The notes under the pieces were generated by a model that saw nothing but the letters and a program-made list of their open reading frames with translations, had not been told where the DNA came from and did no database searches. DNA of 34,644 bases from a virus, in the IMG/VR virus record IMGVR_UViG_3300035698_029396, positions 1 through 34,644 of that record, one strand, 5' to 3'. A program made the position numbers and the translations under genes. Shown here piece after piece: positions 1 to 34,644 of the stretch. Numbering within the stretch: position 1 is the first letter of the stretch; each line of letters opens with the position of its first letter.

Positions 1-113
1 AAGGACCTTTAAACATGATTAAAGAAGAACTTTCAATTATGAATAAAAGAAGAACTTTCAATTATGAATAAAAGAAGAACTTTCAATTATGAATAAAAGA
101 AGGACTTTCAATC
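1..113. repeat. Iteron array, right half; it continues from 34491..34644 across the circular junction. Candidate plasmid-type replication origin.
   Basis: Identical 25-bp units AAAGAAGAACTTTCAATTATGAATA lie at 21-45, 46-70 and 71-95. Degenerate copies lie at 1-20 and 96-~118. The last copy contains the ATG of the downstream ORF. Confidence 0.75.
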
Positions 114-1502
114 ATGTTTAAAGAATACCATGCAAATAGAAAAAATCAAGAAAAAAATAACAATCCGTTAACAAACCCTGTTGACCATGTTTTGTTCAAT
201 AAGACACGGAAAAACGGAATACCTAGGTTAGGGCTTGCTCAGTGGTTAAGAGTTACGTTACCTGATCTGTCTATTGATGAAGTTTCCTCTAAATTAGAAC
301 GTCTTACTAAGTCTCAAATACAGATACTTAGCTATCTTGTTGAGGCTCAATCTTCTGGTAGCAATCCTTTTATGTCGCGTGAAACAATAGCGTCTACATT
401 AAAATGTACCGTGCGTACGGTGGCCCGTGCGTTAAAGCGTTTAGAAGATATGGGATTAATATCACGTTATTTTAGATTTAAAAAGTCCTCTATATATAAG
501 GTGCATCATCTTTTTAGGATGGCTACGTATCAGGATGCATTACAGATGTTGGTTCCTGCTCTTCGTGCGTTAACTTTAGGAGTCTTTTTAATACCAATTT
601 TATTATTATCAGATAGACCAAAATCTTATTTTAGGCCTAACCATGGTTATTCACGAACAAATGTCCTCTTAAAAAATAAGAAAAAGGAAAATATATATAT
701 ACCAACAGAAAGATGCTTGCAAGAACAGGATAGTAATAGTTATTTTGCTCGATCGAGTAATTCTAGGTTTGTAGTATTGCCAGCCGGTTCCTTAAACGGG
801 ACAAACGAAAACTTACTTGGCAATAGAGAGTTAACGAATATATGGGAGAGTTCAATGAAGCAAGAACATGCTCAATATTATGCGCAGCACAGTGGCCACC
901 CTGCATTTAAAGAAATCGCACGGAGTGAGAAGCTCCATGACATTTTATACTCAGAACCACACCGAGCAATCCAAGCGTTCCTTGGATTATCGGAGTGCGA
1001 ATCGGCAAAGATGTTTGCTTATGATGACAGAGTATTGCAAGCAGCCTTACCAACTATAGAATCGCTGGCTAACGGCCATTACACACATAACCAGATTAAC
1101 GACAGGCTTGGCTGGCTTATGGGATTATTGAAAAAAACTGCCACGGATTTGTCGCACGCCGATAAACCTATTGTTCCTAATTGGGGCTTTTGTTGGAAAA
1201 TGATGGACGCACTTGATCTATCAAGAGATCCTATAAAGCCAAGAGCATTTATACCACCATATAGAAGACCAACTGAAGGACCACGCAGAGAATATGTACC
1301 AGTTAAGAAAGGTAAGGAAGATTATATAGCGCTGTTAGAAAAAGATATTGCTCATTACCAAGCTATTGTAGATGATCCAGATACACATCTTGCTCATGTT
1401 CCTAAAGCTGGCTTTATGACAAGGGATTATTTCTTACAACTTGCGCGTATTAATTTAAAACGATCTCATGAAGAACTTGCTTCGTTGTCTGATAATTCTT
1501 AA
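114..1502 (+). CDS. Putative replication initiator (Rep-like, winged-helix DNA-binding protein)
   Basis: 462-aa ORF that starts inside the last iteron. The segment SRETIASTLKCTVRTVARALKRLEDMGLISR looks like a MarR/Rep-type winged HTH. No Walker A motif was seen. The function is inferred mainly from iteron adjacency. Confidence 0.5.
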   Translation: MFKEYHANRKNQEKNNNPLTNPVDHVLFNKTRKNGIPRLGLAQWLRVTLPDLSIDEVSSKLERLTKSQIQILSYLVEAQSSGSNPFMSRETIASTLKCTVRTVARALKRLEDMGLISRYFRFKKSSIYKVHHLFRMATYQDALQMLVPALRALTLGVFLIPILLLSDRPKSYFRPNHGYSRTNVLLKNKKKENIYIPTERCLQEQDSNSYFARSSNSRFVVLPAGSLNGTNENLLGNRELTNIWESSMKQEHAQYYAQHSGHPAFKEIARSEKLHDILYSEPHRAIQAFLGLSECESAKMFAYDDRVLQAALPTIESLANGHYTHNQINDRLGWLMGLLKKTATDLSHADKPIVPNWGFCWKMMDALDLSRDPIKPRAFIPPYRRPTEGPRREYVPVKKGKEDYIALLEKDIAHYQAIVDDPDTHLAHVPKAGFMTRDYFLQLARINLKRSHEELASLSDNS

Positions 1503-1582
1503 CAATATGTTAATAAAAGATATTATGACATCGGGATTTGTTTAATAAATAAGATATGCTATATTTTAGACAACTACTCGCG

Positions 1583-1605
1583 GGGGGCAACTGCATGGCG
1601 CCCCC
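1583..1605. other. GC-rich hairpin between the convergent rep (+) and RHH (-) genes; possible weak bidirectional terminator
   Basis: GGGGGC (1583-1588) pairs with GCCCCC (1600-1605) around an 11-nt loop. There is no flanking T-run, so a terminator role is uncertain. Confidence 0.3.
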
Positions 1606-1613
1606 TACTTTAA

Positions 1614-1658
1614 ACTTGTGTTAGCAACACTTGTGTTAGCAACACTTGTGTTTTCAAC
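1614..1658. repeat. 3 x 15-bp tandem repeat ACTTGTGTTAGCAAC (third copy ACTTGTGTTTTCAAC)
   Basis: Direct reading gives units at 1614-1628, 1629-1643 and 1644-1658. The array lies immediately downstream of the minus-strand RHH gene. Confidence 0.85.
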
Positions 1659-1667
1659 CAAAAACGA

Positions 1668-1820
1668 TCAATTTTTACCTGGATTTTCAATCACGTCCAA
1701 CAAACTTTCTAATAACTCTTCTATTAATTTACTGCGATTAGTTTTTACGCCCACTTCATTGAGTGCACAGATATACCTTAACATCTTGTCTACTATAGAT
1801 GTCTTTAGATGCACCGTCAT
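1668..1820 (-). CDS. Ribbon-helix-helix (CopG/ParG/omega-like) DNA-binding protein
   Basis: The 50-aa product MTVHLKTSIVDKMLRYICALNEVGVKTNRSKLIEELLESLLDVIENPGKN has a beta-strand/helix/helix pattern typical of RHH proteins. Its ATG at 1820 lies 7 nt after the stop of the upstream ORF. The longer ORF-track start at 1904 overlaps that upstream ORF and is less likely. Confidence 0.55.
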   Translation of the reverse strand: MTVHLKTSIVDKMLRYICALNEVGVKTNRSKLIEELLESLLDVIENPGKN

Positions 1821-1827
1821 ACGCTGT

Positions 1828-2097
1828 TTAGTTTCTTTCAAGACGACGCCTTTCTTCTTTAAATACTTGTATAAGATCTTCAGCACGCATCGAAAGAGCA
1901 TCATTAGTTGCTCTTTCAGCTATCCGCTCAATACTCATAACTATACTGTCAATAATGCCCAACGTATGAACACCATCTACTAACTCTCTTTCAAAATGAT
2001 CCAGTAAATCAGATTGTATCTTATCTTTCTTTGTTAAAACTTGTTTTGTTAAAACTTGTTTTGTTAAAACTTGTTTTGTCAAAGCTTGCTTTGTCAT
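1828..2097 (-). CDS. Hypothetical helical protein with an N-terminal (TKQVL)x4 repeat; first gene of the RHH cassette
   Basis: 89-aa ORF. Its 5' end is encoded by the 15-bp tandem DNA repeat at 2024-2098. No recognisable family. Confidence 0.45.
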   Translation of the reverse strand: MTKQALTKQVLTKQVLTKQVLTKKDKIQSDLLDHFERELVDGVHTLGIIDSIVMSIERIAERATNDALSMRAEDLIQVFKEERRRLERN

Positions 2098-2098
2098 C
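2024..2098. repeat. About 5 x 15-bp tandem repeat ACTTGTTTTGTTAAA (outer copies degenerate)
   Basis: Units at 2039-2053, 2054-2068 and 2069-2083, with degenerate copies at 2024-2038 and 2084-2098. They have the same orientation and the same ACTTGT core as the 1614-1658 array. Confidence 0.85.
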
Positions 2099-2152
2099 AG
2101 TTATCCTTGAACGTTGAGTTATCTTTCTTACTTATTATAAGTATACCACTTT

Positions 2153-2190
2153 GTATACTTGACTACAAGTATACAAGTATACAAGTATAC
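2153..2190. promoter_or_regulatory. Operator-like array in a divergent intergenic region: an inverted repeat plus 3 x CAAGTATA
   Basis: Inverted repeat GTATACTTG-ACTA-CAAGTATAC. Direct 8-bp copies at 2166-2173, 2174-2181 and 2182-2189. The array sits between the minus-strand start at 2097 and the plus-strand start at 2253. Its core CAAGT is the complement of ACTTG. Confidence 0.6.
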
Positions 2191-2252
2191 ATTTGTACCA
2201 GTTTGTAAAAATATATATCTCGAGGTAAGATCAACACCAAAAAGGATTTCAC

Positions 2253-2681
2253 ATGAAATATATAATTGATGGACCACCCGTAGCTAAACAGTCAGCACGA
2301 CACGGTAAACATGGCGTATATAACCCACAATCCGCTCTCAAGAAAATACAACAACATGAAATAAAAGCTCAACTTAAACCGAAATATGAACTGATAAAAA
2401 ATGAACCTCTTTATCTCGTTGTTAACTACTACATGCAAATACCACAATCATATACTCTTAAAAAACAACAAGAACTACACGGCCAATATCATAAAATTAC
2501 CCCCGATACCGATAATATGACCAAATGGCTGCAAGACCTTTGCTCAGGGCTCATATTTTATGACGATGCTCAAATCGCTGCCATAGTAGCTCAAAAAGTA
2601 TATGACCTTAAACCACGAACCGAATTCTCTATCTATCCCGCTCCAAAAGTACATATAATCTACAAAGAAGGAGATTACTAA
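2253..2681 (+). CDS. rusA: RusA-family Holliday junction resolvase (crossover junction endodeoxyribonuclease)
   Basis: 142 aa. The N-terminal GPPVAKQSAR segment, the TPDTDNMTKWLQDLCSGLIFYDDAQI segment with catalytic Asp residues, and the size all match the RusA pattern. Confidence 0.75.
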   Translation: MKYIIDGPPVAKQSARHGKHGVYNPQSALKKIQQHEIKAQLKPKYELIKNEPLYLVVNYYMQIPQSYTLKKQQELHGQYHKITPDTDNMTKWLQDLCSGLIFYDDAQIAAIVAQKVYDLKPRTEFSIYPAPKVHIIYKEGDY

Positions 2682-2704
2682 CTTATAAAAAAAGGAATGC
2701 AGTA

Positions 2705-3196
2705 ATGGAAAATAATAAAAAAGAAAAAAAAATAACAAAAAGAAAAAGAAATCCTGTAAAGAAAATCGAACCTCTTTTGTATTGGAATGCTATGGATGAA
2801 CGAGGAGCTGTTCCACCATCAAAGCAACAATTTCTCGCATACGATCTTATAACCGGTATTCAAGAGAATAAATACTTTACCATAGAACGATTTCTTGCCG
2901 AACATCACCTGTCATATGATACCTGGAAACGATGGCTACATGCATACCCATTATTAAAGCAGGCTGTAACTACCGCAAAGCATCTTCTTTATGAAGACAG
3001 AGTAAAGCTTGGATACAAAAAAGAGATTTCCGATCGTCTTCTTGTTGAACTATGGAGATACTCCGATCTGCATAAAGAAGATGTTATTCAAATGAAAAAA
3101 GAAGAACAAGAAGTAGAAAAAGATAAAAAAATAACTATAGTAGCTCTTGAATCTTTATCAGAACTTGAGGCACATCTTAATGAAAATAAATCCTGA
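2705..3196 (+). CDS. Putative terminase small subunit
   Basis: 163 aa, basic N-terminus, HTH-like segment FTIERFLAEHHLSYDTWKRWL. It lies directly upstream of, and overlaps, the large terminase gene. The call rests on position and composition. Confidence 0.5.
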   Translation: MENNKKEKKITKRKRNPVKKIEPLLYWNAMDERGAVPPSKQQFLAYDLITGIQENKYFTIERFLAEHHLSYDTWKRWLHAYPLLKQAVTTAKHLLYEDRVKLGYKKEISDRLLVELWRYSDLHKEDVIQMKKEEQEVEKDKKITIVALESLSELEAHLNENKS

Positions 3197-4580
3197 AACA
3201 TCTTTAAAACTAGATCTTTTTAAACCAAGAGATTATCAATTAGAAGCTATGAAGGCTTTTGAAAAAGATAATTTTAAACGTATGTTACTTATTTGGCCTC
3301 GACGTAGTGGAAAAGATTTTACCTGTTTTTCCCTCCTTTTAAGGCAAGCTCTGCGTATAGTAGGGACTTATTACATAGTGCTTCCTACTTTCTCACAAGG
3401 AAGGCGTGTTATATGGGATGCTATTACTAATGATGGAAAGCGATTTCGTGACTTCATACCAGAAGAACTCATTGCCAAATCTAACGATCAACAAATGAAA
3501 ATAACGCTGATTAATACCAGCCAAATTCAAATAGTGGGGTCAGACAAGTACGATGCATTGGTTGGGGTAAATATTCGAGGTGCAATTTTCAGTGAATATG
3601 CGCTTCAAGATCCAAGGGGCTATCAATTTTTAAGACCAATACTTACCGCACAGGAACCTGAAGGATTTGCATGGTTTATTAGTACACCACGCGGTAAAAA
3701 TCACCTATGGGACCTTTATAATATCGCTTCTCAGCATAAAGACTGGTATGTGTCTCATCTTACGGTCAATAATACGAAACATATATCACTTGAGCGAATT
3801 GCCAAGGAACGAGATGAAGGGCTCATGAGTGAGGACATGATACAGCAAGAATATTTCTGCTCGTTTTCTCAAGGAGTTGAGGGTTCTTTTTATGCAAAGT
3901 ATATTGATAAAATGAGACTTGAGAACAGAATAGGCCATATTCCTTTTGAGTCAGGCTTTCAAGTCCATACAGCTTGGGATATTGGTGTTCGTGACTCTAC
4001 TTGTATTATTATGTACCAGTCTATTGGTAAAGTAATTCATGTTATTGATTGTTATGAGAATTCTAAAGAGGGTCTGGAGCATTATGTATCTGTGTTAAAC
4101 AATAAGCCATATAAAGATCATTTTGGTAAACATTTTGCGCCGCATGATATAATGGTTACAGAGTTTGGTACAGGAATGTCACGGTATGATAAAGCGCGTG
4201 AGCTCGGTATACATTTTGAGACAAGAATGCTTAAGGATAACAGGCCTTCATCTGTTGTACCTATGGTGAGTATTATGGATGGTATAGAATCGGTACGGTC
4301 AACTTTTGGTCGTCTATGGATTGATGAACTAAGATGTAAATCATTAATTAGGTCTCTTGAAAATTATAGGCAAGAGTGGGATACAAAGAGAAAAGTATAT
4401 AAAAGTCGGCCTCTTCATGACTTTTCCTCTCACTTTGCGGATGCAATGAGATATTTATGTTTGACGGTCAACAAGACAGCAAAAGGTATGACTCAAGATG
4501 ATATTGATTCAGCATATAGAAAGAGTATGTATGCAGATGATCTCCCTGCTCCTTTTAGGAATCCTGGTAATTTCAGGTAA
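3180..4580 (+). CDS. terL: Terminase large subunit
   Basis: Walker A-like WPRRSGKDFT, Walker B-like GAIFSEYA, nuclease-domain AWDIGVRDSTCII and C-terminal HDFSSHFADAMRYL. The ORF is open from 3147. The ATG at 3180 has GAGG 9 nt upstream. Confidence 0.9.
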   Translation: MKINPETSLKLDLFKPRDYQLEAMKAFEKDNFKRMLLIWPRRSGKDFTCFSLLLRQALRIVGTYYIVLPTFSQGRRVIWDAITNDGKRFRDFIPEELIAKSNDQQMKITLINTSQIQIVGSDKYDALVGVNIRGAIFSEYALQDPRGYQFLRPILTAQEPEGFAWFISTPRGKNHLWDLYNIASQHKDWYVSHLTVNNTKHISLERIAKERDEGLMSEDMIQQEYFCSFSQGVEGSFYAKYIDKMRLENRIGHIPFESGFQVHTAWDIGVRDSTCIIMYQSIGKVIHVIDCYENSKEGLEHYVSVLNNKPYKDHFGKHFAPHDIMVTEFGTGMSRYDKARELGIHFETRMLKDNRPSSVVPMVSIMDGIESVRSTFGRLWIDELRCKSLIRSLENYRQEWDTKRKVYKSRPLHDFSSHFADAMRYLCLTVNKTAKGMTQDDIDSAYRKSMYADDLPAPFRNPGNFR

Positions 4581-4609
4581 AAAGTTAGAAATTTATAAAA
4601 AGGAATATA

Positions 4610-4882
4610 ATGATAGCATTAATTAGAAACCATTGGAGAAAGTTACACAAGTATAAAAATTTTAGCACGAGTAAAAGTGTGCCAATTACCGAATACCAGG
4701 TAGACCCATATGATTATTATGTACGTGATTATTTCATGTTAAAATCGATACAGTATGTAATGAAATTTATTGATGACCATGAATTGTATGAAATAGCTTG
4801 TCAGGAGATGGTCAAAAATAATAAAGTATCTATAAAAGATTTAAAGAATCACGTTATGAATATATGTGATCTTAAAAAGTAG
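4610..4882 (+). CDS. Hypothetical protein
   Basis: 90-aa ORF with an AAGGA ribosome-binding site, lying between terminase and portal. Confidence 0.5.
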   Translation: MIALIRNHWRKLHKYKNFSTSKSVPITEYQVDPYDYYVRDYFMLKSIQYVMKFIDDHELYEIACQEMVKNNKVSIKDLKNHVMNICDLKK

Positions 4883-4902
4883 TAGATACACGGAGAGAGT
4901 AT

Positions 4903-6954
4903 ATGTTGTTCCCGTCGCTTGGTCCTCAGTATTACGATGAAAAAGATCGTGGTTTATTATCAAAAATGGAGCAATTTTATACGAGCTCCTTAACTATTAA
5001 TCAGAGTTTTTGGTCAGAAGCTGATATAGACAGTAGATTCTATGTTGGCGATCAATCTATTCACAACAATTATTACATGAATAGTATGTATCCTTTTGGA
5101 AATAACAGGAATAATTTCTTTTTTAACAGAATAAGGCCGGTTATTCAAAACATTACGGGGTATCAAAGACGTAACAGAAAGTCTACTATTTCAGTTCCTG
5201 TAGAAAACAGTGATCAAGACACAGCTGATCAATTTAGCAAAATACTTATGTGGAACGATGAACAAGAGGGAATAAATTACACTATATCAAATGCATTTGA
5301 AGGTGCATTGGTTACTGGTCTTAATTTACTTCAGGTATGGATGGACTACAGGTCTGATCCTTTGTCTGGAAACATAAAAGTTACAAACTGTTCTTATAAT
5401 AGTTTTATGATTGATCCTTTTTTCAAAAAGACAGATCTTTCTGACTGTAATGGTATATGGAAAAGATCATATTTAACTAAGCGTGAATGTATATCATTGT
5501 TACCTCAGTATACTGATCAGATATTAAATTTACCGACTTCATTTAATAACAGAGATGGTAAGTTTCAGTTTATGCCACAGTCTTACGATTATGGGCCCAG
5601 TAATCTATTAACCTATGATGAGTATTACTATAGATCTTATCGTACTCAGTTGATGGTAATTGATCCTAACACTGGTGAAGGTATAGAATGGCAAGGTTCT
5701 GATGAAGATCTTAAAAGATACTTACAGGCTTTTCCTGAATTAACCACGATGAAAAATGAAGTGCCTACAGTAAATTTAGCAATTGTAGTGCAGGGTAAAG
5801 TTCTTATAGATGGTCCGCAAAGTTCAGGACTGGACTGCTATCCTTTTGTTCCTGTGCTCGGTCATTACAATCCGCAACTGGCTGATTTCCCTTGGAGGGT
5901 ACAGGGTGTAGTTAGAGGATTGAGAGATGCTCAATATCTGTATAATAGAAGAAAAGTTATTGAACTTGATATTCTTGAGTCTCAATTAAACTCGGGTCTT
6001 AAGTTAAAAGAAAATGCTTTGGTTAATTTTGAAGATGTTTTCTTGGTAGGTCAGGGAAAACCATTAGTTCTTAAAAAAGATGCGGCTATGACTGATGTTG
6101 AAAGGCTCGCAGCTCCTGATATACCCCAGTCTATGATTCAACTGTCTGATATTCTGGGAAAAGAGATTCAACATCTTTCTGGCGTTAATGAAGAGTTGCT
6201 TGGTTCGGCTATAGATGATAAAGCTGGTATCCTTAGTGCTTTAAGGCAGGGTGCAGGATTAACCACTTTGCAAAAGTTGTTTGATCAGCTTGATGAGTCT
6301 CAAAAGATGCTTGGAAAAATAAGAATAAAGCTTATTCAGAATAATTTCACGCCTGGTAAAGTAAAACGTATTTTACAAGACGAGCCGTCTGGTCAGTTTT
6401 ATGATAAAACGTTTGGTCGTTATGATGCAGCTGTTGAAGAAGGTTTTAATACAACCACACAAAAACAGATGCAATTTGCTCAATTGATTCAACTAAAAGA
6501 GCTTGGTGTTAATATACCAGAATCATCCTTAATTGATGCAGCTACTCTTCAAGACAAGAAGAAGCTTATTGAAACTATTGAAGCAGCAAGTAAGCAGCAA
6601 CAAGAGATGCAACAGTTGCAAATGAAAGTTCAAATGCAAGAATTGCAGTCACGATCAGTATTGTCACAAGCTACTGCACATGCTCAGCAAGGACTTGGAG
6701 ATGAACGCTACTCACGTATCCCAGAAAACAGAGCATTAGCTGAAGAGCGTATTTCTGAAGCACAGAAGGATAGAGAGCTTGGGTTCCTTCACCTTATGAA
6801 AGCAATAAAAGAGATACAATCAATCGATATTTCTCAAGTGCAAAAGTTGTTAGAGTTAGGTAATATGGTAAAAGATAGAAAAAATTTACCTCAATTACCT
6901 GAACAGGCTCAGTTTACTCCTGAAACTGGCGGTAATATTAGTCCATTAACATAG
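4903..6954 (+). CDS. Portal protein
   Basis: 683 aa, immediately downstream of terL, with a Gln-rich coiled-coil C-terminus. The call rests on size and synteny. Confidence 0.7.
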   Translation: MLFPSLGPQYYDEKDRGLLSKMEQFYTSSLTINQSFWSEADIDSRFYVGDQSIHNNYYMNSMYPFGNNRNNFFFNRIRPVIQNITGYQRRNRKSTISVPVENSDQDTADQFSKILMWNDEQEGINYTISNAFEGALVTGLNLLQVWMDYRSDPLSGNIKVTNCSYNSFMIDPFFKKTDLSDCNGIWKRSYLTKRECISLLPQYTDQILNLPTSFNNRDGKFQFMPQSYDYGPSNLLTYDEYYYRSYRTQLMVIDPNTGEGIEWQGSDEDLKRYLQAFPELTTMKNEVPTVNLAIVVQGKVLIDGPQSSGLDCYPFVPVLGHYNPQLADFPWRVQGVVRGLRDAQYLYNRRKVIELDILESQLNSGLKLKENALVNFEDVFLVGQGKPLVLKKDAAMTDVERLAAPDIPQSMIQLSDILGKEIQHLSGVNEELLGSAIDDKAGILSALRQGAGLTTLQKLFDQLDESQKMLGKIRIKLIQNNFTPGKVKRILQDEPSGQFYDKTFGRYDAAVEEGFNTTTQKQMQFAQLIQLKELGVNIPESSLIDAATLQDKKKLIETIEAASKQQQEMQQLQMKVQMQELQSRSVLSQATAHAQQGLGDERYSRIPENRALAEERISEAQKDRELGFLHLMKAIKEIQSIDISQVQKLLELGNMVKDRKNLPQLPEQAQFTPETGGNISPLT

Positions 6955-6961
6955 GCTGTTT

Positions 6962-7036
6962 TCCTCGGTAGCTCAGTGGTAGAGCGTACGGCTTTTAACC
7001 GTCTAGTCGGAGGTTCAATTCCTTCCCGGGGAACCA
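6962..7036 (+). tRNA. tRNA-Lys (anticodon UUU), CCA encoded
   Basis: Hand-folded cloverleaf. Acceptor TCCTCGG/CCGGGGA; D arm GCTC-AGTGGTA-GAGC; anticodon arm TACGG-CTTTTAA-CCGTC with one mismatch; T arm GGAGG-TTCAATT-CCTTC; discriminator A followed by CCA. Confidence 0.85.
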
Positions 7037-7114
7037 TAACATTACAGGCTATTTACTGTAGATTGGTTCTATGATATACTTATTATTATATAATGTAATT
7101 TAAGGTAATATTCT

Positions 7115-7537
7115 ATGAATCATCCTAATGCATATACATTTCATGCGGGCTATACTTTTGGAACCTATATTATTATTTCTGATGAAAAGTTTAGAGATAA
7201 ATGGCGCCATGTAAAATATCTCTGTGAGTGCATATGTGGTCATAAGGCATATGTCCGTACCCACAATATTGTTAATCCTTCCAAGAGATGTCTACGTTGC
7301 CATAATAAACTAGTAAACACTAAGCATGGGTTTCGTAGATGTAAGGCTACTCCTACCTATACTGCGTGGGTATCTATGAAACAAAAGAGTAAAAAGAAAA
7401 ATATATATCTTGATCCAAGATGGAATAAGTTTGAGTTATTTCTAGAAGATCTGGGTGAGAAGCCTACAAAGAAGTCATTACAAAGAGATGATATTGATAA
7501 TGGGTTTTATAAAGAAAACTGTAATTGGATAGGATGA
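7115..7537 (+). CDS. Zn-ribbon protein of a widespread phage family often annotated as HNH/homing-endonuclease-like; function unproven
   Basis: CxCxC...CxxC cluster (CECICGH...CLRCH), then TPTYTAWVSMKQ...DPRWNKFELFLEDLGEKP...SLQRDDIDNGFYKENCNW. This matches the common T..Y.SW..M...RW..F..F..DMG.rP...SLDR...G.Y...NC.W motif. The gene is freestanding between two tRNA genes. Confidence 0.5.
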   Translation: MNHPNAYTFHAGYTFGTYIIISDEKFRDKWRHVKYLCECICGHKAYVRTHNIVNPSKRCLRCHNKLVNTKHGFRRCKATPTYTAWVSMKQKSKKKNIYLDPRWNKFELFLEDLGEKPTKKSLQRDDIDNGFYKENCNWIG

Positions 7538-7660
7538 AATATGGATTCCGAACATTTTTTTGTTGTGTAAAAACTTAATTTTTACTGGTACTATCATGAT
7601 GCAGAAGGATATGTTGATTTCCTTATGCTTTGTGAAAAAGAATGTTGGAAATAAAATAGT

Positions 7661-7737
7661 GCCCCTGTAGTTTATGTGGTTAGAACATTGCCCTTTCAAG
7701 GCAAAGAACGCGGGCTCGAATCCCGGCGGGGGCGCCA
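7661..7737 (+). tRNA. tRNA-Glu (anticodon UUC), CCA encoded
   Basis: Hand-folded cloverleaf. Acceptor GCCCCTG/CGGGGGC; D arm GTTT-ATGTGGTTA-GAAC; anticodon arm TTGCC-CTTTCAA-GGCAA; T arm GCGGG-CTCGAAT-CCCGG with a G:G mismatch at the base; discriminator G followed by CCA. Confidence 0.8.
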
Positions 7738-7896
7738 ACTAGTAATGGAACTCGATAAATTAATATTTTCTGTCCTCAAAGATGTATCTAATGGTGAAAA
7801 ACAAAAATCATTGCACTCCTTAATAACCCAATACTATACTTCCACTAGATAGATGTTTATTAACATTGCCTAAACAGGCATTTTCTGGAGAGTATA

Positions 7897-8178
7897 ATGG
7901 CAAAAAAACGCTATTACCAAGATAAAAAAGATCGACGCGATGAATCCAAAGGCATGAAAAAAGCTATGAAAAAAAAGCATTCAAGCGATGGTATGATTTG
8001 TGAAGATTTGTCCGCACCTTCTAATCTTCCACAACATGTAATTCATTCAACATATCCGACTATGTATTCTTATCCTGACTATCGTATGGATAACGCAGAT
8101 AATATAAAAGGCGTTGATGATCAAATCATGAGCGACGAGCTTGGTATGAAAAAGCACATGAGCAAAAATAAATATTAG
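7897..8178 (+). CDS. Small Lys-rich hypothetical protein
   Basis: 93-aa ORF with a GGAGAG ribosome-binding site and a very basic N-terminus. Confidence 0.5.
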   Translation: MAKKRYYQDKKDRRDESKGMKKAMKKKHSSDGMICEDLSAPSNLPQHVIHSTYPTMYSYPDYRMDNADNIKGVDDQIMSDELGMKKHMSKNKY

Positions 8179-8181
8179 GAT

Positions 8182-8340
8182 ATGCTTATGACTGCGATGA
8201 AAAGACCAAACAAAAAAGCAGAACGTATTGTTCGTTCTATTTTAGGAAAACCTTCTAATTATGATGCAGATCCAAAAAAATCAGAGCGCTTAAATAAGCA
8301 AACTGATAGCCAAGACACTCGCAATGTAAGAGGCGCATAA
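8182..8340 (+). CDS. Small basic hypothetical protein (52 aa, below the ORF-track cutoff)
   Basis: Hand translation: MLMTAMKRPNKKAERIVRSILGKPSNYDADPKKSERLNKQTDSQDTRNVRGA*. Its stop TAA overlaps the next ATG (TAATG), which suggests translational coupling. Confidence 0.35.
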   Translation: MLMTAMKRPNKKAERIVRSILGKPSNYDADPKKSERLNKQTDSQDTRNVRGA

Positions 8341-8648
8341 TGAAAAAAAAGATGGTTAAAGTTGCTAAGGGAAAGAAAATTTCTCGAGCAAAAGAAAAAA
8401 AACTTGAAAAAAAACCAGGTGGAAGTAATACAGGAAAATATAAAAATGTTTCTCCAAGTGACTTTGCTGGAAAATCAGGTGGCTCTTCTGCATACAGTTA
8501 TCCTATAAATACACTTGCTCGAGCAAAAAGTGCTTTAAAATTAGCACACAATGCTCCAGATCCTGCTGGTATTAAACGTAAAGTATATGCTAAATACCCC
8601 AATTTAAGACCAAGTTCGGTAAAGAAAAAAACAAAAAAACGTAATTAA
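8340..8648 (+). CDS. Small, very basic hypothetical protein
   Basis: 102-aa ORF with Lys-rich termini and a conserved-looking core YSYPINTLARAKSALKLAHNAPDPAGIKRKV. Confidence 0.5.
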   Translation: MKKKMVKVAKGKKISRAKEKKLEKKPGGSNTGKYKNVSPSDFAGKSGGSSAYSYPINTLARAKSALKLAHNAPDPAGIKRKVYAKYPNLRPSSVKKKTKKRN

Positions 8649-8675
8649 ATGGTGCTTCATTTGATTATTCCTTGG

Positions 8676-8712
8676 GCTCTCTGATTAACTTCAGAGAGCT
8701 TTTCTTTATTTT
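8676..8712 (+). terminator. Rho-independent terminator
   Basis: Perfect 9-bp stem GCTCTCTGA (8676-8684) / TCAGAGAGC (8691-8699) with a 6-nt loop, followed by TTTTCTTTATTTT. Confidence 0.7.
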
Positions 8713-8817
8713 ATTTGAAAAAATAGGTAATACTAAGGTAAATCTAGAATCTCCTTTTTAGGTTTGTTACTTCACTACTGCGCTCTCAGTATAGGGGGCG
8801 CAAAAAATGAGGAAAAG

Positions 8818-9306
8818 ATGAAGCAAAAAAAAAAGAAAACCGGTGAGTATGCTTTTGAAAAGCTAAGCCAAGTTCAAGACAAAGTTGATCCAATTGAATT
8901 GCAACGTGAAATGCAATCCAAGTTTGAAGAACACGCCCAAAAAGCTATTGATGCAGGTAAAAAAAGATATAATCATCCTTTTTATCTTGTAGTGCTTTCA
9001 AAAAGAGAGCGCCATATGCCCAATGTTATTAGAGAGTTTTTCTTTACGCGCATTAGTTGTCCTACTCCTGATTACGATCAAGTAGTTTACAGAGTAGATC
9101 CTTTTTCAAATGATGTTCAATTTTTATGGGTAATACCATCACAAGAAGCAACTGAATATTTATATGATAATGCACTTGAATCCGTAAAAGACCATAGAGA
9201 ATTAGTAAATTTTGTATGTGGATTTAAAGATGGAAGCTTACTTAAAAAAGCAAAAGAGTTAAATGATGAAAAAGAAAATCAAGGATATTTAATATTAGGA
9301 GAATAG
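8818..9306 (+). CDS. Hypothetical protein
   Basis: The ORF is open from 8764. The ATG at 8818 is preceded by AGGAAAAG. No family recognised. Confidence 0.5.
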   Translation: MKQKKKKTGEYAFEKLSQVQDKVDPIELQREMQSKFEEHAQKAIDAGKKRYNHPFYLVVLSKRERHMPNVIREFFFTRISCPTPDYDQVVYRVDPFSNDVQFLWVIPSQEATEYLYDNALESVKDHRELVNFVCGFKDGSLLKKAKELNDEKENQGYLILGE

Positions 9307-9307
9307 T

Positions 9308-9967
9308 ATGGAAAATGAAGCAATCCAAAATGTAGAAAATCAACCAGAAGAAGTAACACAACAACAAGCTGTAGAGCATAAAACAACAGAGGGCAATTTT
9401 GAAGAAACATCGCATCAAAATAATGCACAACAAAATGCTGGCCATGAGCAAGTAAATTGGAAGCGGATGCGCGAAGAAAAGGAAACGCTCCAAAAAGAAC
9501 GCGAGTACTGGCGTAAGCAAGCAGAAGAAGCTTCTCAAAAACAGTTACAAGATGATGATTTGGTAGAAATGAAAGATTTGCGCAAAACAAAGTCAGAAAT
9601 ACAACGAGAACTTGTTAATTTAAAGATAGCATCAAAGTATCCTGATTTTGATTCAGTAGTTTCTCGAGCAAATTTAGAACGTTTTGCGCGAGATGAGCCA
9701 GAACTTGCCACTACATTAGATCAAACAAGTGATTTATACTCAAAAGCAGTTGCTGCATATAAAAATATAAAAAAAATGCAGTACGATGTTAATGATGCAG
9801 ATAAAAAAAGAATTCAAGAAAATAATAATAAACCAAGACCATTAAGTTCAATATCACCTCAAGAGGGAAACAGTCCGTTATCTCATGCTAATGCATTTGC
9901 TAATGGATTAACTCCTGAGCTTAAAAAACAACTGTGGAAAGAGATGAATGAGAGCAAGAAAAGATAA
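9308..9967 (+). CDS. Putative scaffolding protein
   Basis: 219 aa, acidic, rich in Gln/Glu/Lys with a coiled-coil character, directly upstream of the capsid gene. The call rests on position and composition only. Confidence 0.45.
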   Translation: MENEAIQNVENQPEEVTQQQAVEHKTTEGNFEETSHQNNAQQNAGHEQVNWKRMREEKETLQKEREYWRKQAEEASQKQLQDDDLVEMKDLRKTKSEIQRELVNLKIASKYPDFDSVVSRANLERFARDEPELATTLDQTSDLYSKAVAAYKNIKKMQYDVNDADKKRIQENNNKPRPLSSISPQEGNSPLSHANAFANGLTPELKKQLWKEMNESKKR

Positions 9968-10004
9968 CTTCTTGCTAATTATTTTTAATTTTTCATATAC
10001 TTAA

Positions 10005-10137
10005 AGTGCGAGAGCTAGTAATGAAGCCCTATCTTTCGCACTGACTGTATCTGTGCTCGTCACACTACGACTGTATCGGTTTTCGTCAAACCATGACTGT
10101 AGGCTTATTTGAAGGTCAAATAAGTTTAGCCTCGTCA
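10005..10137 (+). promoter_or_regulatory. Structured or repetitive leader upstream of the capsid gene
   Basis: 10-bp stem-loop (10005-10014 / 10033-10042), followed by three GACTGTA...TCGTCA units that start every 26 nt (10043, 10069, 10095). The third unit carries a 30-nt hairpin insert. Confidence 0.5.
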
Positions 10138-10174
10138 GCTTAAGGTTGATTAATATCACTCTTAAGGATTCTAT

Positions 10175-10486
10175 ATGAATACTACTACTACATCGCTGTT
10201 ATCAGCACCGGTGCAAGAGTCGTTTAGTTATAAGTTACTATCGGTTCCTACACCAAACTTTATTCATAAAATTCCAGCTGTCATGAAACAGATGCCTTCT
10301 AAAGGTGGTCGCGTTTTGCGTATGCGTAGATATAATGCGCTTCCTAGTTCGTTGGTGCCTTTAGGCAATAGTGGTATTATGCCACCTCCAACAGAATTAA
10401 CAGCTGTTGATATCGATGCAAAAATGGATTTTTATGGGCAATTTATAAAAATCAATGAGCAAGTTACCTTGCAAAATCAGGACCCT
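10175..10486 (+). CDS. Major capsid protein, exon 1 (HK97-fold, N4-gp56-like type)
   Basis: 104 codons ending ...VTLQNQDP. The unspliced reading frame runs into the intron and stops at 10549. Confidence 0.8.
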
Positions 10487-10764
10487 AAAATGAATGGGGT
10501 CGTTAAACTTTCTCTGATTGACTTGGAAGCCGAAGTAGCTATTAGCTAACCGGTGACAGGGCCGAAGGACTTTTAAAATGATGTTCATGAAAACGAAAAT
10601 TCTAGTTCACGGTGAACGACTAAGTGAGAAAGCGAACTTAGCAATTAAATTGCTTTGTTTGATGCGATAGTCTGAACTCCGTTCGATAAGACGGAGAGGG
10701 AGATCCGAAGAGGTTTCCCCGCCAGAAATGGTCAGTAGGCATAAGCTGAAAGTAACAGAAATTG
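10487..10764 (+). ncRNA. Group I self-splicing intron (ORF-less, 278 nt) in the major capsid gene
   Basis: P1: exon GACCCU (10481-10486) pairs with GGGGUC (10496-10501), with a U.G wobble at the splice site. P10: GAAU (10492-10495) pairs with exon-2 GUUC (10765-10768). There is an R-like element at 10605-10626 and an S-like element at 10661-10677. P7 is GACUA/UAGUC. The P8 hairpin is at 10640-10654 and the P9 hairpin at 10677-10696. The terminal G is at 10764. Confidence 0.8.
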
Positions 10765-11400
10765 GTTCTTAATGAGGCAGCGATCCGTTTAGGTGTAGCT
10801 TTGCGTCAAACTGAAGATGAACTTACTAGAAACATGCTTGCATCTACTGCATCTGTTGTAGATTGCGTTGGTGGTGTTAATGGTGATTCGCCTACAGAAA
10901 TTACACGATCCGATGTTAATGAAGTAGTAAGATCATTACTTGATAATGATGCTTATACCATCTTAGATAACATTGAAGGTGATGATAAATTTGGTACAGC
11001 ACCTGTGCGAGATGCATATTTTGCATTGTGTTCTACTAAATTGACTTGTGATTTGGATAATGTAAATGGGTTTATTCAAAAAAACCAATATCCATCTCCT
11101 ATGGATGCGCTTAGATCTGAGTGGGGTGCCATTGGTAACCTTAGATTCTTAATTTCATCTATTGGTTCAGTAAGTCCAAATGCTTCAGTAAATGGTAATG
11201 ATATCTTTAATATTTTCTGTGTTGGAATGGAAGCATATGCCTGCATTGAGCAAGATAATTATTCTGCACAGTTTATTTATCGTCCGCCTATTTATGATTC
11301 TGCATTAGCATTAAATTGCACAGTAGGGTACAAATTTGCTGAAGTGCCAAGGATTTTGAACGATTTGTGGGTCTTAAACTTGCGCTGTACGGCTGCATAA
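10765..11400 (+). CDS. Major capsid protein, exon 2
   Basis: 211 codons beginning VLNEAAIRLGVALRQTEDELTRNML. Joined to exon 1 they give a continuous 315-aa protein with the DP-VL-E...G...ED.LTR pattern typical of N4-gp56-type capsid proteins. Confidence 0.8.
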   Translation, partial: VLNEAAIRLGVALRQTEDELTRNMLASTASVVDCVGGVNGDSPTEITRSDVNEVVRSLLDNDAYTILDNIEGDDKFGTAPVRDAYFALCSTKLTCDLDNVNGFIQKNQYPSPMDALRSEWGAIGNLRFLISSIGSVSPNASVNGNDIFNIFCVGMEAYACIEQDNYSAQFIYRPPIYDSALALNCTVGYKFAEVPRILNDLWVLNLRCTAA

Positions 11401-11415
11401 AAAAGGAGAAAGACT

Positions 11416-12396
11416 ATGTCAAATGGAACAATTATCCAACAAGGAAAATTTACTTCCGATGGTGGGCAAAAAACACTCAATATTCGATCAGATTTAGACT
11501 GGATGTATGTATATAACTATTCTAATGCATCTGCACAGAATGATGATTCTGTTCAGTTTTATTGGCAGCGTGGTATGGATGCAGCAACAGGACTTCGTAC
11601 CTTTAAAAGTGGTGCAGGTAATGGTCTAAGTATGCTCAATATGGCAGCAAGTGGATTTACTCTTATTGATACATCGGCAAATCCATTAGGAAATGCAGTT
11701 GCCGTAACAGCTGTTACCAACGTAACGCAACCGGTTGTATCTACTGGAGATACTGGCCTTATGGGTGAAGGAAGTATTGTACGATTAAGCCAAGTTACAG
11801 AACTTCCTAATGTTATGGGAATTGATTTTGAAATTGGCGCTATTACTCCTGATACAGACTTTACCTTTAGTTATGTATTGGCTAATGCACCAGGTGCTGT
11901 GGGAACTGCAGGGTTGTATCGACATGTTAAGTATGATCCATTGTATTATCCACGACGTCGTTTCATTATTAATGTAACTACAGCTCCACAAGCGGTAATT
12001 ACATTTAGTGTTACGCATGGATATACCGTAGGCCAAGAAATACGTTTCCATGTCGATTCTTCAAACAATATGACTGAGCTTAATGAGTTAAGAGGAACAG
12101 TATTGGCGGTCAATACTACTCTTAATACTATTACAGTCGATATTGATTCATCTGCATTTACCCCATTTGTTTTCCAACTTCCTGGTGACAGTCCATTTAC
12201 GCCAGCTCATGCTGTGCCTTTTGGGCAAGATACATCTGTATCATTAAATGCGGGAGTAGATACACTTGCTGGAGCAACAAGAAATACTGGAATTATAGGT
12301 ATGTTGCTTGGTGCTGGAGCCGATGCCCCTGGTGGTGGAAATCTAGACCTTATGTATTGGGTTGCTGGTAAATCTGAAAACGTTAATAACGAGTAG
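11416..12396 (+). CDS. Virion structural protein with a C-terminal small beta-barrel (FCCH-like) domain; possibly head decoration
   Basis: 326 aa with a GGAGAAAG ribosome-binding site. The segment ITFSVTHGYTVGQEIRFHVDSSNNMTELNELRGTVLAVNTTLNTITVDIDSSAFTPF fits the phage H-G-L..G-D-V-x-I..V.GM.ELNG...V..V....F.L motif. Confidence 0.45.
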   Translation: MSNGTIIQQGKFTSDGGQKTLNIRSDLDWMYVYNYSNASAQNDDSVQFYWQRGMDAATGLRTFKSGAGNGLSMLNMAASGFTLIDTSANPLGNAVAVTAVTNVTQPVVSTGDTGLMGEGSIVRLSQVTELPNVMGIDFEIGAITPDTDFTFSYVLANAPGAVGTAGLYRHVKYDPLYYPRRRFIINVTTAPQAVITFSVTHGYTVGQEIRFHVDSSNNMTELNELRGTVLAVNTTLNTITVDIDSSAFTPFVFQLPGDSPFTPAHAVPFGQDTSVSLNAGVDTLAGATRNTGIIGMLLGAGADAPGGGNLDLMYWVAGKSENVNNE

Positions 12397-12401
12397 ATTA
12401 A

Positions 12402-12758
12402 ATGCCAAAAACGATTGCGGTAACAAACAATTTTTTTCTACCAAAAAGATCGCAGATTAGTAGTATCACGAATGCCTTAAAAGCAACGGTTACTACTTCT
12501 GCTGATCATAAATTAATTGATGGAGAAATAGTACGCATCTTAGTTCCGCAGTCTTATGGCATGGTTCAACTCAATAAAGTTTCAGGAACTATAAAGATAA
12601 TAGATGATGTTTCATTTTTTATTGATATAGATACAAGCGGATTCGACACCTTTGTAGTTCCTGTTAACAAAAAACAGTTTGCTCAGGTAGTACCTTTTGC
12701 TGAAATAAATAGTACTACCAAGGCAGCATTTAGAAACATACTTAGAGAAAAGAGGTAG
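12402..12758 (+). CDS. Small structural protein consisting of the same beta-barrel (FCCH-like) domain
   Basis: ATVTTSADHKLIDGEIVRILVPQSYGMVQLNKVSGTIKIIDDVSFFIDIDTSGFDTF parallels the C-terminus of the preceding gene. Confidence 0.45.
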   Translation: MPKTIAVTNNFFLPKRSQISSITNALKATVTTSADHKLIDGEIVRILVPQSYGMVQLNKVSGTIKIIDDVSFFIDIDTSGFDTFVVPVNKKQFAQVVPFAEINSTTKAAFRNILREKR

Positions 12759-12760
12759 AA

Positions 12761-13162
12761 ATGAAAGATCAAAAAGAAGTTAAAAAACCTGAAAAAGTGT
12801 CTAAAGGTAAATTGCGTTACCAACGTGATAAAGATCGTGAGAAAGTGAAAGGTATTTTTCAGTACTTTGAGCTTCCAGGTGGCATGTTAAGTTTTGTATT
12901 TAGAAAGTACAAAGAAGATCAGGTTGAGCGCTATGATTTACAAGATGGAACGGTATATAATTTACCGCTTGGGGTAGCTCGACATTTAAACACCAACGGA
13001 AAATATCCTGTTCATCGTCATCAAGTTGAAGAAGATGGTTCTTCGTCTCAATTAGTGGGTAAGCATGTCAGTAGATTTGGGTTCCGATCTTTGGAATTTA
13101 TGCCTATTGAAGATTTAGCTGCTTGTGAACCAGAACTAATTGTGTCGGATTATATGAAATAA
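12761..13162 (+). CDS. Hypothetical protein
   Basis: 133-aa ORF tightly packed in the structural operon. Confidence 0.5.
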   Translation: MKDQKEVKKPEKVSKGKLRYQRDKDREKVKGIFQYFELPGGMLSFVFRKYKEDQVERYDLQDGTVYNLPLGVARHLNTNGKYPVHRHQVEEDGSSSQLVGKHVSRFGFRSLEFMPIEDLAACEPELIVSDYMK

Positions 13163-13258
13163 ATATTTTAAAAAATCCTTTTAGGCTGCAACTCACTATT
13201 TGGGGGACTCTAAAAGGTTTTTAATATGTTGAATTGCAGCTTTTTAAAAGGAAAAAAA

Positions 13259-14059
13259 ATGCCTACAAGTCCTAAAAACTTTGTTGATTTTAAAAAAATA
13301 AAAACTGATTCTTTTCCCTGGAAAATTGCAGTTGCACTTGGAAAAGTTCCTTACGCACAGCATATATATAAGTTTGGAGAAAACCCTACTATTCCAACAG
13401 GTGGTGTTATTGAAGATATATGGACGACTGGAGGAATCGAAGAAATTGAAACCACGGCTCAACTATATCAATGTGTGTCTACAGACGTAAATGATAATGC
13501 TACTGGCAGCGGTGCACGTACCATTTATATTCAAGGGTTAGACGCTGATTATAATGTTATTAAAGAAATAGTATCATTAAATGGGACTTCAATAGTTAAT
13601 ACTGTGTCCTCTTTTTTAAGAATTTTTAGAGTATTTGTGTTGACAGCAGGAAATAGCGGAACTAATGTAGGAACAATTACTTTAACCTCATCTGTTTCTA
13701 CTAATGTACATGCAGAAATACTTCCTGGTTTGGGTCAAGCATTAAAGTCTCAGCTTACGGTGCCAGCAAACAAAGTGGGTTTAATTCTTAATTTTAATTT
13801 TGGTAGTTTAAATAATGACCAAGTCGAAGGTTTTTTATCTACTCGTCCAGAAAATGGAAATTTTAGAATCCGCGCATCTCTTAGATTTGTTGAACAAAAT
13901 GTAAATCTTCCTCTTGAAATTCCGTTACTAGTTGATGAAAAAAGTGATATAAAGCTCCAAGCTTTAAATACAGGAAATGGAAATATAAATGTAAGTGGGT
14001 CGTATGAAATTATCTTTTTAAATAAAGAGTTAGCATCCTTTACCAATCTTATATTATAA
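13259..14059 (+). CDS. Hypothetical virion structural protein
   Basis: The ORF is open from 13226. The ATG at 13259 follows AAAGGA. The gene lies in the late operon. Confidence 0.5.
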   Translation: MPTSPKNFVDFKKIKTDSFPWKIAVALGKVPYAQHIYKFGENPTIPTGGVIEDIWTTGGIEEIETTAQLYQCVSTDVNDNATGSGARTIYIQGLDADYNVIKEIVSLNGTSIVNTVSSFLRIFRVFVLTAGNSGTNVGTITLTSSVSTNVHAEILPGLGQALKSQLTVPANKVGLILNFNFGSLNNDQVEGFLSTRPENGNFRIRASLRFVEQNVNLPLEIPLLVDEKSDIKLQALNTGNGNINVSGSYEIIFLNKELASFTNLIL

Positions 14060-14074
14060 AAAAAAGGTATTGTA

Positions 14075-15055
14075 ATGGCACAGTCTACCTTAGAAGCAAT
14101 AGAAAAAAAAGTAAGAAGACTTACACGGAGTCCTAATGAAGCTCAGCTAAGCCAGGTCGAATTAAGAGAGTATATTAATACTTTTATATTATATGATTTT
14201 CCTGAACATCTTCGCTTATTTTCTTTAAAGACTACCTTTACTTTTTTTACAGGGGCATTTAAAGACGAGTATACAACAGGTGTATTTGGGTACCCAGAAT
14301 TTGCTGATTTTAAAAATGAATATATAACTATACATCCTCCTGTCTATATAGCCGGAAGAGAATGTAATTTATATCAATCAAGAGAACAATTTTTTAATAA
14401 ATGGCCATTAAATGAACAACTTATTACTATTGCAGTCGGAGACGGAGTCAATCAAAATTATTCCGGTACCTTACAAGATTTTCCTGTGTTGCAAAATAAT
14501 GTCTCTTTTACTTCTTCTAATGTTAACGGTGATCAGCTAGTTGCTCAAGATGTTCCTACTTCTAATATAGATGGCCAACTTCAATCACAAGATGGTACAG
14601 ATATAGGATTAATAGTTTATTCTACAGGTGAATTTGATTTTACTTTTGCCGATGCTCCAGCTATTGGTATAGATATACAGGCGCAAACAAGACCGTATCA
14701 ACCTTCAATTCCTTTTGATGTTTTGTATTATGATAATACTTTTACACTCAGACCAGTACCCGATAAATCTTATAGAGTTACTATGGATGCATATAAAAGG
14801 CCAACAGCATTACTTGAAAGTAATCAAATGCCTGAATTAAATCAGTGGTGGCAATATATAGCCTATGGCGCTGCAAAAAAAGTATTTGAAGATCGTATGG
14901 ATCTTGAAAGTGTACAGCTACTTATGCCAGAATATAAAGAGCAAGAAACATTAGTTGAAAGAAGAACTATAGTACAGCGCACTAATGATCGCTCTTCTAC
15001 TATTTATAGTTCCGGCATGGGAGTTACAAGCGGTTATGATTATTATAACTATTAA
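14075..15055 (+). CDS. Hypothetical virion structural protein (adaptor or tail candidate)
   Basis: 326-aa ORF in the late operon. No motif recognised. Confidence 0.45.
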   Translation: MAQSTLEAIEKKVRRLTRSPNEAQLSQVELREYINTFILYDFPEHLRLFSLKTTFTFFTGAFKDEYTTGVFGYPEFADFKNEYITIHPPVYIAGRECNLYQSREQFFNKWPLNEQLITIAVGDGVNQNYSGTLQDFPVLQNNVSFTSSNVNGDQLVAQDVPTSNIDGQLQSQDGTDIGLIVYSTGEFDFTFADAPAIGIDIQAQTRPYQPSIPFDVLYYDNTFTLRPVPDKSYRVTMDAYKRPTALLESNQMPELNQWWQYIAYGAAKKVFEDRMDLESVQLLMPEYKEQETLVERRTIVQRTNDRSSTIYSSGMGVTSGYDYYNY

Positions 15056-15063
15056 GGAAAAAG

Positions 15064-15696
15064 ATGGCGTTTAATAATAACATTCCGTTAGCCAACGATA
15101 AATTTAGAGTTTCTCAAGGACAATTGTTAGATAACTTTAGTGCATTGGATAACTCTTGGAACGTAGACCATGTTCCTTTTAATAATGGAGATAATGGAAA
15201 ACATAACCGTGTACAGTTTCCACAATTAACAAATGCTACGACACCAGTTGCTAATACATTTTTGGTAGCTTTAGGTGAAATAGCTTTATACAACACAAAT
15301 GAACCTATAACTAATACTGAACAACTTTACCTAAAGCGTAATAGTGATGCTGCTAATCTTGGTGTGCCTATTACCGCTGGCGTGTTGGGTTCTACTGGCT
15401 GGTCTTATCTACCATCAGGAGCATTGATTAAATGGGGCGTAACTGGATCTATTAATGGAAATGGCAATACGATAACTATGGGTGGTAACCCTACTTTTAC
15501 TAATGCTACATCTTTTAGAGTGTTTTTAACTTCTGCAAATACAAATGCTAACACACTTTGGGCTTATGGAGCATTTACTGGAAGTGGAAATAATACTTTT
15601 AGAGTTAATGCGCGTCAAATTGTTAATGGAGGAAATATAGTTTCTTCTCCTACTTTTACAACTAACAATTATTACTATTTTGCTATAGGACAATAA
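15064..15696 (+). CDS. Tail-associated structural protein (tail tubular A-like by position)
   Basis: 210 aa. The N-terminal pattern (LANDKFRVSQGQLLDNFSALD...DHVPF..GDNGKHNRVQF) is common in phage tail and fibre proteins. It directly precedes a ~750-aa protein, as T7 gp11 precedes gp12. Confidence 0.35.
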   Translation: MAFNNNIPLANDKFRVSQGQLLDNFSALDNSWNVDHVPFNNGDNGKHNRVQFPQLTNATTPVANTFLVALGEIALYNTNEPITNTEQLYLKRNSDAANLGVPITAGVLGSTGWSYLPSGALIKWGVTGSINGNGNTITMGGNPTFTNATSFRVFLTSANTNANTLWAYGAFTGSGNNTFRVNARQIVNGGNIVSSPTFTTNNYYYFAIGQ

Positions 15697-15697
15697 T

Positions 15698-17947
15698 ATG
15701 CCTTCTGAACGTTTTTTTATTGGTCCTTATGAAACAGGATTGGTTCGTAAAGAGAAACCATGGCTTTATCCAAGTGACGCATTTGAAGTAATAAATAATG
15801 CATATGTCTGGCGTGATAGAGTTAAAAAACGTTTTGGTGGTAGATTATTAAATGGTTCGGTAGATGACAATGTTGCACAGTTATTTTCTCGTTTAAGAGT
15901 TTTGGTAGGTACAACAGCAGTTGATGGATCTTTAGTAGCAACATTAGTTCCTGGAAATATATTTAAACGCGGACAAGCATTTTCAATTGGGGATAATATA
16001 TATTATCTTAACGGAAGTGTAGGATCTGTAGTATTAAATGGAACCTTTGGTGGAACGGGTAGTTTTAATTATGGAACATCTCAAGTTTCATTTGCAGCCC
16101 TTATTGGAAATGCGTCTCAAGATGTATATTTTTATCCAACACTCCCTGTTATGGGATTACGCGTAAGAGAGCGCGCTACTATTAATGATGAACAGCTTAT
16201 TGCATTCGATACACAATTTGCCTATATATATAATGGTACCGCATGGGATAGAATCGAAAATACTTTACCTGGTACTGATGACTTATGGCATAGCTCAAAC
16301 AGTCAGTTTTTTTGGTCGTCAAATTGGCGTGGCAATCTACCAAATGAGCGTTTTTTTTGGGTAACGAATTATGATGCAACAGATGGAGCAGGAAACGCTT
16401 TTGCTAATTATGATGGTATACGTTATTACGATGGTGCAAATTTTGTAAAATTGGATCAAGAATATAATCCTGCTACAACTGATCGAGTAGTAAGTGCCCG
16501 TTGCGTTATTCCTTTTAAAGACAGATTGATCCTTTTAAATACTATAGAAGAAACAAACTCAAGAGCTTCGGTAAACACATTTAGAAACAGAGCACGATGG
16601 TGCCAAAATGGTAACCCTATACAAACTGAAGCTTGGTATAATCCTCCTCAAGTATATGGCCGTGGCGATAGATTAGACGCTCCTACCTCTGAAGCTATTG
16701 TAAGTGCTGAGCTGTTAAAAGATAGACTCATTGTTTACTTTGAACGATCAACATGGGAATTAGTCTATACGGGTAACCAAATACTTCCATTCGTATGGCA
16801 AGAAATAAATATTGAACTGGGAGCAGAATCTACTTTTAGTATTGTTCCCTTTGATAAAGTAGTTTTAGGTGTAGGAGATGTAGGTGTTCATGCTTGTAAT
16901 GGTGCATATGTTGAGCGTATAGATCAAAAGATTCCTAATGAAATATTTGAAATTCGTAATCAAAGTAACGGTCCTGATAGGGTATATGGCGTTCGTGACT
17001 ATTCTCTCGAAATGGTATATTGGACCATTCCTTTTGAAACATCCCCAACAACAACTATATTTCCACGAAAAGTTTTAGTATATAACTATGAAAATAAGTC
17101 TTGGGCTTTTTACGATGATAGTATTACCTGTTTTGGACAGTTTCAATTAGATAATGATGCTACTTGGGCCAATAGTGGTAACCTTACCTGGGATACACTT
17201 GATGCTAAATGGAATACAGGATCTCGACAAAATTTAGCCCGTTCTGTAATAGCAGGCAACCAACAAGGGTTTACATTTATTTGTGATAGTGGCGTAAAAA
17301 CAAATGCGTATGCATTGCAAATAACAGATCTTGTGGTTGATGTTAATAATGGTGTTTTAACTCTTACAATTCCTGAACATAATTTAGAAGCTGGAGATTA
17401 CATACAGTTGAATTATGTAGTAAGTACAGATGGTACACTAGCGGCAGCTGTCAATGGAAAGAATTTTTTAATTGAGACTATAGATAGTGTAGATCTAACT
17501 ATGTTTACTATTTCGGTGCCGGATACTGATATCCCTACTAATGATTATATTGGTGGTGGGGTCATTAGTCGTGTATCACGTATTGAAATACTTACTAAGC
17601 AATATAACTTTTATTTGGATAAAGGATGGAACTTTTCTGTTAATAAAATTGATTTCTTGGTAGATAAAACAGGAACTGGGGCTATTACAGTTGATGTTTT
17701 GCCTTCTTCTGGTAATTTTATAACTGAATCCCAAGTTCTTTCCACAAATCCATATGACCTTGTTCCTTTTGAACAACAACAATCTATGTTATGGCATGTG
17801 GCTTACTTTAATGCTTTTGGAAATTTTTTACAATTTAGAATTAGATTAGATGATAATCAGATGTTAGATACAGATTTAACCGATGTTGATTTTACCCTTA
17901 ATGCTATGGTGATTCATGCTAACAGAACTTCTTTCAGACTTCAGTAA
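15698..17947 (+). CDS. Large tail structural protein (tail tubular B / nozzle-like by size and position)
   Basis: 749 aa. The start codon is adjacent to the previous stop. There is no tape-measure-like gene anywhere, which is consistent with a short-tailed virion. Confidence 0.35.
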   Translation: MPSERFFIGPYETGLVRKEKPWLYPSDAFEVINNAYVWRDRVKKRFGGRLLNGSVDDNVAQLFSRLRVLVGTTAVDGSLVATLVPGNIFKRGQAFSIGDNIYYLNGSVGSVVLNGTFGGTGSFNYGTSQVSFAALIGNASQDVYFYPTLPVMGLRVRERATINDEQLIAFDTQFAYIYNGTAWDRIENTLPGTDDLWHSSNSQFFWSSNWRGNLPNERFFWVTNYDATDGAGNAFANYDGIRYYDGANFVKLDQEYNPATTDRVVSARCVIPFKDRLILLNTIEETNSRASVNTFRNRARWCQNGNPIQTEAWYNPPQVYGRGDRLDAPTSEAIVSAELLKDRLIVYFERSTWELVYTGNQILPFVWQEINIELGAESTFSIVPFDKVVLGVGDVGVHACNGAYVERIDQKIPNEIFEIRNQSNGPDRVYGVRDYSLEMVYWTIPFETSPTTTIFPRKVLVYNYENKSWAFYDDSITCFGQFQLDNDATWANSGNLTWDTLDAKWNTGSRQNLARSVIAGNQQGFTFICDSGVKTNAYALQITDLVVDVNNGVLTLTIPEHNLEAGDYIQLNYVVSTDGTLAAAVNGKNFLIETIDSVDLTMFTISVPDTDIPTNDYIGGGVISRVSRIEILTKQYNFYLDKGWNFSVNKIDFLVDKTGTGAITVDVLPSSGNFITESQVLSTNPYDLVPFEQQQSMLWHVAYFNAFGNFLQFRIRLDDNQMLDTDLTDVDFTLNAMVIHANRTSFRLQ

Positions 17948-18500
17948 ATTATCTTTGTTACTGTGTTTATCTTTATGGACCTTGTATGGATTTGGTGCTG
18001 ATTGTGTAATAAAGATAGATACACGTCCTGCTGACTCTGTTTCTATTGATCATAGATGGATAGATGATCCAGGACCGATTTCTATTTTACCTGGAAGATC
18101 TAACATGCATAAATTAGTATGTACTAAAACAGGTGATATAAGTGATGGTATTATGAATGTATATTTCAGAGGAAATGCTCAATCTATACGAAATGTATTA
18201 CGTCCTTATATATTTAAGCATGTAGATGATATTACCGTTATTGATAGAATGGATATACAAAATGAATTAGCATTATCTTCATCATCCTCTTCTGATAAGC
18301 TGAGTGAAAAAATAGGAAATTTAGTAGCACAAGCGGTTGAAGAAGCTTTAATAGAAGAGCAACGTAAATGCTCGGTACAAGAAGAAAGAGTTCATCAAAG
18401 GGTAACTAAGACACGCGTAGCTTTAATCGCTTCTGTGTCCACTATTGTTACCGCTTTGATTACTGCTGGCGTTACCATTGCTATATCATTCAATACCTAG
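17916..18500 (+). CDS. Secreted or membrane-anchored hypothetical protein
   Basis: N-terminal hydrophobic signal-like segment LSLLLCLSLWTLYGFGA and a C-terminal TM segment ALIASVSTIVTALITAGVTIAISF. It overlaps the upstream gene by 32 nt. Its stop overlaps the stop of the convergent gene (CTAG). Confidence 0.45.
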   Translation: MLTELLSDFSKLSLLLCLSLWTLYGFGADCVIKIDTRPADSVSIDHRWIDDPGPISILPGRSNMHKLVCTKTGDISDGIMNVYFRGNAQSIRNVLRPYIFKHVDDITVIDRMDIQNELALSSSSSSDKLSEKIGNLVAQAVEEALIEEQRKCSVQEERVHQRVTKTRVALIASVSTIVTALITAGVTIAISFNT

Positions 18501-19036
18501 TTTTTTAAATATTCTATAACAACTTGAGATCGTATAAAGTTAGTACGATTTACTCCAGTTATTATTTCTATATCGGTATTTGTAATATCAATAGATATAT
18601 TATTTGATAGTGCTGATGTAGATACATATGGTAATGGTATTCTTCTACCCGAGGGATCTGTTGCAGAACCATATATTCTTGTACTGGTATAAGCTGCCTC
18701 AAAATCTATATTGTGGGGGATCAATTTTGTAGCTGCATTTGGTAATGCTCCCGTATCTATATACATTCTAAATGATTGTCTGAACTGAAAAGTTTTTTGA
18801 TCAGGGCCCGTTTCTGAAAGGAGTGGAGGAAAGAGTTGCCCAGTTACAAACTCACTGGGCACATAGAATCCTGATTCTTTTACATTTAAAACTAAAGCTA
18901 CATTATTAATACCTTGTCTTAATCTTGTTATATAGTCTTTAAATTCTATACTTTGGGGATCCATATTTTCTAAAAACGTTGGATCGTATACTTGGGTTGT
19001 CGGTAAATACGCTCCATATTGTGATTGATCTGCCAT
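18497..19036 (-). CDS. Hypothetical protein at the distal end of the fibre operon (fibre accessory or assembly candidate)
   Basis: 179-aa ORF with a GGAT ribosome-binding site. Last gene of the minus-strand fibre block. Confidence 0.4.
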   Translation of the reverse strand: MADQSQYGAYLPTTQVYDPTFLENMDPQSIEFKDYITRLRQGINNVALVLNVKESGFYVPSEFVTGQLFPPLLSETGPDQKTFQFRQSFRMYIDTGALPNAATKLIPHNIDFEAAYTSTRIYGSATDPSGRRIPLPYVSTSALSNNISIDITNTDIEIITGVNRTNFIRSQVVIEYLKN

Positions 19037-19046
19037 TTTTTATCCT

Positions 19047-20237
19047 TTAATTAACAAAATATCCACCGGACATAAAAAGACCTCTTCCCCAAGGAAAAAA
19101 AACAGATGGCATTGGGGCTGGCCCATTTAAACGCGTAGTAAAAAAAAGTCCTGTCGTTCCCGTTATTCTACAAAATGCTTCAGAAGCTGCACCTGTGTCT
19201 GTTTTCTGTACGGGAACATTTGAAGAGATAGACCCACTATTAAAAGGAAGATTAGTAATTGTAACTATGTTGCCTAGCCTCGTTGAAGGAATAATAGAAA
19301 ATCTAATACTTATATTTATCCACACAAAGCTACCAATGCGTATATATTGGCCAACTCTAGAAGATATTTTAAAAGGTCTACTTGCAGGGGGTGTTATTAC
19401 TATATTTGGAACAAAGGTTCCTTCTTCATATCCTCCTGTAGAAGGTGAAGATATAGTTATAGACCCAGCTCCATTAATAATATTAATATTTGAACCAGCT
19501 GTTAAATTATTTATTAAAGGTGTATTGCCAGTCCTTCCTATAGCTATTTCTCCATTATTTTGAACTCCAAGAGCCTGAATTGCGTTATTATTGTTTCCAA
19601 GAAGTATAGATTTATCGGTTAAAGCTGATTTTGTTCCGAGCGGTTCCCAACTTGGAGCAGAGCCTGTATTTCCTATTAAAGTATAGCCTTTAGCAGCTTC
19701 AGGTAATGCTTTTATATTACCTACGCTTCCTCCTATCAAAAGTTTATTATCAGTTGAAAAAGAAAACATAATATCGGATTCGTTTGTATCTTTTTGGTTG
19801 ATTACTTGTAAAGGGGAAGTGGCTGAGAAACGTATAGTATTGTCATCAGGAACTGCACTACTTATATCACAGTCAAATTGTGTAACGTAGTCTCCAGTAT
19901 CATTAATATTTAATTCACTTAAGCCAGCATCTCCCGTTACTAATAAAGGAGATATGCCTAATATATTTATATTTTGTGCAGTTGGCTCTATTGCAATATT
20001 AAACTGATCACTTAAAGTTTCAAGTCCAGATACGTCTATTAAAAGTTCTTTCCAAGTAGCTATATTATCTTCTTTGTTTATAAGTATAAAAATTTTTTTA
20101 TTTTGTATATTTATCCATAAAGTACCAAGTTGGAAATTTAAAAAATCACTTAAAGGATCTTTTTTTTGTATAACTAATGGAACGAGATTCTCGTTGTTTA
20201 TTCCAAGATATAAGTTAGCATCTTGTGCATTATTCAT
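19047..20237 (-). CDS. Tail fibre protein, paralog 1
   Basis: Carries the shared N-terminal module (LYLGINNE..VPLVI....P......LGTLWIN......FILI......ATWKEL). Also has the central motif NGEIAIGRTGNTPLINNLTAGSNINIINGAGSITIS and the C-terminal GTFVPNI...YIRIGSFVWINISI domain. Confidence 0.7.
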   Translation of the reverse strand: MNNAQDANLYLGINNENLVPLVIQKKDPLSDFLNFQLGTLWINIQNKKIFILINKEDNIATWKELLIDVSGLETLSDQFNIAIEPTAQNINILGISPLLVTGDAGLSELNINDTGDYVTQFDCDISSAVPDDNTIRFSATSPLQVINQKDTNESDIMFSFSTDNKLLIGGSVGNIKALPEAAKGYTLIGNTGSAPSWEPLGTKSALTDKSILLGNNNNAIQALGVQNNGEIAIGRTGNTPLINNLTAGSNINIINGAGSITISSPSTGGYEEGTFVPNIVITPPASRPFKISSRVGQYIRIGSFVWINISIRFSIIPSTRLGNIVTITNLPFNSGSISSNVPVQKTDTGAASEAFCRITGTTGLFFTTRLNGPAPMPSVFFPWGRGLFMSGGYFVN

Positions 20238-20244
20238 TTTTATC

Positions 20245-21471
20245 CTAAGTAGTTAAATATGTTCCTGTTAATTGTATTATGGATCCGGGGCTTCCAAAAT
20301 CAGAAAAACGCATTCGTGTTCCAGGCAATGTTATTGAAGTTTTGTTATAATATAACTCACCTGTAGTTCCATTAAATTCAATGGCACCAGTTCCTTTTGC
20401 AATATAGGCATTAAGTCCATTGCCTGTAAAAGTATTTCGCACTACTAGATGTAGTCGGCATATGTCGGCGGTTGCAGCATATGGGAAATTAATAATTGAT
20501 GCTGAAGACCCAGATATAGAAGTGCCGGTAGTTGCGGTAACCAGTGTAACGGTTACAAATACGGTGTTTCCTATTTTTACAAAATGTCCGCTTTGAGTTG
20601 AATAAGTAGCAGCAGTTGTTTCTCCAGTAAAAAATAAAGAAGGAGTAAAGGGTCCTTCATCATAATCTAAGGTGTTACTAGCTGAAATTGTAACACTTCC
20701 TACGCCATTTAAAATAGTTATACCTGTACCAGCTGTTAAAAAAGTGGGAACAGGTATATCACTTTCCCGTCCCATTAGTACTTGACCATTAGCCAGCTCA
20801 GAAGTAGCTTCTACTTGATTATTATTAAAATAGAGGATGCCATTATTTGTTAATCCTGAATTAGTTCCTAGGCTATTGAAAAAGGGATTTGCTCCTGTGT
20901 TGCTTATTGCTACTTCTCCATCAATTCCAACGGGAATAGAAAAAAAACTTCCGCTATTACTTCCAACCAATAAGGCATTTTCTGTATTTCCTGATATAGA
21001 AAAATTAACAACATTGGTACTTCCTATAGTTAAAAAATTATTACCTCCTATAAAGTCTATAATATGCGCATTTGCTTTTGCTGTTCCAATATTTCCTTGA
21101 AAAGTTATATCGGTAGTTCCATTGTTACTTATAGAAATTGTACTCGTATCTTCATTACCTAATGTTGTTATAGTTTTTGCTCCTTTTAACTGTATATTTC
21201 CAAACTGTTGCCCTATTTGGCCTCCACTATTTCCTGTTATAGTTTCAAATGTTGAAGGCTGTTGTCCTAAAGAAAACCAGGTTGCTTTATTTCCTTTAAG
21301 TTTAATAAGAATATATAAATCTTCATTTGGTGCATCTAACCAAAAACTTCCAACAGGTTGATCTATATTGTCTTCAGTAGGAGCAGTATTTAATATAAAA
21401 AGAGGAGCAGGTTTTTCATTAGAAATGCCAAGATATGATAAATTAGAATTATTCGATAACTTTGTTTTCAT
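20245..21471 (-). CDS. Tail fibre protein, paralog 2
   Basis: Same three-part architecture: LSYLGISNE...VGSFWLD...LYILIK...ATWFSL; NGQVLMGRESDIPVPTFLTAGTGITILNGVGSVTIS; GPFTPSL...FVKIGNTVFVTVTL. Confidence 0.7.
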   Translation of the reverse strand: MKTKLSNNSNLSYLGISNEKPAPLFILNTAPTEDNIDQPVGSFWLDAPNEDLYILIKLKGNKATWFSLGQQPSTFETITGNSGGQIGQQFGNIQLKGAKTITTLGNEDTSTISISNNGTTDITFQGNIGTAKANAHIIDFIGGNNFLTIGSTNVVNFSISGNTENALLVGSNSGSFFSIPVGIDGEVAISNTGANPFFNSLGTNSGLTNNGILYFNNNQVEATSELANGQVLMGRESDIPVPTFLTAGTGITILNGVGSVTISASNTLDYDEGPFTPSLFFTGETTAATYSTQSGHFVKIGNTVFVTVTLVTATTGTSISGSSASIINFPYAATADICRLHLVVRNTFTGNGLNAYIAKGTGAIEFNGTTGELYYNKTSITLPGTRMRFSDFGSPGSIIQLTGTYLTT

Positions 21472-21480
21472 TTTTACTCC

Positions 21481-22716
21481 TTAAAAACCGTTAGTTGTAT
21501 AGAAGTCTGCTATCCAAATAGTTGATCCAATATCATACCTATTAGTTGGCATTGAAGTTCCAGTTTGCAACATGGTGATTTCGCCTCCATTTTGACCAGG
21601 AAATACTCTTAATGTTCCTTCTCCTCCTGGATTAGTGTTATTAAAAGAAGAAGAAGGATTTATATCAAATCTTAATCTCATATATAGGTTTTGAGTTGGA
21701 AATGATGACAAAAAAGGAAATCCACGTAATTGGCTTACAAAGGAACTGCTTTTTACCAAATTTGGCCCTATGGTTATAACTGCTTGTAAGAAAACTAAAT
21801 TTCCTATGCGTGTATATACTCCTGAAGAAGGTAAAGAGATAGGATTAACTCTAGCAGTTTGTGTAAGTATTGGAGTCCATGATCCAGTTTCAAAATTTAT
21901 TGTATTATTATCAGTTTTACTGATGGTTATATTTACACCATCTTCTTCTATTTTTATTCCTTCACCTTCGGTTAAGGTACTCCATACAGGATCATTACCA
22001 GTACTTCCAATTAATAATTGCCCATTGTTTTGAGCTTTTGTACTTTCCCATGCATTATTATTTCTTGATATAACTACTGAATTTTCTATTAAATTTGAAT
22101 TTTTTCCAAGTTTTTCATAAGAAGGAGCTTCATCATTTAAACTAATTAACACGTTCCCTGTAATGCCATTAGGAACAAATGCCAATCCATTTTCTATAGA
22201 TGTGACGATAGTATCATGTTCTGGTATATCAACGACGTCTAGAGTAATAGTATTAGTGTTTGCAGTAGTTTCAATATTAGGAGAATTTCCCAAAAATAAA
22301 AAAACATCTTCAACTGCTTGAGAAACATTTCCAAAGTCGTCTTGAAAAAAAATGGCTACAGATGGTATATAATTTAAGGTCAATGAAGCATTAATATCAT
22401 TTCCTTCAATTTCTAAAACTCCTTGCCCTATAAAAGATATATTAAAAGCATTAGGAGGAACTGAAATTGCATCATTTCCTGTTAATGTAAGAAGTTTCCC
22501 CTGATTTATACCTATTTCTTTCCAATTAGCTTTTTTATTTTCTTTTCCAACTAAAAAGAAAATGTTTTCTTCATTTTTATTGATCCATAATGATCCCATA
22601 GGAAAAAATATATTTTTTGTTGTTGGATTTCTAAGATTTTGTATTACTTCACATGTGTCTATTTGGGGAGAGCCAAGATATGCTAGTGAAGGGATTCCAG
22701 TACGTTTTTTTACCAT
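21481..22716 (-). CDS. Tail fibre protein, paralog 3
   Basis: LAYLGSPQ...MGSLWIN...IFFLVG...ANWKEI; NGQLLIGSTGNDPVWSTLTEGEGIKIEEDGVNITIS; GSWTPIL...YTRIGNLVFLQAVI. Confidence 0.7.
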   Translation of the reverse strand: MVKKRTGIPSLAYLGSPQIDTCEVIQNLRNPTTKNIFFPMGSLWINKNEENIFFLVGKENKKANWKEIGINQGKLLTLTGNDAISVPPNAFNISFIGQGVLEIEGNDINASLTLNYIPSVAIFFQDDFGNVSQAVEDVFLFLGNSPNIETTANTNTITLDVVDIPEHDTIVTSIENGLAFVPNGITGNVLISLNDEAPSYEKLGKNSNLIENSVVISRNNNAWESTKAQNNGQLLIGSTGNDPVWSTLTEGEGIKIEEDGVNITISKTDNNTINFETGSWTPILTQTARVNPISLPSSGVYTRIGNLVFLQAVITIGPNLVKSSSFVSQLRGFPFLSSFPTQNLYMRLRFDINPSSSFNNTNPGGEGTLRVFPGQNGGEITMLQTGTSMPTNRYDIGSTIWIADFYTTNGF

Positions 22717-22867
22717 TTTTACTCTCCGAGTGTTACTCTGCCAATATGGACTCTTCTATATTATCAATAAATATAATTCTTACCTTTACCATTCTTACTC
22801 TCCGAAAATAACGGTAAAGAAAAACGTATATCAAGCAAAGTATTTACCTGATATACGTATAATAAAA

Positions 22868-23074
22868 TTAAGTAATTTGTTTCCAAATAGCTTGATTTGC
22901 TACAGTTGCTATTAAAATGTATGCTTCTTGCCCTAGTTCATCTATCCAAATTTGTCCTGGTTCCTCTCGGTTATTAACTGTTGGAACTCCGTTGCCAAAA
23001 ATAGGACTTGGAAATATTTCTAAAGTAGGCTGGCTGAGTCCATAAGATACATTTAATCTTTGTTTTTTACTCAT
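22868..23074 (-). CDS. Orphan fibre N-terminal module (68 aa); a stand-alone anchor domain or the remnant of a truncated fibre gene
   Basis: VSYGLSQPTLEI...PGQIWIDELGQEAYILIATVANQAIWKQIT aligns with the N-terminal ~65 aa of the fibre paralogs. The ORF then ends. Confidence 0.5.
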   Translation of the reverse strand: MSKKQRLNVSYGLSQPTLEIFPSPIFGNGVPTVNNREEPGQIWIDELGQEAYILIATVANQAIWKQIT

Positions 23075-23110
23075 TATATATCCTTAGTTTTTAAATTATA
23101 CATTCGTGTA

Positions 23111-23791
23111 TTAACCCATAAAGTAACCACTTATACGTGTATCTGATAGTCTTTCACCTCCAGTTGTTGAAGCTCTTATATCAACTATTCTTGTTCCACT
23201 TAAAGCTTGAACTTCTAATTGAACATTTTGACCTGCTACAAGATTTACAACTGTATTACATTGCATATTTATATTCGATAAATTAGATGTACCAACAGCT
23301 ACAGCGTAGAACTCTCCAGCAACAAATTGACGCGGTATAACAGGATTAGAAATTCTATAATAAGTTCTTATTGATTCAAGTCCTGAACTATTAACATCGC
23401 TAAGACTAATTTGAGCATCAAATCTATAGGTGCCATCTTCAGGAGCTGTAAAAATTTGACCATCAAATACATTACTCACATCAATGTTTTGGACTTCAAA
23501 GTTAGGAATAGCAACAGTTCCATCACCAGTAACATCAGATTCATTAGTATCTTTATAATACGAAAATACGTGCTTTAATGTACCACTACTACTAGAAGAT
23601 CCAACAACTTGCCATGTATATACACCCATTTCTTGTTTTATCAGTTGGAAACTTTCTGGGGTATCTATATTTATCCAAAAAGTACCAATCTCTGCATTAT
23701 CTTTAATTGTTGGATTTCTTCGTTTTACAATAGGTCCTTGTGCAAGATCTAATGTCGGATCTGTTAATCCATATGCTTTATTATTAGCCAT
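23111..23791 (-). CDS. Short tail fibre with a C1q/TNF-like globular head
   Basis: Shared N-terminal module (AYGLTDPTLDL...IGTFWINIDTPESFQLIK...YTWQVV). The C-terminal FEVQNIDVSNVFDGQIFTAPEDGTYRFDAQISL closely fits the C1q signature F-x5-G-x-Y-x-F. Confidence 0.55.
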   Translation of the reverse strand: MANNKAYGLTDPTLDLAQGPIVKRRNPTIKDNAEIGTFWINIDTPESFQLIKQEMGVYTWQVVGSSSSSGTLKHVFSYYKDTNESDVTGDGTVAIPNFEVQNIDVSNVFDGQIFTAPEDGTYRFDAQISLSDVNSSGLESIRTYYRISNPVIPRQFVAGEFYAVAVGTSNLSNINMQCNTVVNLVAGQNVQLEVQALSGTRIVDIRASTTGGERLSDTRISGYFMG

Positions 23792-23793
23792 TT

Positions 23794-23997
23794 CTATTCT
23801 CCAAAAAAGTATTCTTCAATGTCATCAAACTTTACAATAGATGTCTTTTCTTCCTCACCTTGTGGACTGGTACTTACCCAATCTAAAGAAACATCTACAT
23901 CAACTTTATCAATAAGTTCTTTAACGGGATTCTGTTTTAAGCATCCTGAACATCCGCTCAGGCAAGAAAGAAAAAAAACTAATGCTACTCTTTTCAT
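23794..23997 (-). CDS. Small lipoprotein
   Basis: MKRVALVFFLSCLSGC carries a signal peptide and an LSGC lipobox. 67 aa with an acidic mature part. Embedded between fibre genes. Confidence 0.65.
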   Translation of the reverse strand: MKRVALVFFLSCLSGCSGCLKQNPVKELIDKVDVDVSLDWVSTSPQGEEEKTSIVKFDDIEEYFFGE

Positions 23998-24006
23998 AAA
24001 ATCTCC

Positions 24007-25749
24007 TTAAGAAATTAAATAACTACCACTTATATTTACCTGAGTATTGTTGGCAAAGTTTGCATCGGTTAATGCATTGTTAGCGCCTGTGGCTGATGAA
24101 ACTTGCTGAAATAAAACACGGCCATCAGTAAACAATATTGTTTGAAGTTGACTAGTACTTGTATACGTAAGGTTTATAAACCTTATAGAAGTAGGTGCTA
24201 CAAAAGATGCAAGTGGCAATCCAACAAGGTTAACTTCAGCGGGACCTGTAGCCGTTCCTTTACTTGTTAAGGTTATGCGAACTACAAAAGTTACTACATT
24301 GCCTATACGACTATAAGCACTTTCTTGGCTGCTGTAAGTAATACCTGTTGAAGATCCAGAAAAAGATAATGTTGGTGTAAATGAAGTAGTATTAACAAAG
24401 TTTATTGATCCTAATTGACCTGCATTATCCACAACGACTACTTCTTGCGTTGCATTTGCAGGTGTAACATTGTATATGCCAGCAATAAATGTCGTATCTT
24501 GTTGTCCCGCTCCGGTACCCTGTGTACCAAGACGAATCCTATTATTATCACCAGCAATACCCACATTACGAATCATGACATTATCGCTATCAGATCCTGT
24601 TAACGCTGATCCACTATTATAGCCAAAACAACTGTTATAAGACCCTGTAGTTGCATTCGTTAAACCACTGGTTCCAACTACTGTATTGTATGTAGCATTG
24701 GTTAATGCATCCGAGCTATTGTATCCAACTGAAACGTTAAAATCTGCACCAGAAGCATTTAAATTAAGTAATGCATTTTGTCCTACGGCAACTGTTCTAT
24801 CGGTATCTTGAGCAACAAATAAAGCTTGTCTACCAAATGCTATATTACCAATACCTGTAGTAAGTGACGCAGCAGCTCCATGGCCAACTGCTGAATTTGA
24901 ATTACCAGACGATATATTTACAAGAGCAGAACTTCCAATTGCCTGGTTTAACGTTCCTGTAGCACTTAAATTACCTGCATTTAGTCCAACAAAAATATTG
25001 GAAGATGCATTCTTTGTGATTATTCTATCACCACCAAAATTAATAACTCCTTCAGTTCCAGCGCCATTAGAGTCGGGTAAATTAAGATTACCTGCATCGA
25101 TAGTTACATCACCAGTAGTTACCGTAAGCCCTGTGCCTGCCGTTATAGTGGTCCCTGCATCTAAGAAACCAGTTAGAGTAACATCATCATTAAGGTTTAT
25201 TATTATTGTATCTGATGGTGGAGGGAAATCTGCAGTTGTATTAATGTTTGAACCACCAATTACACTCACTTGATCAGATGCATTTGGAGTTGCAGTTCCT
25301 GAATCTGTTGGGAAGGTTAATCCTGTACTTGCAGCAGATACTGTAAGATCAAGACTGTTTGATCCTGGTGTAAAAGAAACACTACTATCAGTAGAAGTTA
25401 AAGAAGCCCATGCAGCATTTCCAGAACTGTTTCCAATAATAAGTTGCCCATTAGTAGATGCAACGTTTCCTACCAAAAAGTTACCCGAAATAATATTTAC
25501 ATTATTTATTAAGGTAATTTCTCCTGTGCCATTTGGCTGGAGAACTATATCTCCATTAATTCCAGGATCAATGGCAAAGTTGGAAGTTCCTTCATCAGGA
25601 ATTGCTCCTGGGGTAGGAAGCGAATTAATATTAAACGTTGATGTGCTAACATCAAATCCCATTGCAAGAGATTCACCACTATCTGTTTCTAGATATACAT
25701 AGGTATCAAGGTCCACACCTGTTGTTCTAAAGCCAATTTGTCTGGTCAT
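24007..25749 (-). CDS. Long tail fibre protein
   Basis: 580 aa, Gly/Ser/Thr/Asn-rich and repetitive. Contains NGQLIIGNSSGNAAWASLTS and the C-terminal SFTPTLSFSG...YSRIGNVVTFVVRITL domain shared with paralogs 1-3. It lacks the shared N-terminal module. Confidence 0.7.
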   Translation of the reverse strand: MTRQIGFRTTGVDLDTYVYLETDSGESLAMGFDVSTSTFNINSLPTPGAIPDEGTSNFAIDPGINGDIVLQPNGTGEITLINNVNIISGNFLVGNVASTNGQLIIGNSSGNAAWASLTSTDSSVSFTPGSNSLDLTVSAASTGLTFPTDSGTATPNASDQVSVIGGSNINTTADFPPPSDTIIINLNDDVTLTGFLDAGTTITAGTGLTVTTGDVTIDAGNLNLPDSNGAGTEGVINFGGDRIITKNASSNIFVGLNAGNLSATGTLNQAIGSSALVNISSGNSNSAVGHGAAASLTTGIGNIAFGRQALFVAQDTDRTVAVGQNALLNLNASGADFNVSVGYNSSDALTNATYNTVVGTSGLTNATTGSYNSCFGYNSGSALTGSDSDNVMIRNVGIAGDNNRIRLGTQGTGAGQQDTTFIAGIYNVTPANATQEVVVVDNAGQLGSINFVNTTSFTPTLSFSGSSTGITYSSQESAYSRIGNVVTFVVRITLTSKGTATGPAEVNLVGLPLASFVAPTSIRFINLTYTSTSQLQTILFTDGRVLFQQVSSATGANNALTDANFANNTQVNISGSYLIS

Positions 25750-25758
25750 ACTATACTC

Positions 25759-26268
25759 CTAAATAATGGTAAATGAGCCAACCCAGTTTATATTTGTAGC
25801 TGCTACTCCTACTACAAAAACCTGCACATCGTTTCCAGAAACTTGAGCAAAGAAATTTGGATTACCGCCCATGTCTTCGGTAAAAAATATATTAGGAGAT
25901 CCTACAATAACGGCAGGGTTAACTCCTTCTTTGCGTGCTACAATATCTATGGTACCTCCAAGAGCTCCTGACAAATCATCTGTTCCAGCTATAATACGGC
26001 CTTGAATTAACAGAGCATTGTCATCCGTCAGAGTGGTAGAATATAACAATGTGGGTGTTGCATCTATTGTAAAAACAGAAACTTGAGATGTGCCTGCGAG
26101 ATTAAGAGTAATAGTGCTGGTCCCTGGATTGCCTACAGTGTCTATACCAATACCACCTAAAATATTTATATTGTCAGCAGTAGGAAATACAGCTCCGCCA
26201 GTATTACCTGTTAATGATTGCACTCCTGTTGCTGAGCTTCCATCATCAAAAAAAACAAGTTGAGACAT
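25759..26268 (-). CDS. Fibre-associated structural protein
   Basis: 169 aa. The Gly/Thr/Asn-rich beta-type sequence (NINILGGIGIDTVGNPGTSTITLNL) resembles the fibre shaft repeats. Confidence 0.5.
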   Translation of the reverse strand: MSQLVFFDDGSSATGVQSLTGNTGGAVFPTADNINILGGIGIDTVGNPGTSTITLNLAGTSQVSVFTIDATPTLLYSTTLTDDNALLIQGRIIAGTDDLSGALGGTIDIVARKEGVNPAVIVGSPNIFFTEDMGGNPNFFAQVSGNDVQVFVVGVAATNINWVGSFTII

Positions 26269-26271
26269 AAT

Positions 26272-26613
26272 TTATCCTATATTTCTGTACCATGAGGCTA
26301 CATAGATAGCACCTGTTGTAGGCGCGCCAGTTAATTGTCTTACATAAACACGGGTCCCACTTGGCAATGACAACGAGTCTCCTTTTCCTTTATTTGAAGA
26401 AAAGTCTCTTATTGATGCTCCTACTTGTAAGGGAAAGTGGTCTGTCACTCCATCTAATGAGATTTGAAGAGGCACATCGGTAAAATTATACATTTCAAAT
26501 AATACTGATGGATTTTCTAAAAAAGTTCCTATTCCCATATAAGATGCACTAATACTAGAAAAATCTAATGATCTTTGCTGTTCTGGCCAAATTTGTATGG
26601 CGATACTGCTCAT
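26272..26613 (-). CDS. Hypothetical protein, first gene of the fibre operon
   Basis: The ORF is open to 26742 through a TTG start. The ATG at 26613 (MSSIAIQIWPEQQ) follows AAAGGA and leaves a sensible divergent promoter region. Confidence 0.45.
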   Translation of the reverse strand: MSSIAIQIWPEQQRSLDFSSISASYMGIGTFLENPSVLFEMYNFTDVPLQISLDGVTDHFPLQVGASIRDFSSNKGKGDSLSLPSGTRVYVRQLTGAPTTGAIYVASWYRNIG

Positions 26614-26682
26614 TTTTTTCCTTTTTTCATATTTTTTATCTTTCTTTTTATAAGTTACTTCATTTAAAGCAGCGCTATCTAC

Positions 26683-26714
26683 ACTTTGCAAAGTTCTTTG
26701 TTTTATTTTATTGT
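26683..26714. promoter_or_regulatory. 12-bp perfect palindrome ACTTTGCAAAGT that provides TTGCAA -35 boxes on both strands; candidate rightward promoter TTGCAA-17-TATTGT
   Basis: Palindrome at 26683-26694. Rightward -35 box at 26686-26691, 17-nt spacer, -10 box TATTGT at 26709-26714. It lies about 35 nt upstream of the AAGGAG ribosome-binding site of the 26752 gene. Confidence 0.35.
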
Positions 26715-26751
26715 GGGTCATCTTATAACGGATAAAAAGCAAGGAGTCAGA

Positions 26752-26961
26752 ATGGTTTTAGATATTATTTTATTAGTGTCAGTAGAATTAACTGCATTAA
26801 ATAAAATCTATAAAGAAGCACTAGAGCAAGAAATGGATATAGAAAGTTATATAAGTTTAATTGTTAAGGAAAAGCTATATGGAACAGGAAATTCTCAAGC
26901 ATTTATTGGAACTCAAAGCCTTCATTATGGAAAATCAGTACAAGGAGCCATTGAGAAGTAA
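26752..26961 (+). CDS. Putative ribbon-helix-helix (Arc/CopG-like) regulator
   Basis: The ATG is preceded by the strong ribosome-binding site AAGGAG. MVLDIILLVSVELTALNKIYKEALEQEMDIESYISLIVKEKL has a strand/helix/helix pattern. Confidence 0.4.
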   Translation: MVLDIILLVSVELTALNKIYKEALEQEMDIESYISLIVKEKLYGTGNSQAFIGTQSLHYGKSVQGAIEK

Positions 26962-27604
26962 AGAACTCAATGAACTTTTTGCTGCACTTTCTAAAGCACA
27001 AGGAAATTTTCCTTCATTAGAGCCAAATAGAGAGAATTCCTACTATAAAAGGTTATATGGAGATTGGGATCTTATCTGTACTGCCTTAAGGCCTGTTTTA
27101 TCTGAACATGATTTAACATTAATTCAGGATTTAAGAGTCGAAGATGATGGGTCGACTGCCCTGTATACAATTTTAGGACATTCTAGTGGTCAATATATAC
27201 AATCAAAAGTACGTATAAACGCTCCTAAAAACGATCTTCAATCCTTTGGGTCTGCATTGCTTACCTTAAAAAGATATGCGGGAATGTCTCTATTAGGTGT
27301 AACGGTAGCAATGGATCAAGATGACGATGATGCAGAAGTAACTATGTCTGAAGTACGGGGTATTAAAAAGAGCGGCACAAAGCCAAGTCTCGCATATGAT
27401 CCTAAAAAAAGATCTTATGAAAAAATATCCAAAGATCAGGTAGAAGAGCTTAACTATGTGTGCGGTGATTATCCTGACTTAGTACAGCAAATATATGATG
27501 ATTATCGTATATCTTCTCTTTCGGAAATGCCAAAAGAAGATTTTTTCTCCTCTGTTGATAGGCTTAGAGAAATTATTGCTCTTCGTAAAGGCTTAAAGAA
27601 ATAA
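26927..27604 (+). CDS. erf: ERF-family single-strand annealing protein (paralog 1)
   Basis: LNELFAALSKAQGNF..., YKRLYGDWDLICTALRPVLSEHDLTL, ILGHSSGQY, LKRYAGMSLLGV and DQDDDDAE follow the ERF (P22 Erf) family pattern. The start is uncertain (26879 or 26927). Confidence 0.7.
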   Translation: MENQYKEPLRSKELNELFAALSKAQGNFPSLEPNRENSYYKRLYGDWDLICTALRPVLSEHDLTLIQDLRVEDDGSTALYTILGHSSGQYIQSKVRINAPKNDLQSFGSALLTLKRYAGMSLLGVTVAMDQDDDDAEVTMSEVRGIKKSGTKPSLAYDPKKRSYEKISKDQVEELNYVCGDYPDLVQQIYDDYRISSLSEMPKEDFFSSVDRLREIIALRKGLKK

Positions 27605-27606
27605 AA

Positions 27607-27632
27607 ATCGCGCTACCCAAAAGCAGCGCGAT
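27607..27632. terminator. Bidirectional intrinsic terminator between convergent genes
   Basis: 8-bp stem ATCGCGCT (27607-27614) / AGCGCGAT (27625-27632) with a 10-nt loop. It is flanked by A-rich sequence on the plus strand on both sides, which gives a T-run for the minus-strand transcript. Confidence 0.55.
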
Positions 27633-27679
27633 CAATAAAAAAAGGGAGTGAAGCTCTCAACTAACTAAGCATATGTATG

Positions 27680-27979
27680 TTACTTATTTGTGAGTTCATT
27701 TTGCAAGCTTGGTGTGTAATCTTTATGATTAAATATGATTTCAGCAAGCTTTTCGTCAGCAAGTGGAATAGATTCTACACCTTCTTGCGCAAGTTTTGGT
27801 TTCCACTCTCTAAAAAGTTTAATTGCACATTCTTGAAGTTGTTTTCCAAGAGCCCATTTTTTTACATCATGTACATATGGTTCTACTTTTTCGGGAGACA
27901 TAACATGAGCTAAAAGCTTTTGTTGAGCTTCTGACAAATTAAATACTTCTTTATCATTTAACATACATTTCATACGCAT
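27680..27979 (-). CDS. Hypothetical protein
   Basis: 99-aa ORF with an AGGAAT-type ribosome-binding site, convergent with erf paralog 1. Confidence 0.5.
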   Translation of the reverse strand: MRMKCMLNDKEVFNLSEAQQKLLAHVMSPEKVEPYVHDVKKWALGKQLQECAIKLFREWKPKLAQEGVESIPLADEKLAEIIFNHKDYTPSLQNELTNK

Positions 27980-27990
27980 ATTCCTCTTTT

Positions 27991-28019
27991 TTGATTAATA
28001 ATATTTTTATTAATATAAA
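27991..28019 (+). promoter_or_regulatory. Candidate sigma70-type promoter TTGATT-17-TATAAA, overlapping the inverted repeat ATTAATAA/TTATTAAT
   Basis: Read directly from the sequence. It lies about 90 nt upstream of the 28111 gene. The AT-rich context makes chance matches likely. Confidence 0.25.
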
Positions 28020-28110
28020 CACACCTATGAGTTGTATTCAACTTTTCTTTATTATCTTTTTTCTTCAAGGTGTTTCGTGATAGTATTTTAAAAAATACAA
28101 AGGAGAAAGT

Positions 28111-28686
28111 ATGTCATTTTTAAGAGGAACCCCAGGAAGATTTGAACAGCAACCTAGATTTAATCCACAAGTAACCAGGATTTTGGAACAACTTGCCCCT
28201 CTGGGATTACAACAGATTCAGCAAGGTCAACAGATGGCAAATCCTCAAGCGTTAGAAGATAGAGCGCGGCAACAATTTAGTGAACAAACATTGCCAGGAT
28301 TATTTGAACGATTTACCAGCATGGGACAAGGAGCTCAAAGTTCTGGAGCTTTTCAAGGTATGCAAGCACGAGGAGCTGCAGACTTGGAAGGTAATTTAGC
28401 AGCATTACGCGCACAACTTGGTATGCAAAATCAGCAGCTAGGACAAGGCTTGCTTGGTATGGGATTTACTCCTCAATTTGAGTCATTGTATCGTCCGCGT
28501 GAAGCTGGTGGTGTAGAGGCTATGCTTCCACAACTTATTCAAACCGCTGGAAGAATTGGAGGAGCTTACTTAACATCGGGTGCTTCTGAAATTCCACAGA
28601 TTGCAAGCAGTGTGGCTGGCGGAGGCGGCATTGGAGAATATTTTAAACCAATTTCTGATTTGTATAATTCATTATTTGGTAATTAA
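28111..28686 (+). CDS. Gln/Gly-rich protein; putative internal virion or ejection (pilot-like) protein
   Basis: 191 aa with a strong AAAGGAGAAAG ribosome-binding site and low-complexity Q/G/A-rich composition. Function is inferred from composition only. Confidence 0.35.
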   Translation: MSFLRGTPGRFEQQPRFNPQVTRILEQLAPLGLQQIQQGQQMANPQALEDRARQQFSEQTLPGLFERFTSMGQGAQSSGAFQGMQARGAADLEGNLAALRAQLGMQNQQLGQGLLGMGFTPQFESLYRPREAGGVEAMLPQLIQTAGRIGGAYLTSGASEIPQIASSVAGGGGIGEYFKPISDLYNSLFGN

Positions 28687-28695
28687 GGATAATAA

Positions 28696-30774
28696 ATGGC
28701 TATACAAATATTTCCACGTGAAGGCTCTTTTGGGCAAACGCTTGGATCTGGAATAGGTCAAGGTATAAGTGCTTTAGGGGATCAGTACGTTCAAAAAAAA
28801 CAAAGTGAGCGTGATTTACTCAGAGCATTATTGCCTATTATTGCTCAGCAAGGTTTTGCTCAACAGAACTTACAGCAAAAGCAGCTTGGACAACAACAAC
28901 AGCAAGAAGAAGAGCTGCAAGGTCAAATACAGATGCTTCAAAGTGCTGGAATAAGTAAAAAAGGCATTGACCAATATGTTATGGGAAGCCCTGATATCAG
29001 AAGAAAAATGATGGGAAATTTAATCAGTAAGCAGGGAAACTTGATGGATACGCCTTATCTTAGTCGTATGCGTGATTCTCCTACTGAACGATTTATGCAA
29101 CAAAGGGAAGCGGAACAATCAGTTGCACAACAGCCGTTTTCTGAAATCAAATCAGCTCTTCAGGTTCTTGAAGAAGAGCGTTTACAAAATATGAGCCAAG
29201 AAAATTATGTGTATAAAAAAGCGCAACAACAAGGTGCGCCTATGCAGCAACAGCAACAGCCTGAAGTCCCTTTTGAGCAATCACCATTTGGAACAAAGGT
29301 TCCCGAAGGACCTTTAACGCCATCTCAGCAAGTGTCATATGCAATACTTAATGACCCTAATTCTACCGCTGAAGAAAAACAAGGAGCACGTCGCGCATTA
29401 ACTAAAGAAATGCCAAGTGAATATAGCTTGAGTGGCCTTCTAGGAAGCTTAGTAAGTGGTGCTGCACAAGGTGTTGGCCATCTTGGTTCTGCTATAAACA
29501 CGTTGGATAAAGTTACCGACAGCTATTTTGGCCATCCTGTGGCCCATCAACAACCAGGCCAGGTAGATAGAGCCGAAAAAATGTCTGACCATTTCGAAAA
29601 AGCAATGGAAAAAGCGGAACCAGGCTCTCCTGAATATGAAAATGCACGTAAAAGAAAAGAAGCGGCGGATGCACTTATTAAAAGATCAGAAGATGATCCG
29701 AAAGCTGCTACACTGAGCCTCCCTAATGCTGCTGAAGTAATGGAGAATGCTGTGAGACCTTTAGCAAAAAAACTGGGCGCTGAAGGGAAACTTGATTCAA
29801 GGAATGGCCTTGAAGAGATTGTGACCGAAGTAGGTAAAGCATTACCTGTAGGATTAGGGTTTATTGCAGCAGGGGGTCCTGTTGCCTATTCTTTACTGGC
29901 GCCTGTTTTTCCTGAAACAGCTGGAGTGCTATCTAAAAAAATTGCTGATAAAGTTTTTAATGCATCTGAAGACACGCAAGATAAAATTGGGGCAACCTTC
30001 TCAATTGGAGCCTATCTTGCGCAGCCATTTATGCTGGGTGGCCTACGTAAAATTATGGGAAGACAGTATAATAATTGGGACAAAGCTCTTGCATCTCATC
30101 CAAACGCTAAGACGGATGGAACTAAGTTACGTAGTTCATTATTAGATATGGAAAAAGAATTTACTAAAGATCTTGATACTCAAAGCAAAGGGTATGATTT
30201 CCTTAATAAAAGAATACGCGGAGTTATAGAAAAAATTGATCGAAAAACAGGAGAGGTCTCACCAAAATCCCTGTCGCATTTAGACAAGCAGTATAATAGC
30301 ATGTATAAAGAGGCTCAGAAATTTGGATCAGAAATAGGAAACAGATTCTCAGATTTAAGAAATGTAGTACGTGATACCTATCAAGCATGGGGCATGAAAA
30401 CAGTTCCTGATGCAACTAAAGGACTTATAGCAGGGCGATCTTTATTTGCTAGTATGGAATCTAGCTCTAAGGTTGGAGATTTTATTAGAGATGCAGGACA
30501 GACCAGAGTTCCAGTGGTTGGTGGCAAAGGAGTATACCTGTTAAGAGCATTAGCAAAACCAGTGGCACGAGCAATTGATTGGATAGATATTCTTAGAAAG
30601 AATCCTAATATGCAAAAAGCTTTTGGTGAACTATTTCTTGAGGCAGGAAAAGGACAGGGTATTAATATGAGTCGCCATGCAAATAGAGTTATGGATATAC
30701 TTCAAAAAGAAGACCCTAAAGCATACAAACGCATTACTCACATAGGGCTTAATAGGGGTATAAAAAAGGGTTAA
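28696..30774 (+). CDS. Large Gln-rich protein; putative internal virion or ejection protein
   Basis: 692 aa. Q-rich N-terminal third, then a Gly/Ala hydrophobic segment (LPVGLGFIAAGGPVAYSLLAPVF). No enzymatic motif recognised. Confidence 0.35.
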   Translation: MAIQIFPREGSFGQTLGSGIGQGISALGDQYVQKKQSERDLLRALLPIIAQQGFAQQNLQQKQLGQQQQQEEELQGQIQMLQSAGISKKGIDQYVMGSPDIRRKMMGNLISKQGNLMDTPYLSRMRDSPTERFMQQREAEQSVAQQPFSEIKSALQVLEEERLQNMSQENYVYKKAQQQGAPMQQQQQPEVPFEQSPFGTKVPEGPLTPSQQVSYAILNDPNSTAEEKQGARRALTKEMPSEYSLSGLLGSLVSGAAQGVGHLGSAINTLDKVTDSYFGHPVAHQQPGQVDRAEKMSDHFEKAMEKAEPGSPEYENARKRKEAADALIKRSEDDPKAATLSLPNAAEVMENAVRPLAKKLGAEGKLDSRNGLEEIVTEVGKALPVGLGFIAAGGPVAYSLLAPVFPETAGVLSKKIADKVFNASEDTQDKIGATFSIGAYLAQPFMLGGLRKIMGRQYNNWDKALASHPNAKTDGTKLRSSLLDMEKEFTKDLDTQSKGYDFLNKRIRGVIEKIDRKTGEVSPKSLSHLDKQYNSMYKEAQKFGSEIGNRFSDLRNVVRDTYQAWGMKTVPDATKGLIAGRSLFASMESSSKVGDFIRDAGQTRVPVVGGKGVYLLRALAKPVARAIDWIDILRKNPNMQKAFGELFLEAGKGQGINMSRHANRVMDILQKEDPKAYKRITHIGLNRGIKKG

Positions 30775-30777
30775 TTA

Positions 30778-30948
30778 TTAGTTTGATAGTTGTTTGAACG
30801 GCCAACACAGAATTTCTTTTATAAGAATGCCTGTAACCACAAAAGCAGCTAATACTAAACCTATAAGATACATAGCAAAATAGGCTAATAAAGAAAATAT
30901 ACCAGTGACGAGTTCTATAAGAATGCAGCAAAGAATTAATGTTACCAT
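30778..30948 (-). CDS. Small two-TM membrane protein (56 aa, below the ORF-track cutoff); holin-like candidate
   Basis: Hand translation: MVTLILCCILIELVTGIFSLLAYFAMYLIGLVLAAFVVTGILIKEILCWPFKQLSN*. An AGAGG ribosome-binding site lies 6-7 nt upstream. The ORF-track ORF at 30749..30931 is in a different frame on the same strand. Confidence 0.4.
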   Translation of the reverse strand: MVTLILCCILIELVTGIFSLLAYFAMYLIGLVLAAFVVTGILIKEILCWPFKQLSN

Positions 30949-31022
30949 TGTGTTACCTCTATTATTTAGATAGTGTTATATAAGCTTTATGCTTACTGTC
31001 CTTTACGGGATGAGTTATTTTT

Positions 31023-31050
31023 CCCGGGGGTGGCTCACCCCTTCCCCGGG
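31023..31050. other. Isolated GC-rich hairpin in AT-rich intergenic DNA
   Basis: CCCGGGG (31023-31029) pairs with CCCCGGG (31044-31050). An alternative or nested fold is GGGGTG-GCT-CACCCC (31027-31041). No correctly placed T-run follows it on either strand. Confidence 0.5.
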
Positions 31051-31076
31051 TATAGCAGCGTCTTGCCATACTACGC

Positions 31077-31394
31077 CTAAGACGTTTTTAGTAATTTCCA
31101 TACTTCTATAGTATTTTTGCGATATTGTTCTAAGTCTAGAGCAAACAGTTCAGGAATAGCACTATATTCAATGGACCCACGTCGCTCTTCCTTGACCAGC
31201 ATAAATTCACGCACAGTAAGTGTTTTATTATGCGCCATACTTATTAATGCTTTTTTTATTTTAGCCTCTTGCGCTACAAGTTCTTTTCTATTTTGTGAGA
31301 TATCCCACAGTTGTTGAGCTAAGGTATAACAGTCTATAACATGAGACTCGGTTGCTACAAAATTATCAGTAGCTGTATTGTTTGAAACGTACAT
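31077..31394 (-). CDS. Hypothetical protein (leftward early gene)
   Basis: 105-aa ORF with a GGAGAA ribosome-binding site, divergent from the HTH gene. Confidence 0.5.
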   Translation of the reverse strand: MYVSNNTATDNFVATESHVIDCYTLAQQLWDISQNRKELVAQEAKIKKALISMAHNKTLTVREFMLVKEERRGSIEYSAIPELFALDLEQYRKNTIEVWKLLKTS

Positions 31395-31470
31395 GTTTTC
31401 TCCACGATTTGAGTTATTTTATACTTCAATACTACCATAGTTATGTTAAATTGCAAGTTATTGTAATTAG

Positions 31471-31499
31471 TTGACATTTATTGGTATATATCGTATTAT
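31471..31499 (+). promoter_or_regulatory. Near-consensus sigma70 promoter (rightward early promoter)
   Basis: TTGACA (31471-31476), 17-nt spacer, TATTAT (31494-31499). It lies about 28 nt upstream of the ATG at 31527. Confidence 0.6.
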
Positions 31500-31526
31500 T
31501 TAATAGTAAACATTTAAGGATACAAG

Positions 31527-31727
31527 ATGAAAAAAAACATGGATGAATTAAGGCAACGCATATTGAGTATTTGGGAGTATAAATGTTTAAGTAAGCAGCA
31601 TATGGCTGATGAAATAGGCATTACTTATAGTACTTTTGATAACTTTATGGATGGAAAGAGAAAGATAACGATGCCTACCTACATGAAGATACTGGGTTGG
31701 ATTAAAGAGCATGAGGAAATGAACTGA
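31527..31727 (+). CDS. Cro/CI-type (XRE-like) helix-turn-helix regulator
   Basis: 66 aa. LSKQHMADEIGITYSTFDNFMDGKRKIT fits the XRE HTH pattern. First gene behind the early promoter. Confidence 0.6.
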   Translation: MKKNMDELRQRILSIWEYKCLSKQHMADEIGITYSTFDNFMDGKRKITMPTYMKILGWIKEHEEMN

Positions 31728-31749
31728 TGAGTAATGAAAGATAGATAAA

Positions 31750-32091
31750 ATGAATTATAAATTATCAAAATTAATACAAGAACTGTGTCGACATATAATC
31801 TTAAAAGAGCAAATAGCTCTCGCACTACAAAATGTAGTTTTGAGTGATAAGAATACGAGCGCCTGTGTTGGTGATTATGAGACCTTTAATCTTCAAGATA
31901 ATGAAACATTGTGGAAAATAAGGGATAATCATGAAGTTTTTTGGATTGAAAGATTAAAAAAAGTGCATGATAGCATCGATCGTATTCAAGATAAGTTATT
32001 TGAGGAGTTCGATTTATATGTAGATTGCCTTTCACGGTATGAGACTTGGGAAAAGTTGTTTAAGAATGTTGAAAAACATAGAGGAACTTGA
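31750..32091 (+). CDS. Hypothetical protein
   Basis: 113-aa ORF. Its stop overlaps the next start (ATGA-type coupling). Confidence 0.5.
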   Translation: MNYKLSKLIQELCRHIILKEQIALALQNVVLSDKNTSACVGDYETFNLQDNETLWKIRDNHEVFWIERLKKVHDSIDRIQDKLFEEFDLYVDCLSRYETWEKLFKNVEKHRGT

Positions 32092-32720
32092 TGGCAAAGC
32101 ATGAAAATATAATTTATGCGTTAATTGCGGCCAAAAGAGAGTTTAAGAAAGAGTCATCATCAGGACAGGCGCAGATAAGTGGTAAAAGAGGATGGTCGTA
32201 TAGCAACGTTAAAGATTTTATTCAGATGACGGATGAAGCCTTAGCAGATCACGAGTTATGGTTATCGCATTCGGTTATTCGTGACAATACGGTCAATGAG
32301 GATGTGCTTATTACAACGATAGAGCATGCACCAACGAGAGAGAAGCATATTGATACAAGGTACATGAAAAATATAAAAGGTGGTCATCAGGGTCATGGAG
32401 AGGCGCAGTCTTATGCGCGTCGTTATGCTATTCAATCGTTGTTGGGATTACCGCAATCAGAAAAGGAAGATGATGATGGTTGTGCTACTCAGAAATATAT
32501 TGATAAAAAAAAGAAAGAAGGAAATATAGGAAAAATTCCTACTTACGTGACAAAGACTATTTCAACAGCTCAGCTTGAAGAACTACATAACCTTATTGCG
32601 GTAAGTGATAGTGAGTCGGTAGCAAGAACATTATCATTTAATAAGGTAAATCATCTGGAAGAGATGAATGAATCTCAATGGAATAATATTATTAACTTTC
32701 TTAAAAAGAGCGCAAAATGA
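32088..32720 (+). CDS. erf: ERF-family single-strand annealing protein (paralog 2)
   Basis: NIIYALIAAKREF..., WSYSNVKDFIQMTDEALADHELWL, TIEH, GEAQSYARRYAIQSLLGLP and EKEDDDG follow the ERF family pattern. Lies directly upstream of SSB. Confidence 0.7.
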   Translation: MMAKHENIIYALIAAKREFKKESSSGQAQISGKRGWSYSNVKDFIQMTDEALADHELWLSHSVIRDNTVNEDVLITTIEHAPTREKHIDTRYMKNIKGGHQGHGEAQSYARRYAIQSLLGLPQSEKEDDDGCATQKYIDKKKKEGNIGKIPTYVTKTISTAQLEELHNLIAVSDSESVARTLSFNKVNHLEEMNESQWNNIINFLKKSAK

Positions 32721-32899
32721 ACATAGAAGAACATGCAGAATATCGTCAAGGCTTACAAGGCAAGTTTGTTAAGTCAATTAAGGTTATTGATGACATGTGG
32801 AATGATCATACGATTATATTTGATGCGGTCACAAAAGCTATGGATAAAAATATAGAACTTTTGGAAAGCATTATTGAGGAAACTTCAAATGAGCTATAA
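32717..32899 (+). CDS. Hypothetical small acidic protein
   Basis: 60-aa ORF overlapping both neighbouring genes. Confidence 0.4.
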   Translation: MNIEEHAEYRQGLQGKFVKSIKVIDDMWNDHTIIFDAVTKAMDKNIELLESIIEETSNEL

Positions 32900-33299
32900 C
32901 AAAACAATTCTTATGGGCAATATCACAAAAGATCCGTCCTTAAGAACAGCAGGAAATAGTGAAGTATGCTCTTTTGCTATAGCGGTGAACAGAAAATACA
33001 AGAATGCTGCAGGTCTTCAGGAAGAGGTATGTTTCATGGAATGTGAAGCGTGGGACAAGTTGGCTGATGTATGTAATACCTATCTTGAAAAGGGTAAATC
33101 TATTCTGGTTGAAGGGTATTTAAAGCAATCGAGTTGGACCACTCCAGAAGGTGCTAAGCGTAGTAAGCATATACTGCGTGTAGAGAATATGACCTTTGTA
33201 GGAAACAACACGAGTGTTAACAACAAAGATAAGAAAGAAGAGGGACAGAATAATAATATGCGCGATCTGGATTCTGGGCAAAATAACTTACCATTTTAA
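32889..33299 (+). CDS. ssb: Single-stranded DNA-binding protein
   Basis: OB-fold N-terminus MSYNKTILMGNITKDPSLR...FAIAVNR...EAWDKLADVCNTYLEKGKSILVEGYLKQSSW, and a C-terminal tail ending LPF. The ORF is open from 32874. The ATG at 32889 has GAGGA upstream. Confidence 0.85.
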   Translation: MSYNKTILMGNITKDPSLRTAGNSEVCSFAIAVNRKYKNAAGLQEEVCFMECEAWDKLADVCNTYLEKGKSILVEGYLKQSSWTTPEGAKRSKHILRVENMTFVGNNTSVNNKDKKEEGQNNNMRDLDSGQNNLPF

Positions 33300-33320
33300 T
33301 TACCATTAATAAGGAAAAGT

Positions 33321-33644
33321 ATGATCCATATAAGTATGTTACATACACTTACGGCAGTTTTTTTAGAGTTTGTTGGTTTTATGATGCATCTCTTACCGCT
33401 CATCATGACAGTACAAATAGGGTATCTGTTTTATAAATTCTATAAAATAGAAATGAAAGTAATAATAAAAGAAAGTAACCAGCTTAAGAGAGAGATGCAA
33501 ATATATGAGATGATGGATAAGTATAACAGACTATTACAAGACGATATCAAAAAATGTAATGACAGAATACAGTCACTTAAGGATGAGATAAACAAACCAA
33601 AAAAGCCACCGGTGGCGAAGAAACAATTATCTAAGAAGAAATAA
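33321..33644 (+). CDS. N-terminal TM + coiled-coil + basic-tail protein (tandem paralog A)
   Basis: 107 aa. Hydrophobic N-terminus, then RLLQDDIKKCNDRIQSLKDEINKPKKPPVAKK. Confidence 0.55.
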   Translation: MIHISMLHTLTAVFLEFVGFMMHLLPLIMTVQIGYLFYKFYKIEMKVIIKESNQLKREMQIYEMMDKYNRLLQDDIKKCNDRIQSLKDEINKPKKPPVAKKQLSKKK

Positions 33645-33658
33645 AATAAAGGGTACAT

Positions 33659-34003
33659 GTGATACATATATTAGTCGCAATTATTTGTGAGTTTATTTGG
33701 TTTATAGGTAGTATTCTGCCGTTCATACTGTCATTACAAGTAGCGTATCTGTTTTATAAATTGCATATAATGCAGAAAGAAATACACAGTGAGCGAATGA
33801 CTCATAGAGCAATGGAAATGAGACTTATGGCAACTATTTGTAATAGATCAAGACTATTACAAGACGATATCAAAAAATGTAATGACAGAATACAGTCACT
33901 CAAGGATAAGATACATAAACCCAAAAAGCCACCGGTGGCAAACAAACCAGTATCGAAGCCAAAAGTATCGCAGAAGAACAAGAATATTGCTGACAATGGA
34001 TAG
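33659..34003 (+). CDS. N-terminal TM + coiled-coil + basic-tail protein (tandem paralog B, GTG start)
   Basis: 114 aa with the same architecture. The 89-nt block 33851-33939 is 84/89 identical to 33528-33616. Confidence 0.5.
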   Translation: MIHILVAIICEFIWFIGSILPFILSLQVAYLFYKLHIMQKEIHSERMTHRAMEMRLMATICNRSRLLQDDIKKCNDRIQSLKDKIHKPKKPPVANKPVSKPKVSQKNKNIADNG

Positions 34004-34127
34004 AAAAGTGTTCGTAGTTTTTTTGATTTTTTGCATTCTTATGATTGTGCTTGCTGTGATGTTATCTCATTTTATGAGTCCTTTGGACAATTACGCTTAT
34101 CTCTTTATGATTTTACACGGATTATAA
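33996..34127 (+). CDS. Small single-TM protein (43 aa)
   Basis: MDRKVFVVFLIFCILMIVLAVMLSHF... Its ATG overlaps the previous stop (ATGGATAG). It corresponds to the internal Met of the ORF-track ORF 33882..34127. Confidence 0.3.
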   Translation: MDRKVFVVFLIFCILMIVLAVMLSHFMSPLDNYAYLFMILHGL

Positions 34128-34218
34128 GTGATAAAGCTTCCTAGATATTTCCTGTTGATACATTGGATAAAGTTTGTGATTTTATTTATAGTGAAAAAGT
34201 TATCTTGTTTCTGCAAGC

Positions 34219-34249
34219 TCCCGCGGAAGATGACTTTTTCCCGCGGAAG
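34219..34249. repeat. Two direct copies of TCCCGCGGAAG, 20 bp apart
   Basis: Copies at 34219-34229 and 34239-34249. Each contains the CCGCGG palindrome. They form a GC island in AT-rich, probably non-coding DNA upstream of the iterons. Confidence 0.6.
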
Positions 34250-34382
34250 TGATGCAAATCTTACGGATCTTAAACGTGAATCTAGTTTATCATATTGGAA
34301 TTTTTTTGCTAGATATGGTATATTGATGAAATATTATTTCTATAACAGATAGTTTAATATGTTTTTGATATAGTAAAAAAAA

Positions 34383-34405
34383 AGACCCAGGATGTACCTG
34401 AGTCT
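34383..34405. terminator. Hairpin flanked by an A-run and a T-rich run; candidate bidirectional terminator at the end of the early operon
   Basis: AGACCCAGG (34383-34391) pairs with CCTGAGTCT (34397-34405), giving a 9-bp stem with one mismatch and a 5-nt loop. It is preceded by A9 and followed by AAATTTTTA. Confidence 0.45.
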
Positions 34406-34490
34406 AAATTTTTATGATCCACCTACAAATAGAATCTCACTTCAAAATATAGAGGATTATTATGATTAAATATCCGGTTAAAATAATATT

Positions 34491-34644
34491 AAAAAAGGAC
34501 TTTCAATGTCATTTGAACTGGATCTTAATCATCTTAAAAGAAGAACTTTCAATCATCTTAAAAGAAGAACTTTCAATCATCTTAAAAGAAGGACCTTTAA
34601 ACATGATTAAAGAAGAACTTTCAATTATGAATAAAAGAAGAACT
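34491..34644. repeat. Iteron array, left half, plus a 56-nt terminal redundancy with the window start
   Basis: Units AAAAGAAGAACTTTCAATCATCTT at 34536-34559 and 34560-34583. Variant units at 34491-34515, 34584-34608 and 34609-34633. Positions 34589-34644 are identical to 1-56. Confidence 0.8.

Follow-up and report, generated by a model that had tools for sequence, protein, structure and literature searches.

A compact, ORF-less group I intron very probably splits the N4-gp56-type major capsid gene of an uncultured phage

The window analysed here is the whole 34,644-nt stretch of IMG/VR record IMGVR_UViG_3300035698_029396, from an uncultured phage of ~35 kb with a P22-like portal. Its positions 10487-10764 can be assigned with high confidence to a compact group I intron of 278 nt, without ORF and without P2, located in a major capsid gene of the N4-gp56/TIGR04387 type. 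A first-pass annotation made from the sequence alone had claimed that an ORF-less group I intron divides this gene, and protein homology, covariation, the match of guide to exons and a permutation test of P10 all support the claim. Capsid-gene and ORF-less group I introns have already been documented in phages (LittleE, BAKA, Tuc2009 and the Jug phages), and because elements of this kind are known, this single copy is of modest importance. Of more interest is the lineage, which is missed by standard annotation and is widespread in the capsid genes of related phages.

In the proposed process, the capsid gene would be transcribed into one pre-mRNA, in which the intron would fold into a P4-P6 domain and a P3-P8 domain, with P7 closing the P3/P7 pseudoknot and with a brace at the periphery formed by the hairpins P9, P9.1, P9.2 and P9.3. 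P1 and P10 would both arise from the same internal guide, 5'-GAAUGGGGUC-3' (10492-10501), which would pair with the last six bases of exon 1 in P1 and with the four bases that open exon 2 in P10. Splicing would begin when a free guanosine, bound at P7, attacks after U10486; then G10764 would replace the guanosine and the 3'-OH of U10486 would attack after G10764. Exon ligation (...CAG GAC CCU^GUU CUU AAU..., the caret marking the junction here and below) would give the mRNA for a capsid protein of 315 aa. Without splicing, translation would stop after a 124-aa fragment, which would make splicing a requirement for virion production. Self-splicing catalysis by the intron is presumed.

The interrupted capsid gene and its restored protein

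The ORF list placed a 124-aa ORF at 10175-10549 with its stop codon at 10547-10549, and a second ORF which extended to 11400. Together with TIGR04387 it confirmed that the capsid reading frame breaks off at this stop and resumes at 10765, as had been described. Exon 1 (10175-10486, plus strand) contained 104 codons, the last of which were CAG GAC CCU; it covered TIGR04387 positions 1-103 and ended on the invariant residues D103 and P104. Exon 2 (10765-11400, plus strand) contained 211 codons and the stop, started with GUU CUU AAU (V L N) and covered TIGR04387 positions 102-323. It had neither an ATG nor a Shine-Dalgarno sequence of its own; AAGGA or AGGAG motifs were present upstream of 10175 and 11416 and absent upstream of 10765.

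Excision of 10487-10764, which joins 10486 to 10765, restored the predicted protein of 315 aa. It matched TIGR04387 end to end in a single stretch (positions 1-323 of 324) with 125.8 bits, where 60 bits is the curated cutoff, and this full-length match places it in the N4-gp56 family of major capsid proteins. Capsid homologs numbered 2457, and 120 uninterrupted ones (75-81% identity, mostly 315 aa) aligned with the joined protein without any gap; 0 of these 120 had a gap or an insertion at the junction. D103, P104, L106 and N107 were invariant in the 120 homologs and V105 was kept in 116 of them. The junction falls within the continuously conserved block NEQVTLQNQDP^VLNEAA, where the 120 homologs have the unbroken DP-VL segment that the first-pass annotation had expected. 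Both exons were free of frameshifts and stops, were 81% identical to intact homologs and retained all invariant residues.

When every in-frame excision around the element was scored with a profile of intron-less capsids, removal of the 278 nt came out as the unique best (186.5 bits). The junction site in its intron-less form reads CAGGACCCU^GUUCUUAAU. An alternative in-frame 3' site at G10758, which would add two residues (KL), was ruled out since no homolog has an insertion there. The longest open frame failed to separate G10758 from G10764, and G10764 was chosen because the homologs decide between them. The homology-defined junction is unique, with the terminal G at 10764 as predicted.

The sense strand of 10487-10764 held no ORF besides a 20-codon read-through of exon 1. 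An endonuclease ORF, the mark of a mobile intron bearing a homing endonuclease, is absent from this strand of the intron, in agreement with the first description. When gene and intron were searched by blastn against GenBank phages, no close relative was obtained and MW202674 was the one informative match. For annotation, the two capsid fragments should be corrected to one essential gene whose expression would depend on RNA splicing; GenBank relatives have a spurious "hypothetical protein" annotated between the capsid fragments. Cluster look-ups of the relatives returned the capsid name only.

Fold, proposed splice sites and family-wide covariation

All 13 helices proposed for the 278-nt insert (10487-10764) were intact without a mismatch, and an unconstrained MFE fold recovered P1, P3, P4-P6, P8, P9 and P9.1 (z = -2.39). 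All elements lie on the plus strand. The P1 hairpin (10481-10501) pairs exon GACCCU (10481-86) with guide GGGGUC (10496-501) through 6 standard pairs, with the previously noted wobble U10486.G10496 as the last one. The adjacent GAAU (10492-10495) is the P10 half of the guide and pairs with GUUC (10765-10768) at the very start of exon 2, so that one guide serves both exons as had been proposed. Only 6 nt separate P1 from P3, and P2 is absent.

P3 is formed by CUUUCUC (10508-10514) and GAGAAAG (10626-10632), with 7/7 pairs compensatory and 95.4% of the cells paired in the family. The P4-P5-P5a domain (10522-10560) consists of P4 (10522-25 with 10557-60), P5 (10529-32 with 10551-54) and P5a (10536-40 with 10544-48), connected by the A-rich joints J4/5 (GAA) and J5/4 (GA). 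In the family 99.1% of P4, 84.7% of P5 and 88% of P5a were paired, with compensatory changes in all three. P6-P6a (10561-10613) includes P6 (10561-64 with 10610-13), P6a (10567-71 with 10604-08) and a terminal loop of 32 nt, which exceeds that of most relatives; in one relative (L112) a C-G pair is changed to G-C and another C-G to U-A.

The 'R' element (10614-10625) is composed of J6/7 GAAC, the P7 5' strand GACUA (10618-22) and J7/3 AGU; it is nearly invariant in the family and aligned with high posterior to GACUAA of Rfam Intron_gpI. The 'S' element (10662-10676) is composed of J8/7 AUGCGA, the P7 3' strand UAGUC (10668-72) and J7/9 UGAA. These elements and their P7 pairing had been recognised before. 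The core sequences UGAACGACUAAGUG and AUGCGAUAGUCUGAAC were nearly invariant in the family and aligned to the RF00028 consensus with high posterior, as expected of R and S in a group I intron. P7 and P3 together make up the pseudoknot of the core; by analogy, guanosine presumably binds at the G-C end of P7. Between the two elements lies P8 (10633-10661), a two-part hairpin (10633-37 with 10657-61, and 10640-45 with 10649-54, loop UAA), with 11/11 pairs compensatory and 97.8% of the cells paired.

The 3' part starts with the P9 hairpin (10677-10696), in which CUCCGUU pairs with GACGGAG around the loop CGAUAA (6/7 pairs compensatory, 97.7% of the cells paired). It is followed by P9.1 (10698-10719; GGGAGAUC with GGUUUCCC, loop CGAAGA), by P9.2 (10721-10732; GCCA-GAAA-UGGU, a GNRA tetraloop, 4/4 pairs compensatory, 96.7% of the cells paired) and by the mini-hairpin P9.3 (10738-10747; GGC-AUAA-GCU, 95.2% of the cells paired). 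The family-conserved tail GAAAGUAACAGAAAUUG (10748-10764) ends in G10764, and the 3' splice site comes directly after it. The P8 hairpin at 10640-54 and the P9 hairpin at 10677-96 were part of the first description, to which the outer P8 helix (10633-37 with 10657-61), the hairpins P9.1, P9.2 and P9.3 and the absence of P2 are now added.

In the Michel-Westhof classification, subgroup IA2 (T4/Twort type) is marked by the additional helices P7.1/P7.2, located between P3' and P8. In the window intron P3' ends at 10632, P8 starts at 10633 and J7/3 has only 3 nt, so P7.1/P7.2 are absent; P2 is missing as well, and the intron was assigned to no subgroup.

A covariance model made from the single sequence found 140 relatives at E <= 1e-3, to which a second locus set added 29 at E <= 0.01. 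In 130 distinct relatives 95.3% of the cells paired, 66/68 pairs were compensatory and the covariation score was 0.479 versus 0.04-0.07 in slid controls, in an alignment which was fitted to the model. The P7 pseudoknot was 98.5% paired with compensatory changes in 3/5 pairs and invariant G-C and A-U pairs, a conservation which is inflated because the loci were collected with the P7/J8-7 motif and the alignment was fitted to the model. In this model-fitted alignment the family has the P3-P8 and P4-P6 core with the covarying P3/P7 pseudoknot that is characteristic of group I introns. The window copy carried the family consensus base at every strongly conserved core position, and the family model scored it as a full-length member with 197 bits.

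The splice sites also agreed with those of a group I intron. P1, with U at exon -1, would define the 5' splice site; across the family all 6 P1 pairs were compensatory, and the last pair was most commonly U.G (82 sequences, against 15 with U-A). Guide and exon paired at 6/6 positions in 17/18 homology-defined introns, with sequences differing between sites. When P10 was examined in the correct register at homology-defined junctions, the mean was 3.0 contiguous pairs versus 1.49 +/- 0.25 after permutation, and 0/20000 permutations were as high. In the raw register of the model alignment P10 was unsupported (39-58% paired), because of length variation in the loop of P1 and in the 3' tail. A junction of the form U^...G^ was equal-best in 15/27 gaps defined without an RNA model, where ~2 would be expected by chance, and was in the top tier in 18/26 cases, with an offset from the model's 5' splice site of always 0. 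The terminal G and the alignment of exon 2 by P10 were thereby found as in group I introns, the latter in the correct register and not in the raw one.

Known phage introns and rival explanations

RF00028 was the Rfam match of the insert with the lowest E-value (16.7 bits, E = 0.082 in a 551-nt search) and aligned P3, P7, P8 and P9, far from its gathering score of 50 bits. At the gathering threshold, no Rfam group I call was made in the window or in 16 loci with relatives, and at E <= 1 RF00028 matched none of 10 relatives. The validated T4 introns td (40.3 bits) and nrdB (35.7 bits), used as positive control, also stayed below gathering, so the Rfam negative is no refutation. The Intron_gpI search had been suggested as a check of the intron; taken at the threshold it formally speaks against the intron, but it is a poor test, since the T4 introns fail it too. 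The gathering criterion of RF00028 does not discriminate for phage introns, and the window intron falls below it. The single group I model of Rfam at its curated threshold misses this whole phage intron lineage in addition to T4 td and nrdB, and for this reason viral metagenomes are likely to contain more split structural genes than are recognised.

The family model (R2) matched the T4 nrdD intron core with 19.6 bits (E ~4e-4), and its top three matches in 14 kb of T4 DNA were all inside the nrdB and td introns (11.9, 8.4 and 7.8 bits); such scores (8-20 bits) mean little alone because a core-less match of 13.3 bits occurs elsewhere in the window. This second R2 match (30959-31116) was rejected as an intron, as it has only peripheral hairpins and the catalytic core is absent. 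The T4 introns nrdD (sunY), nrdB and td belong to subgroup IA2, are experimentally self-splicing and interrupt essential phage genes, as the window intron interrupts the essential capsid gene. The window intron would have the group I mechanism in common with them. The motif AUAGUCUGRACU (J8/7-P7'-J7/9-P9) followed by a hairpin is common to the window family, T4 nrdD and nrdB, while td has AUAGUCUGCUCU; T4 introns and the window intron are alike under-scored by RF00028. The T4 introns differ in their homing-endonuclease ORFs (I-TevI, I-TevII, I-TevIII), in their length of ~600-1000 nt, in their location in nucleotide-metabolism genes and in P7.1/P7.2, whereas the window intron has no ORF, measures 278 nt, lies in a capsid gene and has no room for these helices.

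In mycobacteriophages of Cluster J, a group I intron is located in the major capsid gene of LittleE and in a tail gene of BAKA/Optimus (Pope et al. 2013, PMC3706429). Like that of the window, these introns are in virion structural genes and were found by comparison with uninterrupted homologs (PMC3706429). The BAKA intron is ORF-less, measures 265 bp, follows a U as the last base of exon 1 and itself ends in G, and its splicing was confirmed by RT-PCR (PMC3706429), while the capsid intron of LittleE is 819 bp long with an HNH gene (PMC3706429), unlike the ORF-less 278 nt of the window intron. These Cluster J phages are temperate siphoviruses of high-GC Actinobacteria (PMC3706429), and their introns were compared with the window family by description only. 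The Jug jumbo phages carry many short ORF-less introns in essential genes, with a mean of ~206 nt, which were found with published subgroup covariance models and of which many were confirmed to splice by metatranscriptome reads (PMC12880540). These are gut phages of 360-402 kb with introns mainly in terL, nrdD and DNA polymerase genes (PMC12880540), whereas the window lineage belongs to ~35-kb phages and is concentrated in the capsid gene. For several introns in one gene, Staphylococcus phage Twort orf142 with its three group I introns (Landthaler and Shub 1999, as cited in PMC6669764) provides a precedent, compared by description only, for the relatives L173, L123 and L133; the window gene has one.

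Other kinds of insert do not fit: the insert has a size, a stop codon in frame and a group I core that rule out a group II intron or an intein, and the guide-exon match argues against a MITE or passive repeat. The insert might be a group I intron by descent which splices only with the help of a phage or host protein in vivo, and this is unlikely. Many minimal group I introns rely on protein cofactors, and the small core, the lack of P2, the short P4/P5 and a P5 that is only 84.7% paired in the family would agree with such a need. Peripheral elements such as P9.1-P9.3 and a GNRA loop usually stabilise the core without protein, and here these hairpins are conserved, including the GNRA loop; in addition, phage introns of similar size splice efficiently in vivo (BAKA 265 nt, PMC3706429; Jug ~206 nt, PMC12880540). 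A dead or non-splicing relic, with the capsid gene a pseudogene of a defective phage genome, seems very improbable. It could be suspected from the sub-threshold Rfam score, from the small number of capsid homologs (only five, all diverged, in the fetched viral contigs) with an intron at the window's site, and from the absence of the exact 124-aa exon-1 product in the contig collection. However, decay would hardly leave helices without mismatch, core positions at the family consensus, a guide that matches both local exons exactly, open exons 81% identical to intact homologs with the invariant residues kept, and a full-length family score of 197 bits.

There is only a slight chance that the capsid is made without splicing, either from two polypeptides that assemble or by ribosomal bypass of the 278-nt gap. 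T4 offers parallels for both, since gene 60 bypasses a coding gap and gp60/gp39 are split genes for two subunits, but the gap of 278 nt far exceeds the 50 nt bypassed in T4, exon 2 lacks an ATG and a Shine-Dalgarno sequence, and the break is within the conserved block around DP^VL. Such a capsid would also leave unexplained a structured RNA family whose guide tracks each insertion site. An assembly chimera, in which an intron piece of a co-occurring phage was wrongly joined into the contig, is hardly credible: the window is probably a metagenomic assembly and intron modules are 100% identical between contigs, yet the guide is complementary to the flanking ends of both exons of this gene, the reading frame is restored to the exact base on excision, and independent contigs have introns at the same site.

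Occurrence and spread among related phages

The intron family was found at at least 13 sites in the same capsid gene of related phages, with at least 3 introns in some genes. Site 104/105, which is occupied in the window, also had an intron in five diverged capsid homologs (L125, L090, L151, L123 and L087), and more than 80 relatives had none there. In L133 the first intron was larger than the model match. More than 160 natural variants of this ribozyme family of ~200-280 nt, with guides matched to many targets, provide material for studying minimal group I folds and the movement of ORF-less introns.

The closest relative of the window intron was at another site with a similar target (GCGCCU^GUUCGU, compared with GACCCU^GUUCUU), and two guide-sequence pairs differ between them, which would be consistent with spread by guide retargeting. 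Tentatively, the capsid gene could be a hot spot of radiating mini group I introns, P2-less, mostly ORF-less and uncalled by Rfam, that move by guide retargeting resembling reverse splicing and not by homing. This would mean at least 13 positions in one gene of ~945 nt, with micro-exons down to ~27 nt. Since the intron has no endonuclease gene, routes other than its own endonuclease were considered, namely recombination during co-infection by relatives, an endonuclease acting in trans, or reverse splicing. The ORF at 7115-7537 matched HNH endonuclease PHROGs and gave no match in Pfam. Its mobilising the intron in trans, as first suggested, is speculation, and nothing links the ORF to the intron.

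A block of 46 nt (10694-10739), which spans P9.1 and P9.2, was 100% identical to positions 2924-2969 of another contig (L065), where the intron is at another site and carries a LAGLIDADG ORF. From this block, which the ORF-less window intron has in common with a LAGLIDADG-bearing one, peripheral modules appear to be swapped whole between introns.

Interruption and restoration of the major capsid gene

The major capsid gene (exons 10175-10486 and 10765-11400) was interrupted by 278 nt at 10487-10764, which very probably represent a splicing-competent group I intron, the splicing being what we infer. The first-pass annotation had read the capsid ORF begun at 10175 as ending at a stop at 10547-10549. 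This was borne out by the ORF list, which gave a product of 124 aa and a second ORF (10762-11400) in a different frame. Against TIGR04387, the NCBIfam profile of the N4-gp56 family major capsid protein, the first piece covered profile positions 1-103 and the second positions 102-323, and the protein obtained by joining 10486 to 10765 matched positions 1-323 of 324 in a single stretch (125.8 bits, cutoff 60). A total of 2457 capsid homologs were found in a large protein database, and the best 120 of these showed 75-81% identity, nearly all being 315 aa long, the length of the joined product. When these 120 were aligned, D103, P104, L106 and N107 were invariant, V105 was present in 116/120, and no gap column existed at the junction. 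Thus the continuous 315-aa N4-gp56-type protein proposed from the 10486/10765 join was upheld, with an unbroken DP-VL segment. The gene was also uninterrupted at site 104/105 (between P104 and V105) in the 80 best viral-contig loci. Exon 2 had neither a start codon nor a ribosome-binding site of its own, whereas both were present for the genes that begin at 10175 and 11416. The split of the capsid gene is real, and excision rebuilds the conserved block exactly.

Every in-frame excision around the element was scored against a profile of intron-less capsids, and the 278-nt excision, bounded by U10486 and G10764, was the sole best solution (186.5 bits). A 3' site at G10758 was also in frame and would add residues KL, but was ruled out because no homolog carried an insertion there. 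Moving both sites by -1 left the protein identical but broke the U/G rule, while shifts of +1 or -2 altered conserved residues (V105, P104). A single junction satisfies both protein homology and the group I rules.

RNA fold, internal guide and covariation

The element could be folded into P1, P3, P4, P5, P5a, P6, P6a, P7, P8, P9, P9.1, P9.2 and P9.3 with zero mismatches, among which each helix named by the first-pass annotation was present. P7 was pseudoknotted with P3, P8 was in two parts, the P9.2 loop was GAAA, and most helices reappeared in the unconstrained MFE fold (z = -2.39). P2 was absent and there was no room for P7.1/P7.2; lacking these helices of the IA2 subgroup, the element does not fit that subgroup. 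The ORF list showed no ORF on the sense strand of the element beyond the exon-1 read-through, in agreement with the ORF-less intron first described.

More than 119 viral contigs were retrieved in a search for the P7/J8-7 signature. With a covariance model built from the window's single sequence and a hand-drawn structure, 140 matches were obtained at E <= 1e-3, and 29 further ones at E <= 0.01 in a second locus set. Covariation was measured on 130 distinct sequences, with slid structures and 500 shuffles as controls, in an alignment fitted to the model and with P7 lying within the motif used to collect the loci. Standard pairs were formed in 95.3% of cells (40-44% when slid), compensatory changes were seen in 66/68 pairs (36-51 when slid), and the covariation score was 0.479 (0.04-0.07 when slid), while 0/500 shuffles attained any of these measures. 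The P7 pseudoknot, itself part of the collecting motif, was 98.5% paired, with compensatory changes in 3/5 pairs and an invariant G-C/A-U end. Among the sequences, 82 ended P1 with U.G and 15 with U-A.

Many of the motif-found contigs held homologs of the window's capsid gene broken at differing points, so splice junctions could be defined by protein homology alone. A junction with U before the 5' site and G before the 3' site was in the top tier in 18/26 informative cases, each exactly at the 5' splice site predicted by the model. When the RNA model was left out, it was equal-best in 15/27 gaps, where about 2 would be expected by chance, and 7 of the remaining 12 were placed 1 nt away from it. 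With the homology-defined junctions, pairing between the last six exon bases and a guide segment was perfect in 17/18 introns, and the paired sequences vary between sites. P10 in its proper register had a mean of 3.0 contiguous pairs, compared with 1.49 +/- 0.25 when exon 2 was permuted among introns (0/20000 permutations equalled the observed mean). One internal guide aligning both exons had been proposed earlier, and such behaviour is the hallmark of group I introns. The first observation is confirmed, and its group I interpretation is supported.

Database models and known phage introns

Rfam Intron_gpI (RF00028) did not call the capsid element at the curated threshold, and Rfam detected no relative, either in 16 loci at that threshold or in 10 at E <= 1. 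In a local Rfam search RF00028 had the lowest E-value among three weak matches (16.7 bits, E = 0.082), aligning P3, P7, P8 and P9. The td and nrdB introns of phage T4 are experimentally validated. Used as a control (T4 134000-148000), they scored 40.3 and 35.7 bits with RF00028, both below the gathering score of 50, so threshold-based Rfam annotation would overlook them too. The first-pass annotation had named the lack of a covariance-model hit as a refutation; no hit exists at the Rfam threshold, yet this reasoning is invalid for phage introns, since td and nrdB also fall short.

R2, the covariance model of the intron family, gave a weak match (19.6 bits, E about 4e-4) to the core of the T4 nrdD intron, and with filters off its three best matches in 14 kb of T4 DNA, also weak, were all inside the nrdB and td introns. 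The T4 nrdD and nrdB introns have in common with the capsid intron the motif AUAGUCUGRACU followed by a hairpin. The relation to T4 introns is suggestive only, given these weak scores and the 13.3 bits still reached by R2 at window 30959-31116 (-), where the catalytic core is absent. This intergenic match, downstream of the minus-strand ORF 31077-31394, comprised only hairpins resembling P1 and P9.1 and a CAGUA-GC...GC tail, and is either a piece of an intron or a coincidental match.

An 819-bp group I intron with an HNH gene was experimentally shown in the major capsid gene of mycobacteriophage LittleE (PMC3706429), where the capsid-gene intron of lactococcal phage Tuc2009 is cited. The BAKA tail gene intron described there, validated and ORF-less, measures 265 bp, follows U at -1 and ends in G. 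Jug jumbo phages contain many small ORF-less introns (mean about 206 nt), with metatranscriptome support (PMC12880540). Since capsid-gene and ORF-less group I introns of phages are already documented, the element belongs to an established type, and its value lies in a lineage uncalled by standard tools and in one capsid gene family being colonised with unusual density.

Genome context and spread of the family

Besides the capsid protein, the window encoded a large terminase, a P22-like portal and tail proteins, and it looks like most of a ~35 kb phage genome, for which no close relative was found among GenBank phages. The capsid intron was its only full family member. The ORF at 7115-7537, just downstream of the portal gene and between tRNA genes 6962-7033 and 7661-7734, had been called endonuclease-like, which fits its match to HNH endonuclease PHROGs (phrog_374, 3.2e-17); Pfam gave no match, and no tie between this ORF and the capsid intron was found.

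N4-gp56-type capsid genes hosted 41/119 in-silico-spliced family members. Introns were seen at no fewer than 13 sites within this gene. Other interrupted genes encoded P22-type coat (PF11651), class II ribonucleotide reductase, family A DNA polymerase, tape-measure-like proteins and another capsid-like protein (L082, L094, L099, L142, L152 and others; L115; L119). Site 104/105 was also occupied in five contigs (L125, L090, L151, L123, L087), with proteins 49-80% identical. Several contigs (L173, L123, L133, L194, L092) carried three or more introns per capsid gene, and in these and L111 two to four or more same-family introns per gene were observed. In L133, introns 5703-6108 and 6119-6496 flanked a micro-exon of ~27 nt (residues 173-181). 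Family copies only a few nt apart, with no exon room left by the protein alignment, were seen in L123 (6278-6488 / 6495-6680) and L111 (2252-2455 / 2512-2712); such pairs may represent introns in tandem, introns nested in one another (twintrons) or introns into which something has inserted.

The intron most similar to that of the window was L112 1566-1806 (-) (196 bits), at residues 184/185 (A-P/V-R), an observation that also takes in L173. Its target is GCGCCU/GUUCGU and that of the window GACCCU/GUUCUU, the guides differing at two pairs, and the window's own site 184 (GCACCU/GUGCGA; cf. 11002-11013) was empty. The pattern is consistent with movement between similar CCU/GU targets. A larger intron at about capsid codon 13 (L065 2385-3009, also L040 and L037) held a LAGLIDADG endonuclease ORF (PF00961, E = 8.5e-5). 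Over 46 nt its 3' part (L065 2924-2969) and window 10694-10739 (P9.1-P9.2) were 100% identical, though the capsid proteins were only about 73% identical, which suggests that peripheral modules were exchanged between introns.

A family member was also found in a deposited freshwater podovirus (GenBank MW202674.1, 16569-18084; 128.6 bits), where it broke a 'P22 coat protein' gene into two CDSs. No intron is annotated there in the record, and a spurious 'hypothetical protein' (UOF80274.1) was called within it.

What the first reader, a model, noticed from the sequence alone, without database searches (positions are those of the whole stretch)
18497..26613. About 8 kb minus-strand block of tail-fibre paralogs that share one N-terminal docking module and differ in their distal domains
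Five ORFs begin with the same ~65-aa module, Y-(L)-G.....P.........G..W(I/L)(N/D)......(I/L)L(I/V).......W: 19047-20237, 20245-21471, 21481-22716, 22868-23074 and 23111-23791.

Three of them plus the 580-aa fibre (24007-25749) also share two further elements:
- a central NGQ(L/V)(L/I)IG....(P)W..LT.G.GI.I.....(I)TIS motif
- a C-terminal G.(F/W)TP.L......Y.(R/K)IG..V domain

The intervening shafts and tips are divergent.

This looks like several alternative or simultaneously mounted receptor-binding fibres docking to one virion site, as in branched multi-fibre systems. That is a large investment, roughly a quarter of a 34.6-kb genome, and it suggests a broad or switchable host range.
Basis: partly seen in the sequence, partly recalled or inferred. 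Interest (0 to 1): 0.65.

Follow-up and report, generated by a model that had tools for sequence, protein, structure and literature searches.

The report
Expanded tail-fibre gene block of podophage
An uncultured 34.6-kb short-tailed phage from a salt lake carries five genes with the N-terminal attachment module that its relatives carry one to three times, so it probably mounts several different receptor-binding fibres; this is an unusually large example of a known strategy, not a new kind of system.

Summary
Five minus-strand ORFs (19047-20237, 20245-21471, 21481-22716, 22868-23074, 23111-23791) begin with a homologous ~65-aa module (shuffle z 6-17 for all ten pairs). The central NGQ..TIS motif and the C-terminal domain are also real.

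The block is the host-recognition module of a complete circular 34,588-bp phage genome. It has a P22-type portal and a nozzle-like 749-aa tail protein. The family has 515 metagenomic relatives and no cultured one.

In relatives with enough flank, 35 of 37 have the module at the N-terminus of 1-3 fibre genes (187-1346 aa) with unrelated distal parts. That is the signature of a virion anchor. Five copies is the maximum seen.

Refinements:
- The module has two leader subtypes. Subtype I is o226 and o68. Subtype II is o411, o408 and o396. In relatives the two occupy different gene positions, so two docking specificities are likely, not one.
- o396, o408 and o411 are end-to-end paralogs, not a shared anchor on different distal domains.
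- o226 has a C1q/TNF-like head like the cyanophage A4 and A-1(L) fibre domains.
- o68 is an anchor-only stub followed by a terminator.
- The module's core is a widespread ~45-aa repeat with no Pfam model.

Docking, co-mounting and host range remain inferred.

The parts
26272..26613 (-). o113: small conserved protein. It is the conserved 113-aa part of the 156-aa TTG ORF 26272-26742 and the first gene of the fibre operon. Candidate fibre chaperone or adaptor.
   Evidence: Homologs of ~110-117 aa occur in 38 related loci, often duplicated, always just upstream of the class-B fibre gene. The alignment starts at residue 44, an ATG at 26613 preceded by AGGA. There is no PDB, PHROG or Pfam match.
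25759..26268 (-). o169: short class-B fibre protein without the N-module. It starts directly with the TLTGNxGG/NINxxG shaft repeat.
   Evidence: Residues 2-168 align to o408 61-262 (E 2e-9). Its first ~60-74 aa are 45-58% identical to the N-termini of 368-858-aa fibres in relatives. L029 has a 174-aa ortholog in the same position.
24007..25749 (-). o580: long fibre or spike with its own N-terminus, an NGQLIIG motif at 100-138, and the same C-terminal domain family as o396, o408 and o411.
   Evidence: PHROG tail spike phrog_4636, E 9e-13. The C-terminal domain scores z 12.3 against o408. Its N-terminus matches the 951-aa fibre of L029 and a 245-aa protein of L085.
23794..23997 (-). o67: predicted lipoprotein inside the fibre operon. 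Not a fibre.
   Evidence: The sequence MKRVALVFFLSCLSG|C has a signal peptide and a lipobox. No homolog was found in the related loci.
23111..23791 (-). o226: short fibre made of a subtype-I N-module (1-65), a Ser-rich linker and a C1q/TNF-like head (76-224).
   Evidence: AlphaFold2 model with mean pLDDT 81. Residues 1-15 are disordered and the module 21-63 has four strands at pLDDT 85-94. Foldseek against PDB: 9k09_A 4.5e-8, C1q domains ~1e-7, 8ke9_A 2e-7. BFVD returns C1q-domain phage proteins.
22868..23074 (-). o68: anchor-only stub. It is a subtype-I N-module with nothing after it.
   Evidence: It matches the whole module profile (E 5e-23, positions 1-67 of 69). The 41 complete module-bearing ORFs in relatives are all at least 187 aa. 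AAGGA lies 8 nt upstream of the ATG.
22824..22858 (-). Terminator-like hairpin (16 pairs plus a T run) directly after o68. It splits the block into two transcription units.
   Evidence: inverted repeat I14.
22733..22792 (-). 19-codon upstream ORF that starts with a duplicate of the o411 ribosome-binding site and start codon.
   Evidence: 21-nt direct repeat at 22709-22729 and 22785-22805, 95% identical (D5). It translates to MVKVRIIFIDNIEESILAE*.
21481..22716 (-). o411: subtype-II N-module fibre, 411 aa.
20245..21471 (-). o408: subtype-II N-module fibre, 408 aa.
   Evidence: In the model only the N-module and part of the C-terminal domain are confident.
19047..20237 (-). o396: subtype-II N-module fibre, 396 aa.
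18497..19036 (-). o179: conserved core virion-module protein. It is not a fibre paralog. It is the last gene of the minus-strand run.
   Evidence: Homologs at 36-50% identity occur in 74 related loci, directly after the p749 homolog, on either strand (48 plus, 24 minus). Its N-terminus is not significantly like the module.
15698..17947 (+). p749: conserved tail protein, candidate nozzle or hub and the most likely docking partner.
   Evidence: 515 relatives in viral contigs. Its profile matches PDB 8zkk 'nozzle gp16' at E 1.3e-3. PHROG virion structural protein.

Best explanation
The block is the host-recognition module of an uncultured short-tailed phage. The ~65-aa module is the virion-proximal anchor of this phage family's tail fibres. 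It has a leader of about 20 residues that AlphaFold2 leaves disordered, followed by a four-stranded beta unit of about 45 residues. I infer that the leader becomes ordered on binding.

Trimers of each fibre would dock through this anchor to the conserved tail: p749 (nozzle-like), with p210, p326 or o179 as possible further partners. The distal parts bind host surface receptors.

The window phage has expanded the anchor-bearing genes to five, in two anchor subtypes.
- Subtype I is o226, a short fibre with a C1q-like head, plus o68, an anchor-only remnant.
- Subtype II is three old tandem paralogs, o411, o408 and o396. They share one architecture, and their divergence is concentrated in shaft residues 71-160 and in the tip half of the C-terminal domain.

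Because relatives routinely carry one gene of each subtype at different positions, the two subtypes probably use two different docking specificities. Within subtype II the three paralogs would compete for the same sites. That would give virions with mixed fibres, or a mixed virion population, and so a wider receptor repertoire.

o169 and o580 are further fibres without the anchor. They presumably attach by another route, possibly through the conserved small protein o113.

Shown: the homology, the family-wide N-terminal position on variable distal parts, the copy-number excess, the two subtypes, the C1q fold of o226 and the operon layout.

Inferred: docking itself, the partner, co-mounting and the effect on host range.
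For: Homology of the five modules.

Profile search of 1.84 billion representative proteins:
- 2775 hits in total.
- Profile positions 1-20 are matched only at protein N-termini.

Family context:
- The family is defined by p749, with 515 viral contigs.
- Of relatives with at least 7 kb of downstream flank, 35 of 37 have the module at the N-terminus of 1 gene (28 loci), 2 genes (6) or 3 genes (1).
- All 53 such genes are on the same strand as p749. The first starts a median 3.9 kb downstream. Complete ORFs are 187-1346 aa.
- Distal parts differ: Peptidase_S74, K1-lyase_C, C1q-like, the o408-type C-terminal domain, and several with no Pfam hit.

Two subtypes with fixed gene positions in L029, L070 and L094.

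Structure:
- o226 model: leader residues 1-15 have pLDDT below 50 and the module 21-63 has pLDDT 85-94.
- The o408 model gives the same pattern.
- The o226 head is C1q-like. Its best match is a chain of the cyanophage A4 portal-tail complex, and the A-1(L) short-fibre domain also matches.
- The paper on A4 (PMC12002296) describes gp24 as an N-terminal head-binding domain, a stem and a C-terminal binding domain, with six trimers at the adaptor-nozzle junction.

Other points:
- All five genes are intact, each with its own ribosome-binding site.
- The paralogs share no DNA repeat longer than 30 nt, so the duplications are old and have been retained.
- Pairwise identity of the module tracks that of p749 across 41 loci (Spearman 0.37, Mantel p 0.0005). 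This is similar to p210 against p749 (0.35). It is weak evidence because shared ancestry alone produces such a correlation.
Against: - There is no experimental or structural evidence of docking for this module.
- No sequence match to any solved structure, and no Pfam, NCBIfam or informative PHROG hit.
- The ~45-aa core of the module also occurs internally and in tandem arrays of up to 22 copies in other proteins. It is therefore a generic building block, and any docking specificity must lie in the leader or in the context.
- The identification of p749 as a nozzle rests on one weak PDB match (E 1.3e-3) and on gene order.
- The fold of the N-module could not be searched on its own.
- The o408 model is poor (pLDDT 58.6).
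- The host is unknown.
- Public reads are too sparse to show expression or variants.
Confidence: 0.55

Rival explanations
1. Branched or serial assembly. Only one protein docks to the tail. The N-module binds another fibre protein or a small adaptor (o580, o169 or o113), so that the fibres form a tree as in G7C, KP32, K1-5, CBA120 or PhiK64-1.
For: The block also encodes fibres without the module (o169, o580) and a conserved small protein, o113. In relatives o113 always sits between the first module-bearing fibre and the class-B fibre. Two leader subtypes co-occur in one genome, as primary and secondary receptor-binding proteins do in branched systems (PMC6872550). The module's core can stack in tandem.
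Against: No T4gp10-like branching domain was found, though only Pfam, NCBIfam and PHROG scans were possible. In 28 of 37 relatives a single module-bearing gene is the only one present. It is the first fibre gene after the tail genes, which is the position expected for the primary tail-anchored fibre.
Confidence: 0.2
2. The module is not an attachment domain. It is a generic fibre repeat that serves trimer nucleation, shaft building or glycan binding, and it merely happens to lie at the N-terminus. Attachment is by other means.
For: Profile positions ~22-68 recur internally, up to 22 times in one 1614-aa protein and 2-7 times in many others. These include proteins whose N-terminus differs from the module leader, such as P0017. 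Some family members carry two tandem units at the N-terminus (P0038, P0043).
Against: In this phage family the module is at the extreme N-terminus in all 53 cases. It always carries a leader that is never seen internally. It is the only part conserved between fibres whose remainders are unrelated. That pattern is the one seen for known anchors (T7 gp17, P22 gp9; established knowledge, and PMC6872550).
Confidence: 0.12
3. Redundant or decaying duplicates. Only one or two of the five genes yield virion proteins. The others are unexpressed relics, so host range is not broadened.
For: o68 is clearly a truncated copy. It is followed by a terminator and by a duplicated start-site scar. A 69-aa truncated receptor-binding protein is documented in Klebsiella phage KpV767 and read as retrograde evolution (PMC6872550). 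The region has been rearranged relative to the family order.
Against: o396, o408, o411 and o226 are intact. Each has its own Shine-Dalgarno sequence and the genes are 2-10 nt apart. At ~30% identity the duplications are old, yet the reading frames, the motifs and the C-terminal domain are kept. That argues for selection on each copy.
Confidence: 0.08

Closest known systems
Anchor-based tail fibres of T7-like tails (T7 gp17, K1F gp17, cyanophage A4 gp24, Legionella phage LME-1 fibre)
   Same: A conserved N-terminal virion-binding part carries an exchangeable distal receptor-binding part. The fibre gene lies downstream of the tail-tube and nozzle genes in a small podophage. The o226 head has the same C1q/TNF-like fold as the binding domains of the A4 and A-1(L) fibres.
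   Different: There is no sequence or Pfam relationship to the gp17 N-terminal domain. The module is much smaller (~65 aa) and its core is a repeat unit. Those phages are described with one fibre protein that forms six trimers; this genome has five anchor-bearing genes. Docking at an adaptor-nozzle junction is assumed here, not shown.
Anchor-branch multi-RBP systems (G7C gp66/gp63.1, KP32 and KP34 Klebsiella podophages, K1-5/SP6, CBA120, PhiK64-1)
   Same: Several receptor-binding proteins are encoded in one genome. Conserved N-terminal elements decide the architecture, and the distal parts are exchanged horizontally. Host range is expanded in the experimentally tested cases (PMC6872550; abstracts of PMC13352976 and PMC13579863).
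   Different: In those systems one RBP carries the anchor plus a T4gp10-like branching domain, and the others carry different short peptides. Here the same homologous module, in two subtypes, heads all five genes, and no T4gp10-like domain was detected.
Truncated secondary RBP of Klebsiella phage KpV767 (69 aa, only the conserved N-terminal peptide)
   Same: o68 is a 68-aa ORF that keeps only the conserved N-terminal attachment element.
   Different: A different, unrelated anchor. o68 keeps a good ribosome-binding site and is followed by a strong terminator, so it could still be made.
Invertible tail-fibre switches (Mu G segment, P1 C segment)
   Same: A constant N-terminal part is combined with alternative distal parts to change host range (established knowledge).
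   Different: Here each paralog is a complete gene with its own module, ribosome-binding site and start codon. No invertase or crossover repeats are present.

Membership tests
T7 gp17-type tail fibre (Pfam Phage_T7_tail N-terminal domain) | Sequence or HMM match of the N-terminus to the gp17 N-terminal domain | tested here: not met
   No Pfam family at E <= 0.1 for any of the five proteins. No PDB sequence match for the module profile; the best E is 0.12, to unrelated retroviral capsid proteins.
T7 gp17-type tail fibre (Pfam Phage_T7_tail N-terminal domain) | Trimer docked at the adaptor-nozzle junction, six per virion | not testable with these tools
   This needs cryo-EM or multimer modelling. 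The only supporting facts are a weak nozzle match for p749 and the gene order.
Modular RBP with a conserved N-terminal anchor (general class, as defined in PMC6872550) | The N-terminal stretch is conserved among related phages while the rest of the protein is not | tested here: met
   35 of 37 relatives carry the module at the N-terminus of fibres 187-1346 aa long with different distal domains.
Anchor-branch RBP system | T4gp10-like branching domain in the primary RBP | tested here: inconclusive
   Nothing was detected by Pfam, NCBIfam or PHROGs. No profile-profile (HHpred-type) search was available, and the shaft of the o408 model is of low confidence.
Anchor-branch RBP system | Secondary RBPs carry short conserved peptides distinct from the anchor | tested here: not met
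   All five genes carry the same homologous 65-aa module. The two leader subtypes are the nearest equivalent.
C1q/TNF-like receptor-binding head (o226) | Jelly-roll fold superimposable on C1q globular domains | tested here: met
   Foldseek probability 1.00, with E 8e-8 to 3e-6 and target TM-scores 0.63-0.78 to the C1q-family chains among the 50 best hits. The model's mean pLDDT is 81. A weak sequence match to cerebellin-1 also exists.
C1q/TNF-like receptor-binding head (o226) | Match to the Pfam C1q model | tested here: not met
   No Pfam hit.
Invertible tail-fibre switch (Mu/P1 type) | Site-specific invertase next to the fibre genes, and inverted crossover repeats flanking alternative 3' segments | tested here: not met
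   No recombinase among the ORFs scanned. Inverted repeats are at most 34 nt and 71-93% complementary, and none lies at a module boundary.
Diversity-generating retroelement target (Mtd type) | Template and variable repeat pair, and a reverse transcriptase | tested here: not met
   No direct repeat longer than 30 nt in 18400-26800. No reverse transcriptase domain in the ORFs scanned.

The most novel reading that the evidence does not exclude
In a 35-kb podophage, several paralogous fibres with the same anchor compete for a small fixed number of tail sites. Each burst would then release virions with different fibre mixtures, a built-in bet-hedging of host range without any genetic switch. The anchor-only 68-aa protein o68 would act as a competitor or cap that tunes how many sites carry a fibre. 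The anchor itself would be the founding, functionally assigned member of a widespread ~45-aa 'DPT..D....G..WiN......L......W' repeat family that has no Pfam model.
Probability: 0.15. Interest if true: 0.7.

Novelty: new variant of a known kind. Interest (0 to 1): 0.45.

Why it matters
If the anchor assignment is right, this family of at least 515 uncultured phage genomes offers a very small (~65 aa) plug-in adaptor. It is naturally used with many different distal receptor-binding domains. That is useful for reading host-range modules in metagenomes and as a chassis concept for exchanging fibres.

The five-copy genome is a natural test case for an open question. When several fibres share one docking element, are they mixed on single virions or sorted? 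The answer bears on how small phages widen host range.

The work also flags a common fibre repeat, and two conserved proteins (o179 and o113), that have no annotation in Pfam, NCBIfam, PHROGs or the PDB.

Tried and rejected
- Pfam, PHROGs and NCBIfam on all ten block proteins gave almost nothing. The only usable hit was tail spike and structural PHROGs for o580.
- Megablast of the block, and tblastn of o408 and o226, against 50,697 deposited phage records found no match. The portal and p749 find only relatives at 21-26% identity.
- The word-indexed homolog search found 8 hits for o408, 1 for o226 and none for the module alignment.
The p749 alignment was used instead.
- The genome-contig scan for hosts returned four loci. 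Three are contigs of 30-40 kb in metagenome-assembled genomes of unrelated taxa (Bacteroidaceae, Methanobacterium, Patescibacteria), probably phage contigs mis-binned. The fourth is a fragment in a Chlamydiales chromosome. The host stays unknown.
- Profiles of the o179 and o113 families against PDB sequences and PHROGs found nothing.
- Reads from four salt-lake runs are identical to the window but only ~1-2x deep and in 151-330 nt pieces. They show no variants or joints.
- A first alignment for the o226 structure misaligned the C1q segments and was discarded.
- The o408 model is poor outside the N-module. Its Foldseek hits (Det7 tailspike at E 0.02, reovirus sigma1, adenovirus fibre shaft) are only suggestive of a trimeric fibre.
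- An invertible switch and a diversity-generating retroelement were considered and rejected.
- The mirror-tree test (Mantel) is positive, but it does not clearly separate the module from the distal parts (0.37 against 0.23), so little weight is put on it.
- o179 was considered as a sixth module copy and rejected (z 1.4-2.1). It is a conserved core gene.


Full report
**What the window is**

The two ends of the window share an exact 56-bp overlap, so it is a complete circular or circularly permuted genome of 34,588 bp. GC content is about 35%.

It encodes:
- a RepO-like initiator next to an iteron array;
- RusA, two ERF-family proteins and SSB;
- a large terminase, a P22-type portal (PF16510, E 4e-65) and a capsid protein.

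Fragments identical to the window occur at very low depth in several salt-lake metagenome runs. No deposited phage record is close. The portal finds podophages at 21-23% identity, and the 749-aa tail protein finds only Pseudomonas phage tf and two others at 23-26%.

**Check of the observation**

The first 68 residues of o396, o408, o411, o68 and o226 are significantly alike in all ten pairs (z 6.1-17.5 against 1000 shuffles). The N-termini of o179, o580, o169, o156 and o67 are not.

The NGQ..TIS motif is at 228-263, 228-263 and 231-266 in the three ~400-aa proteins. In o580 a more divergent copy lies at 100-138.

The C-terminal domain links o408 to o580 (z 12.3), to o396 (9.2) and to o411 (8.1). 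The weaker pairs are joined by an iterated profile search.

Three refinements follow.
- o396, o408 and o411 are paralogs over their whole length (27-30% identity, E 1e-39 to 1e-52). Identity by region is 29-37% in the module, 21-22% in residues 71-160, 34-41% in 161-265, 23-25% in the first half of the C-terminal domain, and 16-25% in the last ~70 residues.
- They share no DNA repeat longer than 30 nt, so the duplications are old.

**Layout of the block**

Transcription runs on the minus strand in this order: o113, o169, o580, o67, o226, o68, then a 16-bp-stem terminator-like hairpin with a T run (22858-22824), then o411, o408, o396 and o179.

Every gene has an AGGA/GGAG site 6-9 nt before its ATG. 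Neighbouring genes are 2-10 nt apart, except around o68.

Between the hairpin and o411 lies a 95%-identical duplicate of the o411 ribosome-binding site and start codon. It heads a 19-codon ORF. This looks like a recombination scar.

**The phage family and the role of the module**

A profile of p749 (15698-17947) finds 515 relatives in viral contigs of about 32-40 kb. The family gene order, from 22 mapped loci, is:

p326, p210, p749, o179 (either strand), a ~200-aa gene, a 350-1100-aa gene, a few small minus-strand genes, a fibre gene that begins with the module, a ~70-aa gene, one or two o113-like genes, a 'class-B' fibre, and further fibres.

A class-B fibre has an N-terminus like that of o169, which equals the shaft start of o408.

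Among relatives with at least 7 kb of downstream flank, the number of module-bearing genes is 0 in 2 loci, 1 in 28, 2 in 6 and 3 in 1. All 53 such genes are on the p749 strand. Complete ORFs range from 187 to 1346 aa.

The parts after the module are unrelated to one another. They include Peptidase_S74 chaperone ends, a K1-lyase_C end, C1q-like heads, the o408-type C-terminal domain, and many with no Pfam hit.

A constant N-terminus on exchangeable distal parts, conserved with the tail genes, is how known virion anchors look (PMC6872550). The window, with five copies, is the extreme of the family. Its block is also inverted and rearranged: the gene that normally follows o179 (p191, 28111-28686) is now 9 kb away.

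**Two anchor subtypes**

Nearest-neighbour comparison and leader motifs split the five copies.
- o226 and o68 have the leader 'aYGLSqPtL...P.PI' (subtype I). Where the leader motif could be classified, this is the type of the first fibre gene in relatives.
- o396, o408 and o411 have 'n.LsYlG....P.P' (subtype II). This is the type found in the last fibre gene of L029, L070 and L094, just before the minus-strand ERF gene.

Because one genome regularly carries one gene of each subtype at these two positions, the subtypes more likely serve two docking specificities than one. The window therefore has one working subtype-I fibre plus a stub, and three subtype-II fibres.

**Structure**

The AlphaFold2 model of o226 was built on a 22-row alignment and has mean pLDDT 81. 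It shows:
- a disordered leader (residues 1-15);
- a confident four-stranded unit (21-63, pLDDT 85-94);
- a linker;
- a jelly-roll domain (76-224).

Foldseek places that domain with C1q/TNF heads. The best hit is a chain of the cyanophage A4 portal-tail complex (E 4.5e-8). The binding domain of the A-1(L) short tail fibre is also among the top hits. BFVD returns many phage 'C1q domain' proteins and tail fibres.

In A4 the fibre gp24 has an N-terminal head-binding domain, a stem and this kind of C-terminal binding domain. Six trimers sit at the adaptor-nozzle junction (PMC12002296). Legionella phage LME-1 is built in a similar way (PMC12407071).

The o408 model is poor (pLDDT 58.6) apart from its N-module and part of the C-terminal domain. 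Its hits are only suggestive of a trimeric fibre.

The p749 profile weakly matches a solved 'nozzle gp16' (E 1.3e-3). Together with the gene order, this makes p749 the most likely docking partner. That is an inference.

**The module core is a common repeat**

A profile of the module finds 2775 proteins among 1.84 billion representatives. Positions 1-20 are matched only at N-termini. Positions ~22-68 ('DPT..D....G..WiN......L......W') also occur internally, up to 22 times in one protein. None of the ten checked proteins has a Pfam model covering it.

The beta unit is therefore a generic building block. Any specificity for the virion should lie in the leader and its context. This is the main caveat to the docking reading and the basis of one rival explanation.

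**Other members of the block**

- o179 is a conserved core protein (74 loci), not a paralog. It flips strand in a third of relatives.
- o113 is conserved, often duplicated, and always precedes class-B fibres. It may be a chaperone or adaptor.
- Neither o179 nor o113 matches anything in PDB sequences or PHROGs.
- o67 is a predicted lipoprotein with no homolog in relatives.

**Mechanism and rivals**

The best-supported reading is anchor-based fibres in two anchor subtypes, with three subtype-II paralogs competing for the same sites. A C1q-headed short fibre and at least two anchorless fibres would give further receptor specificities.

The rivals are:
- branched assembly through another fibre or o113;
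- the module as a mere structural repeat;
- partial decay of the array.

o68 is most simply a remnant. Its precedent is the 69-aa truncated receptor-binding protein of phage KpV767. Its good ribosome-binding site leaves open a role as a competitor for docking sites.

Genetic switching is not supported. There is no invertase, no crossover repeat, and no template/variable repeat pair or reverse transcriptase in the ORFs scanned.

**Novelty and verdict**

The principle is well known: a conserved N-terminal anchor, exchangeable distal parts, and several receptor-binding proteins for a broader host range.

What is new here:
- the particular anchor, which is very small, unannotated and built on a widespread repeat;
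- an uncultured family that uses it;
- a genome in which the same anchor heads five genes, against one to three in 35 of 37 relatives.

This differs from the described anchor-branch systems, in which secondary proteins use different peptides. I rate it a new variant of a known kind, of moderate interest. Its value lies mainly in the testable question of fibre mixing on one virion.

Noticed in passing
window 1-113 and 34530-34644: An array of at least seven iteron-like repeats (AAGAAGAACTTTCAAT, period ~25 nt) spans the junction of the circular genome, directly upstream of a RepO/DnaD-like initiator gene (114-1502). It is probably the replication origin. The window ends overlap by 56 bp.
   Followed up: partly
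window 23794-23997 (-): A 67-aa predicted lipoprotein (MKRVALVFFLSCLSG|C) sits inside the fibre operon between o580 and o226. No homolog occurs in 80 related loci. Its position next to receptor-binding genes recalls receptor-masking superinfection-exclusion lipoproteins such as T5 Llp; this comparison is from memory and was not tested. It implies a diderm host.
   Followed up: partly
window 17916-18500 (+): A 194-aa ORF overlaps the end of p749. It has an N-terminal signal-like hydrophobic stretch and a C-terminal transmembrane-like stretch. No homolog occurs in any related locus. It sits exactly at the junction where the inverted fibre block begins, so it may be an inserted accessory gene.
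   Followed up: partly
window 18497-19036 (-); L012, L021, L025, L027, L030, L034, L046, L050, L069, L085 and others: The conserved 179-aa gene next to the nozzle-like gene lies on the minus strand in 24 of 72 relatives and on the plus strand in 48, while its neighbours keep their orientation. A single core gene that flips repeatedly is odd. Flanking repeats were not examined.
   Followed up: no
window 28111-28686 (+) and 28696-30774 (+): p191 is the homolog of the ~200-aa gene that follows o179 in 61 relatives, but here it lies 9 kb away from o179. The 692-aa gene after it has no detectable homolog in the related loci and no Pfam or PHROG hit, although it occupies the slot of the large variable gene of relatives, a possible ejection protein. 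The virion module has been rearranged in this genome.
   Followed up: partly
window 22733-22858 (-): A strong terminator-like hairpin follows o68. It is followed by a 21-nt duplicate (95% identical) of the o411 ribosome-binding site and start codon, which heads a 19-codon ORF ending 16 nt before the o411 ATG. This may be a recombination scar or a leader peptide.
   Followed up: partly
proteins P0009-P0157; window modules at residues ~22-68 of o396, o408, o411, o68 and o226: A ~45-aa unit 'DPT..D....G..WiN......L......W' is found in 2775 representative proteins and in tandem arrays of up to 22 copies. No Pfam model covers it in the ten proteins checked. It appears to be an undescribed fibre repeat family.
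   Followed up: partly
window 26272-26613 (-); for example L021 15046-15722 and L026 17878-18557: A conserved ~113-aa protein, often present as two tandem paralogs in relatives, always precedes the class-B fibre gene. It has no match in PDB sequences, Pfam or PHROGs. It is a candidate fibre chaperone or adaptor.
   Followed up: partly
window 26861-27604 (+) and 32088-32720 (+): Two separate ERF-family single-strand annealing protein genes occur in one 34.6-kb genome. The first abuts the fibre block, and its homolog in relatives (L094, L085, L002) lies on the opposite strand at the end of the fibre block.
   Followed up: no
L092 (Chlamydiales bacterium BSEPT1 chromosome, OZ156466.1, near its end): A short fragment matches p749 residues 145-252 at 38% identity inside a complete Chlamydiales chromosome. 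It is the only hit of the genome scan that lies in a chromosome. It may be a prophage remnant and a weak hint to the host lineage.
   Followed up: no
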